From Eledone cirrhosa (taxonomy: Eukaryota): DNA of 64,000 nt. The position numbers and the translations under genes are program-made. The DNA lies in the NCBI GenBank assembly GCA_964016885.1, contig OZ024741.1:195982001-196046000 (forward strand), read 5' to 3'. Position 1 is the stretch's first letter. Each line of letters begins with the position of its first letter. Below are positions 1 through 64,000 of this stretch, in pieces. The notes below the pieces were generated by a model, which was not told where the DNA came from, did no database searches, and saw only the letters and a program-made list of their open reading frames with translations.

Positions 1-1
1 C

Positions 2-1921
2 TTCAACCTGAAAGATCATAAATCAAACTTTAACTCTAATCCTTCTATAAGACTTATATGTCCCTCCAAATCAGATATTGGAATAATTAACAAAAAAATT
101 TTAGATAGAGTCATCCCACAAATAAGAAAACATGTTAATTTACCACTCTGGGAAAACACTTCCCAGGTAATTAACTGGTTTAATAATATTAGATGTAAAT
201 CCTCTGCTTCATTTCTACAATTTGATATAGATAATTACTATTCTTCTATATCACCTATACTCCTGAACAAAGCTTTGATATTTGCTAAAAATAGATCTAA
301 CTTAACTTTGGATGACATTAATATTATTACACATGCTAGACTAACACTAATTGAATTTCAGAATGAATACTGGACCAGAAACACATATAGTAATCTATTT
401 GATATTACTATGGGCTCAAGCGATTCTGCCCAAATTACTGATCTTGTGGGCCTCTTTCTTCTTTTTAACATAAATGCTTCCTTTCCCCACCTTAAAGGTG
501 GTTTATATCGTGATGACTGTCTTCTTCTTTCCAATAACCTTAGCCTCTCAGGGATAGAAAAAAACAAAAAGCTTATTAGAACTTTCCTTAAAGACTATTA
601 TAGTCTAGATATTACTTTTGAAAACACAAGTAAAGTAGTTAATTTCCTAGATATAACATTAGACTTAGCTACGGGTATCTACAAACCTTACCATAAACCC
701 AACCAAAATTTACACTACATACACTCACAATCTAATCACCCTAAATCTATCCTTAAAAACCTTGCATATAATATATCACTTAGAATTTCTAACCTTTCGT
801 CTAACCAAGATGTATTTGATAAAAGTGCGACCTTTTATAACGAAGCTCTAGCTAGAAGTGGCCACAAAAATAGATTGGAATATATAACTTCTACTAATAA
901 CACTATAAACATACAACCTAATATTACCAACAAACACCAAATGAAACGTACACACCTTAATGCCACTCACACTATACCCCAAAATACCAACATAAAACCA
1001 AATTTCTCTAACTCCTCTAATATAAAGTATAGTAACTCTCAAAAAACTACTCATCCTACAACTCTAATAAATGTTAATAATAAAACTCCTAATAAACAAG
1101 CTAAAACACCTAAATCAATAAATCTAACTAAAAATGTGCGTGGAGAGGTCATTAACAATAATCCTCCTAGTAAACATCAGGATGCATCCTATAAAAACAA
1201 TAAACAACATAGAAACCGTAATAGACGAGTTACTTGGTATAATGCTCCATTTAATTTACAAATTAAGGATAATATACCTAAAAAATTCTTTAATATCCTA
1301 GAGAAAAACTTCCCGCCAAACCACAAATACCATCAAATCTTAAATAGATCAACAGTTAAATTCTCATACTCAACAACCAAAAACATAAAACAAAATATAA
1401 GTGCCTATAATGCATATAAATGTAAAAAAACCATAAGTATACCACCAGTACATCAAACTAGCCATAATATCTCCTCAAATACAGAATTAACGAAAGGTTG
1501 TAACTGTAGAAACAAGGCAAACTGCCCATTAAAAGGAAATTGTCTTGTTAACAACATAGTATATAAATGTAAAGTTAAAACTAAGGATTCTATTTGCTCA
1601 TATATAGGAGCTACTTCTAACAATTTTAAGGTAAGATTTAATACCCACAAACATAGTTTTAAAAATGCTGCACTGGCTAATACATCTCTAGCAGAAAAAA
1701 TTAATAGTTATAGAAAGAGGAATATAGAATATGATATGACCTGGAGTGTGCTCAAAAGAGCCACCCCTTATCAAAATAATAGAAATGAATGTAGATTGTG
1801 TTCCCAAGAACTATTTGAAATAATGAAATCTAAGGATATCCTATTAAATAAGCGACAGGAATTAATAATATCGTGTAATCATAAACTGAGAAAAACATTT
1901 AAATATTATAAACCTAATTAA
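2..1921 (+). CDS. Penelope-like element ORF (RT + C-terminal GIY-YIG endonuclease), Naiad-like clade; 5' end lies outside the window
   Basis: The frame is open from base 2 (FNLKDHKSNFNSNPSIRLICPSKSDIG...FLQFDIDNYYSSIS). It contains RT motifs FDITMGS, GLYRDD and VNFLDITLDL, the thumb YIHSQSNHP, the Cys linker CNCRNKANCPLKGNC, and the GIY-YIG-like IVYKC...SYIGAT...FKVRFNTH...CRLC. Confidence 0.92.
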   Translation, partial: FNLKDHKSNFNSNPSIRLICPSKSDIGIINKKILDRVIPQIRKHVNLPLWENTSQVINWFNNIRCKSSASFLQFDIDNYYSSISPILLNKALIFAKNRSNLTLDDINIITHARLTLIEFQNEYWTRNTYSNLFDITMGSSDSAQITDLVGLFLLFNINASFPHLKGGLYRDDCLLLSNNLSLSGIEKNKKLIRTFLKDYYSLDITFENTSKVVNFLDITLDLATGIYKPYHKPNQNLHYIHSQSNHPKSILKNLAYNISLRISNLSSNQDVFDKSATFYNEALARSGHKNRLEYITSTNNTINIQPNITNKHQMKRTHLNATHTIPQNTNIKPNFSNSSNIKYSNSQKTTHPTTLINVNNKTPNKQAKTPKSINLTKNVRGEVINNNPPSKHQDASYKNNKQHRNRNRRVTWYNAPFNLQIKDNIPKKFFNILEKNFPPNHKYHQILNRSTVKFSYSTTKNIKQNISAYNAYKCKKTISIPPVHQTSHNISSNTELTKGCNCRNKANCPLKGNCLVNNIVYKCKVKTKDSICSYIGATSNNFKVRFNTHKHSFKNAALANTSLAEKINSYRKRNIEYDMTWSVLKRATPYQNNRNECRLCSQELFEIMKSKDILLNKRQELIISCNHKLRKTFKYYKPN

Positions 1922-2830
1922 TAATACATATTTTAGAAATTAATATATAAATTAATTTTAATGTAGTTAACCTATAATTTTAATTTAATTAAAATTCTAC
2001 TACAGATGAAATAAAAAATATCGTATAATCATAAACTGAGAAAAACATTTAAATATTATTAACCTAATTAATATATACTTTAGAAATTAATATATAGATT
2101 AATTTTAGTTTATTTAACCTATTATTAAAATTCTATTACAGATGAAATACAACAAAATATCGTGTAATTAAAAACGGAGAAAAACTTTTTAATATTATAA
2201 ACCTAATTAATATACAATTTAGAAATTAATATATAAATTAATTTTAATTTAGTTAACCTATGATTTTAATTTAGTTAACTTATAATTAAAATTCTAATAC
2301 AGATGAAATGCAAAATATCGTGTAATCATAAACTGAGAAATACTTTTAAATATATACCTAATTAATATACACTTTACAAATTAATATATAGATTAATTTA
2401 AATTTAGTTAACCTATAATTAAAATTCTACTATAGATAAAATACAAAATTCTGCTTTAAATATTATAAACCTAATTAACATATACTATAGAAATTAATAT
2501 ATAATTTTTAATTTAGTTAACCTATAATTAATAATCTACTACCGATGAACTACTTAATTTGGCTTTCCCTCTTACAAAATTCATTTCCTAAAATTGATAC
2601 CATCATGTAAATATATGTAATTATTTTTAATTTAGTTATGCTATAATTAATACTCTACTACTGTTTAACTTCAAAATTCCGCTTTAAATATTATAAACCT
2701 AATTAGTATACACCTTAGAAATTAATATATTAACTATTTTTATTTTAGTTAACCTATAATTAATATTCTACTTATATTAAAATACATAATTTGGCTTTCC
2801 TTCTTACAAATACCATTTCCTAAAACTGAT
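1868..2830 (+). repeat. Degenerate AT-rich tandem repeat, ~140-160 bp units, starting within the last codons of the PLE ORF
   Basis: ATATCGTGTAATCATAAACTGAG...TTTAAATATTATAAACCTAATTAA recurs near 1868, 2018, 2157 and 2315, with partial copies near 2452 and 2680. Confidence 0.8.
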
Positions 2831-2939
2831 ACCACTAAGTAAACACATATTAAGCTTTAACTGCAGGTTAGTATTCTATGTTTCTTGAAACCTATATATT
2901 TACTATTTCCCACTAATAAATTTAATCCCCCCCCCCCAA

Positions 2940-3038
2940 TAATTATATGTATATGTAAGCGTGGATGTGTGTATGTGTATGTAAGTGTGTATGTATGTAT
3001 GTGTGTTTGTATGTGAGTATAAAAATACATGTGTATGC

Positions 3039-3106
<68 letters not shown>

Positions 3107-3326
3107 ATATATGTGTGTATATATATATGTGTGTGTGTGTGTATATATGTGTGTATATATATATGTGTGTGTGTGTGTATATATGTGTGTATATATATAT
3201 GTACATGTATGTGTAGAGATGTGTGTATGTATGTGTATATATGTGTATATGTGTCTGACTGTATATGTGTGTGTATGTCTATATATATGTATGTCTGAGT
3301 GTGTGTGTGGTTGTATATATACATGG

Positions 3327-3367
<41 letters not shown>

Positions 3368-3560
3368 TGTATATTTATATGTATGAGTATATGTTTTACT
3401 TATTTTTATGTGTGTGCATACAAACAGTGAGTGTAAGTATGTGTATGTGTGTGTGTATGTATGTACGTATCGAACGTATGGATGTGTAAATGTGCGTGTG
3501 TATATAAGCATGTATATTTTATGTTTCTTTTGTGAGACATGCGTGTCTGTGTATGTACGT
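2940..3560. repeat. Compound (TA)n/(TG)n/(TATG)n microsatellite
   Basis: Directly visible dinucleotide and tetranucleotide runs. Confidence 0.95.
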
Positions 3561-4065
3561 ACCACCCCCCTTTTTTTGTCTTTTTTTGTCTTTTCTTGAG
3601 TTTTTTCCTTCTATAAAAAAATTTTTTTATTTCTATTTTATTGATACATTTTTATAAGTGTGTCGAGATTGACACTTTCCTTTAATTACTATACTCCCTT
3701 ACCTCTTTTACTTCCGCATCTAAATGTAAGTGTGTGTGGGCGTGTTTATGTGAGCGCCTCAATATTCATATACTTATGATATATATATAGATATATATAT
3801 ATATATATATATATTCTGTCTGTTGATTACAGACATACAGATACATTAGCCCTAAATTTTATATTTACATACACTTTTTCACTATACGTATACATATACA
3901 CTTTTATGCACATCTGTGAGCGTATTTACATACATATATACACACCTAACTGTATTTTCTTGATAAATTTTTATGTATCTCAATCTTTATTTCATTGGTC
4001 TATTCAAAATCTGTTCCCAAACAGACCTATTATTTTGAATTGTTGTTATTATCAATAAACAAGCA

Positions 4066-4206
4066 TCATTATTTCTGAAGACACCATATATATGTGAAGG
4101 TATGTATATTCTCTCTGATAGTTTGTATAATTTTGTACATAGATCTTTTGAATATGCATACCAATTCTAACACATATATGTCCTAGAAACGATCGTATAA
4201 TAATGA
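4066..4206 (+). ncRNA. Type I hammerhead ribozyme motif of the PLE pseudo-LTR, with a very long stem II
   Basis: Stem I TCATTATT (4066-4073) pairs with AATAATGA (4199-4206). Core CTGAAGA is at 4075-4081 and GAAAC at 4186-4190. Stem III is the minimal palindrome ACGATCGT, followed by a GTA cleavage triplet (4195-4197). Stem II arms include CATATATATGTG/CACATATATG and GGTATGTATATTC/GAATATGCATACC. Confidence 0.7.
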
Positions 4207-4335
4207 ACTTTTTTTGTTTAATATAAGGAACTGTTTCTTTGTTTATTCATTATTTTTTTTATAATTTATATATATATATATATATGTGTGCATATATATG
4301 TATATATATATATGTATATATGTATATATATATAT

Positions 4336-4962
4336 TTCTATAGAAATAGTGGACAGCTTCCGTTACCTGGGTGACAAAATCAGCAGTGGGGGAGGGTGCT
4401 CTGAAAGTACAGTAGCTAGAGTCCGAACTGGATGGAAAAAGTTCAGAGAGCTTATACCACTATTAGCCGCTAAAGGGTTCTCCTTAAAAATGAAAGGCAG
4501 GTTGTACGATGCCTGCATACGAACAGCAATGTTGCATGGCAGTGAGACCTGGGCATTGTGTGCAGAGGATATATGCAGACTAGAGAGAAACGAAGCTTGC
4601 ATGCTCCGCTGGATGTGTAATAGTAATATACGTGAACGGCAAAGCATAAGCGAACTAAGGAAAAAATTAGAAATAAGAGGGATCAGATGTTGTTTACTCG
4701 AGAGAAGGCTACGTTGGTATGGTCACGTGATGCGCCTGAAGGACGATAGCTGTATAACAAAGTGCAGGGCAATAAAGATAGACGGTAGCCACGGAATAGG
4801 CAGACCCAGAAAAACCTGGGACGAGCTGATAAATTCCGACCTCACACACTTACACCTCACCAAGACAATGTCACTGGACCGAGACCTTTGGCGGTACTCA
4901 GTAATAGAGAAGACCCGCCTTACCTAAATACAAAGTAAAACCTACTACAGTCAGTAGGCATC
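4336..4962 (+). mobile_element. 5'-truncated RTE LINE copy A, left part (C-terminal ORF and start of 3'UTR)
   Basis: Reads SIEIVDSFRYLGDKISSGGGCSES...RRLRWYGHVMR...GRPRKTW. It is near-identical to 50307-51004 and to the minus-strand copy. Confidence 0.9.
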
Positions 4963-7900
4963 ATCAACATCATCATCATCAACGTTTAACGTCCGTGTTC
5001 CACGCTTGCATGGGTTTGGACGGGGGTAGTCCCACTTGAGGCAAGAGTGATTGTCTTGCTCGCATAGGACTGTCTGGCAGGTTTTCTACAGTTGGATGCC
5101 CTTCCTAACACCAACCACATTTACAGTGTGGGTCTGGGAGGTTTTTACCGTGTTGCCTACACGGCCACAATACAGCGTGGACTGTGTGTTTTTTTGTCGT
5201 GACACCTACACGATCTCATTTGTTTCGGCCTGGATGGCGCGGCACCAACATAACTTTACATAGAACGGGGTGGTGTGGATGGGGTGGGGGTGGTGGTGGT
5301 GGGACGGGGTGTATTTTGTTAGAGATGCCTACTGTCTGTAGTAGGTTTTACTATGTATTTAGGTAAGGCGTGTCTTCTCTGTTACTGAGTACCGCCAAAG
5401 GTCTCGGTCCAGTGACATTGTCTTGGAGAGGTGTAAGTGTGTGAGGTCGGAGTTTATCAGCTCGTCCCAGGTTTTTCTAGGTCTGCCTATTCCGTGGCTA
5501 CCGTCAATCTTTATTGCCCTGCACTTTGTTATACAGCTATCGACTTTCATGCACATCACGTGTCCATACCAACGTAGCCTTCTCTCGAGTAAACAACATC
5601 TGATCCCTCTTATTTCTAATTTTTTCCTTAGTTCGTTTATGCTTTGCCGTTCACGTATATTACTGTTACACATCCAGCGGAGCATGCAAGCTTCGTTCCT
5701 CTCTAGTCTGCGTATATCCTCTGCACACAATGCCCAGGTCTCACTGCCATTCAACATTGTTGTTCGTATGCAGGCATCGTACAACCTGCCTTTCATTTTT
5801 AGGGAGAACCCTTTAGCAGCTAATAGTGGTATAAGCTCTCTGAACTTTTTCCAACCAGTTCTGACTCTAGCTACTGTACTTTCAGAGCACCCTCGCCCAC
5901 TGCTGATTTTATCGCCCAGGTAACGGAAGCTGTCCACTATTTATATAGAACCCTCTGCGCAATTGAAAGAGCTAGTATTTTGTGGGCACTTGCTGCTACT
6001 TATTGCACCAGAGCACCGGCCACATGTAAAATCTATGTTCTTAGTTAGCTTACCTGTGATCCCACTACATCTTTTATGCACCCATACTTTGCATTTAGGA
6101 CATAAAATGGAGTTTCTACCTACGGCTTTCCTACACACTGAGCATGACCATTTCCCAGAAGGGACCGCCGCCTTATTTTCTTTCCTACAAACTAGAACTT
6201 TAGTCTTAGCCAGGTTAATTTTAAGCCCTTTTGATTCTAGGCCGTGCTTCCATGTTTGGAATTTCTTCTCTAGCTCGGCCATTGATTCAGCTATGAGTGT
6301 CAGGTCGTCTGCGTATAGGAGTTCCCATGGGCAGCCGGTCTTGAACTCCTCTGTTATAGCCTGAAGGGCAATAATAAATAGTAGGGGGCTGAGAACAGAG
6401 CCCTGATGGACGCCAACTTTTACGCTAAACTCTTCACTATATTCGTTGTTAATTCTAACCTTGCTGACTGTTTCTTTATACATGGCTTGTATAGCTCTCA
6501 CAAGCCATTCGTCAACACCTAGTTTTCTAAGAGCCCACCAGATAATGGAGCGGGGGACTCTGTCGAAGGCTTTCTCCAAGTCGACAAAAGCTAAGTAGAG
6601 GGGTTTACCTTTAGCTAGGTACTTCTCCTGTAGTTGTCGTACAATGAAAAGAGCGTCTGTGGTACTTTTGCCTGACACAAACCCGAACTGCATTTCATCT
6701 AGGTCAATTCTCTCTCTGATTAGTTGCGCTATTACTTTTTCCGTGACCTTCATGACCTGGTCGATTAATTTAATGCCTCTATAGTAACTCCTATCTAGGG
6801 CGTCTCCTTTACCCTTATAACAGTTAACGATGATGCTGCTATGCCAGTCCTTCGGAACAACCCCATTCTGTACGACTTGGTTAACTATGCGGGTGACCAT
6901 GGTGTGTCCCACCGTGCCAGATGCCTTCAGCATCTCAGCAACTATTTCCGAAGGCCCAGCCGCCTTACCCGTCTTCATATCCTTGATTGCCTTACTTATT
7001 ATACTCCCCTCGACTAACACTGCTGGTCCCTCTATTGGGTCGATGTGGGGGAGACTGTCTTTCTCCCATTTATTCTCCTCATTTAGTAGCCTTTCATAGT
7101 GACACTTCCAAGCTACCTTCTTATCAGCGTCGGTGATGGCAAGTACGCCGTCATCATTAAGTACACACTTCTCCCCGACAATATCACGGTTTTCCTTGAC
7201 GCATTGCCTAGCAATCCTGAACACCTCACGTTTTTGGTCCTCGCGTTGTAGAACATGCTTGAACTTTCTTTCCTCTGCTTCCCTTCTTGCTAAGTACACT
7301 TGTCTCCTAGCTTCCCTCCTGGCCACTTGATAGTCTTCTCTACTTCCCCCATCCCGCCATACTTTCCAAGCCTGCTTTTTGGCCTTAATTGACCCCTCCA
7401 CCTTACTGTTCCACCACCATGTTACTCTCCTCCTGCCTACAGGCCTGCTCCAGCCACAGACTTCGTCTGTCGCCATCAGCAGGTTTGCTTTCAGAAATTC
7501 CCACTGTCCCTCTATATTGTCCGACTCTAAATGCTCTTCCTTACTGTCGAAAGCATCAAGTAATATGTTTTGAAATTTATCTCTGGCTGTGGGGTCCTTT
7601 AGATTCCATATTTTTCTCCTGAGGATAGTCCTCTTCTGCTGTCGAGTACGTCTCGTCCTGACTATGAGGTCGCTAATTATCAGTCTATGTTGGGAGGTGC
7701 ATTCTTCATGGGGGAGGGATTTAGTGTTTACAACAGACACTCTGTCACGTCTTCTGGTAAGGATATAATCTACCTGGCTTGTGTGTTCCCCGGATCTATA
7801 GGTGATTGTCACGTTTTTTGAAGTTAGTGTTACAGATAGTTAGGTTATTTGCGTCACAGAATTCCAGGATTCTGGAACCTTCCTCATTTCTAGTACCAAA

Positions 7901-8554
7901 CCCATAGCCTCCATGGATTTCGTCGTAGCCATCACAATGTTGTCCAACGTGACCATTTAGGTCGCCTGCAATAATTATATAGTCACTGTCGGATATTTGG
8001 GAGGTAGTGAGCATCAGTGTCTCATAGAATCTGTCTTTTATAGTGCCGGGCAGTCCGGATTGGGGTGCGTACGCAGATATTACTGTCACCGTAGTTCTAT
8101 TGAGGACAAGTCGTATTTTAATTATTCTGTCGTTCACTCTATTTACGTCTATTATCTTATCTGCCCACTTTTCTGCTACCATGATTCCTACTCCACCCAG
8201 CCCATCGTCGTTTCCCACCCAGAAAAGCTTATAACATCGTTTTTTACCCTCAATGAATCTAGCAGACCCACCCCTCCACCTGGTCTCTTGAATACAACAA
8301 ACATCGACCTCCTTACGTTCAAGCATTTCTACAACCTCGTTAGCGCGACCTTTTAGGGTGCCTACATTTATGGTACCAACTCTGAAGTTTTGGATTGCGT
8401 TTGGAGGGTGGGGGCGGTGGGGGGCGGGGGGAGATGGGGTTATGTTAGCCGTCCGCGGTCGAAACAAAGAGGAGTGCTCGCATTCTCGTCCACGAGGTGA
8501 ATTTGTCTTTATCTTTGGCATTTTCGCTGAGCGTCCAGATTTTTCTCTCTCTTC
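4963..8554 (-). mobile_element. Near full-length RTE-clade LINE copy B (APE endonuclease + RT + Cys/His finger), inactivated by one frameshift and one stop
   Basis: EN motifs GTINVGTL, CIQETRW, SAYAPQ and AGDLNGHVG. RT motifs QFGF, FVDLEKAFDRV, GVHQGSVLSP and LLYADD. The (GAT)n tail is at ~4963-4980, the frameshift at ~7800 and a TAA at 5941-5943. Confidence 0.93.
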
Positions 8555-8910
8555 CATCTCTAACAAAATACACCCCCGTCCCACCAGCCCCACCCCATCC
8601 ACACCGCCCCTTTCAATGTAAAGTTATGTTGGTGCCACAACATCCAGGCCGAAACAAATGAGATCGTGTAGTGTCACGTCAAAAAAACACACAGTTCACG
8701 CTGTAATGTGGCCGTGTAGGTAACACGGTAAAAACCTCCCAGCCCCACACTGTAAATGTGGTTGGTGTTAGGAAGGGCATCCAGCTGTAGAAAACCCGCC
8801 AGATAGTCCTATGCGAGCAAGGCAACCACTCTTGCCTCAAGTGGGAAAACCCCCGTCCAAACCCATGCAAGCGTGGAACACGGATGTTAAACGTTGATGA
8901 TGATGATGAT
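8555..8910 (+). mobile_element. RTE LINE copy A, right part (rest of 3'UTR and (GAT)n tail)
   Basis: Continues the sequence GTAGGCATC|TCTAACAAAATACAC that is seen uninterrupted at 50645-50670. Ends in GTTAAACGTTGATGATGAT. Confidence 0.88.
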
Positions 8911-8964
8911 AATATATATATATATGTATATTTATATATGTGTATATATATGTGTATATATATA

Positions 8965-9003
<39 letters not shown>

Positions 9004-9036
9004 ATATATATATATATATATATGTATATGCATATA

Positions 9037-9373
9037 TCATCGTCTTCATCATTTTACGTCCACTTTTCCCTGCTTGCAAGGGTGGGACGGGAACTGATTC
9101 TGGCTTGATTTCTACAGCTGGATGCCCTTCCTAACACCAACCTCATTTACGGTGAGTGCTGGGTGCTTTTTGCCGTGGCACCTCCACGACCACTTTGCAG
9201 TGGAATGATAGGGACTCCAGTCCCTATCATCTCATTTCTACAGCTGAGTAAACTGGAGCAATGTGAAATAAAGTGTCTTGCTCAAGGAAACAACACATCA
9301 CCCGGTCTGAGAATTGAACTCACAACCTTTCAATTGCAAGCCCAATGCTCTAACCACTAAGCCATGTGCCTCC
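9037..9373 (-). mobile_element. tRNA-derived SINE with an RTE-derived 3' tail
   Basis: The minus-strand head GGCACATGGCTTAGTGGTTAG...GAGTTCAATTCTC carries Pol III A/B boxes. The central block is TCCTTGAGCAAGACACTTTATTTCAC. The tail matches the LINE 3' end at 13866-13918. Confidence 0.8.
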
Positions 9374-9774
9374 ATATATACACGCATATATATATATATA
9401 TATGTATCATGGGGCGACGGGTCCGTGCATGCGTTATAAAATCTTGAGTTGATCAATTGCGTCAGTTGAAGCAAGCAGAATTTTGGCTGCTTACTAAAAC
9501 GTATAAACACACAAAAAGATAACACACACACACACACACACAAACGCACGACAGCTTTGGGGCAAGCATAATTTTGACTGCTTACTAAATCGTAGACACA
9601 TAAAAAGATAACACACAAACACACTAGATAACACTACATGCGGCTTTGACCAGGAGGGTCATTTAGAGGGAATTAGGAGGGAGGGCAAGGCTGCACAGCC
9701 CCACAGCCCCACTTTCCGCCATGGCGATTGGACTGCATGCCCTCCTTTCCATGTTACCCTTCGCCACTGATATG

Positions 9775-9819
<45 letters not shown>

Positions 9820-9822
9820 ATA

Positions 9823-10729
9823 TCATTATCTATAAAAGGCAGATTGTTGTTGTGTGTGTGTGTGTGCATGTTCCATGTTTATACATTTGCACAATTTTAA
9901 ACCGATTCGACTCAAAGTCTGTATGAATGTTGTAAATGGTCTAACTTAGGTCAATGACTATTTATTTATGTCAAACTCACCCACAATTACGGAAATAATC
10001 GATAAAACTAAATACATGACGCTTTACCCCTCTAATACAATCTGAATCCTCTCTCTACTCCTCTTAAAATTCGATAAAACTACATACATGCTGCAACTTT
10101 CTCTTATATACGCTTAAACTTACAAACTTCCTTTAGGAACGCCGAAGAAAGAAGAGAGAAAGAAATGAAGAGAGAGAGAGAGAGAGAGAGAGAGAACGTT
10201 TGTTTTTGAGTCGAAACAACAATTATTCAAAATCAACAGATAAATTTATTCAACAACAACAAAAATAGCGATAAATCTTTTTTAAAACATCTCTCAACGA
10301 ACGTGGAAGAAAGAAGTATCAGTTTATTTACTATACACAATAATATCCTCTATGAGGTCACTAAACCTGTTAGAAACAGCAGCTAACTCTCCCCCATATC
10401 ACACCCCTCCCTACTGTCTTAAATTTAGAAAACACACAGACAACCATGCAGAACAACTCCATCGCAGCTCTGTTGTTCGGTTGGCATCGTCTACGCGCGT
10501 GTTGCGCAAGTACTGTGAAACAATAAATTTCAACACTTCTTTGCACAGAGATAATATCCATAGGCGAAACTACAATTATCACTGCTGGCGCAGCTCCTGC
10601 TTCGGCAGTCCAGGTCTGCAATTCATTCACCCAGTGCCTGGCAGACAAAAAAGTGCTGCCATAAAATGGGTGGTGCAACCTAACTTTGGTAACTTACTGA
10701 CCCCGAGCAACGCTGGGCTTTAATGCTAG
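9823..10729 (+). mobile_element. Non-autonomous Helitron
   Basis: 5' A|TC start, 3' hairpin CCCGAGCAACGCTGGG and CTAG|T end, no TSD. It has the same 3' terminus as 52500-53123. Confidence 0.75.
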
Positions 10730-10741
10730 TATATATATATA

Positions 10742-10775
<34 letters not shown>

Positions 10776-10776
<1 letters not shown>

Positions 10777-11106
10777 CATCATCATCATTATCATTTTACA
10801 TCCGCTTTTCCCTGCTTGCAAGGGTGGGACGGGAACTGATTCTGGCTTGATTTCTACAGCTGGATGCCTTTCCTAACACCAACCTCATTTACAGTGAGTG
10901 CTGGGTGCTTTTTTTTTGCCGTGGCACCTCCACGACCACTTTGCAGTGGAATGATAGGGACCCCAGTCCCTATCATCTCATTTCTACAGCTGAGTAAACT
11001 GGAGCAATGTGAAATAAAGTGTCTTGCTCAAGGAAACAACACATCACCCGGTCTGAGAATTGAACTCACAACCTTTCGATTGCAAGCCCAATTCTCTAAC
11101 CACTAA
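10776..11106 (-). mobile_element. Second, near-identical copy of the 9037-9373 SINE
   Basis: Direct sequence match over ~330 bp. Confidence 0.8.
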
Positions 11107-11159
11107 CCAACAGCACCATTGTCTGTGTTGAATGTGTGTGTATGTATTTATATATATGC

Positions 11160-11490
11160 AACTATAATAACAGCAACAGCACCATTGTCTGCAGCAGCAG
11201 CATCAGTGAAATGAAGAACAACAACAACGGCAGAAGCAACAACAACTGCCACCACCATCACTGACCATCCACCACCACCACCATCACTGACACCATCCAC
11301 CACCACAACCACCACTATCACTGGCACCATCCACCACCACCGCCATCACCACTACTACCACCATCACTAGCACCATCCACCACCACCACCACCATCGACC
11401 ACCATCACCATCTCCACCACTACCACTACTACCACCTCCACCACTACTACCACCACCACCAGCGTAAAGCAAATAATAATTATTATTATT
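11160..11490. repeat. (CAA/CAG/CAC/TAC)n trinucleotide low-complexity tract
   Basis: Visible triplet runs. Confidence 0.9.
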
Positions 11491-11879
11491 ATATAAAAAC
11501 TGAACTGGACTGGGAAAAGTCAACAGTTGACATGATTTTGATTTTGTATCAGTACTGCTGGTAATATATATATATATATGTGTGTGTATGTGAGTGGTGT
11601 GTGTGTTTGTATGCATGAATGAGTGTTGGTGTGTGAGTGGCGTGTGTGTTTGTAGTTTGTTTGCATGAGTGTTGGTGTGTGAGTGCGTGTCGTGTCAATA
11701 AGTGTTTTTTTTTATGACCATGCTGTAAAATGGAGGGGTAGAGAGGGCCCTTTAGTCTAGTAAGACATCCTCTCTAGTGCTGGTGGCACAAATAAAAGCA
11801 CCCAGTCCATGCTGTAAAGTGGCGCTGGTGTTAGGAAGGGCATCCAACCAGTGTATCAATGCCAAAACGCTTATCAGCA

Positions 11880-13858
11880 CAGCAACAAATAGATAGGAAC
11901 AACAACAAAATATGAAGACGTCGCATCTCAGAGTTGCAACACTTAATGTTGGCACTCTCAGAGGTAGATCTGCTGAAATAGCGGAGATGCTGGAGAGAAA
12001 GCATGTGGATGCGTGCAAGAGGTGAGATGGAGAGGTGCCTCTGCGAGACTAGTCGTAGGCAAACATCTTAGCTATAAGCTTTTCTGGGTAGGTAAGGATG
12101 ATGGTTAGGGGGAGTAGGCATTTTCCTGGCTGAGAGATGGATCAATAAGACAAAAGAGGTAGTTTGAGTTAGTAATCGAATAATTAAGCTTAGATTAGTT
12201 GTAGGCAGGAGACTACTGACAATCATCTCTGCCTATGCTCCCCAAGCAGGCCTAGGCAAAGATGAGAAAGACTGCTTTTACGAGCAATTTTTACAAACAA
12301 CCGCAATGACAGAGGACGGAGACATCGTTATGCTAGCAGGGGACTTCAATGATCATGTTGGACAGCTCCAGGATAGTTACACTGGGGGTACATGGTGGGC
12401 ACGGTTACGGCTCAAGAAATGAAGAAGGAGTGAGACTTCTTGAATTTTGTGATGCAAGTACACTGACTATTTGCAACACAAACTTCCAGAAACCTGCCAA
12501 TCACCTAATAACCTACAATTCTGGCGAGCACATCAGCCAGATTGACTTCTTACTAGTTAGGTAGTGGGACAAGCAGATGGTGTCTAATACCAAGGCATAC
12601 CCTGGGGAAGAATGTACCCCACAGCATAGGTTAGTCATTAGTGATATCTCAGTAAGCAAGAGATGGAATGAGACATACAGGAAGGTGTGGAGAAGAAAGG
12701 TCTCATGGGAACTTCTGTATGCAGATGATCTAACTCTCATAACTGAATCTATGACAGAATTAGAGAAGAAATTCCAAACCAGGAAGTATGGCCTAGAAGT
12801 AAAAGGTTTTAAAGTTAACTTGTCAAAAACTAAAGTTTGAGCATGTAGAAAGGAAAACAGGGTCCAGATCCTCTCTTGGAAATGGTCTTGCTCAGTGTGC
12901 AGGAAAGGAGGTGGTAGAAATTCCATTCTGTTTCCCAAATGCAAACTATGTGTACATAGATGATATAGTACAATCACAGGCAGGCTATCAAGAAATGTAG
13001 GTTTTATATGCAGCTGATACACAAGTGCAGTAAGTAGCAAGTATCCACAGGATACTAGCTCCTTCAAATACCCAGATAGTCGATACTTTCTGTTACCTGG
13101 GTGATGAAATCAGTAGTGGAGGAGGATGTTCCGAAAGTACAGTAGCCAAAGTAAGAATGGGATGGAGAAAGTTCAGAGAGCTAATACCACTACTAGCTAC
13201 AAAAGGGTTTTTTTTTTTTGCAGAGGACAACCGTAGACTGGAAAGAAATGAAGCATGCATGTTCCAATGGATGTGTAATAGTAATTTTCATGAATGGCAA
13301 AGCAGAAATGAACTGAGAGAGAAATTAGGTATAAGAGGGATCAGATGCAGTATGTTAGAGAGGAGATTACATTGGTGTGATCATGTGATGCGTATGAAGG
13401 ATGGCAGCTGTATAAAAAGGTGCAGGGCGAGCAAAATTGATGGAAGCTATGGAGTAGGAAGACCTGGGATGAGGTGATAAAAGCTGACCTTGTGCAATTG
13501 CACCTCTCAAAGACGATGATACAGGATCGAGATCTTTGACGTTATGCAGTAATACAGAAGACACAACTTTCCATGTGCACAGACTCAAACATACATCTGG
13601 TAGGCACCCCTTAACTACTATACCCCCACCTACCCACTTCACTTCACACCACTCTCACACTAAAAACAAAAAAGCACTATAAAGTGGTCATATAGGAGTC
13701 ACAACAAAAAATACCCAAAACACACTGTAAATGTGGTTGGCGTTAGGATGGGCATCCAGCTGTAGAAACCTAGCCAGAAACAGTCGTATATGAACAAGAC
13801 ACGGTCACCTGACCCAACTTGCCTCTAATGGGACAACCTGTCTGATGATGATGGTGAT
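11880..13858 (+). mobile_element. Degenerate RTE LINE with a large internal deletion
   Basis: An EN remnant (RVATLNVGTL, SAYAPQ, NTNFQKPANHLITY) jumps directly from RKVWRRKV to SWELLYADD at ~12700. The Cys finger, C-terminus, 3'UTR and GAT tail follow, with many stops. Confidence 0.85.
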
Positions 13859-13865
13859 ATATATA

Positions 13866-14272
13866 TCATCATCATCATTTTATGTCCGCTTTTCCCTGCT
13901 TGCAAGGGTGGGATGGGTCCTATTCAGCACAGCATCTCTCCACTTGTCACGGTCCTTCGTCATCTCCACCGTGAGCTTCAGCAATCTGAGGTTTGTTCTC
14001 ACCACCTCCGCCCATGTTTTTCGTGGTCTTCCTCTACTGCATCTTCCTTCAACTGGCATTTCTTGGCACTTCCTTACCCAGCGGTCATCCTCCATGCGCA
14101 TCACATGTCCATACCATCGCAGTCTTCTCTCCCGCACACTACAACTTATCCCTCTTAAACACAGTTTCTCTCTCAACACATCCATGCTCGGTCATTCACG
14201 TACATTGACATTGCACATCCAACGGAGCATGCTTGCCTCATTTCTCTCCAGCTGTCACATATCCTCTGCACT
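13866..14272 (-). mobile_element. 3' fragment of a second RTE family
   Basis: RERRLRWYGHVMRM...GRPRKTW...DRDKWR followed by a (GAT)n tail. Confidence 0.85.
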
Positions 14273-14382
14273 ATTTTACGTCTGCTTTCCATGTTGGCAT
14301 GTGTTGGCTAGTTTATTATTTTCAAAATTACTAGTGTAAGTTTCTTAAGTAATATAAATTTTCTTAAACTTTTAATTTTTAG

Positions 14383-14513
14383 TCATTAAATATCGCAAAA
14401 CATCAGAATTTTGCTTACGGAATAAAATTACCCAAATGAATGCACATTCAGTCCAGAAGAAAATGACACGATGGAAAGGATCACTTGCTTCTAAAACTGG
14501 ATTAATAGTAACA
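14383..14513 (+). CDS. DNMBP: DNMBP/Tuba-like exon (DH-BAR linker); upstream exons lie outside the window
   Basis: AG/GT-bounded, phase 1 to phase 0. IKYRKTSEFCLRNKITQMNAHSVQKKMTRWKGSLASKTGLIVT resembles the Tuba-family KYRK...KISKLNIHSIIKKSNR...TG segment. Confidence 0.75.
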
Positions 14514-14684
14514 GTGAGTTACAGTATTGTTGTACCATTTCTGTTCTCTCTATATCAAAGTTTCAACTGTCATTGCTTCAAGATCAAAGACATATTGACT
14601 GAAAGTTCTAAAACTCTGTCTGTTGTGACTTGACTATGGTATTCTGTTGTGTGTAACAAAACGGTCTCCTGTGATTGTGACACA

Positions 14685-17600
14685 ATAATCTGTTACAATA
14701 AAGTGCATTATTGATGTGATGTGACAGTGACCAACAGACTACTATGATACTATAGTTTTTTTACAGTAAAGTACATTATTGATGTGACGTGACAGTGACA
14801 CAATAGTCTGTTACAATAAAGTACATTATTGATGTGACATGACAGTGATACAATAGTCTGTTACAGTAAAGTACATTATTGATGTGACATGACAGTGATA
14901 CTGTAGTCTGTTACAATAAAGTACATTATTGATGTGACATGACAGTGTTATTATAGTCTGTTACAATAAAGTACATTATTGATGTGACATGACAGTGATA
15001 CTGTAGTCTGTTACAATAAAGTACATTATTGATGTGACGTGACAGTGATACTGTAGTCTGTTACAATAAAGTACATTATTGATGTGACGTGACAGTGATA
15101 CTATAGTCTGTTACAATAAAGTACATTATTGATGTGACGTGACAGTGATACTGTAGTCTGTTACAGTAAAGTACATTATTGATGTGACATGACAGTGATA
15201 CTGTAGTCTGTTACAATAAAGTACATTATTGATGTGACATGACAGTGTTATTATAGTCTGTTACAATAAAGTACATTATTGATGTGACATGACAGTGATG
15301 TTATAGTCTGTTACAGTAAAGTACATTATTGATGTGACATGACAGTGATACTGTAGTCTGTTACAATAAAGTACATTATTGATGTGACATGACAGTGTTA
15401 TTATAGTCTGTTACAATAAAGTACATTATTGATGTGACATGACAGTGATACTGTAGTTTGTTACAATAAAGTACATTATTGATGTGACATGACAGTGATA
15501 CTGTAGTCTGTTACAATAAAGTACATTATTGATGTGACGTGACAGTGATACTGTAGTCTGTTACAATAAAGTACATTATTGATGTGACGTGACAGTGATA
15601 CTGTAGTCTGTTACAATAAAGTACATTATTGATGTGACATGACAGTGATACTGCAGTCTGTTACAATAAAGTACATTATTGATGTGACATGACAGTGATA
15701 CTATAGTTTGTTACAATAAAGTACATTATTGATGTGACATGACAGTGATAATGTAGTCTGTTACAATAAAGTACATTATTGATGTGACGTGACAGTGATA
15801 CTGTAGTCTGTTACAATAAAGTACATTATTGATGTGACATGACAGTGATACTGTAGTCTGTTACAATAAAGTACATTATTGATGTGACATGACAGTGATA
15901 CTGTAGTCTGTTACAATAAAGTACATTATTGATGTGACGTGACAGTGATACAATAGTCTGTTACAGTAAAGTACATTATTGATATGACATGACAGTGATA
16001 CTGTAGTCTGTTACAATAAAGTACATTATTGATGTGACATGACAGTGTTATTATAGTCTGTTACAATAAAGTACATTATTGATGTGACATGACAGTGATA
16101 CTGTAGTCTGTTACAATAAAGTACATTATTGATGTGACATGACAGTGATACTGTAGTCTGTTACAATAAAGTACATTATTGATGTGACATGACAGTGATA
16201 CTGTAGTCTGTTACAATAAAGTACATTATTGATGTGACATGACAGTGATACTATAGTCTGTTACAATAAAGTACATTATTGATGTGACATGACAGTGATA
16301 CAATAGTCTGTTACAGTAAAGTACATTATTGATATGACATGACAGTGATACTGTAGTCTGTTACAATAAAGTACATTATTGATGTGACATGACAGTGTTA
16401 TTATAGTCTGTTACAATAAAGTACATTATTGATGTGACATGACAGTGTTATTATAGTCTGTTACAATAAAGTACATTATTGATGTGACATGACAGTGTTA
16501 TTATAGTCTGTTACAATAAAGTACATTATTGATGTGACATGACAGTGATACTGTAGTCTGTTACAATAAAGTACATTATTGATGTGACATGACAGTAATA
16601 CTGTAGTCTGTTACAATAAAGTACATTATTGATGTGACATGACAGTGATACTATAGTCTGTTACAATAAAGTACATTATTGATGTGACATGACAGTGATA
16701 CTGTAGTCTGTTACAATAAAGTACATTATTGATGTGACATGACAGTGATACTATAGTTTGTTACAATAAAGTACATTATTGATGTGGCATGACAGTGATA
16801 CTATAGTCTGTTACAATAAAGTACATTATTGATGTGACATGACAGTAATACTATAGTCTGTTACAATAAAGTACATTATTGATGTGACATGACAGTGATA
16901 CTGTAGTCTGTTACAATAAAGTACATTATTGATGTGACATGACAGTGATACTATAGTTTGTTACAATAAAGTACATTATTGATGTGGCATGACAGTGATA
17001 CTATAGTCTGTTACAATAAAGTACATTATTGATGTGACATGACAGTGATACAATAGTCTGTTACAATAAAGTACATTATTGATATGACGTGACAGTGATA
17101 CTATAGTCTGTTACAATAAAGTACATTATTGATGTGACGTGACAGTGATACTGTAGTCTGTTACAGTAAAGTACATTATTGATGTGACATGACAGTGATA
17201 CTGTAGTCTGTTACAATAAAGTACATTATTGATGTGACATGACAGTGTTATTATAGTCTGTTACAATAAAGTACATTATTGATGTGACATGACAGTGATA
17301 TTATAGTCTGTTACAGTAAAGTACATTATTGATGTGACATGACAGTGATACTGTAGTCTGTTACAATAAAGTACATTATTGATGTGACATGACAGTGTTA
17401 TTATAGTCTGTTACAATAAAGTACATTATTGATGTGACATGACAGTGATACTGTAGTTTGTTACAATAAAGTACATTATTGATGTGACATGACAGTGATA
17501 CTGTAGTCTGTTACAATAAAGTACATTATTGATGTGACATGACAGTGATACTGTAGTCTGTTACAATAAAGTACATTATTGATGTGACATGACAGTGATA

Positions 17601-20600
17601 TTATAGTCTGTTACAATAAAGTACATTATTGATGTGACGTGACAGTGATACTGTAGTCTGTTACAGTAAAGTACATTATTGATGTGACATGACAGTGATA
17701 CTGTAGTCTGTTACAATAAAGTACATTATTGATGTGACATGACAGTGATACTGTAGTCTGTTACAATAAAGTACATTATTGATGCGACATGACAGTGATA
17801 CTATAGTTTGTTACAATAAAGTACATTATTGATGTGACATGACAGTGTTATAGTCTGTTACAATAAAGTACATTATTGATGTGACATGACAGTGATACTA
17901 TAGTCTGTTACAATAAAGTACATTATTGATGTGACATGACAGTGTTATTATAGTCTGTTACAATAAAGTACATTATTGATGTGACATGAGAGTGATACTA
18001 TAGTCTGTTACAATAAAGTACATTATTGATGTGACATGACAGTGATACTGTAGTCTGTTACAATAAAGTACATTATTGATGTGACGTGGCAGTGATACTA
18101 TAGTCTGTTACAATAAAGTACATTATTGATGTGACGTGATAGTGATACTATAGTCTGTACAGTAAAGTACATTATTGATGTGACATGACAGTGTTATTAT
18201 AGTCTGTTACAATAAAGTACATTATTGATGTGACATGACAGTGTTACTATAGTCTGTTACAATAAAGTACATTATTGATGTGACATGACAGTGATACTGT
18301 AGTCTGTTACAATAAAGTACATTATTGATGTGACATGACAGTAATACTGTAGTCTGTTACAATAAAGTACATTATTGATGTGACATGACAGTGATACTAT
18401 AGTCTGTTACAATAAAGTACATTATTGATGTGACATGACAGTGATACTGTAGTCTGTTACAATAAAGTACATTATTGATGTGACATGACAGTGATACTAT
18501 AGTTTGTTACAATAAAGTACATTATTGATGTGGCATGACAGTGATACTATAGTCTGTTACAATAAAGTACATTATTGATGTGACATGACAGTAATACTAT
18601 AGTCTGTTACAATAAAGTACATTATTGATGTGACATGACAGTGATACTGTAGTCTGTTACAATAAAGTACATTATTGATGTGACATGACAGTGATACTAT
18701 AGTTTGTTACAATAAAGTACATTATTGATGTGGCATGACAGTGATACTATAGTCTGTTACAATAAAGTACATTATTGATGTGACATGACAGTGATACAAT
18801 AGTCTGTTACAATAAAGTACATTATTGATATGACGTGACAGTGATACTATAGTCTGTTACAATAAAGTACATTATTCATGTGACGTGACAGTGATACTGT
18901 AGTCTGTTACAGTAAAGTACATTATTGATGTGACATGACAGTGATACTGTAGTCTGTTACAATAAAGTACATTATTGATGTGACATGACAGTGTTATTAT
19001 AGTCTGTTACAATAAAGTACATTATTGATGTGACATGACAGTGATATTATAGTCTGTTACAGTAAAGTACATTATTGATGTGACATGACAGTGATACTGT
19101 AGTCTGTTACAATAAAGTACATTATTGATGTGACATGACAGTGTTATTATAGTCTGTTACAATAAAGTACATTATTGATGTGACATGACAGTGATACTGT
19201 AGTTTGTTACAATAAAGTACATTATTGATGTGACATGACAGTGATACTGTAGTCTGTTACAATAAAGTACATTATTGATGTGACATGACAGTGATACTGT
19301 AGTCTGTTACAATAAAGTACATTATTGATGTGACATGACAGTGTTATTATAGTCTGTTACAATAAAGTACATTATTGATGTGACGTGACAGTGATACTGT
19401 AGTCTGTTACAGTAAAGTACATTATTGATGTGACATGACAGTGATACTGTAGTCTGTTACAATAAAGTACATTATTGATGTGACATGACAGTGATACTGT
19501 AGTCTGTTACAATAAAGTACATTATTGATGCGACATGACAGTGATACTATAGTTTGTTACAATAAAGTACATTATTGATGTGACATGACAGTGTTATAGT
19601 CTGTTACAATAAAGTACATTATTGATGTGACATGACAGTGATACTATAGTCTGTTACAATAAAGTACATTATTGATGTGACATGACAGTGTTATTATAGT
19701 CTGTTACAATAAAGTACATTATTGATGTGACATGACAGTGATACTATAGTCTGTTACAATAAAGTACATTATTGATGTGACATGACAGTGATACTGTAGT
19801 CTGTTACAATAAAGTACATTATTGATGTGACGTGGCAGTGATACTATAGTCTGTTACAATAAAGTACATTATTGATGTGACGTGATAGTGATACTATAGT
19901 CTGTACAGTAAAGTACATTATTGATGTGACATGACAGTGTTATTATAGTCTGTTACAATAAAGTACATTATTGATGTGACATGACAGTGTTACTATAGTC
20001 TGTTACAATAAAGTACATTATTGATGTGACATGACAGTGATACTGTAGTCTGTTACAATAAAGTACATTATTGATGTGGCATGACAGTGATACTATAGTC
20101 TGTTACAATAAAGTACATTATTGATGTGACATGACAGTGATACTGTAGTCTGTTACAATAAAGTACATTATTGATGTGACATGACAGTGATACTGTAGTC
20201 TGTTACAATAAAGTACATTATTGATGTGACATGACAGTGATACTGTAGTCTGTTACAATAAAGTACATTATTGATGTGACGTGACAGTGATACTGTAGTC
20301 TGTTACAATAAAGTGCATTATTGATGTGACATGACAGTGATACTGTAGTCTGTTACAATAAAGTACATTATTGATGTGACGTGACAGTGATACTGTAGTC
20401 TGTTACAATAAAGTACATTATTGATGTGACGTGACAGTGTTATTATAGTCTGTTACAATAAAGTACATTATTGATGTGACATGACAGTGATACTGTAGTC
20501 TGTTATAATAAAGTACATTATTGATGTGACATGACAGTGATACAATAGTCTGTTACAGTAAAGTACATTATTGATGTGACATGACAGTGATACTGTAGTC

Positions 20601-21030
20601 TGTTACAATAAAGTACATTATTGATGTGACATGACCGTGATACTATAGTCTGTTACAATAAAGTACATTATTGATGTGACATGACAGTGTTATTATAGTC
20701 TGTAACAATAAAGTACATTACTGATGTGACATGACAGTGATACTGTAGTCTGTTACAATAAAGTACATTATTGATGTGACATGACAGTGTTATTATAGTC
20801 TGTTACAATAAAGTACATTATTGCTGTGATGTGACAGTGATACTGTAGTCTGTTACAATAAAGTACATTATTGATGTGACATGACAGTGATACTATAGTC
20901 TGTTACAGTAAAGTACATTATTGATGTGACATGACTGATACTGTAGTCTGTTACAATAAAGTACATTATTGATGTGACATGACAGTGACAATTGTTTGTT
21001 ACAATAAAGTATGTTATTGATGTGACATGA
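14685..21030. repeat. 50-bp intronic satellite, ~125 copies
   Basis: Unit TTACAATAAAGTACATTATTGATGTGACATGACAGTGATACTGTAGTCTG, highly homogeneous. Confidence 0.98.
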
Positions 21031-21169
21031 CATTGTGTTGTATTACTGTGACATTATAATTTATTCTGTTTTTGTGACACCTCAGTCAGTTGCCTCACTG
21101 TCACACTATAGTTAGTTGTCTTGCAGTTGTTTCTGAGAAACTGTAGCTGCTTGTCTCTGTAACATAGCA

Positions 21170-23482
21170 ATCAGATGTCTCTGTAGTCACTGTAGTCCCG
21201 GCCAGATGTCTCTGTGGTCACTGTAGTCCCAGTCAGATGTCACTGTAGTCCCAGTCTTATGTCTCTGTGCTCACTGTAGTCCCAGTCAGATGTCTCTGTG
21301 CTCAATGTAGTCCCAGCCAGATGTCTCTGTGGTCAGTGTAGTCCCAGTCTAATGTCTCTGTGCTCACTGTAGTCCCAGTCAGATGTCTCTGTGCTCAATG
21401 TAGTCCCAGCCAGATGTCTCTGTGGTCAGTGTAGTCCCAGTATAATGTCTCTGTGCTCACTGTAGTCCCAGTCAGATGTCTCTGTGGTCACTGTAGTCCC
21501 AGTCTAATGTCACTGTAGTCCCAGTCTAATGACTCTGTGCTCACTGTAGTCCCAGTCAGATGTCTCTGTGCTCAATGTAGTCCCAGCCAGATGTCTCTGT
21601 GGTCAGTGTAGTCCCAGTCTAATGTCTCTGTGCTCACTGTAGTCCCAGTCAGATGTCTCTGTGCTCAATGTAGTCCCGGCCAGATGTCTCTGTGGTCACT
21701 GTAGTCCCAGTCAGATGTCACTGTAGTCCCAGTCTAATGTCACTGTAGTCCCAGTCTTATGTCTCTGTGCTCACTGTAGTCCCAGTCAGATGTCTCTGTG
21801 CTCAATGTAGTCCCAGCCAGATGTCTCTGTGGTCAGTGTAGTCCCAGTCTAATGTCTCTGTGCTCACTGTAGTCCCAGTCAGATGTCTCTGTGCTCAATG
21901 TAGTCCCAGCCAGATGTCTCTGTGGTCAGTGTAGTCCCAGTATAATGTCTCTGTGCTCACTGTAGTCCCAGTCAGATGTCTCTGTGGTCACTGTAGTCCC
22001 AGTCTAATGTCACTGTAGTCCCAGTCTAATGACTCTGTGCTCACTGTAGTCCCAGTCAGATGTCTCTGTGCTCAATGTAGTCCCAGCCAGATGTCTCTGT
22101 GGTCAGTGTAGTCCCAGTCTAATGTCTCTGTGCTCACTGTAGTCCCAGTCAGATGTCTCTGTGCTCAATGTAGTCCCAGCCAGATGTCTCTGTGGTCAAT
22201 GTAGTCCCAGTATAATGTCTCTGTGCTCACTGTAGTCCCAGTCAGATGTCTCTGTGGTCACTGTAGTCCCAGTCTAATGACTCTGTGCTCACTGTAGTCC
22301 CAGTCAGATGTCTCTGTGCTCAATGTAGTCCCAGCCAGATGTCTCTGTGGTCAGTGTAGTCCCAGTCTAATGTCTCTGTGCTCACTGTAGTCCCAGTCAG
22401 ATGTCTCTGTGCTCAATGTAGTCCCAGCCAGATGTCTCTGTGGTCAGTGTAGTCCCAGTATAATGTCTCTGTGCTCACTGTAGTCCCAGTCAGATGTCTC
22501 TGTGGTCACTGTAGTCCCAGTCTAATGTCACTGTAGTCCCAGTCTAATGTCACTGTAGTCCCAGTCTAATGACTCTGTGCTCACTGTAGTCCCAGTCAGA
22601 TGTCTCTGTGCTCAATGTAGTCCCAGCCAGATGTCTCTGTGGTCAGTGTAGTCCCAGTCTAATGTCTCTGTGCTCACTGTAGTCCCAGTCAGATGTCTCT
22701 GTGCTCAATGTAGTCCCAGCCAGATGTCTCTGTGGTCAGTGTAGTCCCAGTATAATGTCTCTGTGCTCACTGTAGTCCCAGTCAGATGTCTCTGTGGTCA
22801 CTGTAGTCCCAGTCAGATGTCACTGTAGTCCCAGTCTAATGTCACTGTAGTCCCAGTCTAATGTCTCTGTGCTCACTGTAGTCCCAGTCAGATGTCTCTG
22901 TGCTCAATGTAGTCCCAGCCAGATGTCTCTGTGGTCAGTGTAGTCCCAGTCAGATGTCTCTGTGCTCACTGTAGTCCCAGTCAGATGTCTCTGTGCTCAA
23001 TGTAGTCCCAGCCAGATGTCTCTGTGGTCAGTGTAGTCCCAGTATAATGTCTCTGTGCTCAATGTAGTCCCAGTCAGATGTCTCTGTGGTCACTGTAGTC
23101 CCAGTCAGATGTCACTGTAGTCCCAGTCTAATGTCACTGTAGTCCCAGTCTAATGTCTCTGTGCTCACTGTAGTCCCAGTCAGATGTCTCTGTGCTCAAT
23201 GTAGTCCCAGCCAGATGTCTCTGTGGTCAGTGTAGTCCCAGTCTAATGTCTCTGTGCTCACTGTAGTCCCAGTCAGATGTCTCTGTGCTCAATGTAGTCC
23301 CAGCCAGATGTCTCTGTGGTCAGTGTAGTCCCAGTATAATGTCTCTGTGCTCAATGTAGTCCCAGTCAGATGTCTCTGTGCTCAATGTAGTCCCAGCCAG
23401 ATGTCTCTGTGGTCAGTGTAGTCCCAGTATAATGTCTCTGTGCTCAATGTAGTCCCAGTCAGATGTCTCTGTGGTCACTGTT
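21170..23482. repeat. 31-bp/22-bp intronic minisatellite with 93-bp trimer organisation
   Basis: Units CTGTAGTCCCAGTCAGATGTCTCTGTGCTCA (31 bp) and CTGTAGTCCCAGTCTAATGTCA (22 bp). The CTCAC/CTCAA/GTCAG variants cycle in order. Confidence 0.95.
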
Positions 23483-23590
23483 GTTTGTTAAACAATATAA
23501 TCTCTTGTCTCTCACACTGCATTCCTTTGTTTCTGTGGTCATTTAAAAGAAATCATGATGGATCAAGAGAAAATTGATATCTTTTAGGAT

Positions 23591-23948
23591 TATAACAAAA
23601 TACTGGCGAGTGTGAATATAACAAAAGACTCAGTTGTGTGTATAAAGTTTAATTAACAAGTTGAAGTTATGTAGAATAGAATTGTTGACAAGTCAAGAGT
23701 AGATGAAAGAATGAAGTAAAGTTATTTGTTACCGTTTTGAAGTGAGCTCGCAAGAGACTATGTTAGGGTTGCCAGGCAAACGCGCCTGGCCGAAGAGTGT
23801 GAGATCGCCCTGAGTATCCCTTTTATAGGGTCCCAGGATGGAAGTGACAAAAGGGGTTCTGCCACCCCAACGGGAAGTAACTCCAGCTACTTCCTTTCTA
23901 GAGAGCGGTGATGTGATTGTCATAACAAGGGAGGTAACTCTTGCTACA
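23591..23948 (-). mobile_element. Solo-LTR-like repeat with 4-bp TSD GGAT
   Basis: Starts TGTAGCAAGAG on the minus strand. GGAT occurs at 23587-23590 and 23949-23952. Homologous to 57464-57846 and to the arms of 54975-55197. Confidence 0.6.
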
Positions 23949-24171
23949 GGATATTAAACCAATGAGTAATAATACATAACTAAATACTATTAGGCATTTA
24001 ATCCACTCTGCTGCCATTCTTACAATAGATGCCTTGTGTCCATGAAAAAGAAATCATTATTGTCATTATATAACCTTTTTATAATCATTACTCTTTGGTC
24101 TGTCAGTGTTTTTATTTTTATTGTTTTATGAGAATTGATCTTAACTGAAATGTCTATTTTTATTGTTATAG

Positions 24172-24276
24172 TTCAAAGACGAAGAATTTGATCTTAAATT
24201 GGAACAGTTTGACTCTGTTCAGGAAACTGTGTCTGGATTAAAAAGAAACTTTGAAACATACCGCCAACAATTTATT
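24172..24276 (+). CDS. DNMBP: DNMBP-like exon (BAR domain start)
   Basis: ag|TTC...ATT|gtaagt, 105 bp, phase 0/0; FKDEEFDLKLEQFDSVQETVSGLKRNFETYRQQFI. Confidence 0.8.
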
Positions 24277-24519
24277 GTAAGTTATTGATTGAGTTTATTT
24301 TTGCTGATATGAGAGAATAAAAAAAATGTACCCATTACCTATTAGATTGTTTGCATTCCTTAGTTTTTGTGATATACCCTATCTCTATTCCAGCTATACT
24401 TATAAGACCATTTTAATTCTATTGACCCTTTCATTACCATATTTCTAATGTAAGATTTTAAAATCATTTTTAAAATAATCAGTTTAGGGGTTTTCATTTT
24501 AGCACCATTCATCCAAACA

Positions 24520-25370
24520 CAAATACTCGGGCAGTCATTATTTTCATGAACAGGATTGACATGCACAGCCGGTTGAAAGTGGTACCATGATTGGCACTTA
24601 TAAAATCAGTTGGCTGGAATTTGCAGATGAGATGGTGTTACTTAACTCAATAGAAGGTGATCTCCAACTTGCACTTTATAGATTTAATGCTGTGTGCTGC
24701 ATGGCTGGAAAGAAAATCAGTGCTGTGAAAACTAAAACACTCATCCTCTCAAAGAAGCCTGCCTAATGCACTTTGCATGTGTGTGGAATTCTATTGAAAC
24801 CGGTGGAGATTTTTAAGTATCGCACAGCTGTTTTCACAAGTGATGGAAGGCAGGAAGCTGAATTAAATGCATGAATTACAGGAGCTGATGCAGTAATGCA
24901 TAAGTTTCAGCATTCAGGAATCAGAAGAAGGGAAGTATGTGTAAAAGCCAAATTCACTATCTTCAATTCGGTATTTGTGCCAACCCGTACCTGTGGTCAT
25001 GAATCTTGGGTAATGACCGTAAGAATACGATTGCAAATACAAGTGGCTGAAATGGAGTTCCTCCGATGGGTCTTTGGAGTAATGTTACTTAATAGAATGC
25101 GTAGCTCAGAGATCAGAGAGTCATTCCACGTAGAGCTGCTAGTTCTTTCTCAGGAAAGAATCACTGGACAGATGTTATGGGCAAAACCAATCAGCAGGAG
25201 ACTCAGGGGCGGCAGGCACCGAGCTAGATAGTTGGATAACAACCGTGAGCTTGGCTGTTCCTGCTTAGGGATCCAACCTAATCAGTTAGAGACGGTTGCT
25301 TCTGACAGGACCTGCTGGAAGGAGTGTTTGAGAGTTCTGCCCCATGACCCTCTCAGGAATATGAAGAAGT
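24520..25370 (+). mobile_element. Degenerate RTE-like LINE 3' fragment, apparently inserted in a piggyBac-like MITE
   Basis: Remnants of FADxMV and GHESWVMT.RIRLQIQVAEMEFLR. The flanks resemble the MITE at 43840 and 45273. Confidence 0.7.
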
Positions 25371-26264
25371 TTAGAGGTACATCATTAATCTGGTCTTTAG
25401 AACATAATGTAACAAAAATTCTCAAATAAAATTATGATGGAAGGTTTTTAGGTAAATATAGTCTCTTTAAAACAGAGTTTTATATCATAGGACCAGGGGT
25501 AGTTTCAGGCAGTTTGGTATTGTCTAATGAAACATGATTTCAAATACTGTTCTGCTGCTGTACTGGCCAATAATATCTATTTAAAGCTATGTGGACTGAG
25601 TTGTTTGAAAGTTAAGGACACTGGCCAGATTCAACATAATGCTACTGTTAGGATAAAAGTTGTGGAATCTTCACTTGATTGACAAATACTTCATTGATTT
25701 CATTAGCAGCTGGTCAGTGACTAAAGAGTTAGTGTAAAGTAGGGCTTCTTGCTGTAAAACATTGCCTCAAAAACTCCTGTCCAACCCATTCCAGCTTGGA
25801 AAAGACAACAGGAAAGTAATGATGGTAGTGGTGGTGGTGACAGCAGTGGGGATAGTATGCTCAGCCACATACACATTAATTTCTCTGGCACGTAATTCTG
25901 TTGATTACTCATCGTCAGAAAAGGCAGAGATTCAATAAGAAGTCTTAAACTAAAATGTTTGCAATATAATCCCATATTCTGCAAAGTAGTCTTGCTAGCT
26001 AACATCATCACCATCACTGTTTAATGTCCATTTTCCACTCAAGAATGGATTAGACAGAACTTGAGTTGCTAATAAGGGTAATAGTGTCTCCCTCAATAAT
26101 CTCCAGAGCAACGCTTTCTCTATTCTGTATGCTGGAACCAAGAGGTGGCTTGTGTCTGGATTTCTGCATGCCAGAAAGTGTTCACCTACACTCTCCAAAC
26201 CTAAATTATTCTTTCTCATATTTTTGTTGTATTTAGACTCACTATTACTATTATTAATAAGGGT

Positions 26265-26485
26265 AATGGATTGGCAGTATCAATAGAGCATTGGACAGCA
26301 TACTTTGCAGCATATAGTTACAACCCTTTACATTCTGAGTTCCAGTTCTGCCGAGGTTAGCTTTGCCTTTCATCCTTACAGGGTCAATAAAATAACGTAC
26401 CAGTAAAGCACTGGGATTTATTTAATTGATTTTCCTCCTCCCTTCAAATTGCTGGCCTTATACTAGAAATAGAAACGATTATTAA
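26265..26485 (+). mobile_element. tRNA-derived SINE with a Nin/Deu-like central domain
   Basis: TGGATTGGCAGTATC head and GAGGTTAGCTTTGCCTTTCATCCTTACAGGGTCAATAAAATAA.GTACCAG. Related copies are at ~35830, 39850, 43320, 56963, 60880, 61385 and 61750. Confidence 0.7.
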
Positions 26486-26734
26486 TAAGGGTAACTATTA
26501 CTTAAAAGGTTAGTTAGTGTTATTGTTAGTATTATTTTATTTACTAGAGGAATAACTAGGAGTAGGAGAAGTATAGACTAAATGCCTTTCTTGACTCTTT
26601 GTTCTAAGTTTGCTTTTCATCTCCCTTGAATTGAGAAAATAGATACCAGTTCTGTACTGGAATTAATTTTAACACCAAATGTGTAGCCAGTGTAAATAAT
26701 AATTTGAAAGAAATATTTGTTGTCTTTATTTTAG

Positions 26735-26866
26735 ATGTCAAAAACTATTTTCAATGAACTTGCAAATAATGTTGGTGAGTTATATGGAGATGAATCAAAG
26801 AATTCAACATTTGTCCTTGGGTTGCATGAACTCAAGATGTCACATTGCTCTATTTGTGAATCAGTA
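26735..26866 (+). CDS. DNMBP: DNMBP-like exon (BAR)
   Basis: tag|ATG...GTA|gtaagt, 132 bp, phase 0/0; MSKTIFNELANNVGELYGDESKNSTFVLGLHELKMSHCSICESV. Confidence 0.72.
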
Positions 26867-27282
26867 GTAAGTAACCTGCTCGATTTTCTAATTTCTTAAT
26901 AATTGAGGCACAATAGGGATGAGATTAGGGTATTTCATCTTGTTTGTTTACTTTCCTCACTTATCTCCAAACAATTTATAATTAGTAGAAGGTTCTTCAG
27001 CAATAAAAAATAATATTAATTTTTTCCAACAAAAAGCACTAGAAAATGAATCTAAAACAGCCACAAAAAAAGAACTATTGTAATATCTGGCAAGCCATAA
27101 AAGCATCTAGAAAGGATTACTATAGCTGGAAAAGATGTGACTGTTTTTATACAAGCAGGTGGTTTATCAAATCTACAATGACCCATTCACAATTTGATGA
27201 TATTTCACACTTTCTTGGTATATGTTTGATTTTAAGTAATTGATTTTGTTTTTCTTTTTTTCCTGCTTTTGTGAATGTTTAG

Positions 27283-27393
27283 GAAGAGCAAATAAAAACT
27301 ATGCTTCTCACACACTTAACCATCCTAAATGAACTATATAAAGGACCACAAGCTCTGATCAACAAACGGTTTGAAAAATTAATGGAGATTTGT
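27283..27393 (+). CDS. DNMBP: DNMBP-like exon (BAR)
   Basis: 111 bp, phase 0/0. ...LYKGPQALINKRFEKLMEIC matches the family motif GPxKLxxKRxDKLLDY/F. Confidence 0.85.
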
Positions 27394-27439
27394 GTGAGTA
27401 TCAAATTAGTGAATACAGAAGATTAAACTGAAATGTAGT

Positions 27440-30400
27440 GTTGTATCGTTATACAAGGGGGAGTGTTGTGTTGTTGTACCAGGTGGGGTGTTGCTGTACA
27501 AGGTGGAGTATTGTGTTGTACAAGGTGGGGTGTTGTGTTATATTTGTTGTACAAGGTGGAGGGTTGTGTTGTTGTACAAGGTGGAGTGTTGTGTTGTTGT
27601 AGAAGGTGAGGTGTTGTGTTGTACAAGGTGGGGTGTTGTGTTGTTGTACAATGTGGAGTGTTGTCTTGTTGTACAAGGTGGAGTGTTGTGTTGTTGTACA
27701 AGGTGGAGTGTTGTGTTGTACAAGGTGAGGTGTTGTGTTGTACAAGGTGAGGTGTTGTGTTGTACAAGGTAGAGTGTTGTGTTGTTGTACAAGGTGGAGT
27801 GTTGTGTTGTACAAGGTGAGGTGTTGTGTTGTACAAGGTGAGGTGTTGTGTTGTACAAGGTAGAGTGTTGTGTTGTTGTACAAGGTAGAGTGTTGTGTTG
27901 TTGTACAAGGTGGAGTGTTGTGTTGTTGTAGAAGGTGAACTGTTGTGTTGTACAAGGTGGAGTGTTGTGTTGTTGTACAAGGTGGAGTGTTGTGTTGTTG
28001 TACCAGGTGGGGTGTTGTGTTGTTGTACAAGGTGGAGTGTTGTGTTGTTGTACAAGGTAGTGTGTTGTGTTGTACAAGGTAGTGTGTTGTGTTGTTGTAG
28101 AAGGTAGAGTGTTGTGTTGTACAAGGTGGAGTGTTGTGTTGTTGTACAAGGTGGAGTGTTGTGTTGTTGTACAAGGTAGTGTGTTGTGTTGTTGTACAAG
28201 GTGGAGTGTTGTGTTGTTGTACAAGGTGGAGTGTTGTGTTGTACAAGGTGAGGTGTTGTGTTGTACAAGGTGGAGTGTTGTGTTGTTGTAGAAGGTGGAG
28301 TGTTGTGTTGTTGTACAAGGTGGAGTGTTGTGTTGTACAAGGTGGAGTGTTGTGTTGTTGTACAAGGTGGAGTGTTGTGTTGTTGTACCAGGTGGGGTGT
28401 TGTGTTGTTGTACCAGGTGGGGTGTTGTGTTGTTGTACCAGGTGGGGTGTTGTGTTGTTGTAGAAGGTGGAGTGTTGTGTTGTTGTACAAGGTAGTGTTG
28501 TGGTGTTGTACAATGTGGAGTGTTGTGTTGTTGTACAAGGTGGAGTGTTGTGTTGTTGTACCAGGTGGGGTGTTGTGTTGTTGTACAAGGTGGAGTGTTG
28601 TGTTGTACAAGGTGAGGTGTTGTGTTGTTGTACAAGGTGGAGTGTTGTGTTGTTGTACAAGGTGAGGTGTTGTGTTGTACAAGGTGACGTGTTGTGTTGT
28701 TGTACAAGGTGAGGTGTTGTGTTGTACAAGGTGAAGTGTTGTGTTGTTGTACAAGGTGAGGTGTTGTGTTGTACAAGGTGAAGTGTTGTGTTGTTGTACA
28801 AGGTGAGGTGTTGTGTTGTTGTACAAGGTGGAGTGTTGTGTTGTTGTACAAGGTGAGGTGTTGTGTTGTACAAGGTGACGTGTTGTGTTGTACAAGGTGA
28901 GGTGTTGTGTTGTACAAGGTGGGGTGGAATGTTGTGTTGTTGTACAAGGTGGGGTGTTGTGTTGTTATACAAGGTGGAGTGTTGTGTTGTACAAGGTAGA
29001 GTGTTGTGTTGTTGTACAAGGTGGAGTGTTGTGTTGTTGTACAAGGTGGAGTGTTGTGTTGTTGTACAAGGTAGAGTGTTGTGTTGTTGTACAAGGTGGA
29101 GTGTTGTGTTGTTGTACAAGGTGGAGTGTTGTGTTGTTGTAGAAGGTGGAGTGTTGTGTTGTTGTACAAGGTAGAGTGTTGTGGTGTTGTACAAGGTGGA
29201 GTGTTGTGTTGTTGTACAAGGTGGAGTGTTGTGTTGTTGTACCAGGTGGGGTGTTGTGTTGTTGTACCAGGTGGGGTGTCGTGTTGTAGAAGGTGGAGTG
29301 TTGTGTTGTTGTACAAGGTAGAGTGTTGTGGTGTTGTACAATGTGGAGTGTTGTGTTGTTGTACAAGGTGGAGTGTTGTGTTGTTGTACCAGGTGGGGTG
29401 TTGTGTTGTTGTACAAGGTGGAGTGTTGTGTTGTACAAGGTGAGGTGTTGTGTTAATGTACAAGGTGGAGTGTTGTGTTGTACAATGTGGAGTGTTGTGT
29501 TGTTGTACAAGGTAGAGTGTTGTGTTGTTGTACAAGGTGGAGTGTTGTGTTGTTGTACAAGGTGGAGTGTTGTGGTGTTGTACAAGGTAGAGTGTTGTGG
29601 TGTTGTAGAAGGTGGAGTGTTGTATTGTTGTACAAGGTGGAGTGTTGTGTTGTTGTACAAGGTGGAGTGTTGTGTTGTACAAGGTAGAGTGTTGTGTTGT
29701 ACCAGGTGGAGTGTTGTGTTGTTGTAGAAGGTGAAGTGTTGTGTTGTTGTACAAGGTGAGGTGTTGTGTTGTACAAGGTGGAGTGTTGTGTTGTACAAGG
29801 TGGAATGTTGTGTTGTACAAGGTGGAGTGTTGTGTTGTTGTACAAGGTGGAGTGTTGTGTTGTACAAGGTGGAGTGTTGTGGTGTTGTACAAGGTGGAGT
29901 GTTGTGTTGTTGTACAAGGTGGAGTGTTGTGTTGTTGTGCAAGGTGAAGTGTTGTGTTGTACAAGGTAGAGTGTTGTGGTGTTGTACAAGGTGGAGTGTT
30001 CTGTTGTAGAAGGTGGAGTGTTGTGGTGTTGTACAAGGTGGAGTGTTGTGTTGTTGTACAAGGTTAGGGGTTGTGTTGTTGTACAAGGTGGAGTGTTGTG
30101 TTGTACAAGGTGGAGTGTTGTGTTGTTGTACAAGGTTAGGGGTTGTGTAGTTGTGCAAGGTGGAGTGTTGTGTTGTACAAGGTAGAGTGTTGTGGTGTTG
30201 TACAAGGTGGAGTGTTGTGGTGTTGTACAAGGTGGAGTGTTGTGTTGTTGTACAAGGTGGAGTGTTGTGTTGTTGTACAAGGTGGAGTGTTGTGTTGTAC
30301 AAGGTAGAGTGTTGTGTTGTTGTGTTGTACAAGGTGGAGTGTTGTATTGTACAAGGTGGAGTGTTGTGGTGTTGTACAAGGTGGAGTGTTGTGTTGTTGT

Positions 30401-30975
30401 ACAAGGTAGTGTGTTGTGTTGTTGTACAAGGTGGAGTGTTGTGTTGTTGTAGAAGGTGGAGTGTTGTGTTGTACAAGGTGGAGTGTTGTGTTGTTGTACA
30501 AGGTGGAGTGTTGTGTTGTACAAGGTAGAATGTTGTGTTGTACCAGGTGTTGTGTTGTTGTACAAGGTGGAGTGTTGTGTTGTTGTACAAGGTGAGGTGT
30601 TGTGTTGTACAAGGTAGAGTGTTGTGTTGTTGTAGAAGGTGGAGTGTTGTGTTGTACAAGGTGGAGTGTTGTGTTGTTGTAGAAGGTTAGGGGTTGTGTT
30701 GTTGTGCAAGGTGGAGTGTTGTGTTGTACAAGGTAGAGTGTTGTGGTGTTGTACAAGGTGGAGTGTTGTGGTGTTGTACAAGGTGGAGTGTTCTGTTGTA
30801 GAAGGTGGAGTGTTGTGTTGTTGTACAAGGTGGAGTGTTGTGTTGTACAAGGTAGAGTGTTGTGTTGTTATACCAGGTGGAGTGTTGTTGTGTTGTACAA
30901 GGTGGAGTGTTGTGGTGTTGTACAAGGTGGAGTGTTGTGTTGTTGTACAAGGTGAGGGGTTGTGTAGTGTTGTTG
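27440..30975. repeat. 22/25-bp GT-rich intronic minisatellite, ~3.5 kb
   Basis: Unit GTACAAGGTGGAGTGTTGTGTT(GTT). Confidence 0.97.
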
Positions 30976-30989
30976 TTCTTTTTCCTCTT

Positions 30990-31380
30990 GCCCTCCTCTT
31001 CAATTGATCCAGCTGGATTCATGGATGTCATCCAGCCACCTTGTTCTGGGTCTCTTGTTGGTTGGTTTTGCATCTAAAATCTTTCCAACAGTTCTTTCCT
31101 GAGACATTCTAACCACATATCGGAGTGCTGTGATTTCTCTATTCAAAGAAGTAGCAACTCTACCTAGAATGACTGTCTGAGGCATGTCAAGTGACATTAC
31201 TCCAAAGACACTTCGGAGAGACCCCATTTCAGCCACTTGTATTTGTGATTGTATCCTTTCGGTCATTACTCAAGATTCATGGTCATAAGTAAGGGTTGGC
31301 ATGAATACTGAATAGAAGATAGCAAGTTTGGTTTGACATTTCTTTCGTTCTGATGACTCTGAATACAAAAAACATCTGAT
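30990..31380 (-). mobile_element. Degenerate RTE-like LINE 3' fragment
   Basis: MTERIQSQIQVAEMGSLR...KRPRTRWLDDI; same family as 24520-25370. Confidence 0.7.
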
Positions 31381-31573
31381 ATGAGAGAAACAGACCATAA
31401 AGCTGTGAGTGTGTATGTAAAACTATGTATGTGTGGCAATGCAATCAATTGTAAGCTGAGTTGTTGATGTGAAAAGATGCTGTCACAATAGAAGGATAAT
31501 AATAATAATATATAGCATATCTCTTCTAATGATATCATGTTAAAAATAGTAAAATATTTTTCTCAATTTTTAG

Positions 31574-31756
31574 GGTGATAAAACTTTGGAGTTAACGAAA
31601 AAGGAGTTTGAAGCATTAAACAGTCAACTGAAGGTGGACTTGCCAAACCTGTGTAAATTGTCAAAAGAAATTGTCTTGGACATCATTGTAAACTTCATAC
31701 TAGCAATGAATAACTATCGCAAACTCTGGTGTTTAGAACTGAAGAAATTCATTGAA
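31574..31756 (+). CDS. DNMBP: DNMBP-like exon (BAR C-terminal helix)
   Basis: 183 bp, phase 0/0. KKEFEALNSQLKVDLPNL matches the family motif YEALNxQLxxELP. Confidence 0.87.
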
Positions 31757-32741
31757 GTAAGGAGTTGCACTTTAAGGTTTCATTTTTTGTGATTTGAAAA
31801 AAAGATTCTCCTTTGTTGACATCATCATTACCATCATCACTGTTTTCTCTGCTAGCAAGGATTGGGTGTATTACCATAGACCGGTTAGTACTCAAGCAGA
31901 GCTTCGATCGTCTCAGATAAGTCTTTTGCACATGCATTCCCACACTCTATCAACTGTTCTGACAAGCTGGAGGGCTCCCATCTTGCTTACATATGACCCT
32001 GTACTCTACCAAGTGTATTTTGTCGTGACATCAATTCTAGGGAGGCTGTCATAGCTTGGCATGTCTAATGAGTCCTCCTGACCCTTTGGCAGGTTTTCTA
32101 TGGCTGGATGTCCTTCCTATTGCCAACAACTTTACAGAGTGTACTGGGTGCATTTTTCATGTAGTCCCACAGTCTCCGATCACTTTTATTTGTAGTGGTA
32201 GCTGTTGCCAATTCCATAGTAGATTTAAACTGCATCATACGTTGGACTATGCAGTGGCAATTAATTGAATGTTCATGAGAACCTTTCAAACTAAGCACCC
32301 AATATATCTTGCTTCTATTTTGTCTAGAGCCCCTGTACATTGCAATATTTAGTCAGCTTAGTTGAAGTTTGCATATAGTACAGGAGTATTCAACTAACAG
32401 GACCCACTGGAAGGAGTGTTTGAGGACTCTGCTCCCACAACCTTCTCAGGAATAAGTGAGCGAAGAAAAAGAAATATTCAACTGATTATTTAAGAGGAAA
32501 CTAATTAACCCAGACAGAGATATGTCACACTTCAGTTTGATCTATTACATACTGTCATGCTATTGCTGAGAAAGTGGATATCACAAACAGTATTATTATT
32601 GTCTCAGAATTGTCTTAATGATTGAACTGTCAACCGTTTCATGACTTTTATCTACAACCACATACATTTTCTTTTTTGAATTTGTCAAAATAGTGAAAAC
32701 TAGGTAGCACTACAATTTCATGATTGACTAATTGACATTCA

Positions 32742-33530
32742 AAGCTATAGTATTTGTTAGTTGACAGTCATAGCAATAGTATTTGTTAACAGTCATAGCT
32801 ATAGTATTTGTTGACAGTCATAGCTATAGTATTTGTTAGTTGACAGTCATAGCAATAGTATTTGTTGACAGTCATAGCTATAGTATTTGTTGACAGTCAT
32901 AGCTATAGTATTTGTTAGTTGACAGTCATAGCAATAGTATTTGTTGACAGTCATAGCTGTAGTATTTGTTGACAGTCATAGCTATAGTATTTGTTGACAG
33001 TCATAGCTATAGTATTTGTTAGTTGACAGTCATAGCAATAGTATTTGTTGACAGTCATAGCTGTAGTATTTGTTGACAGTCATAGCTATAGTATTTGTTG
33101 ACAGTCATAGCTATAGTATTTGTTGACAGTCATAGCTGTAGTATTTGTTGACAGTCATAGCTATAGTATTTGTTGACAGTCATAGCTATAGTATTTGTTA
33201 GTTGACAGTCATAGCAATAGTATTTGTTGACAGTCATAGCTGTAGTATTTGTTGACAGTCATAGCTATAGTATTTGTTGACAGTCATAGCTATAGTATTT
33301 GTTGACAGTCATAGCTATAGTATTTGTTGACAGTCATAGCTATAGTATTTGTTGACAGTCATAGCTATAGTATTTGTTGACAGTCATAGCTATAGTATTT
33401 GTTGACAGTCATAGCTGTAGTATTTGTTGACAGTCATAACTATAGTAATTTTTGAGTCATAGCTATAGTATTTGTTGACAGTCATAGCTATAGTATTTGT
33501 TGACAGTCACAACAATCATATTTGTTAATT
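32742..33530. repeat. 25-bp (variant 29-bp) intronic minisatellite
   Basis: Unit GACAGTCATAGCTATAGTATTTGTT, ~30 copies. Confidence 0.95.
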
Positions 33531-33579
33531 AGGTGTTGTAGTCTCCTTTTTATACCAAAACATGATGGAACAAGAGAAA

Positions 33580-34040
33580 ACTGTTGAATATCTCAATTGC
33601 CTAGCTAATACTGATATACTGGTGTACTCTTTTACCTGTTCCAGCCCACTGACTGAAGCCATGCTGGGACATTGTCATTGAATAATAGATAACATATTAG
33701 ACTACTAACTAGAATCAACTACAGCCATTTTTTTTTTTTTTCTAGATAGAGCAGCTTATTATAAATACTACAGCTAACTTATCTGTTGCAAATAATGTCA
33801 GATCTTGAAATACCACTTGTTTGTGGAAATAAGGTGGTTTAGAATTAAAAGAGTTAAAGAGAACAAAAATAATAAATACACTTAACTAAAAACAATTTTG
33901 AATTTGAAAGTTACACATTTTTTCCATCTCCAAGGCTTATATGTCTTAGACTTAGACTATTCTTCATAGTCAAACAACATTGATGCTTCTAACTTTTAGA
34001 TTCAATAACTTACTATTGTTTAACAGTTCTAAAAATTAAT
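33580..34040 (+). repeat. Interspersed repeat shared with 41868-42430 (MITE-like)
   Basis: A ~270-bp near-identical block from CTGTTGAATATCTCAATT to GGAAATAAGGTGGTTTAGAA, plus a TIR-like segment. Confidence 0.7.
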
Positions 34041-34113
34041 TATTTAATAAAAATAATAATATAACAGTTGAGTTTGTAAAATATGATTTAATTAATCAGA
34101 TCTTTATTTTCAG

Positions 34114-34239
34114 TTTATTGAAATGAAAGTTGAGAAGAATCAAAGAGAATCCAACAGCCAACATGTATTAAGACAGTTGTCTCAGATGCGATTTCACCAG
34201 TTCTTTGATGCAAACTACCCTGTTAAAATACTTGCTAAT
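34114..34239 (+). CDS. DNMBP: DNMBP-like exon (post-BAR)
   Basis: tttcag|TTT...AAT|gtaagt, 126 bp, phase 0/0, open; FIEMKVEKNQRESNSQHVLRQLSQMRFHQFFDANYPVKILAN. Confidence 0.68.
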
Positions 34240-34337
34240 GTAAGTTTATATTGGCTACTTTGTTTTTAGTTTGTTACCATTCAATGCTGGCCCTTATAAT
34301 GTACATTCATGTTTAGTACTTTGTTCATATTTTGTAA

Positions 34338-34543
34338 CTCTTTTGATACCAAAATTCCTTAAACCACTCGAGATTTATTATACAAAACTGCTCATTTTAA
34401 ATGTTTTATGATAATTTTATTTTTGGAATTATTTTTTAACTAATGTTTTAAATATCAGCTTACTAATGAAAAATGTGGTTATTTTCCCAAGTAATTAGAG
34501 TACATAGGCAGTGTATTTCATTAGAAATATAATAATGAAAGGG
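34338..34543 (-). mobile_element. piggyBac-like MITE (degenerate)
   Basis: TAA|CTCTTTTGATACC...AATGAAAGGG|TTAA; same termini as 45273-45587 in reverse orientation. Confidence 0.55.
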
Positions 34544-35055
34544 TTAATGAAAAGGAAAGGCTAAGTTAAGAAGATTGATGGGTACTAAAGGCATTTGCTA
34601 ACATATGCAGGAAATGTTGAATAAACGGATATGATCATGTGATAGGAATAAATGATACATGCTAAGTGAAAAAGTTTAATGTGTCAAGAGTATAGACTTG
34701 GGAGAAAGTCTGAAATTTTTACAGATAACGCAAAGAACCAACCCATAGATTAACTCAGAACATCCTGTATAAATTAAGCAGAAAATATCTAAAAATAAAA
34801 GGTTCATTAATTCAAATTTTTAGTGTCTTTACTAGTGAACATATTTGCAGAATTAGACTAAAGGATTTAATTTTTAATGTGACAGCCATAATGTAGTTTT
34901 GTATATGTGCTAATGTGGTTTCATGTGGTACAGGACGTGTAGGACAGCTCTATGAATTGTTATTTTATTTCTATAGGGACTGCCTAATCAGAATTTATGA
35001 GAAAGTTGGTTTGGCTTGAAATATAGTACAAATATAAAATCCTTAAACCAATAAT

Positions 35056-35790
35056 TTGATAGAGCTTGTTTCCTCTGAGCACTTTCTGCTTACTGTTCTT
35101 GTGCAACGCCACATTCTAAAACCTACATTCTTTGCTAACCTGCCTGAGATCCTGCTACATCTCTTGTGCACCTATAGTTTGAATTTGGGACAGAGGATGG
35201 AATTTCTACCCACCCCTTTCCTACACACTGAGCAGGGCCATTTCTCTGAAGGAATCAGGACCTTGTTTTCCTTTCTACTTACTAGAACTTTGGTCTTTGC
35301 CAAGTTGACTTTAAGACCTTTTGATTCCAAGTTATGCTTCCAGGTCAGGAAATTATTTTCTAGTTCTGCCATAGATTCTGCTATGAGAGTTAGATCATCA
35401 GCATGCTGGAGTTCCCAAGGACATTATGTGTTAAATTCTTCTGTTATAGACTGGAGGACAATAATAAACAGAAGAGTGCTAAGTACACAATGCTGGTAGT
35501 CTCCAACTTGCATGCTAAACTCCTCACTATTGTCATTACAAATTTTAACCTTGCTGACTGTTCCTCTGTACATGATTTATACTACACTCACAAGCCACTG
35601 ATCTATCCCACTTTCCTAAGTACCCATCAGATTACAGAACGGCAAACTCTGTCAAGTTTTCTCCAGGTCAACAATTGCCAAGTGGAGGGGTTTACTTTTA
35701 GCTAGGTACTTCTGCAGTTGCCTCACACGGAAGAGGGCATCCGTGTTACTTTTACCTGGCACAAATCCAAACTACATCTCATCTAGGTTT
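35056..35790 (-). mobile_element. Degenerate RTE RT fragment
   Basis: Homologous to the RT and Cys finger of 5941-7812 (ESKGLKVNLAKTKVL...WPCSVCRKGVGRNSILCPK). Confidence 0.85.
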
Positions 35791-36236
35791 GTTTTATTAT
35801 TATGAAATGCAGTGGATTATTATGAAGAGGGTGGTGGATTGGCAGTTTCGGTAGAGCATCAATAACATTTTTTGCAGCATAGAGTTACAGCCCTTTATTT
35901 TCTGAGTTCAAATCATGCTGAGGTTAGCTTTGCCTTTCAAGTCAATAAAATAAAGTACCAGTAACTCACTGTTGGTTAATTTAATTGACTTTCCACTTCC
36001 CCAAAATTGTTGGCCTTCCAGCTAAATCGGAAACCATTATTTTATGAAATGAAGTGTAGCATTTTGACATTTTAAAATTATTTACAGTTCTTTAATATAT
36101 TTTAATAACTTTAATTTTCTAATATATTTTTCATTTCTATCTCTTATTCTTTCTTTTGATGAAGGACTAAGGGCTGAAACGTTAAGATTCTTTTCCACTG
36201 TATCAAGCATTCAACTAATATATATCATCATTATAC

Positions 36237-38749
36237 TTTAGAAGAAGTTATTTAGTAGATGTTTGTGTTGAGAATGTGTATATTTGTGTATTGTATCACG
36301 GAAGTCACCATTGAAGATGTTAAAAGCAATGTTGTGGAAAATAGCATCTTACGACTTTATAATTGTTCATATATAATTTATTTACAGATTACAAAGGTTA
36401 GAAGAATGTCTCTTGAGAGGATAGTTAATGTTATCAATAAAAAGGTTATAACGGTTTAAAGAGGTACGGTCAACTGGCTGAGGTGTTAACCAGTCCCGTA
36501 GTGATATTTGTTGCTACATATTGTCTATGCTTGAAGGAACGAAAGCAAGAGATGTTTACCTTCATGGTGTCAAGCTGCAAGAGAGAGAGAGAGTTTCGAA
36601 TTGCTGCGGGAATACCCCTCTGGGCGGAAGTCGAGATCCATTCTCCTACGCTGGTAGCGATTGGCTGAACTGAGCCAAACAACGTACGGAGAATGTAGGT
36701 CACTACAATACCCCCTATCTAGTCTGCAAGACGATATATAAAATTGAATCAGCAGGAAAAATGCTGAAAGAGAACACATCAATGAAAAAATTGAACAAAA
36801 GAATGCATGCAAGAAGAAAAATGAAGCGCTAAGGGCCGTGTTGAGCCGCTGTGTCAAATGACAAGCTGTTTTGCTATTTATGCGTGACCACCCGGGATCT
36901 AACAGAAAACGGATAAAGTCTGACATGGGCAAAATTGCTGTTCTTGCATTAAATGTTAGCTGTTATGGTAAGTGTTGTACCAGAGCTGTTATGGTAGTTT
37001 ACCAGTAGCTGTTGTCAATGATGGTGCTGTTCATGCTTTACCAGAGCTGTATAGCTGTTATGGTAAGTGTTATACCAGAGCTGTTATGGTAAATATTATA
37101 CCAGAGCTGTGTAGCTGGAGCTGTTATGGTAAATGTTGTAGCAGAGCTGGCAAGAAGATGATGGGTAGGCGAGAAATTGTCGGCCTCCCAGATGATTTGC
37201 CGGAAGTGCTGGGCAGCCAGGAAAAAATGGCTAGTTGCTTTGAAAAGAAAAAAAAGCAAGTTGAATCTGTAGGAGGGTAGTAATTGAAGCGGTAATCCAT
37301 AATTCTGGCGAATCCATAGGAGAAATGGTGGAAATGCTGACGGGTCCAGTTCCATTTGTTGTTTTCCCAGTGAGTCGGGTAAAGTAACAAGATTGAGGTT
37401 GTTATGCTATAGGACGATGAGTGTGCAACGAGATGCGAAGCTGTTTGAATCCAGCTGCAATTAGCAGTTCTCGTGTTGCGGTGCCTGTTTGAATCCAGGC
37501 GAATTAAGCTGTATGTGTCAACAGCATGTTTTGGTACCAGGTGAAAAGGGATCCCGCAGAATATTACGATGCTTGAAGATCCTATACTATAGCCAACAAC
37601 ATGTTGGTGTGTGACAAAGAAATGTGTGTGTATATGCAGGCATGTAATACAGCAAAGAAAATGTATGCGTGCAGTCATATATACAATGATAGAAAAAAAA
37701 ATGAATGTTCATATAATACTGTTTAAAAAAAATAAATGTCCAAACATTGCCTGTAAAAAGAGAAAGAAAGAATTGTTTTTTTAACAAAAAGTTCACTTTT
37801 TTCTTTTCTTTGAAATTTCTTTGGGATAAGAATGTTATCGTTCTTGCTAGGAAGCTAGTAGAGTTGTTGTTGTTGCTGCTATCGAAACGAAGTCACAGTA
37901 AATTTTCAGTAGAATTGAAGTCGAGCATTGAAGAGCTTAGAGTCACCAATATGCAAGTCACGTCTGACGCCATAGTGTGGTGAGAAAGGCTGTGAGTTCG
38001 AATCATGTCGGACGTTAGAAACATCGATGAATCGTGAAGTTTTGTACAGCAGTGAAGATTTGCAAGCGTCGAATTTACCATTATGTGGTGAGAAGGCTGC
38101 TGTTGTTTTAATTCTCAAGTCGCCGTTTGTAGCAAGACAGTTAGAAGTTGGAGCGGTTATAATTAGAGACGATAGAATAGGTGAAGCATAGAAGTAAACA
38201 ATATGAGGTGTGGTGGTTTGCGTCGGTAAGGCTATAAAGCTGCCACATAGTTATTCCGTTGTTTATGGTTAGATTTAGAAGTTATTTAGTAGATGTTTGT
38301 GGTGAGAATGTGTGTACTGTATCACGGAAGTCACCATTGAAGATGTTAAAAGCAATGTTGTGGAAAATAGCATCTTACGATTTTATAATTGTTTATATAT
38401 AATTTATTTACAGATTACAAAGGTTAGAAGAATGTCTCTTGAGAGGATAGTTAATGTTATCAATAAAAAGGTTATAAAGGTTTAAAGAGGTACGGTCAAC
38501 TGGCTGAGGCATTAGCCAGTCCTGTAGTGATATTTGTTGCTACATATTGTCTATGCTTGAAGGAACGAAAGCAAGAGATGTTTACCTTCATGGTGCCAAG
38601 CTGCAAGAGAGAGTTTCGAATCGCTGCGGGAATCCCCCCTCTGGGCGGAAGTCGAGATACATTCTCCTACGCTGGTAGCAATTGGCTGAACTGAGCCAAA
38701 TAACGTATGGAGAATGCATCCATGAGCCCTCGGAATGTAGGTCACTACA
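36237..38749 (-). mobile_element. Non-autonomous LTR retrotransposon with two ~470-bp LTRs (36237-36707 and 38274-38749)
   Basis: Long direct repeats starting TGTAGTG on the minus strand. A polypurine tract AGATAGGGGG sits just inside the left (3') LTR. TSD ATAC at 36233-36236 and 38750-38753. The ~1.57-kb interior has no intact gag/pol ORF. Confidence 0.85.
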
Positions 38750-38832
38750 ATACTATATTATTCTCTTGTGTTGTTTTTCCTTGTTGACTTTTCGCATACA
38801 TATTTATGTATGTAAATGGATCTATTTTTCAG

Positions 38833-38974
38833 ATATTACTTAATGTACCTGTGTTAAGTTCCAAAACAAATAGATACAGTTCTCTATGTAGCCAATATTC
38901 TTATACAACAAAACCAGGTGGCTCTAACATTGGAAGGACTTTTCATTCAGAATCTGATGCTTTACCACTATCAA
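38833..38974 (+). CDS. DNMBP: DNMBP-like exon (low-complexity linker); alternative in-frame donor at 38992
   Basis: tttttcag|ATA...; open frame ILLNVPVLSSKTNRYSSL...SDALPLS. Both donors (gtgagt and gtatgt) are phase 1, matching the next exon. Confidence 0.6.
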
Positions 38975-39009
38975 GTGAGTTAAAATCTATTTGTATGTAA
39001 AGTAGTAGT

Positions 39010-39480
39010 ATTAGTGCCATCTTGGAGAGTACCCAGTCCACCCTGTAAGGTGGTCGTGCTAGTGCCCAAACAAAAAGCCCCCAGTCCACTCTGGAAAGTG
39101 GTTGTACTGGTGCCACGACGAAAGCATCCAGTTAAGCCTGGAAAGTGGTTGTACTGGTTCTATGACCAAAAGCCACCAGTCCACCCAGTAAGGTGGTTGT
39201 ACTAGTTCCACAACAAAAAGCACCCAGCCCACCCTGTAAGGTGGTTGTGCTAGTTCCACAAAAAAAGCACCCAGCCCACCCTGTAAGGTGGTTGTGCTAG
39301 TTCCACAAAAAAAGCACCCAGCCCACCCTGTAAGGTGGTTGTACTAGTTCCACAAAAAAGCACCCAGCCCACCCTGTAAGGTGGTTATGCTAGTTCCACA
39401 AAAATATCACTCAGTCCACCCTGTATGGTGGTAGTACTGGTGCTATAACAAAAAGCACGCAGTCAACCCTGTTAGTGCTG
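39010..39480. repeat. ~47-bp tandem repeat, ~10 copies, derived from a LINE/SINE 3'UTR motif
   Basis: Unit AAAAAGCACCCAGCCCACCCTGTAAGGTGGTTGTGCTAGTTCCAC. The same motif occurs singly at ~11795, 46170, 48340 and 51245. Confidence 0.85.
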
Positions 39481-40055
39481 TTGCCATGTCAAAAATCTTT
39501 TAAGTACATCAGGCTTATTAAAGTTTGATAATCTATCTCCATCGAAATATTATTCTAAGTGTTAGCATTCCTGCAATAATTAATTTTCTTTAGACATTAA
39601 TAAACATTATACATTACAAGAAATCCCATATGTTATAAAATAAATAGGATGGGTTGGGGTCTCAATATGTAAACTAAACAACTAATTTTGGTTTTAAAAA
39701 AATCAAGAGAGACAACCTGGAAAAATGACCGATTTCCACCACCCTTATTATTTGGGACCCGAGAGTATGTTGTTATCCAGACTTCTCTTGTATGATTGAA
39801 GACTTTTGTAATGACCACCTGTTTCTACAGTAGCTTGTATAGTGGCATTCTTTCATCCTTACGGGGTCGATAAAATAAAGTACCAGCAATACACTGGGGT
39901 AATTGCTGGCCTTGTGCCAAAAGTAGAAACAATTATGTTATGCTCACGTATGCAGCCAAGTAAATGTCAAATTTGAATAATAACATTAAATAAAATGTTT
40001 ATATTTATTCTTAATAAAAATACATTAACTGATTTGTTTCATTAATGTTAACCAG

Positions 40056-40099
40056 GTAATAGTGATTTGAAGCAGTCTTTGATGATTGAAGATGATGGC
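40056..40099 (+). CDS. DNMBP: DNMBP-like micro-exon (44 bp)
   Basis: cag|GT AAT AGT...GGC|gtaagt, phase 1 to phase 0. It bridges the frame between the 38833 exon and the SH3 exon. Confidence 0.6.
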
Positions 40100-40139
40100 G
40101 TAAGTAAATAATCTTCTTTTTCTCCTCCTCCTCCTCCTC

Positions 40140-41210
40140 CTCCTCCTTCCCAGTTATTCTTGGGAGAGTTGTTGGGAGCAGAGACCTCAGACACACTTTA
40201 CAGAGGGTCCTGTCAAAAACAACTGTCTTCACTTGTGCCCATAAAATTTCTCCAGCGATTCTTTTCTGAGATATTCTAACCAAATATCTTTAGTATCTGA
40301 GCTATGATCTCTTGATTCAGAGGGACTCCTTGATCTCCAAACTATGCACCCTAACATTAGTTTAAAGACTTTTTGGAGGAACCCCATTTCAGCCGCTTGT
40401 ATTCATAATCATATTCTTTTGATCATTACCTATGATACATGACTGTAGGTAAGGGTAGGCACGAACAACGAATTAAAGGTAGCAAGTTTGGTTTTTACAC
40501 CTACCTCCATTCATCTGATGAATGAGTGCTGAAATTGATGCATTACTGCACCAGCTCCTGCAAATCTTGCATTTAATTCAGCTTCATGCCTTCCATCACT
40601 CGTGAAAACAATCCAATACACTTTAACATCTCCACCTGCTTCAATGGAATTTCACACATGCAAAATGAATTAGGGAGGCTTCTTTGTGTCCACGTCTTTG
40701 TACCACTCATTTTTGTTCCCTCCATGCCGTACTTGGCAGCAAACCTGTCAAGCACATGTTGGAGATCATCTTCTGATGTGTTAGGTAATATCATGTCATC
40801 TGCAAATTCCAACTGACTGATCCTACATCTGCCACTCTCAAAACTACTTCCAACCCGGCTACACATGTCTATCCTGTTCATGAAGATTATGAATAGGAGA
40901 GGTGACTGTACACACCCTTGGTAGTGTCCAGCACCCATATTGAATGGTTTTGATTTACCACCATTTATCGGAACACAAATACTAGGGTATTCATACAGAG
41001 ACATCAGGGCAAAAAGACGCTGTCCAGCAATCCAATACTCCTGCAGGATCTTCCACAGCAGATCCTGTGAAACTTCGTCATATAAATTTCCGAGATATGT
41101 AAATTTCTCGAACCTACCACAGTGTATTTACTCAGCTGTGCTGCACAGCCCTGGATTCACCATAGCTGACCAGATACTCACACTGTGGCAGGTTTTCGAG
41201 AAATGGCACT
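40140..41210 (-). mobile_element. Degenerate RTE-like LINE RT fragment
   Basis: QGCVQSPLLFIIFMNRI...LEFADDM; same family as 24520-25370. Confidence 0.8.
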
Positions 41211-41394
41211 GTATGTTAAAATTTTATATTTTTGTAATGATTTAAATTTTAGAAATGTTTTGCTTCTCATTAAAAAATAGCATGATTAAATTTTTATAAC
41301 ACTACCATTATGCTATAAATTTAGTCTATTTATATTAATACTAATTGCTGTAAATAATATATTAATATATTTTAACCTTTTCCTCTCTATTTAG

Positions 41395-41634
41395 TTCTAC
41401 TTTGCTAAGATGCCTTATTATGGTCGAGTTAACCAGCCAGAAGTATCCCTCTATGATGGACAGTTTGTTACTGTCACTGCAAAGAAAGATGGAAATGGAA
41501 ATAGTGAGTGGTGGGAAGTTAACACAGGTGATACTGTTGGATATTGTCCAGCTATCTGCTTAGAAAAAGCAACAGATTTCATGGAAACTGGAGAAATACC
41601 TTTTTCAGAGTTTAACATTATGGATACTTCCTAA
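41395..41634 (+). CDS. DNMBP: DNMBP-like terminal exon: C-terminal SH3 domain and stop
   Basis: FYFAKMPYYGRVNQPEVSLYDGQFVTVTAKKDGNGNSEWWEVNTGDTVGYCPAICLEK. The D.GN.EWW signature is typical of the last Tuba/ARHGEF37/38 SH3. Confidence 0.88.
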   Translation, partial: FYFAKMPYYGRVNQPEVSLYDGQFVTVTAKKDGNGNSEWWEVNTGDTVGYCPAICLEKATDFMETGEIPFSEFNIMDTS

Positions 41635-42174
41635 CATTAATTGGAAAATTATATTTGCACGCATAACAGGGAAAACAATGTTAAACAATGATGATGATAA
41701 TTATAATTATTTACATTTATTATTGATTATATATATATTTGAATTTGTAAGTTAGAAGCATCAACATTCTTTTACTATGAAAAATAGTCTGTTGAGTATA
41801 TGAACCCTGGAGACAGAAAAAAATTTTGTACAGCACTGCCTGTGGGACACAAACCCACACACGGAAGCTGTTGAATATCTCAATTACCTTGCTAATACTG
41901 ATATACTGGTGTATATTCTTTTCCTCTTTTACCTGTTCCAGCCAACTGACTGAAGCCATGCTGGGACACTGTCATTGAATAATAGATAACATATTAGACT
42001 ACTAACTAGAATCAACTACAGCCATTTTGTTTTGTTTCTAGATAGAACAACTAATTATAAATACTACAGCTAACTTATCTGTTGCAAATAATGTCAGATC
42101 TTGAAATACCACTTGTTTGTGGAAATAAGGTGGTTTAGAACAAAAACACTCACTACACTAATTATTTAAAAAAA

Positions 42175-42395
42175 TTTGAATTTGAAAGTGAGAAGCATAA
42201 ACATTTTTTGACTATGAAAAATAGTCTAATCTTAGTATATAAACCCTGGAGATGGAAAAACTTTTGAACAGCACTGCCTGTGGAATATGAACCCACACAT
42301 GCAATATACTGGCACTGTAAACATTCTTTTTATCTCCAGGGTTAGACTTTTTCACTGTCAAAAAAGATTGATGCATCTAACTTAAAAATTCAAAC
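42175..42395. mobile_element. MITE-like inverted-repeat element; a further left arm at ~41740-41860
   Basis: TTTGAATTT...AGAAGCAT...GACTATGAAAAATAGTCT...AACCCTGGAGA is mirrored by TCTCCAGGGTTAGACTTTTTCACTGTCAAAA...ATGCATCTAACTT...ATTCAAA. Confidence 0.55.
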
Positions 42396-42789
42396 TCCTT
42401 ATTGTTCAACAGTTCTAAAAATAGATTGTTTACACACAGACATATTTGACTGATTCCATTTGCTGTTACTTCAGTATTCATATCAACACTGTCAGTTAGA
42501 TGAGGTTATTTTCTGTGATCAAAGTATTTCCTTTATCTAACATGGTGTCAAGATTTCACTGATTATGTGAATCACTCATAAGGAATGGTAAGAGAAAAAC
42601 ATTAAATAATAGAATCTGGATGCCATCTTGGATAAAGGAACATTTTTTATGTTGTCTGATTGTGTTGACATGAAACTCAAAGTATTGGCAATTAGCTTTA
42701 GCCAAATAAATACTCTACATCATGTACTAAGTACTTTTTTTCCTGGTTGTATACATATGTGTGTATTCACATATATATAAATGTGTGAA

Positions 42790-42985
42790 AGTACATGGCT
42801 TTGTGGTTAGGGTTTTCAACTCTCAACCATAAGGTTGTGGGTTTGATTCCTGACACCACATTGTGTCCTTGAGCAAGATGCTTATTTAACATTGCTCCAG
42901 TCAACTCAACAGGCAAAATTAACTTAATTAAAAAGGGCCAGCTTTGTCATGCTGAACTATGCTAAAGGTGCATGTGTCTATGTAA
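42790..42985 (+). mobile_element. tRNA-derived SINE (head family of 9037-9373), degenerate
   Basis: ATGGCTTTGTGGTTAGG...GGTTTGATTCC...TGTCCTTGAGCAAGA. Related remnants are at ~47080-47270 and 51740-52005 (both minus) and at 54440-54720. Confidence 0.6.
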
Positions 42986-43839
42986 TACTTAGAGTGGGTT
43001 GTTCCCTTAAAAAAACTGGAACACTCTTTAGTTTTAGAGAGACAAATAATAATATTGAGTCTAAAATCATCAGACATATGATAACATAACCTGTCTTCAC
43101 TCAACGTAATTAGGCTTCTAGGAAAAACATTTTTAAAGTGATCATTTCTGCAAAGCAATGAACTGCTAGATGTAAAATGACTTTTAGAAAAAGCTTGTTA
43201 AAAGAGATATTTGTGAAAAAACTTGGGTGCCTATCTAATACTTAAGTGCAATTAACATAATGAAAACATTTTTTTTTTTTATACTCAGAACATAGAGGGA
43301 TGAAAATTGAAACCTTTCTCTCCCCTCTAGGTTCTGATTTCAAATCTCACCAAAATCAACTTTGCCTTACATCCTTTTGGGGTTGATTTAATTAACTGTT
43401 TCTTTCCACAAAAAAAAAAGTTGGCCTTGTGCCTAATTTAGAAAACATTTTTATGATAAAAATGGTAATCATTGGGAGAATACTTAGAGAGAGATGGTAC
43501 ATGATAAGGAAACATAAAGCCGGTGATGTAAGGAGTGTGTAAGACATGTACAAAGAAACAAATTATCAGTAACATGTTATATGGCAAATGTGGATGTTTG
43601 AATCAATTGAAACTGTATGAAATAAAGAAGACAGAAATCTGAAAAGAATACTGTTCCATTAAAAGAGAAGCAAAATATACTTATGTTTGATGGAGTTTAA
43701 GAGTATAGAGTTTGTCAGTATAAATATCAGACTGAATAGGAAAGAATGACTGATTGAAAGAAATCTAAAGATTGCTAGAGATGAACACTAAAGCATAAGT
43801 AAGAGTGACATGTTGAATAGTTCAAGTGTAGCTGGTTAA

Positions 43840-44429
43840 CCCTTTCATTACCATATTTCTAATGAAATCTGCTGTATTAGAATTAGTTATTGAAGAATTT
43901 GGAGGAATTATTAAGATGGTATTTGTAACATAACAAAAGTATAATGTGGAAAGTGATATAAGGCTAAACAATGCAAAATGGACTGTAAGATGAGGTAACG
44001 AAAAAGTAAGTTACCTGGTAGTCTTTATTTTTGGTTTTTTTTGTTGATGTTGTTTCGGTTTCTTCTCTTTGGAATTTTAATTCCAAAGAGAAGAAACTGG
44101 AACATTTTTCTCTGAGAGTTCCTTATACTCTGAAAAAGGAATTTTAAGTCCCGAATTATTAGGACAAAAGAAATTTCAACGAAAAAAAAAAAGATTACCA
44201 GTTAACTAACTTCTTTGTTACCTTTATCTTACCATCCATTTTACATTTTTTAGCCTTATTACATATATCACTTTCCACATATATATACAATGCCTCAAGT
44301 AAACTGCAACATTTTATTATAACAACAGTAAATTCATGTTGCAAAGTTTAAGTTAAAATAGGAAACCTTTAAAATGGGCAATTTTGTTTCATAGAACTAA
44401 GGTAGTTTGGGGCAGGTTGGTATTAAGAG
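43840..44429 (+). mobile_element. piggyBac-like MITE containing a nested foldback element (43944-44280)
   Basis: TTAA|CCCTTTCATTACC...GGTATTAAGAG|TTAA, with internal ~95-bp inverted arms. Confidence 0.6.
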
Positions 44430-45272
44430 TTAAGCTATATGGATTTGAAGAGTAAGTCTAAGTTTAGGAAAACAATTTCTGTTGGAAACAAGTTTTCTAG
44501 TTGTTTTTTTTTTGTGTGTGTGTTTTACTATGTATTTTGTGATGTGAAAGTAAAATGCCTTCAGTGATTTGAGAGGAATTAACTGAATTCAATCCAATGA
44601 ATGTTCAACATAATCTTGTAAAACAGGTTAATTGTGAGTGAAGTGAGAAAGTGACTACATTGAAAATACTACTCATTGTTTGCTGTGAGGATGAAGAGAT
44701 AGTCATATCCTTGAAGTTGGATGTAACTTATTAAGCTGGAAGAAAACTTATGATAATTGGTAAGGGTTCAGATATGTATTGAAATGTATCTTATAGATTC
44801 ATACAACCTGGACTGTCTTAAGGGAAAATGTTAGATCAAGGATGATGATAATAATCATATTATTCACTAACATTTCATTTTAAAATGACTCTTTTGAGGA
44901 AATTATCTCCAGTGTTCTCTTCAGTACCTATCATGAATCAAACTTGATTTCTTTATTACAAAGATATGTTATAATTAATATAACATGTCCAAATGACTAA
45001 AGAAAATTTTGAGAGTCGTGTTATAAAGATATGAATTTGTTTTGATATCATGGGGAGTGACTTTGTTTAATAAATACAATTATGAACTCTACTATCAGAT
45101 ATTTGATTCTGCAATGAACTCATCCATAGTTTACTGTAGTTCAAAGTTCTTTGATGATAATGTATATTGAGGATGTATGGATTTCTAACACTGTATCCTG
45201 GAAAGGATACTTGAGCAGTATGATTATCTATTTGGGAAATGACAGCAACCATTACAGTTTAGGTTCCATTAA

Positions 45273-45587
45273 CCCTTTCATTGCCATAGTTTTTGAAAAT
45301 TGAAAAAATTTAATGAGATAATTAATCTTTTCATTATTATTTGAAACATTACTTAACAAAAAATTCTAAAACATAATTATGATGGAAGGTTTTGATGTAA
45401 GTGTGAACACTTTAAAATGGTAAGGTGGGTTGCTATGGATTGCGTTGTGTTTTTATGCAGTGTTTCTGGAGCAGGTTAGTTTAGTAGAAGCCTTACTCCA
45501 ACCACTTCTCAGGAGTAACTGGGTTCTGTAAACTTTGAAAGTGAGCTTCCCCACCACATGGTTTCTGGTGGGTTAGTATCAAAAGGG
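45273..45587 (+). mobile_element. piggyBac-like MITE
   Basis: TTAA on both sides, with termini CCCTTTCATTGC...GTATCAAAAGGG. Confidence 0.7.
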
Positions 45588-47624
45588 TTAAATTATCATT
45601 CGGTCAGAATTACAGTAGCCACTACTGATTGAAATATATATGCTTCCAATTTTAGAGCCTAAAACAAGTACATTCAGTATGAAGGTGTTTAAGTCATCTT
45701 CTGCTCTGCAGTATCTCTAGATCTTTCGATTGATAAAATTAAAATAACTGTAATATATATGTTCTTTATTCTCAGGCTATTTGAAATTTTGTAAACATAA
45801 AAAGATATTCATTTTAAATCACTGAAAAAGTGTTTCATTGAATTACTTGTAATTCAGTGAATTAATTTAATCAAAATAGCATTTAAAATAATTGCAATAA
45901 AAACATTTAATTTTTTTTTTTTTTAATGTAATTATAAATTCTTGTACATTCCAAAATGAAATGACCAAATTTGACATTCTTGTTTTGTTCTCTATCATGT
46001 AGCTCCTCAAATAGTTTTTAAAATTCTTTACTGCCACATTAATACTCACATTTTCTATGTAGTTGTTAAAATTTGAATTCTTTACTTTCTTAATAAAACT
46101 CGAATTGTTAATAGTAGTTGTTAAAATCTTAATTTTTTTATACCATAATAATACCTGCTTAAGACAAAAAACGCCCAGTCCACCCTGTAAGGTGGTTGTA
46201 CTTGTGCCATGACAAAAAGCACCCAGCCCAAGTGGTTGGCATTAGGGAGGGCATCCAGTCATAGAAAACCAAGTCAAAAATGGAGAATATGAACAAGATA
46301 TGGTCATCTAACCTCTAACATGACAGCCCATCTAACCCATGCAAGCATAGAAAATGAACATTAAATGGTGGTGATTGGAAAATGTACATTAAACTATGAT
46401 GATGATTTGTAACTTTTGTTTTGGTTTCTCATGACAGAGAAACATAATTTATGCTTTAATCAAATGAGATATGTCATTGCCCATGACCTGGGAGGGGGGC
46501 TTCTGAGACTGGTAAGGCGCGGAAATAGGAAGAAATCATTATTTATGAAATGCTGCTAACAACTACTTAGGTCCCTGTAAATAGTCCAGCTTGAAGTTAG
46601 AGACCTTGAACAAGCCTGCCAGCAAATAAATAGGACAGCATCCAAAGACTTTATTATCAGTAAACCTCTGCTGGGAACCACTTTTGCATCTACTCTCTAA
46701 CAAACTGCAACAGGAGGTAAGAAAATTTACAAGATGAAGCAAGAATCAACATGAAAACATTGAATTATCCTTAAACTGAAGACCTGGTTCAAATACTGGC
46801 AACAGAGTGGATTCCACTAAAGTCACTAAGTAGTATTAAACTGGTCAAGTGGTGATTTATATGTTATCAATGCTGAATAGATTGCTTTCTACACATCAGT
46901 GCCAGTCCTCCATAACTGGAGAAAGGAAGCCAAAGCTAACATACACCAAGACGTCAGAGTTAGCAAATTAAAACCAGTCCTTGTTGGGTTGGTTAAGCTG
47001 TCATTACATGGTGTGATATGTGTTGGAGTTCAATCAGTTCCAAAGATTGGTGTTCCAGTTATTTGTACAAAATTAATGTGCAAGTAGTTGAGCATTCCAC
47101 AGATAATATGCACCCTTAATGTAGTTCTCAGGGAGATTCAGCATGGCACAGTGAGTGAATTACAGGTACAACTCATTTTTGTCTGCTGAGTGAACTGGAG
47201 CAATGTGAAATAAAGTACCTTACTGAGAGGCAAGCTCACAACTTTGATTGTGAGCTAAATACCCTAGTCGCAGACATTGCATGGTAGTATGTACACACAA
47301 GAACAGAATACACAGACACACCTTCGATGTTCAACTCTAAATATTTAAGCGACATGTTAAGCCCACCACACCCTTTACTTTTTCATACCAGATTGATCCT
47401 ATTTGCAAAAAACAGATCAAATTCACATTTAGCAGGATTTAATCAAGTTCCCCAAATTTGAAATCACTCTTAATAATGCTCAGTCTTGCAAGAAGTACAT
47501 ACAGTGCTAGTGTAACTACTAAATAAAATGAGCACATGCTTATGGCATCAATAAAAGAGGGATAATATTTTACTCAAATTAATTGTATTTGTATATAAAT
47601 ATCTGTATATGTATATATATTAAG

Positions 47625-48530
47625 GGAGTTACTACTGCTGCTAGCCACATAAGGTTTTTTCCTTAAAATGAAGGACAGATTGTATGATGCATGTATACAA
47701 ACAGCAATGTTGCATGGTAGTGAAACCTGGGCACTGTGCAGAAGACCTGTGGAGATTGGAAAGAAATGAAACTTGCACGCTCTAATGGATGTGTTATAGT
47801 TAATATACATGAACGACAAAGCATAAATGAACTGAGAGAGAAACTGGGTATAAAAGGAGTCAGATGCAGTGTGCAGGAGAGAAGAATGTGTTGATATGGA
47901 GATGTGATGTGTACGAAGGATGACAGCTGACCTTGCCCAAATGCACCTCTCGAAGGCAATGACACAGGATCGATATCCCTGGTGTTATGTCATAATGCAG
48001 AAATCCCACCTTCCCATGGGCACAGGTTGAAGCATACATCTTGTATACACTACCTTCCCCCTCCCCTTTCCATACACCTCGACACCATAAAAAACCTTGC
48101 CTGTCCACATCTCTTCCCCTCTTGCACCCCCATGTCCTAACACACCATCCACGCCTGAACACCCCATCTCCTTAGATCTACCTCCCACTCACACAATTCC
48201 CCAGCCCACATTGTAAAGTAGTCATGTAGGTCTCACAACAAATAGCACCCAGCCCACACTGTAACTTGGTAGTGTAGGTGACACAACAAAAAATGCCCGG
48301 CCCAAACTGCAAAGTGATTGAGTAGGTGTCATGACAAAAAGCACCCAGCCCAACACACACTGTAAATGTGGTTGGTATTAGGAAGGGCATCCAGCCATAG
48401 AAACCAAGCCAAAACCAATCCTGTTTGAGTAAGTCATAATCATTAGACCTGGCTTTGTCTCACAACAGGGCAACTTGTCTAACCTATGCTAGCATGGAAA
48501 ATGGACATTAAATGATGGTGATGATGACTA
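47625..48530 (+). mobile_element. Degenerate RTE LINE 3' fragment with 3'UTR and GAT tail
   Basis: Homologous to 4440-4930 (LKMKDRLYDACIQTAMLHGSETWAL). Confidence 0.8.
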
Positions 48531-48844
48531 ATACCTTTTTCCAATTTTTTTTTTAATTCCATATCAGACCATGTTTCCTCTATGCTTCATCTCCTGTTAC
48601 CTATTGGGATGCAGATTTCACCAAAACTGACTTTATTTTGATTAACTGATGGGTTAAGTAAGAAGAACATGGAAAAAATAAAACTAATTAAGAATAAAAA
48701 TGCAAGAAATAGTAAAGTAAAGTGCAAGTATCCAGATTTATACATGAAAGGAATTCGTTTCTTTCTTCTTTCTTCAGGAATATCTTCTTTGGTGGATAGG
48801 CCTCTTGATCAGGATGGATTTCTACAATATTTGCAGCAATTTAT

Positions 48845-49720
48845 CACTTCTCAATAAACAATGTTTTTTGTGTTTCTAATTAATGCATAGATGTAATGAT
48901 TTTTCCTACTTGTTACTGTTGAACATCTGATGTAAAGCTGACCATGAATGAAGCAGGGCTCTTCAAGCTGTAAACCAGCAACTGAAAATGTTTGCCCTTG
49001 CAATTTGTTGATGGTCATGGCAAAACTAAGACTCACTGGAAATTGAAGTTGTTTGAATTCAAATGGGACATCAGTGGGGATCAGAAGAATTCTTGGGAGG
49101 AATGCATCTTCTCCCTTACCACATCCTGTTTAAATGGTGGCTTGAATCATGTGTGGATACATTCTTCTCAACCGATCAAGTGCCATTGCATAGCCTAGGT
49201 GGGTCCAAATTCCTCAATAACAAGACGGGTTCTCCTTTAAGGTCAAAGACATGTGGTGGCATTCCTGATGATTCTAAAGAGTTGAGGAACTCTGTCAGGT
49301 AATTAACAGCTGCCCATTGTTCCACCACTGTGTCAACAGACCTATAGAAGTTCACATCCCATGGAATTGTTTTTAACAGATCTTGATTTATCAATTTCAC
49401 TGTCACATTTTTCAGAGCCATTACAGCCCTTTCATTGAGCCACTTGAGACTTGTGAACAGATCCTCAACATTAGGGAACACTCTGAGATCGGGTATGGAT
49501 TCTACCTATCATGGCTATGGGATTTATATAAATAGCTCCCTTGCTAACTACAGAAAGTCTTCCGTCCCCAAGCATTAAGAGATTTTGTACCGAATGCCCT
49601 GCCTGTTCATCTCCACCAAGATATGCCTTCATATTTGTAGAGATCTCAACAACTTTGACTGAACTCCAAAGTGTCGAATTTTTCAAATAAGCTCAGATTT
49701 CATCAATTCTAGTAGCCTGT
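48845..49720 (-). pseudogene. Helitron RepHel C-terminal Pif1-like helicase remnant
   Basis: EFLNSLESSGMPPH...PVLLLRNLDPPRLCNGT and FAMTINKLQGQT...PCFIHGQLY...TKNIVY, broken by stops and frameshifts. Confidence 0.88.
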
Positions 49721-50306
49721 CATTGCTTGGAAATTTTCACATAGAATGCCTTTCAATTATTTTTATTCCTCTGTGCTTCATCCCTCGTTACTTATTCCCT
49801 GTGGTCCATCCCCATGAATCGTCAATCGTCTCCAGGTGGTTTCTATGGAAAGTGAACTGAAACAACACAAAATAAAGTGTCTTGCTTAAGGACACAACAC
49901 ATCACCAGGAATTGAACCTTACAATCGTGAGTCAAATGCAACTAAGTCACACTGTGACAAAACGTCATATGGACAGAAGAAAAGAGCGTTGCAACAGACG
50001 ATGAAAAAAAACATTCACTAATCTGATTGGCTATCTATCACCTTTTTACTTCGCACATTAATGAATATTTTCGCTGATAGAAATGATGACAGCTTCTAAA
50101 GACATTCAATTTTGGAGATCGGCAAGTTGAGTTATTTCTCTTAGCAAATTATATTGTTTAATTACTCAAAACCAAAAACATTCCTCTTGGGATACAAATG
50201 TTGAAAATCAAATCTGTTTTTCTCTAAGCTGCACACTTTAGGAGCCTTTCAACTGCATACATGTATACATAGATGCATACACTCTCAAATATATAATATA
50301 TGTATA

Positions 50307-51004
50307 TGTAATAGTAATATACGTGAACGGCAAAGCATAAACGAACTAAGGAAAAAATTAGAAATAAGAGGGATCAGATGTTGTTTACTCGAGAGAAGGC
50401 TACGTTGGTATGGTCACATGATGTGCATGAAGGACGATAGCTGTATAACAAAGTGCAGGGCAATAAAGATAGACGGTAGCCACGGAATAGGCAGACCCAG
50501 AAAAACCTGGGACGAGCTGATAAATTCCGACCTCACACACTTACACCTCACCAAGACAATGTCACTGGACCGAGACCTTTGGCGGTACTCAGTAATAGAG
50601 AAGACCCGCCTTACCTAAATACAAAGTAAAACCTACTACAGTCAGTAGGCATCTCTAACAAAATACACCCCCGTCCCACCACCCTCACCCCATCCACACC
50701 GCCCCTTTCAATGTAAAGTTATGTTGGTGCCACAACATCCAGGTCGAAACAAATGAGATCGTGTAGGTGCCACGTCAAAAAAACACAGTTCACGCTGTAA
50801 TGTGGCCGTGTAGGCAACACGGTAAAAACCTCCCAGCCCCACACTGTAAATGTGGTTGGTGTTAGGAAGGGCATCCAACTGTAGAAAATCCGCCAGATAG
50901 TCCTATGCGAGCAAGATAATCACTCTTGCCTCAAGTGGGAAAACCCCCGTCCAAACCCATGCAAGCGTGGAACACGGACGTTAAACGTTGATGATGATGA
51001 TGAT
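50307..51004 (+). mobile_element. 5'-truncated young RTE copy (same family as 4336-8910) with intact 3'UTR
   Basis: Near-identical to 4617-4962 plus 8559-8910; ends in (GAT)n. Confidence 0.92.
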
Positions 51005-52103
51005 AATTGTATTAAAAATATCAAATTACCATTTCCCTGACCAAGTTTGCACAAAGTGGTTGTCATTTGGCTCTTGTTTGTTCTTATAATGATATATGGA
51101 GGGGGGCATTTTATAGTGAGTTATTGAAATGCAAATAAAGTTTTAGGAAATAAAAAATAATCTAGCTATCTCTGTCAGAAATAATTTAGATATCTGTAGC
51201 AAGACATGACAACATTCTTAGTGTTGGTGATTTACATAATAAACACACCCAGTACACTCTGTAAAGTGGTTGGTGATAAGAAGGGTATCCAGTCATAAGA
51301 AACCTTCTAAACAAGGATGGGAGGACTCTTCAGCTGTGTCAAAGACATGACAACCTCCCTAGTACTGGTACCACAATAAAATGCACTTGGAAGCATGTGG
51401 GGCCATATGTTAGGCCCCTGGCCTATTGGAAAAATCAATAGTGTATAGGAAAATAAGCAGGATGCATGTCCCCAGCCCAACTGGAAATCAGTTGCTTTGA
51501 GTACTGATAGGTTTGTGACATGTTCGACCCTAACAATAATTCGCATTCAATATATTGACCAACAACTTAGTGAAACTAAATTAGCATAATGTGTTATAGC
51601 CAATAAGATTACACTCCAACAATTTTGGTACAAACTTGGCTATATTAAACACAACCAAAATATCTGCAAGTGGAGATTGACAGCATAGTCATGTGTGTGT
51701 ATGTTAGCTGCCGGTGGGCTCATCATTTTATACATTACTAACAATCTCTGTTAAAGGCCCCATTCATGGTTTTGCACCTAGAAAGTTTCCCCCTGAGGCA
51801 CAAGCCTGGGCAAGGTTTGTTTTGTGGAAGACCAGTAGTCGCCCATGCATACCGGCCTCCCCTCTCCACACCACCAATGTTGTCCAAGGGAAAGGCAATG
51901 GCCGATACAGCTTGACACCAGTGACGTCGCAACTCATTTCTACATCTGAGTAAACTGGAGCAACGTGAAATAAATTGTCTTGCTCAAGGACACAACACAT
52001 CATTACTTACAATAGTAATGTTTTATCAAGGGAATGAGACTAAAGAATATAAACTCATACTAATATGTAACCAACAATTCATCTGCAGTTCCTCCCATTG
52101 CTC

Positions 52104-52400
52104 TATCATCATCATCATCATCATCATTTTAAGTCCACTTTTTCCATGCCTGCATGGGTTGGACAAGTCTATTCCTGCACAGCATCTCTCTATTCATTAC
52201 ATTCCATTGTCATCATCTCTATGGACTTCAGCAATTTGAGATCAGCTCTCACCACTGCTACCCAGGTCTTTCTTGATCTTCCTCTACTGCAGTTTCCTTC
52301 CACTGGGATTTCTTGGCATTTCTTCACCCAGTGATTATCATCCATGTGTGTTACATGTACATATCAGCACAGTCTTCTCTCTTGCACACTACATATCGTT
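52104..52400 (-). mobile_element. RTE 3' fragment related to 13866-14272
   Basis: (ATC)n tail followed by sequence similar to 13880-14150. Confidence 0.7.
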
Positions 52401-52499
52401 TCTCTTATACCCCACATTTTACCATCGATTTTTTTTTTTGTGACATATTTCTCAACTCATGTACAAGTATATACGGTAAATCTCAGTTACATAATATAA

Positions 52500-52807
52500 T
52501 CTATATATCTAAAACAGAGAATGTCTGTCTGTCAGCTCCCTAAAACTCGAGAACCACCCAACCGATTGTTTTCAAACTTTACACATGTTATATTTATGGT
52601 CCTGTGAGTGTTTTGAGAAAAAAGAATTTCAAATTTTCAATGCCCTAGGGACCGCATTAGGCGATTTAGCGTTCTCTCTCTATAATTCTTAGTCTTTTTT
52701 TTAGATAGATACATAGATATAACATTGCGCCCTTATAATATCTGGCTGTCTGCATTACGACATTATGACGCTGTGTGTGTGTATATATATATATGTATAT
52801 ATATATA

Positions 52808-52841
<34 letters not shown>

Positions 52842-53123
52842 TGTAACGTTTTTCGAAATATTTACTTCTGCGTTCACAGATTGATTTTTTTAGTTTCAGA
52901 AGATCCCGTTAAGGGTGAAAGCAGCGATTCTTTGCTTAAACTTTAATCTGTTATTTTAATATATATATATATAATTATATATGTGTGTACAGATATTTTT
53001 GCATACACAATAACAAAATATAAACAAACGTATTTATTTCATGAGGCTCGATAAAGATAACTATATATAAAATATATAAGAACCCTACAGAAAATCCCGA
53101 GCAACGCTGGGCCATTCTGCTAG
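52500..53123 (+). mobile_element. Non-autonomous Helitron
   Basis: A|TCTATATATCTAAAAC start, CCCGAGCAACGCTGGG hairpin and CTAG|T end. Confidence 0.78.
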
Positions 53124-54809
53124 TAATAAATAAAGAATACTTTAAAGTGTATTCCATTTAAAAGACATTAAGGTCTGGGATTTGACTGAAATTTGGATGG
53201 AGCACCTACATATAGACTCCTTTGTTGATTTGATGATTGTTTTGTTGTTGCTGTTCTTTAACCACAGGTCAGCCCCAATTAATGAGACATTTTGAGCCAT
53301 GTTCATCCTATTAGTTTGTATATACTTCATAGGATTATAATGGCCAATGTGTCATTCCTTTGTTTAAGATAGTATCATGTGATTTGAAGGAATATTTCTA
53401 GTGTAAAGATACGTCCATCCTTCTAGTAATTGCATTGAGCTCCATGATTTTAATGGCCAATGTGTTATTCCTCTTTTCAGATAATATTGTGTAATTTGGG
53501 GCAATATTTCTAGTGTAAAGGTACCTCAATCTTTCTAGTAATTGCATTGGGGTCCATGATTTTAAGTTGATTCTCTTGCTTAGCATAGATATAACATGCA
53601 TAAAGCTTCACTCATATATTATTATCATCATCATTTAACATCTATTTTTGGATGCTTGCATGGGTTATATATGTAGCAAAATCTCTTCACATTTTTCCAT
53701 GATGTTCACTTTTCTTTTGTTTGAATTGTTGTTGCCAGTTTGTCTGGAGAAAGCATCCCACGTTATCATTTACAGTTTATCAAAGATAAGACTTTCTTCA
53801 GAACATTCTACTCTCATTTATCAGAAAAGACAGACACCACACGGAGTTGCTCTAGCAGAGAGATGTCGCACTTAGCCAAACACTCCAGCCCTCTTGACAG
53901 GGTTGGCACCTCAAAAAAGGTTCGTTCAATGCATCTGGTCAGACTACTACCGCATTCATGCAAACCAGCCATACAAACATAACACACAATTCACTTGGTT
54001 TCTTCTTATTTTCCTGTGTTGTCAAATTAACTTTGACATAAATTATATTTCTTAATAAAAATTAATGAAGCACTGATGTTTGTTATTATTCACTGGTTAT
54101 TGCTAATGGTAGCTTCACTTTCAACTACTGACTATAGCAACGAATACAGCCACACATCTTGACTCACTGAGACACACACACTCAATTCATTTGTCAAAAG
54201 TCACAAACATTCCCACAGCGCTTATATGGAAGAGAGCAATTCATGGAATCACCCATCAAGCCAACAACATCAGCCAGGCCAAAGTGAACAATAATACCAA
54301 ACCCAAACCAACTCTTCACATCTATAATACTTACTATCTCTACAACTAAACAAAAACTTATCGCTAAATATATGTATATGTCTAAGCTTTGTATTTGTTA
54401 ATCAGGTGTGTGTATTTATTTGTTTTCATATGTATTGCCGAATGGTTAAGAAGTTCGCTTTGCAATCATTAAATCTGGATTCAATCTTGAGCAAATGTCA
54501 TTTACCATGGCTTCAAGTTGATCCGTGCCTTGTGAGTGAAATTGAGTAGATGGAAACTATTTGGAAGCCCATCAGATGGACTGTAACTCTAATTCAAAAG
54601 ATCAGCCTTGTCACTCAGTCACACTCAATCTTCCTGAGAATTACATTTAGGATACATGTCCATTTCATGAGCAGACTGTCCCATTGATAAAAAAAATGAG
54701 ACACTCATTGTCAAAACTAATTAAAGTCCATTCCATTTGTATGTGTGAGCATGTTTGTTTTCATGTGTGTTTGTGTATGTCTTTCATATTGTAGATAGGT
54801 GCATTTGAA

Positions 54810-55560
54810 ATGCCTCACAATGAAGATGTGTTGGTCATTGGTCTCATACCACTTTCCTTAGAATTTTCTCTTATTCAACTGGAGTATGGCACCAAACGCG
54901 GATATGAAGCAGTTGCCCATGCCATGGGGACATTCATGAGCTCCCCCTGGCTGTCCTCAAACACAATTTCAAGGTGTAGCAAGAGTTGCCTCCTTTGTTA
55001 TGACAATCACATCACCGCTCTCTAGACAGGAAGTAGCTAGAGTTACTTCCCGTTGGGGTGGCAGAACCCTTTTATAGGGTCTCAGGATGGAAGTGACAAA
55101 AAGGGTTCTGCCACCCCAACGGGAAGTAATTCCATCTACTTCCTATCTAGAAAGCGGTGATGTGATTGTCATAACAAGGGAGGCAACTCTTGCTACAAAG
55201 GTATCAGACATGATGTCATCCTCAGCTCCATGAAGGAGAGGGTTCCACAGCTCTATCATTTTGCTTGGAAGGCTTATCGAGTGCACTCCCATCTCTTCTT
55301 TGAGGAACACTGCATCTTTTACACCTCAGGAGTTCAATAAGGAGATGCTTTGGGGCCTAACCTATTTGCACTGGATATCAATGGCATTGCTAGGATGAGG
55401 TTCAATCTAGATTTGACTATCTGGTACCTTGACAATGCTTGTTTGGGGAACCTCAGATAGCATTCTATATACAGCAAAATTGATGATTGAGGAACTTAAT
55501 TGTATGTTCTCTTCAAGTTAACAGTTCTAAATTAAAACTTTGGATTTTTAATTATCCGAA
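54810..55560 (+). pseudogene. CRE-clade-like non-LTR RT remnant interrupted by a palindromic insertion
   Basis: QLEYGTKRGYEAVAHA before the insertion; SGVQ*GDALGPNLFAL and WYLD after it. Confidence 0.6.
54975..55197. mobile_element. 223-bp palindromic TGT...ACA element with 4-bp TSD AAGG
   Basis: Arms of ~98 bp are inverted copies of the TGTAGCAAGAG end of the 23591/57464 repeat. AAGG occurs at 54971-54974 and 55198-55201. Confidence 0.85.
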
Positions 55561-55589
55561 AGGGTTTATTTGGACTGTGTAACCCAATA

Positions 55590-56860
55590 CCAAGAAAATT
55601 TGGCAACAACTTCATATCAGCTTACTGAGTCACGTTTACAAGCTTTTCATGAGTATTATTGCAGCACAAGTGAAGTCAGACCTTTACGCCTCATTTCCTG
55701 AAATACAAGTTGCGTATCAACCTGGAAGAGGCACCATTGAGCAGATCCTAGCTATTGAACAAATCATTGAGAAATCAATAGAATTCAACAACCTTGTGCA
55801 TATCACCTTCATTGATTTCACAAAAGCTTTTGACAATGTGAAACTACCCAGCTTGTGGCAACTCTTAAACAAGACCGCAATTAACAAAAAATACATCAAC
55901 CTATTGAAAAAAACTTACACCAACTCAACAGCATATATCAAAACAGACTTGGGAACTACACGTTGTACAGACATCTTGAAGGGAGTTAAGCAGGGGGATG
56001 TACTGTTAGTACTTCTTTTCTGTATAGTTATAGCTGCACTTATCTACCAAACTGAAGAAGAATGCTCCTCTGGCTATCAAATAGGAGGTAAAATCTTATC
56101 AAATCTTAGCTATGCAGATGATCTGGCCATCATGAGTTACTCTAGAACTGATCTGCAAGACTTTTTGAATGTACTGGCCAAACATTCGCTGGAGGCTGGC
56201 TTACACATCAATATCTCCAAAACAAAATGTATGACAACTGATAAAAACGATGCCAATCTCCAAATCACAATCTACAACCAGCAAATAGCTCAAGTTACAG
56301 AGTTTGTATATCTCGGTCACAAACTATCCTCAAACAACAATGGAATGGTTGCTGCACAGTATTGCATTGCTCTAGGTTGAGCAGCTTTCAACAAGAACAA
56401 GGAAGTACTAACATCAAAATGAGTTTCCTATCATTTGAAGGCTAAGATCTTTGATACTTACATCCTACCAGTTGTGTTATATGGTCTTGACTGTGTTAAT
56501 TGGACAACAAGGTCACTTCAGAAGCTCTCTACATTCCAGAACCACATCATGAGACTTATGATCTGTATCAGTGCTCACCATTACCAAACTTAGACCAATT
56601 ACATCAATTGTCAAGTCAACAGTACTCAAACTATACGGCCATATAAAAAGATCAACTCATGGTGAGTAGGTTATGCCTGGAAAGAAGGTTGACTGGTAAG
56701 AGAAGCAGAGGCCAGCAGCCAAAACGATGGCTTGACAATGTCAATTCATGGACTGGACTTGATCTTTGCTCTTTGAACTCTGCTCCTGATGATCAAACTT
56801 TTGTGGAGAGAGATATCAGATGTTAATGCACAGTCTGCAACTGGCGGAGTTTAGCGTCAC
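55590..56860 (+). mobile_element. LINE (RTE-like) RT and C-terminal fragment of another family
   Basis: ORF 55649-56380: FIDFTKAFDNV, GVKQGDVL, LSYADDL, EFVYLG. Degenerate LYGHIKR and KRSRG..PKRWLDNV follow. Confidence 0.85.
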
Positions 56861-56962
56861 AATGAGGGTTGCATTTACTTTCATTTCAAAGCAGTTGACT
56901 TAAAATACATGGGGAAAATTTTAATTTCGAAATGTGAGTCCCAACGCAAATGACCAGAATAA

Positions 56963-57152
56963 TAATTGTTTCTACTTTTGGCACAAGGCCAGCAATTACC
57001 CAGTGCATTACTGGTACTTTATTTTATCGACCCCGTAAGGATGAAAGGCAAAGTAAACCTCAGCGGGATTTGAACTCAGAATGGCAAGGACCGTAACTCT
57101 ATGTGTCAAAGCATGGCATCCGACCCTCTACCGATACTGCCAATCCACCGCC
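56963..57152 (-). mobile_element. Full-length tRNA-derived Nin/Deu-like SINE
   Basis: Minus strand GGCGGTGGATTGGCAGTATCGGTAGAG...GAGTTCAAATCCCG...GCCTTTCATCCTTACGGGGTCGATAAAATAAAGTACCAG...(ATT)n. Confidence 0.78.
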
Positions 57153-57158
57153 AATTAA

Positions 57159-58097
57159 GGTAGATAGAAGTAAAAATCGAGGTTATTTTAATTTTGTTTC
57201 AGTATCACCATCTGAAACAAGTGAATAGCCAATATTCCATAGCTTACATATATTTAAATATATTCAACAATATTTTCTTATGAATAAATATAAATATTTC
57301 AGATGAAAATATAGAATCAAAACGAAAGTACCTACTAAGTATGTCATTCGGTTACAAATTACGCCAATGACCAGAATAATAATGTGCTCATTTGTGTTGG
57401 GACTAACACATTTCGAAATTTATAATATCTTATGTTTCTTATTCTTTTGGTCATTTGATGAACATATAAGAGAATACTAGGTTGTATGAACACAACAAGA
57501 CACTAGGTTGTGTGCATAAAGTTTAATTAACAAGTTGAAGTTATGTAGTATAGAATTGTTGACATGTCAAGAGTAGATGAAAGAATGAAGTAAAGTTATT
57601 TGTTACCGTTTTGAAGTTAGCTCGCAAGAGACCATGTTAGGGTTGCCAGAGAGTAGAGCCTGGGCGAACGCGCCTGGCCGAAGGGCCAGGCTAGAGTGAG
57701 ATCGCCTTGAGATATCCCTTTTATAGGGTCCCAGGACGGAAGTGACAAAAAGGGTTCTGCCACCCCAACGGAAAGTAACTCCAGCTACTTCCTGTCTAGA
57801 GAGCGGTGATGTGATTGTCATAACAAGGGAGGCAACTCTTGCTACATTATCCCCCGCCAGATTTTTAAAATATAAAAATCGAATGAACCATGTATGAAGT
57901 AAGAAGGCGAGCATGTAACACTAAAGTCCAGGCATGAAAATTACGCTTACGTTTCATGTGAAATATTTATGTAAGCAAGAAAATATTGTTGAATATATTT
58001 AAATATATGTAAGCTATGGAATATTGGCTATTCACTTGTTTCAGATGGTGATACTGAAACACAATTAAAATAACCTCGATTTTTACTTCTATCTACC
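57159..58097. mobile_element. Kolobok-like non-autonomous DNA transposon (~120-bp TIRs, TTAA TSD) carrying a solo-LTR-like insert
   Basis: TTAA|GGTAGATAGAAG...CTTCTATCTACC|TTAA, with near-perfect inverted arms at 57159-57279 and 57977-58097. Confidence 0.72.
57464..57846 (-). mobile_element. Second copy of the solo-LTR-like repeat
   Basis: Matches 23591-23948. The left boundary and TSD could not be resolved. Confidence 0.6.
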
Positions 58098-58138
58098 TTA
58101 AAATAGCAGTAGTTTTAAGAATCCGTAATAGATTGATG

Positions 58139-60055
58139 GGCACTACAACGCTTTTAGCTGTCAGTCGAAGCAGCCGATGAAAGCAGGCGAAGGCGACGTC
58201 ATTCGTCAAACATCGTTTATTTCCGTATTACTACCACGCGTAAGTGGAGTTAATTAAATGAAATTTTTTTTTTTATTAAAGCATATAGATGTAAGTGGAG
58301 TTACTTAAATGAAATTATTTTATTTTATTTTTTATTAAAGCATATAGATGTAAGTGGAGTTACTTAAATGAAATTATTTTATTTTATTTTTTATTAAAGC
58401 ATATAGATGTAAGTGGAGTTACTTAAATGAAATTTTTTTTTTTTTTTAATTAAAGCATATAGATGTAAGTGGAGTTACTTAAATGAAATTATTTTATTTT
58501 TTTTTAATTAAAGCATATAGATGTAAGTGGAGTTACTTAAATGAAAATATAGGTGGCCCTTAAAAGGGCCAAATTAGAAAACAAATTTAAGTTAATTAGA
58601 AAACAAGTCATGATCTGGTTATCAAATAAATTGGGGCATACGTCAAGACGGGCGGTCAGGAAAGTGAAAGTAATTTTTGACACTGAATTTGTTTGTTTGT
58701 TTTTTTTACAACAGGTCTCAATAATGAAAGTTACGATACACACGCAATTGTATGGATTTCTTAATATATATATATGTGTGGGTGTGTATATGTGTGTATA
58801 TATATGTGTGTCTGTATGTATATATATATGTGTGTTTGTATATATATATGTGTTTGTGTCATCATCATCGTTTAACGTCTATCTTCCACGCAAGCATGGG
58901 TTTCTGACCCAAATCGCTTATCATTCTCTGTCCTTCTTATGACCCGACCTTAATTTCTTTGGGGACAGAGAGTTTGGCGAGATGTACAAACACATATATA
59001 CACACAAACATATATATACGTCTAAACCCATGCTTGCGTGGAAGATAGACGTTAAACGATGATGATGACACAAACACATATATATATACAAACACACATA
59101 TATATACACACATATACACACCCACACATATATATAAAGAAATCCATACAATTGCATGTGTATCGTAACTTTCACTATTGAGACTTGTTGTAAAAAAAAA
59201 AAAAAAAAAGAACTCAGTGTCAAAAATTACTTTTACTTTCCTGACCGCCGGTCTTGACGTATGCCATAAATTGGATTTAATCATTTATATTTTCATAGTC
59301 ATGGTTATCAATGTAGAAAACAAGTCATTTTCACCAACAGTGGAGTTAACTTAAATGAAAATATAGGTGGCCCTTAAAAGGGCCAAATTGTTAATGGAAT
59401 TAACCATCGCGATCTTTCCATCGTTACCGCTACTACAGCAGATACCATCAATCTCCATGGGAACTGTCTCTTGTCTCCATGTGGACTGTCTCCATGCTTT
59501 TTGAATAAGGTTGGTGAAAAAAATTTGTTTTCTAAACATTTCTTCATAAAGGGTTGGTGAAAAAAATTTGATAACCATAAATTTGTTTTCTAATTTGGCC
59601 CTTTTAAGGGCCACCTATATTTTCATTTAAGTTAACTCCACTGTTGGTGAAAATGACTTGTTTTCTACACTGATAACCATGACTATGAAAATATAGTTCA
59701 TGGTATTAGCTGTCAGAAGTAACTCCACTGTTGGTGAAAATGACTTGTTTTCTACATTGATAACCATGACTATGAAAATATAAATGATTAAATCCAATTT
59801 ATTTGATAACGATGACTTGTTTTCTAATTAACTTAAATTTGTTTTCTAATTTGGCCCTTTTAAGGGCCACCTATATTTTCATTTAAGTAACTTCACTTAC
59901 ATCGATATGCTTTAATAAAAAAAAAAAAAAAAAAAAAAACGCGTGAAAAAAAAAAAATTCCATTTAAGTAACTTACGCGTGGTAGTAATACGGAAATAAA
60001 CGATGTTTTGCTTTCATCGGCTGCTTCGACTGACAGCTAATAGCGTTGTAGTGCC
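58139..60055. mobile_element. Foldback-type element with nested inverted repeats and subterminal ~60-bp tandem repeats
   Basis: Termini GGCACTACAACGC/GCGTTGTAGTGCC. Inverted pairs at ~58510-58633/59793-59915, ~58637-58900/59027-59265 and ~59265-59390/59593-59800. Five tandem units lie at 58240-58545. Confidence 0.7.
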
Positions 60056-60234
60056 GAATTGTATGAAAAATATAATAATACAATGGTTACAGAACGAAAA
60101 CAAACACATATACATTTACAAAGCAGGTTGTACATACATCTAGGACTACATACAACAAAAGAGAGGCGAAAGGAATGGTTAAGCGAACCGCTACCAGAGC
60201 AAAAGATAACAGTATCGCAAGGAACACTGGGAAA

Positions 60235-60425
60235 CCTCTCTAATGATTTTTGAGGCAAGCCAGCATGCTCGCAGCGTTACCTAGGGTATTGGTGAGGCTG
60301 ATGCGCTGGAACAACCAAGCGCCCTCATGAGCATCAGATACTTCGGTTAGGTGAGCCGCCAGTGAAGATAGGGGCCTTGCCCGACTCCCCCAAATGTCTC
60401 GAACACCACAGGCTGGAAAATGTAC
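60235..60425 (-). pseudogene. C-terminal restriction-like endonuclease remnant of a CRE-type non-LTR element
   Basis: IFQPVVFETFGG...AWLFQRISLTNTLGNAASMLA resembles the F.P...ET.G...QR.S.....GNA motif. Confidence 0.6.
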
Positions 60426-61109
60426 AAGATGCGTGCGAAACTACATCAATATTTCAATAAATGGAAAGTTATATTTGTTTTATGACACCAATGAAAATTC
60501 ACAATTATCTTAGAATTCAATTGAAAATACATTGCGCAGTAATTTAATTAGAAATATAGTATTGAATGGGTGAAGGTTTTTTAATTGGAAAATGGTAGGA
60601 TTTCATAAGAATCTTTAAAATGCCCTGATGGTGCGGTGGGCTATTAATCACCCGAGGTAATGCCGCGAACGTATTGGCTTGCCTCAGTGTTTCATTGACC
60701 GTTGTGATGTGCGGCCGGTTGCCGCACTTAGTGGTGAATTGATGGTCGCTTTCGTTTTTGTTTCTCCATTTTTCACCCCCACTCTCTCTCTCGCCCTGGT
60801 CATATATTTGGTACGTTGTTTTAATGCGGTTCCTAGTAACGGTTAATTGTATTTGTTATATGCATTTATATTTGTTTATCCCGCCGAGGTTAACTTTGCC
60901 TTTCATCCTTACGGGGTCGATAAAATAAAGTACCAGTAATGCACTGGGTAATTGCTGGCCTTGTGCCAAAAGTAGAAACAATTATATTTGTAATATTATT
61001 CTGAAAAAATTGTGAGCAATTTGTAATGTTATTTATACAACTGTGAATTTGTAGTTAGAGATAAAACTACAAACTTAACATAATATATATCGTCGGGGTC
61101 TTACTGGTT

Positions 61110-61175
<66 letters not shown>

Positions 61176-61177
<2 letters not shown>

Positions 61178-62074
61178 GAAGATGAGAGAATACTTGATCA
61201 AAGAGAGATTGAATGTTTCATGGTTTTACAAGAAAAAATAAATAAGGAGTAGTGAGAGCAAGGGAAAAATAAAAATAATAAAGAATAGGGAGAGATAACA
61301 AATGTAAGTGTAGATGGAGGAAGTAAGAGTAAGGAGGAAATAAAAGGAACAGCAACACACTTGAAAAAAGGTTGAGGAAGAATAATAATTGTTTCTACTT
61401 TTGGCACAAGGCCAGCAAATACCCAGTACATTACTGGTACTTTATTTTATCGACCCCGTAAGGATGAAAGGCAAAGTTAATCTCGAACTAGAGTTGAGGA
61501 AAGGCACATACGCACGCGCACACATACACACAATATAAGACGACATGTAAGTCTTATAAAGATTATAAGATGAACCCAATTTTAGCTGACCCTTTCTTGC
61601 AATAATATATATATATATATATATATACTACTGCTAAAATTGGGTTCATCTTATAATCTTTATAAGACTTACATGTCGTCTTATATTGTGTGTATGTGTG
61701 CGCGTGCGTATGTGCCTTTCCTCAAACAATTATTATTCTTCCTCAACTCCAGTTCAAATACCGCCGAGGTTAACTTTGCCTTTCATCCTTACGGGGTCGA
61801 TAAAATAAAGTACCAGTAATGTACTGGGTATTTGCTGGCCTTGTGCCAAAAGTAGAAACAATTATTATTCTTCCTCAACCTTTTTTCAAGTGTGTTGCTG
61901 TTCCTTTTATTTCCTCCTTACTCTTACTTCCTCCATCTACACTTACCTTTGTTATCTCTCCCTATTCTTTATTATTTTTATTTTTCCCTTGCTCTCACTA
62001 CTCCTTATTTATTTTTTCTTGTAAAACCATGAAACATTCAATCTCTCTTTAATCAAGTATTCTCTCATCTTCAT
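61176..62074. repeat. ~900-bp near-perfect inverted duplication centred on a (TA)n tract
   Basis: Outer arms ~61176-61485/61764-62074 (the two mirror ORF translations are identical) and inner arms 61494-61586/61633-61725. Confidence 0.93.
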
Positions 62075-62408
62075 CACTGCATACAATTTATACCCTTGCT
62101 TGAAATTAAAATAGAAGTTTTCATGTCATAAGATTTATCACCCTACTTAACTACTAGTGACAGGTAGCATATAAAACTGCAGACTGTAACTACACATGTA
62201 CTGAGGTCAATTCAATTGATTGTATCTTTATATTTCTTCTTCACAAATTGGTGGCATCTGTATAAGTTAGAAATTAATATCGATTTGTGACGATGTCAAT
62301 ATGATCTACCGATTACAGAGATGATCCAAGGGAAATAACTTGCAATACTCTCGCACATAACAAATCATATCAACACAGTAGAGCCTTGTTTCAACAACGT
62401 GTTCAAAT

Positions 62409-63665
62409 ATGCAGTGCAGATTTTTCCATCCCATATCGTTGTTTAGGTCAATCCAAACATTTTCTCCGCCCAGTTTCACTTCTCTCCGAAATCCTGTAAC
62501 TGTGACTACTCTACAACTAGTGAATTACCAGTCGACGGCTACCGAAAAGAAACTTTTTACTCCAGGTCCTCTAAACACTACATCGACAGTGCGTGAGGCA
62601 ATGTTAAAAGATCTAGGTTCGCGAGATATTCAGTTTATCCAGTGTGTGAAAAATATTCGGCAGAAAATTCTGGACATCGCAGAAGTTAGCAATCTTGAGT
62701 ATACGTCGATACCAGTTCAAGGTAGTGGAACATACGCTGTCGAAGCCGTCCTTCAATCAACAGTTCCTCGGGGCGATGGTAATGTTCTTATTTTGGAAAA
62801 CGGTGCCTATGGTAAACGTATTGCAAAAATCTGTGAAATTGCAGGCATTTCAAAACACGTATTGAGTTTCCCTGAAAACTCTGCTGTAGATGTTAATGTT
62901 GTTGAAGATATTTTGAAAAATGATTCTACATTTACTCATGTTGCTATAGTTCACTGTGAGACAAGTTCTGGAGTTTTCAACCCTGTCGTGGATATTGGTA
63001 AGATTCTCCAAAAATATTTAAACAATTTTACTTATTTTGTGGATGCAATGAGTAGTTTTGGAGCAGTTCCGCTTGATTTCGCTGCCGGCAACATCGACTT
63101 CATGGTTAGTTCAGCGAATAAATGTTTACAAGGTGTTCCTGGATTCTCTTACGTGGTTGCGAGGACTAGCAAGCTACTAGAATGTCGTGGTTATTCCCGC
63201 TGTCTTACCCTGGATCTTTATGATCAATATGAGAACCTGGAAAAAACAGGTCAGTTTCGGTTTACCCCTCCAACACATACGATGTTAGCATTTCAGCAAG
63301 CTATCGTGGAATATGAGCAAGAAGGGAGCTTAAAGGGAAGGTCTGATAGATATATGGAAAATCGATCTATTTTGGGAAAAGGTATGAAAACACTTGGTTT
63401 CAAAGAGTTACTGGCTGATCCAAACCAACCTAGTTATATTATAACTTCATTTTACTTTCCCAGCGATTCACATTTTGATTTTACTACGTTCTACAACAAA
63501 TTAAACGATTTAGATTTTGTTATATACCCTGGCAAAGTACTGGAAGCAGGCTGCTTTCGAATTGGAACAATAGGTGAAGTTTACCCATCAGATATTAAGG
63601 GTCTATTAAAAGCTATCGAAAGAGTTTGCCTCGAAATGAATATGACACTCCCACTGAACGGTTAA
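62409..63665 (+). CDS. phnW: 2-aminoethylphosphonate-pyruvate transaminase (AEPT, class V PLP enzyme), intronless, with a putative mitochondrial presequence
   Basis: 418-aa ATG-to-TAA ORF. Motifs: LFTPGPLNT, DLGSRD, QGSGTYAVEA, NGAYGKRI, VHCETSSG, VDAMSSFGA, PLP-lysine SSANKCLQGVPG, GQFRFTPPTH and IYPGKV...FRIGTIG. Confidence 0.95.
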   Translation: MQCRFFHPISLFRSIQTFSPPSFTSLRNPVTVTTLQLVNYQSTATEKKLFTPGPLNTTSTVREAMLKDLGSRDIQFIQCVKNIRQKILDIAEVSNLEYTSIPVQGSGTYAVEAVLQSTVPRGDGNVLILENGAYGKRIAKICEIAGISKHVLSFPENSAVDVNVVEDILKNDSTFTHVAIVHCETSSGVFNPVVDIGKILQKYLNNFTYFVDAMSSFGAVPLDFAAGNIDFMVSSANKCLQGVPGFSYVVARTSKLLECRGYSRCLTLDLYDQYENLEKTGQFRFTPPTHTMLAFQQAIVEYEQEGSLKGRSDRYMENRSILGKGMKTLGFKELLADPNQPSYIITSFYFPSDSHFDFTTFYNKLNDLDFVIYPGKVLEAGCFRIGTIGEVYPSDIKGLLKAIERVCLEMNMTLPLNG

Positions 63666-64000
63666 TGGAAGGCTTAAAAACTTTTTAATTAATATATATT
63701 TAAATATTTTCATATCTAATTTTACAAAATTGTTACTGGGGTAATTATACGATATATATATATATAATATATTAAATAAATAAAAACATGCAAAAAATGG
63801 AAGAAAAATAAGGGGGAAACATTCGGTTGCAATAAAATTATATTGAAATATTGAAATACATGTTTTTTTCTGTTACTGTCGCATTGATATGTTTGTTTTA
63901 TGTACATAATACACATCTGCACGTTTCATAAATGATACAGCTTCTTATTTCCCTACTCCAGGTCTCATACACCATACTCGACTGTGATTTATAGGGACTA

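What the first reader, a model, noticed from the sequence alone, without database searches (positions are those of the whole stretch)
62409..63665. Intact intronless phosphonate transaminase (PhnW/AEPT) with a mitochondrial-type leader in an animal genome
Seen: a 1257-bp uninterrupted CDS with all class V / PhnW motifs, embedded among host SINEs and microsatellites, while the neighbouring gene has 44-240-bp exons. The first 45 residues are rich in R/S/T/F and contain no D or E. Known: AEPT interconverts phosphonoacetaldehyde and 2-AEP (ciliatine); molluscs make ceramide-aminoethylphosphonate via PEP mutase, phosphonopyruvate decarboxylase and AEPT; bacteria use PhnW with PhnX or PhnY/PhnA for catabolism. 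Inference: this is a retrocopy or a horizontally acquired gene, and it may place a step of C-P compound synthesis or breakdown in mitochondria.
Basis: partly seen in the sequence, partly recalled or inferred. Interest (0 to 1): 0.75.

Follow-up and report, generated by a model that had tools for sequence, protein, structure and literature searches.

The report
Intronless octopus phosphonate gene beside partner
This octopus-type genome has one intact, intronless gene for the enzyme that interconverts phosphonoacetaldehyde and the phosphonate ciliatine; it is most likely an inherited animal gene rather than a bacterial import, likely a reverse-transcribed copy that replaced the original, and it sits 13 kb from the gene for the preceding step of the same pathway, with both enzymes predicted to work in mitochondria.

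Summary
In detail: a 418-aa single-exon AEP transaminase (PhnW/AEPT) at 62409-63665 (+) with an acid-free 45-residue leader. Recent horizontal transfer is rejected. The protein sits with Octopus and Argonauta orthologues inside a eukaryote clade (AU p=0.0009 for the window alone, 0.004 for octopods; transfer to the coleoid ancestor is not formally rejected, p=0.077). It is the only copy found in the genome, so it is no extra retrocopy. The likely history is retrogene replacement, but evidence for introns in other molluscs is indirect. The leader is not special: most animal AEPTs and phosphonopyruvate decarboxylases (Ppd) have one. The new point lies outside the window: the only Ppd gene found starts 13,104 bp after the AEPT stop, same strand. 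The two genes share a scaffold in Argonauta and a chromosome in O. bimaculoides and a chiton, but lie on different chromosomes in 14 of 14 bivalves and 3 of 3 cnidarians. PepM and PhnX are elsewhere in the genome. Best reading: a predicted mitochondrial enzyme that makes 2-AEP for phosphonolipids, forming a derived two-gene pathway pair. Localisation and co-regulation are untested.

The parts
62409..63665 (+). Single-exon CDS of 2-aminoethylphosphonate aminotransferase (AEPT/PhnW), 418 aa
   Evidence: only copy found in the genome
62409..62546 (+). N-terminal leader, residues 1-46, predicted mitochondrial presequence. The next in-frame Met is residue 65, inside the core, so there is no leaderless start.
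   Evidence: composition heuristics only, no TargetP or MitoFates
62385..63848 (+). Stretch covered by one 1463-nt contig of run X4. This run's contigs follow Ppd exons only, so it is likely a transcriptome; its kind is not on record.
63771..63836 (+). Candidate poly(A) signals: ATTAAA at 63771, AATAAA at 63779 and 63831
61176..62074 (.). Inverted duplication ending 335 bp upstream of the ATG: 310-nt arms, 99% complementary, with an inner 93-nt pair; contains SINE pieces
   Evidence: second copy of the arm end also seen
31574..41634 (+). 3' exons of the upstream neighbour, a multi-exon gene with a weak BAR hit and a terminal SH3 domain (DNMBP/ARHGEF37-38-like; that name is recalled)
63666..64000 (+). 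In-window start of the 13,104-bp interval between the AEPT stop and the phosphonopyruvate decarboxylase (Ppd) ATG. The Ppd gene itself lies beyond the window's end, at G000:C2:196058770-196142554 (+), with about 12 coding exons and a basic, acid-poor leader.
   Evidence: the interval gave only reverse-transcriptase and PHD fragments and one sub-threshold DUF hit in Pfam

Best explanation
This is the genome's only detected AEP transaminase gene, an intact single-exon member of the animal AEPT lineage, likely a retrocopy that replaced its intron-containing parent in cephalopods, lying 13 kb upstream of the Ppd gene and predicted to make 2-aminoethylphosphonate inside mitochondria. Mechanism: PepM (on contig C28) turns PEP into phosphonopyruvate. 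Ppd, the next gene downstream, decarboxylates it to phosphonoacetaldehyde. AEPT, a PLP enzyme, transaminates that to 2-AEP, which would leave the mitochondrion and become the head group of ceramide aminoethylphosphonate. The reaction is reversible, and PhnX (contig C3) could break down phosphonoacetaldehyde. Shown: ORF, family membership, no second copy found, tree position, Ppd adjacency, presence of PepM and PhnX. Inferred: retroposition (about 0.6), mitochondrial import (about 0.8), net synthesis rather than breakdown (about 0.7). Any benefit from the linkage is untested.
For: Family cut-offs passed. D212, K238 and R384 align with D168, K194 and R340 of an enterobacterial PhnW (the roles of these residues are recalled). 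Trees place it with O. sinensis (100/97), Argonauta (100/99) and two squid-like sequences (100/100), inside a eukaryote clade split from bacteria at 100/99 (similar). AU rejects window+bacteria (p=0.0009) and octopods+bacteria (p=0.004). GC3 is 0.32, against 0.25 in six Ppd exons. No second copy, with exon-wise positive controls. Introns elsewhere: coral AEPT has 4 (PMC3640398 Table 2); Ostrea isoforms break at about residues 92 and 369, a Mytilus isoform just before the core, and a Solemya model has a 26-aa insertion near 97. A squid-like full-length protein is called on a 52.9-kb ENA contig, which hints at loss before the octopus-squid split. Leader: 63 of 76 leader-bearing homologues are acid-poor and basic, against 5% of 2,512 core windows; all 20 hand-picked Ppd homologues have net charge of +2 or more. 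Linkage; same contig in O. bimaculoides and Argonauta; different contigs in 14 of 14 bivalves and 3 of 3 cnidarians. CAEP is present in O. vulgaris muscle (PMC12335516). PepM and Ppd are predicted in rhizarian mitochondrion-related organelles (10.64898/2026.09.23.753574).
Against: No mollusc orthologue's exon map was read directly; intron evidence is isoform-based. A sponge-like full-length AEPT is also called on a 201-kb ENA contig (P0087), so lack of introns may recur or be old. No poly(A) tail or target-site duplication was identified. AU does not reject cephalopods+bacteria (p=0.077), and molluscs are unresolved in that tree. In Argonauta the two accessions differ by 24, so adjacency is shown only in this genome. 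A chiton also has both genes on one chromosome (415 accessions apart). Coleoids have 505 new microsyntenies whose genes do not tend to be co-expressed (PMC9023564), so the pair may be a by-product of genome reshuffling. 58 of the 88 metagenome and plasmid loci (L034-L121) carry PhnX beside the gene, and only 5 carry Ppd, so the closest bacterial relatives are mostly catabolic. 29 of 105 homologues lack a long leader. The PepM N-terminus was not found.
Confidence: 0.6

Rival explanations
1. The gene lost its introns in place, or was intronless from early on, and came next to Ppd through the general coleoid chromosome reshuffling. The adjacency has no function.
For: Hundreds of new coleoid microsyntenies exist and do not tend to be co-expressed. 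A chiton has both genes on one chromosome. A likely intronless sponge-like orthologue exists. No retro-insertion scars were found.
Against: Losing every intron, including the likely one between leader and core, is more simply explained by one mRNA copy. By my estimate, a given gene has about a 1 in 3,000 chance of neighbouring one of three pathway partners, assuming about 20,000 genes.
Confidence: 0.27
2. The enzyme mainly breaks down dietary 2-AEP: AEPT makes phosphonoacetaldehyde and PhnX releases phosphate and acetaldehyde.
For: A two-exon PhnX is in the genome. The nearest bacterial relatives mostly sit beside PhnX. The animal eats CAEP-rich prey (general knowledge).
Against: PepM and Ppd are present and Ppd is the neighbour. 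AEPT and Ppd share predicted presequences, while the first detected PhnX exon gives only a short N-terminus (an upstream exon is not excluded). No PhnA was found, and PhnY hits are only weak matches far below the cut-off.
Confidence: 0.2
3. A bacterial phnW entered the coleoid ancestor by horizontal transfer and replaced the native gene.
For: The gene is intronless. AU does not reject cephalopods+bacteria (p=0.077).
Against: The held tree is 37 log-likelihood units worse. Core identity is 63% to a clam and at most about 54% to bacterial loci. Both free trees nest it among animals. It carries the leader typical of animal orthologues.
Confidence: 0.04

Closest known systems
Bacterial 2-aminoethylphosphonate:pyruvate transaminase PhnW (PDB 1M32, 9KK8; TIGR02326, NF010006)
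   Same: Same family, over the cut-offs; best structure matches at E about 1e-105; catalytic Asp, Lys and Arg positions kept.
   Different: About 50% identity, a 46-aa leader, eukaryote clade, no operon.
Animal AEPT of the PepM-Ppd-AEPT pathway (Acropora digitifera, PMC3640398; annotated orthologues such as O. sinensis XP_029643078.1)
   Same: Orthologue, 86% identical to O. sinensis; all three pathway genes are in this genome.
   Different: Coral AEPT has 4 introns and its three genes are on separate scaffolds. Here AEPT is single-exon and next to Ppd.
Retrogene replacement, e.g. amphioxus SYCP1 (PMC5803294, abstract and outline read)
   Same: Single coding exon, no parent copy found, multi-exon orthologues elsewhere.
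   Different: Here the new neighbour is the preceding enzyme of the same pathway. Movement away from the ancestral locus and promoter sharing are not shown.
Novel coleoid microsyntenies (PMC9023564, passages read)
   Same: Genes on different bivalve chromosomes are neighbours in a coleoid.
   Different: Those blocks are three or more genes, generally not co-expressed. This is a pair of consecutive enzymes; name searches of that paper's 7 supplementary files found neither gene, though lists by gene ID would be missed.
Predicted mitochondrial aminophosphonate metabolism in rhizarians (bioRxiv 10.64898/2026.09.23.753574, passages read; it cites B. motovehiculus)
   Same: PepM and Ppd are predicted to be targeted to the organelle.
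   Different: Protist organelles, and AEPT is not mentioned in the passages seen. My searches found no such statement for animals.

Membership tests
PhnW/AEPT aminotransferase | Score above curated family HMM cut-offs | tested here: met
   three of three AEPT models passed; AGXT-like and other class V models scored far lower
PhnW/AEPT aminotransferase | PLP Schiff-base Lys, PLP-binding Asp and substrate-binding Arg | tested here: met
   K238, D212 and R384 match positions 194, 168 and 340. The roles are recalled; the source paper was not held.
PhnW/AEPT aminotransferase | 2-AEP:pyruvate transaminase activity | not testable with these tools
   needs an enzyme assay
Horizontally acquired bacterial gene | Nests among bacteria, apart from animal orthologues | tested here: not met
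   AU rejects at window and octopod level; coleoid level p=0.077.
Retrogene replacement | Single coding exon | tested here: met
Retrogene replacement | Parental multi-exon copy absent | tested here: met
   searches gave one match each; positive controls. A very decayed remnant could be missed.
Retrogene replacement | Outgroup orthologues are multi-exon | tested here: inconclusive
   Coral has 4 introns; mollusc evidence is from isoforms; a sponge-like ENA record looks intronless.
Retrogene replacement | Sits at a new locus, away from ancestral neighbours | tested here: inconclusive
   Unlinked from Ppd in 14 of 14 bivalves, but which gene moved is not shown.
Retrogene replacement | Poly(A) remnant or target-site duplication | tested here: inconclusive
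   None identified by eye; not expected for an old event.
Mitochondrial matrix protein | Basic, acid-poor, amphipathic N-terminal presequence | tested here: met
   R3, no D/E in the first 30 residues, hydrophobic moment 0.49, no strongly hydrophobic stretch. Heuristic only.
Mitochondrial matrix protein | Observed import and cleavage | not testable with these tools
   needs GFP fusion or proteomics
Eukaryotic metabolic gene cluster | Non-homologous genes for consecutive steps are adjacent | tested here: met
   Two genes, 13,104 bp apart; the third step, PepM, is unlinked.
Eukaryotic metabolic gene cluster | Co-regulation and conserved adjacency | tested here: inconclusive
   Same contig in two other octopods; both genes present in run X4; contigs cannot give expression levels.

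The most novel reading that the evidence does not exclude
A retrogene replacement in the coleoid ancestor put AEPT next to Ppd and built a selected, co-regulated, operon-like pair for the two consecutive steps that make and remove reactive phosphonoacetaldehyde, in a pathway that animals run inside mitochondria.
Probability: 0.2. Interest if true: 0.68.

Novelty: new variant of a known kind. Interest (0 to 1): 0.4.

Why it matters
The enzyme is known and already annotated in octopus genomes, so the gene alone is ordinary. Two things are worth a look. First, pathway gene pairs are uncommon in animals, and this one looks newly assembled, which makes it a clean test of whether cephalopod genome reshuffling ever produced functional neighbours. 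Second, leaders on both AEPT and Ppd across animals predict that animal phosphonate synthesis runs at least partly in mitochondria. A 2023 review calls eukaryotic phosphonate biology cryptic (PMC10574752), and this prediction is simple to test.

Tried and rejected
Recent HGT: rejected. Contamination: rejected. Extra retrocopy beside a living parent: not found. AEPT-Ppd fusion or AEPT as a Ppd exon: AEPT has its own stop and poly(A) signals, and Ppd has its own ATG and leader. The longer C-terminus of the O. bimaculoides model matched only a distant stretch weakly (E=0.002, minus strand) and was treated as a model artefact. RNA search: no RNA holder listed; X4 is judged RNA-like only from exon-limited contigs. 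The genome-contig scan gave 1 weak locus from 74 candidates. The metagenome scan kept 80 of 571 loci, none with introns visible. The PepM leader exon was not found; only the exon that starts the core was located. The large tree did not finish its careful search, so the quick tree was used. dN/dS was not computed, as no orthologue DNA was available. No structure or complex prediction was run. Papers: 9 searches showed none describing cephalopod AEPT structure, the AEPT-Ppd linkage or mitochondrial AEPT in animals. Supplement searches were empty (one scanned PDF unread; ID-only lists would be missed). Subscription papers are not covered. Earlier scan notes: nothing relevant.

Full report
Observation. 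The frame 62409-63665 (+) translates without a stop to 418 aa. It exceeds the cut-offs of three AEPT models, and its best solved relatives are PhnW structures 9KK8 and 1M32. D212, K238 and R384 align with positions 168, 194 and 340 of an enterobacterial PhnW (the roles of these residues are recalled). Residues 1-45 have no D or E. Contigs of three DNA-like runs of one sample join the gene to flanking host sequence.

Origin. In the homologue search (best 120 of 7,991 listed), every hit with an organism name is an animal, led by O. sinensis (86%) and Argonauta (78%). Two more are eukprot entries, and three unnamed hits look bacterial (one was placed in the tree). A 79-row quick tree and a 34-row careful tree both place the protein with Octopus, then Argonauta, then two unnamed squid-like sequences, inside a eukaryote clade separated from bacteria (100/99 in the careful tree). 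Rows were hand-picked from the hits: 22 eukaryotes and 12 bacterial or metagenomic sequences in the careful tree. AU tests reject window+bacteria (p=0.0009) and octopods+bacteria (p=0.004) and do not reject mollusc monophyly (p=0.28). Cephalopods+bacteria is not rejected (p=0.077, 37 log units worse). Vertical descent is therefore the supported reading, with a small residual chance of an old transfer.

Copy number and introns. Protein, DNA, family and clam-protein searches of the genome each returned this locus alone. The family search did find PepM (5 exon hits, C28), Ppd (6, C2) and PhnX (2 strong exon hits on C3, plus one weak hit on C17 that I read as another HAD hydrolase), so a living intron-containing parent would probably have shown. 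PhnA was not found, and PhnY gave only weak hits far below the cut-off. Evidence for introns in orthologues is a published count of 4 in Acropora (PMC3640398, parts 1-2 of 4 read; that model lists no Pfam domain and may be partial). Mollusc models add breakpoints near residues 46, 92-97 and 369. A full-length squid-like protein is called on a 52.9-kb ENA contig. Other ENA records on large contigs are exon-sized pieces of 60-65 aa, so this hints that squid are also intronless. The same logic makes a sponge-like record on a 201-kb contig intronless, which weakens the idea that loss is unique to cephalopods.

Leader. Of 121 sequences, I dropped 3 bacterial-like ones and 13 without a start Met or the core motif. 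Of the other 105 (this protein included), 76 have a leader of at least 24 aa. Of those 76, 63 are acid-poor and basic in their first 30 residues, against 5% of 2,512 core windows. All 20 hand-picked Ppd homologues have net charge of +2 or more there, and 19 have at most one acidic residue. The Ppd leader in this genome is similar. In 31 of 76 AEPTs a second Met lies just before the core, which could give a leaderless form; here the next Met is residue 65, so only the leader-bearing form seems possible. These are composition heuristics, not a targeting predictor. A precedent exists in rhizarian mitochondrion-related organelles (10.64898/2026.09.23.753574, two passages read).

Neighbour. Mapping O. 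bimaculoides and Argonauta Ppd proteins onto the window plus 128 kb of downstream DNA gave about 12 coding exons at G000:C2:196058770-196142554 (positions 76770-160554 if window numbering is continued), same strand. The ATG is 13,104 bp after the AEPT stop. The 61 frames of at least 60 aa in the interval gave only reverse-transcriptase and PHD fragments and one sub-threshold DUF hit; short exons of another gene could be missed. Using contig lengths and accessions as a proxy, both genes share a contig in O. bimaculoides (80.9 Mb), Argonauta (4.9 Mb, accessions 24 apart) and the chiton Liolophura (82.5 Mb, 415 apart). They lie on different contigs in 14 of 14 chromosome-scale bivalves and 3 of 3 cnidarians (Hydra may mix assemblies). 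Left out as uninformative: eight scaffold-level species (all on different scaffolds), Periplaneta (different contigs, likely two assemblies) and O. sinensis (Ppd in pieces on unplaced scaffolds). These species are related, not independent, and strict adjacency is shown only here.

Expression. No run is on record as RNA. Run X4 has contigs that cover only the Ppd exons, with the rest of each contig lying elsewhere, as spliced transcripts do. It also holds one contig over 62385-63848. I infer that both genes are transcribed. This is one study and gives no levels.

How it works. Established chemistry (PMC3266647 passages; PMC3640398) is PEP to phosphonopyruvate to phosphonoacetaldehyde to 2-AEP. 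CAEP is found in O. vulgaris muscle (PMC12335516 passages). I commit to a mitochondrial, mainly synthetic role, with breakdown through PhnX as the rival. For history I favour an mRNA-derived copy, leader included, that replaced the parent and lies beside Ppd. The main rival is intron loss in place plus coleoid reshuffling; new coleoid neighbourhoods are common and mostly not co-expressed (PMC9023564 passages).

What I saw of other papers: PMC5803294, abstract and outline; PMC10574752, PMC3499245 and PMC6522055, passages; PMC13652810, supplement search only. PMC3499245 treats rotifer AEPT and Ppd as foreign genes; one search shows rotifer Ppd proteins among the animal hits, but I did not test that claim.

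Verdict. A real, intact and already annotated enzyme, with recent HGT rejected. The intronless state and the Ppd neighbour make it a new variant of a known kind. Interest 0.4.

Noticed in passing
window 61176-62074 and 57155-60055: Several nested, near-perfect inverted duplications: 310-nt arms at 99% just upstream of AEPT, 125-nt arms at 57155/57977, and a larger fold-back set at 58139-60055. They could be recent rearrangements, foldback elements or assembly effects.
   Followed up: partly
window 5944-8623 (-) and L002:4080-5480 (-): LINE-like elements: endonuclease, reverse transcriptase and PHD-finger matches in the first, reverse transcriptase and PHD-finger matches in the second.
   Followed up: no
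window 14745-21032, 21171-23481, 27437-30965: Long satellite arrays with 50-, 31- and 25-bp units, apparently within or near the BAR-SH3 gene; they explain the long minus-strand ORFs at 27.4-31 kb.
   Followed up: no
window 2-1921 (+): A 639-aa frame, open at the window edge, with no Pfam match.
   Followed up: no
proteins: Ppd with basic leaders occurs widely in animals, including insects, a myriapod, rotifers and annelids, and in Capsaspora. [quoted passage not shown]
   Followed up: partly
G000:C3:64775661-64782617 (-): A two-exon phosphonoacetaldehyde hydrolase (PhnX), suggesting the animal can cleave C-P bonds itself.
   Followed up: partly
protein P0008 (O. vulgaris model): The model lacks residues 311-351 and has a foreign C-terminus, probably an annotation or assembly error.
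   Followed up: no
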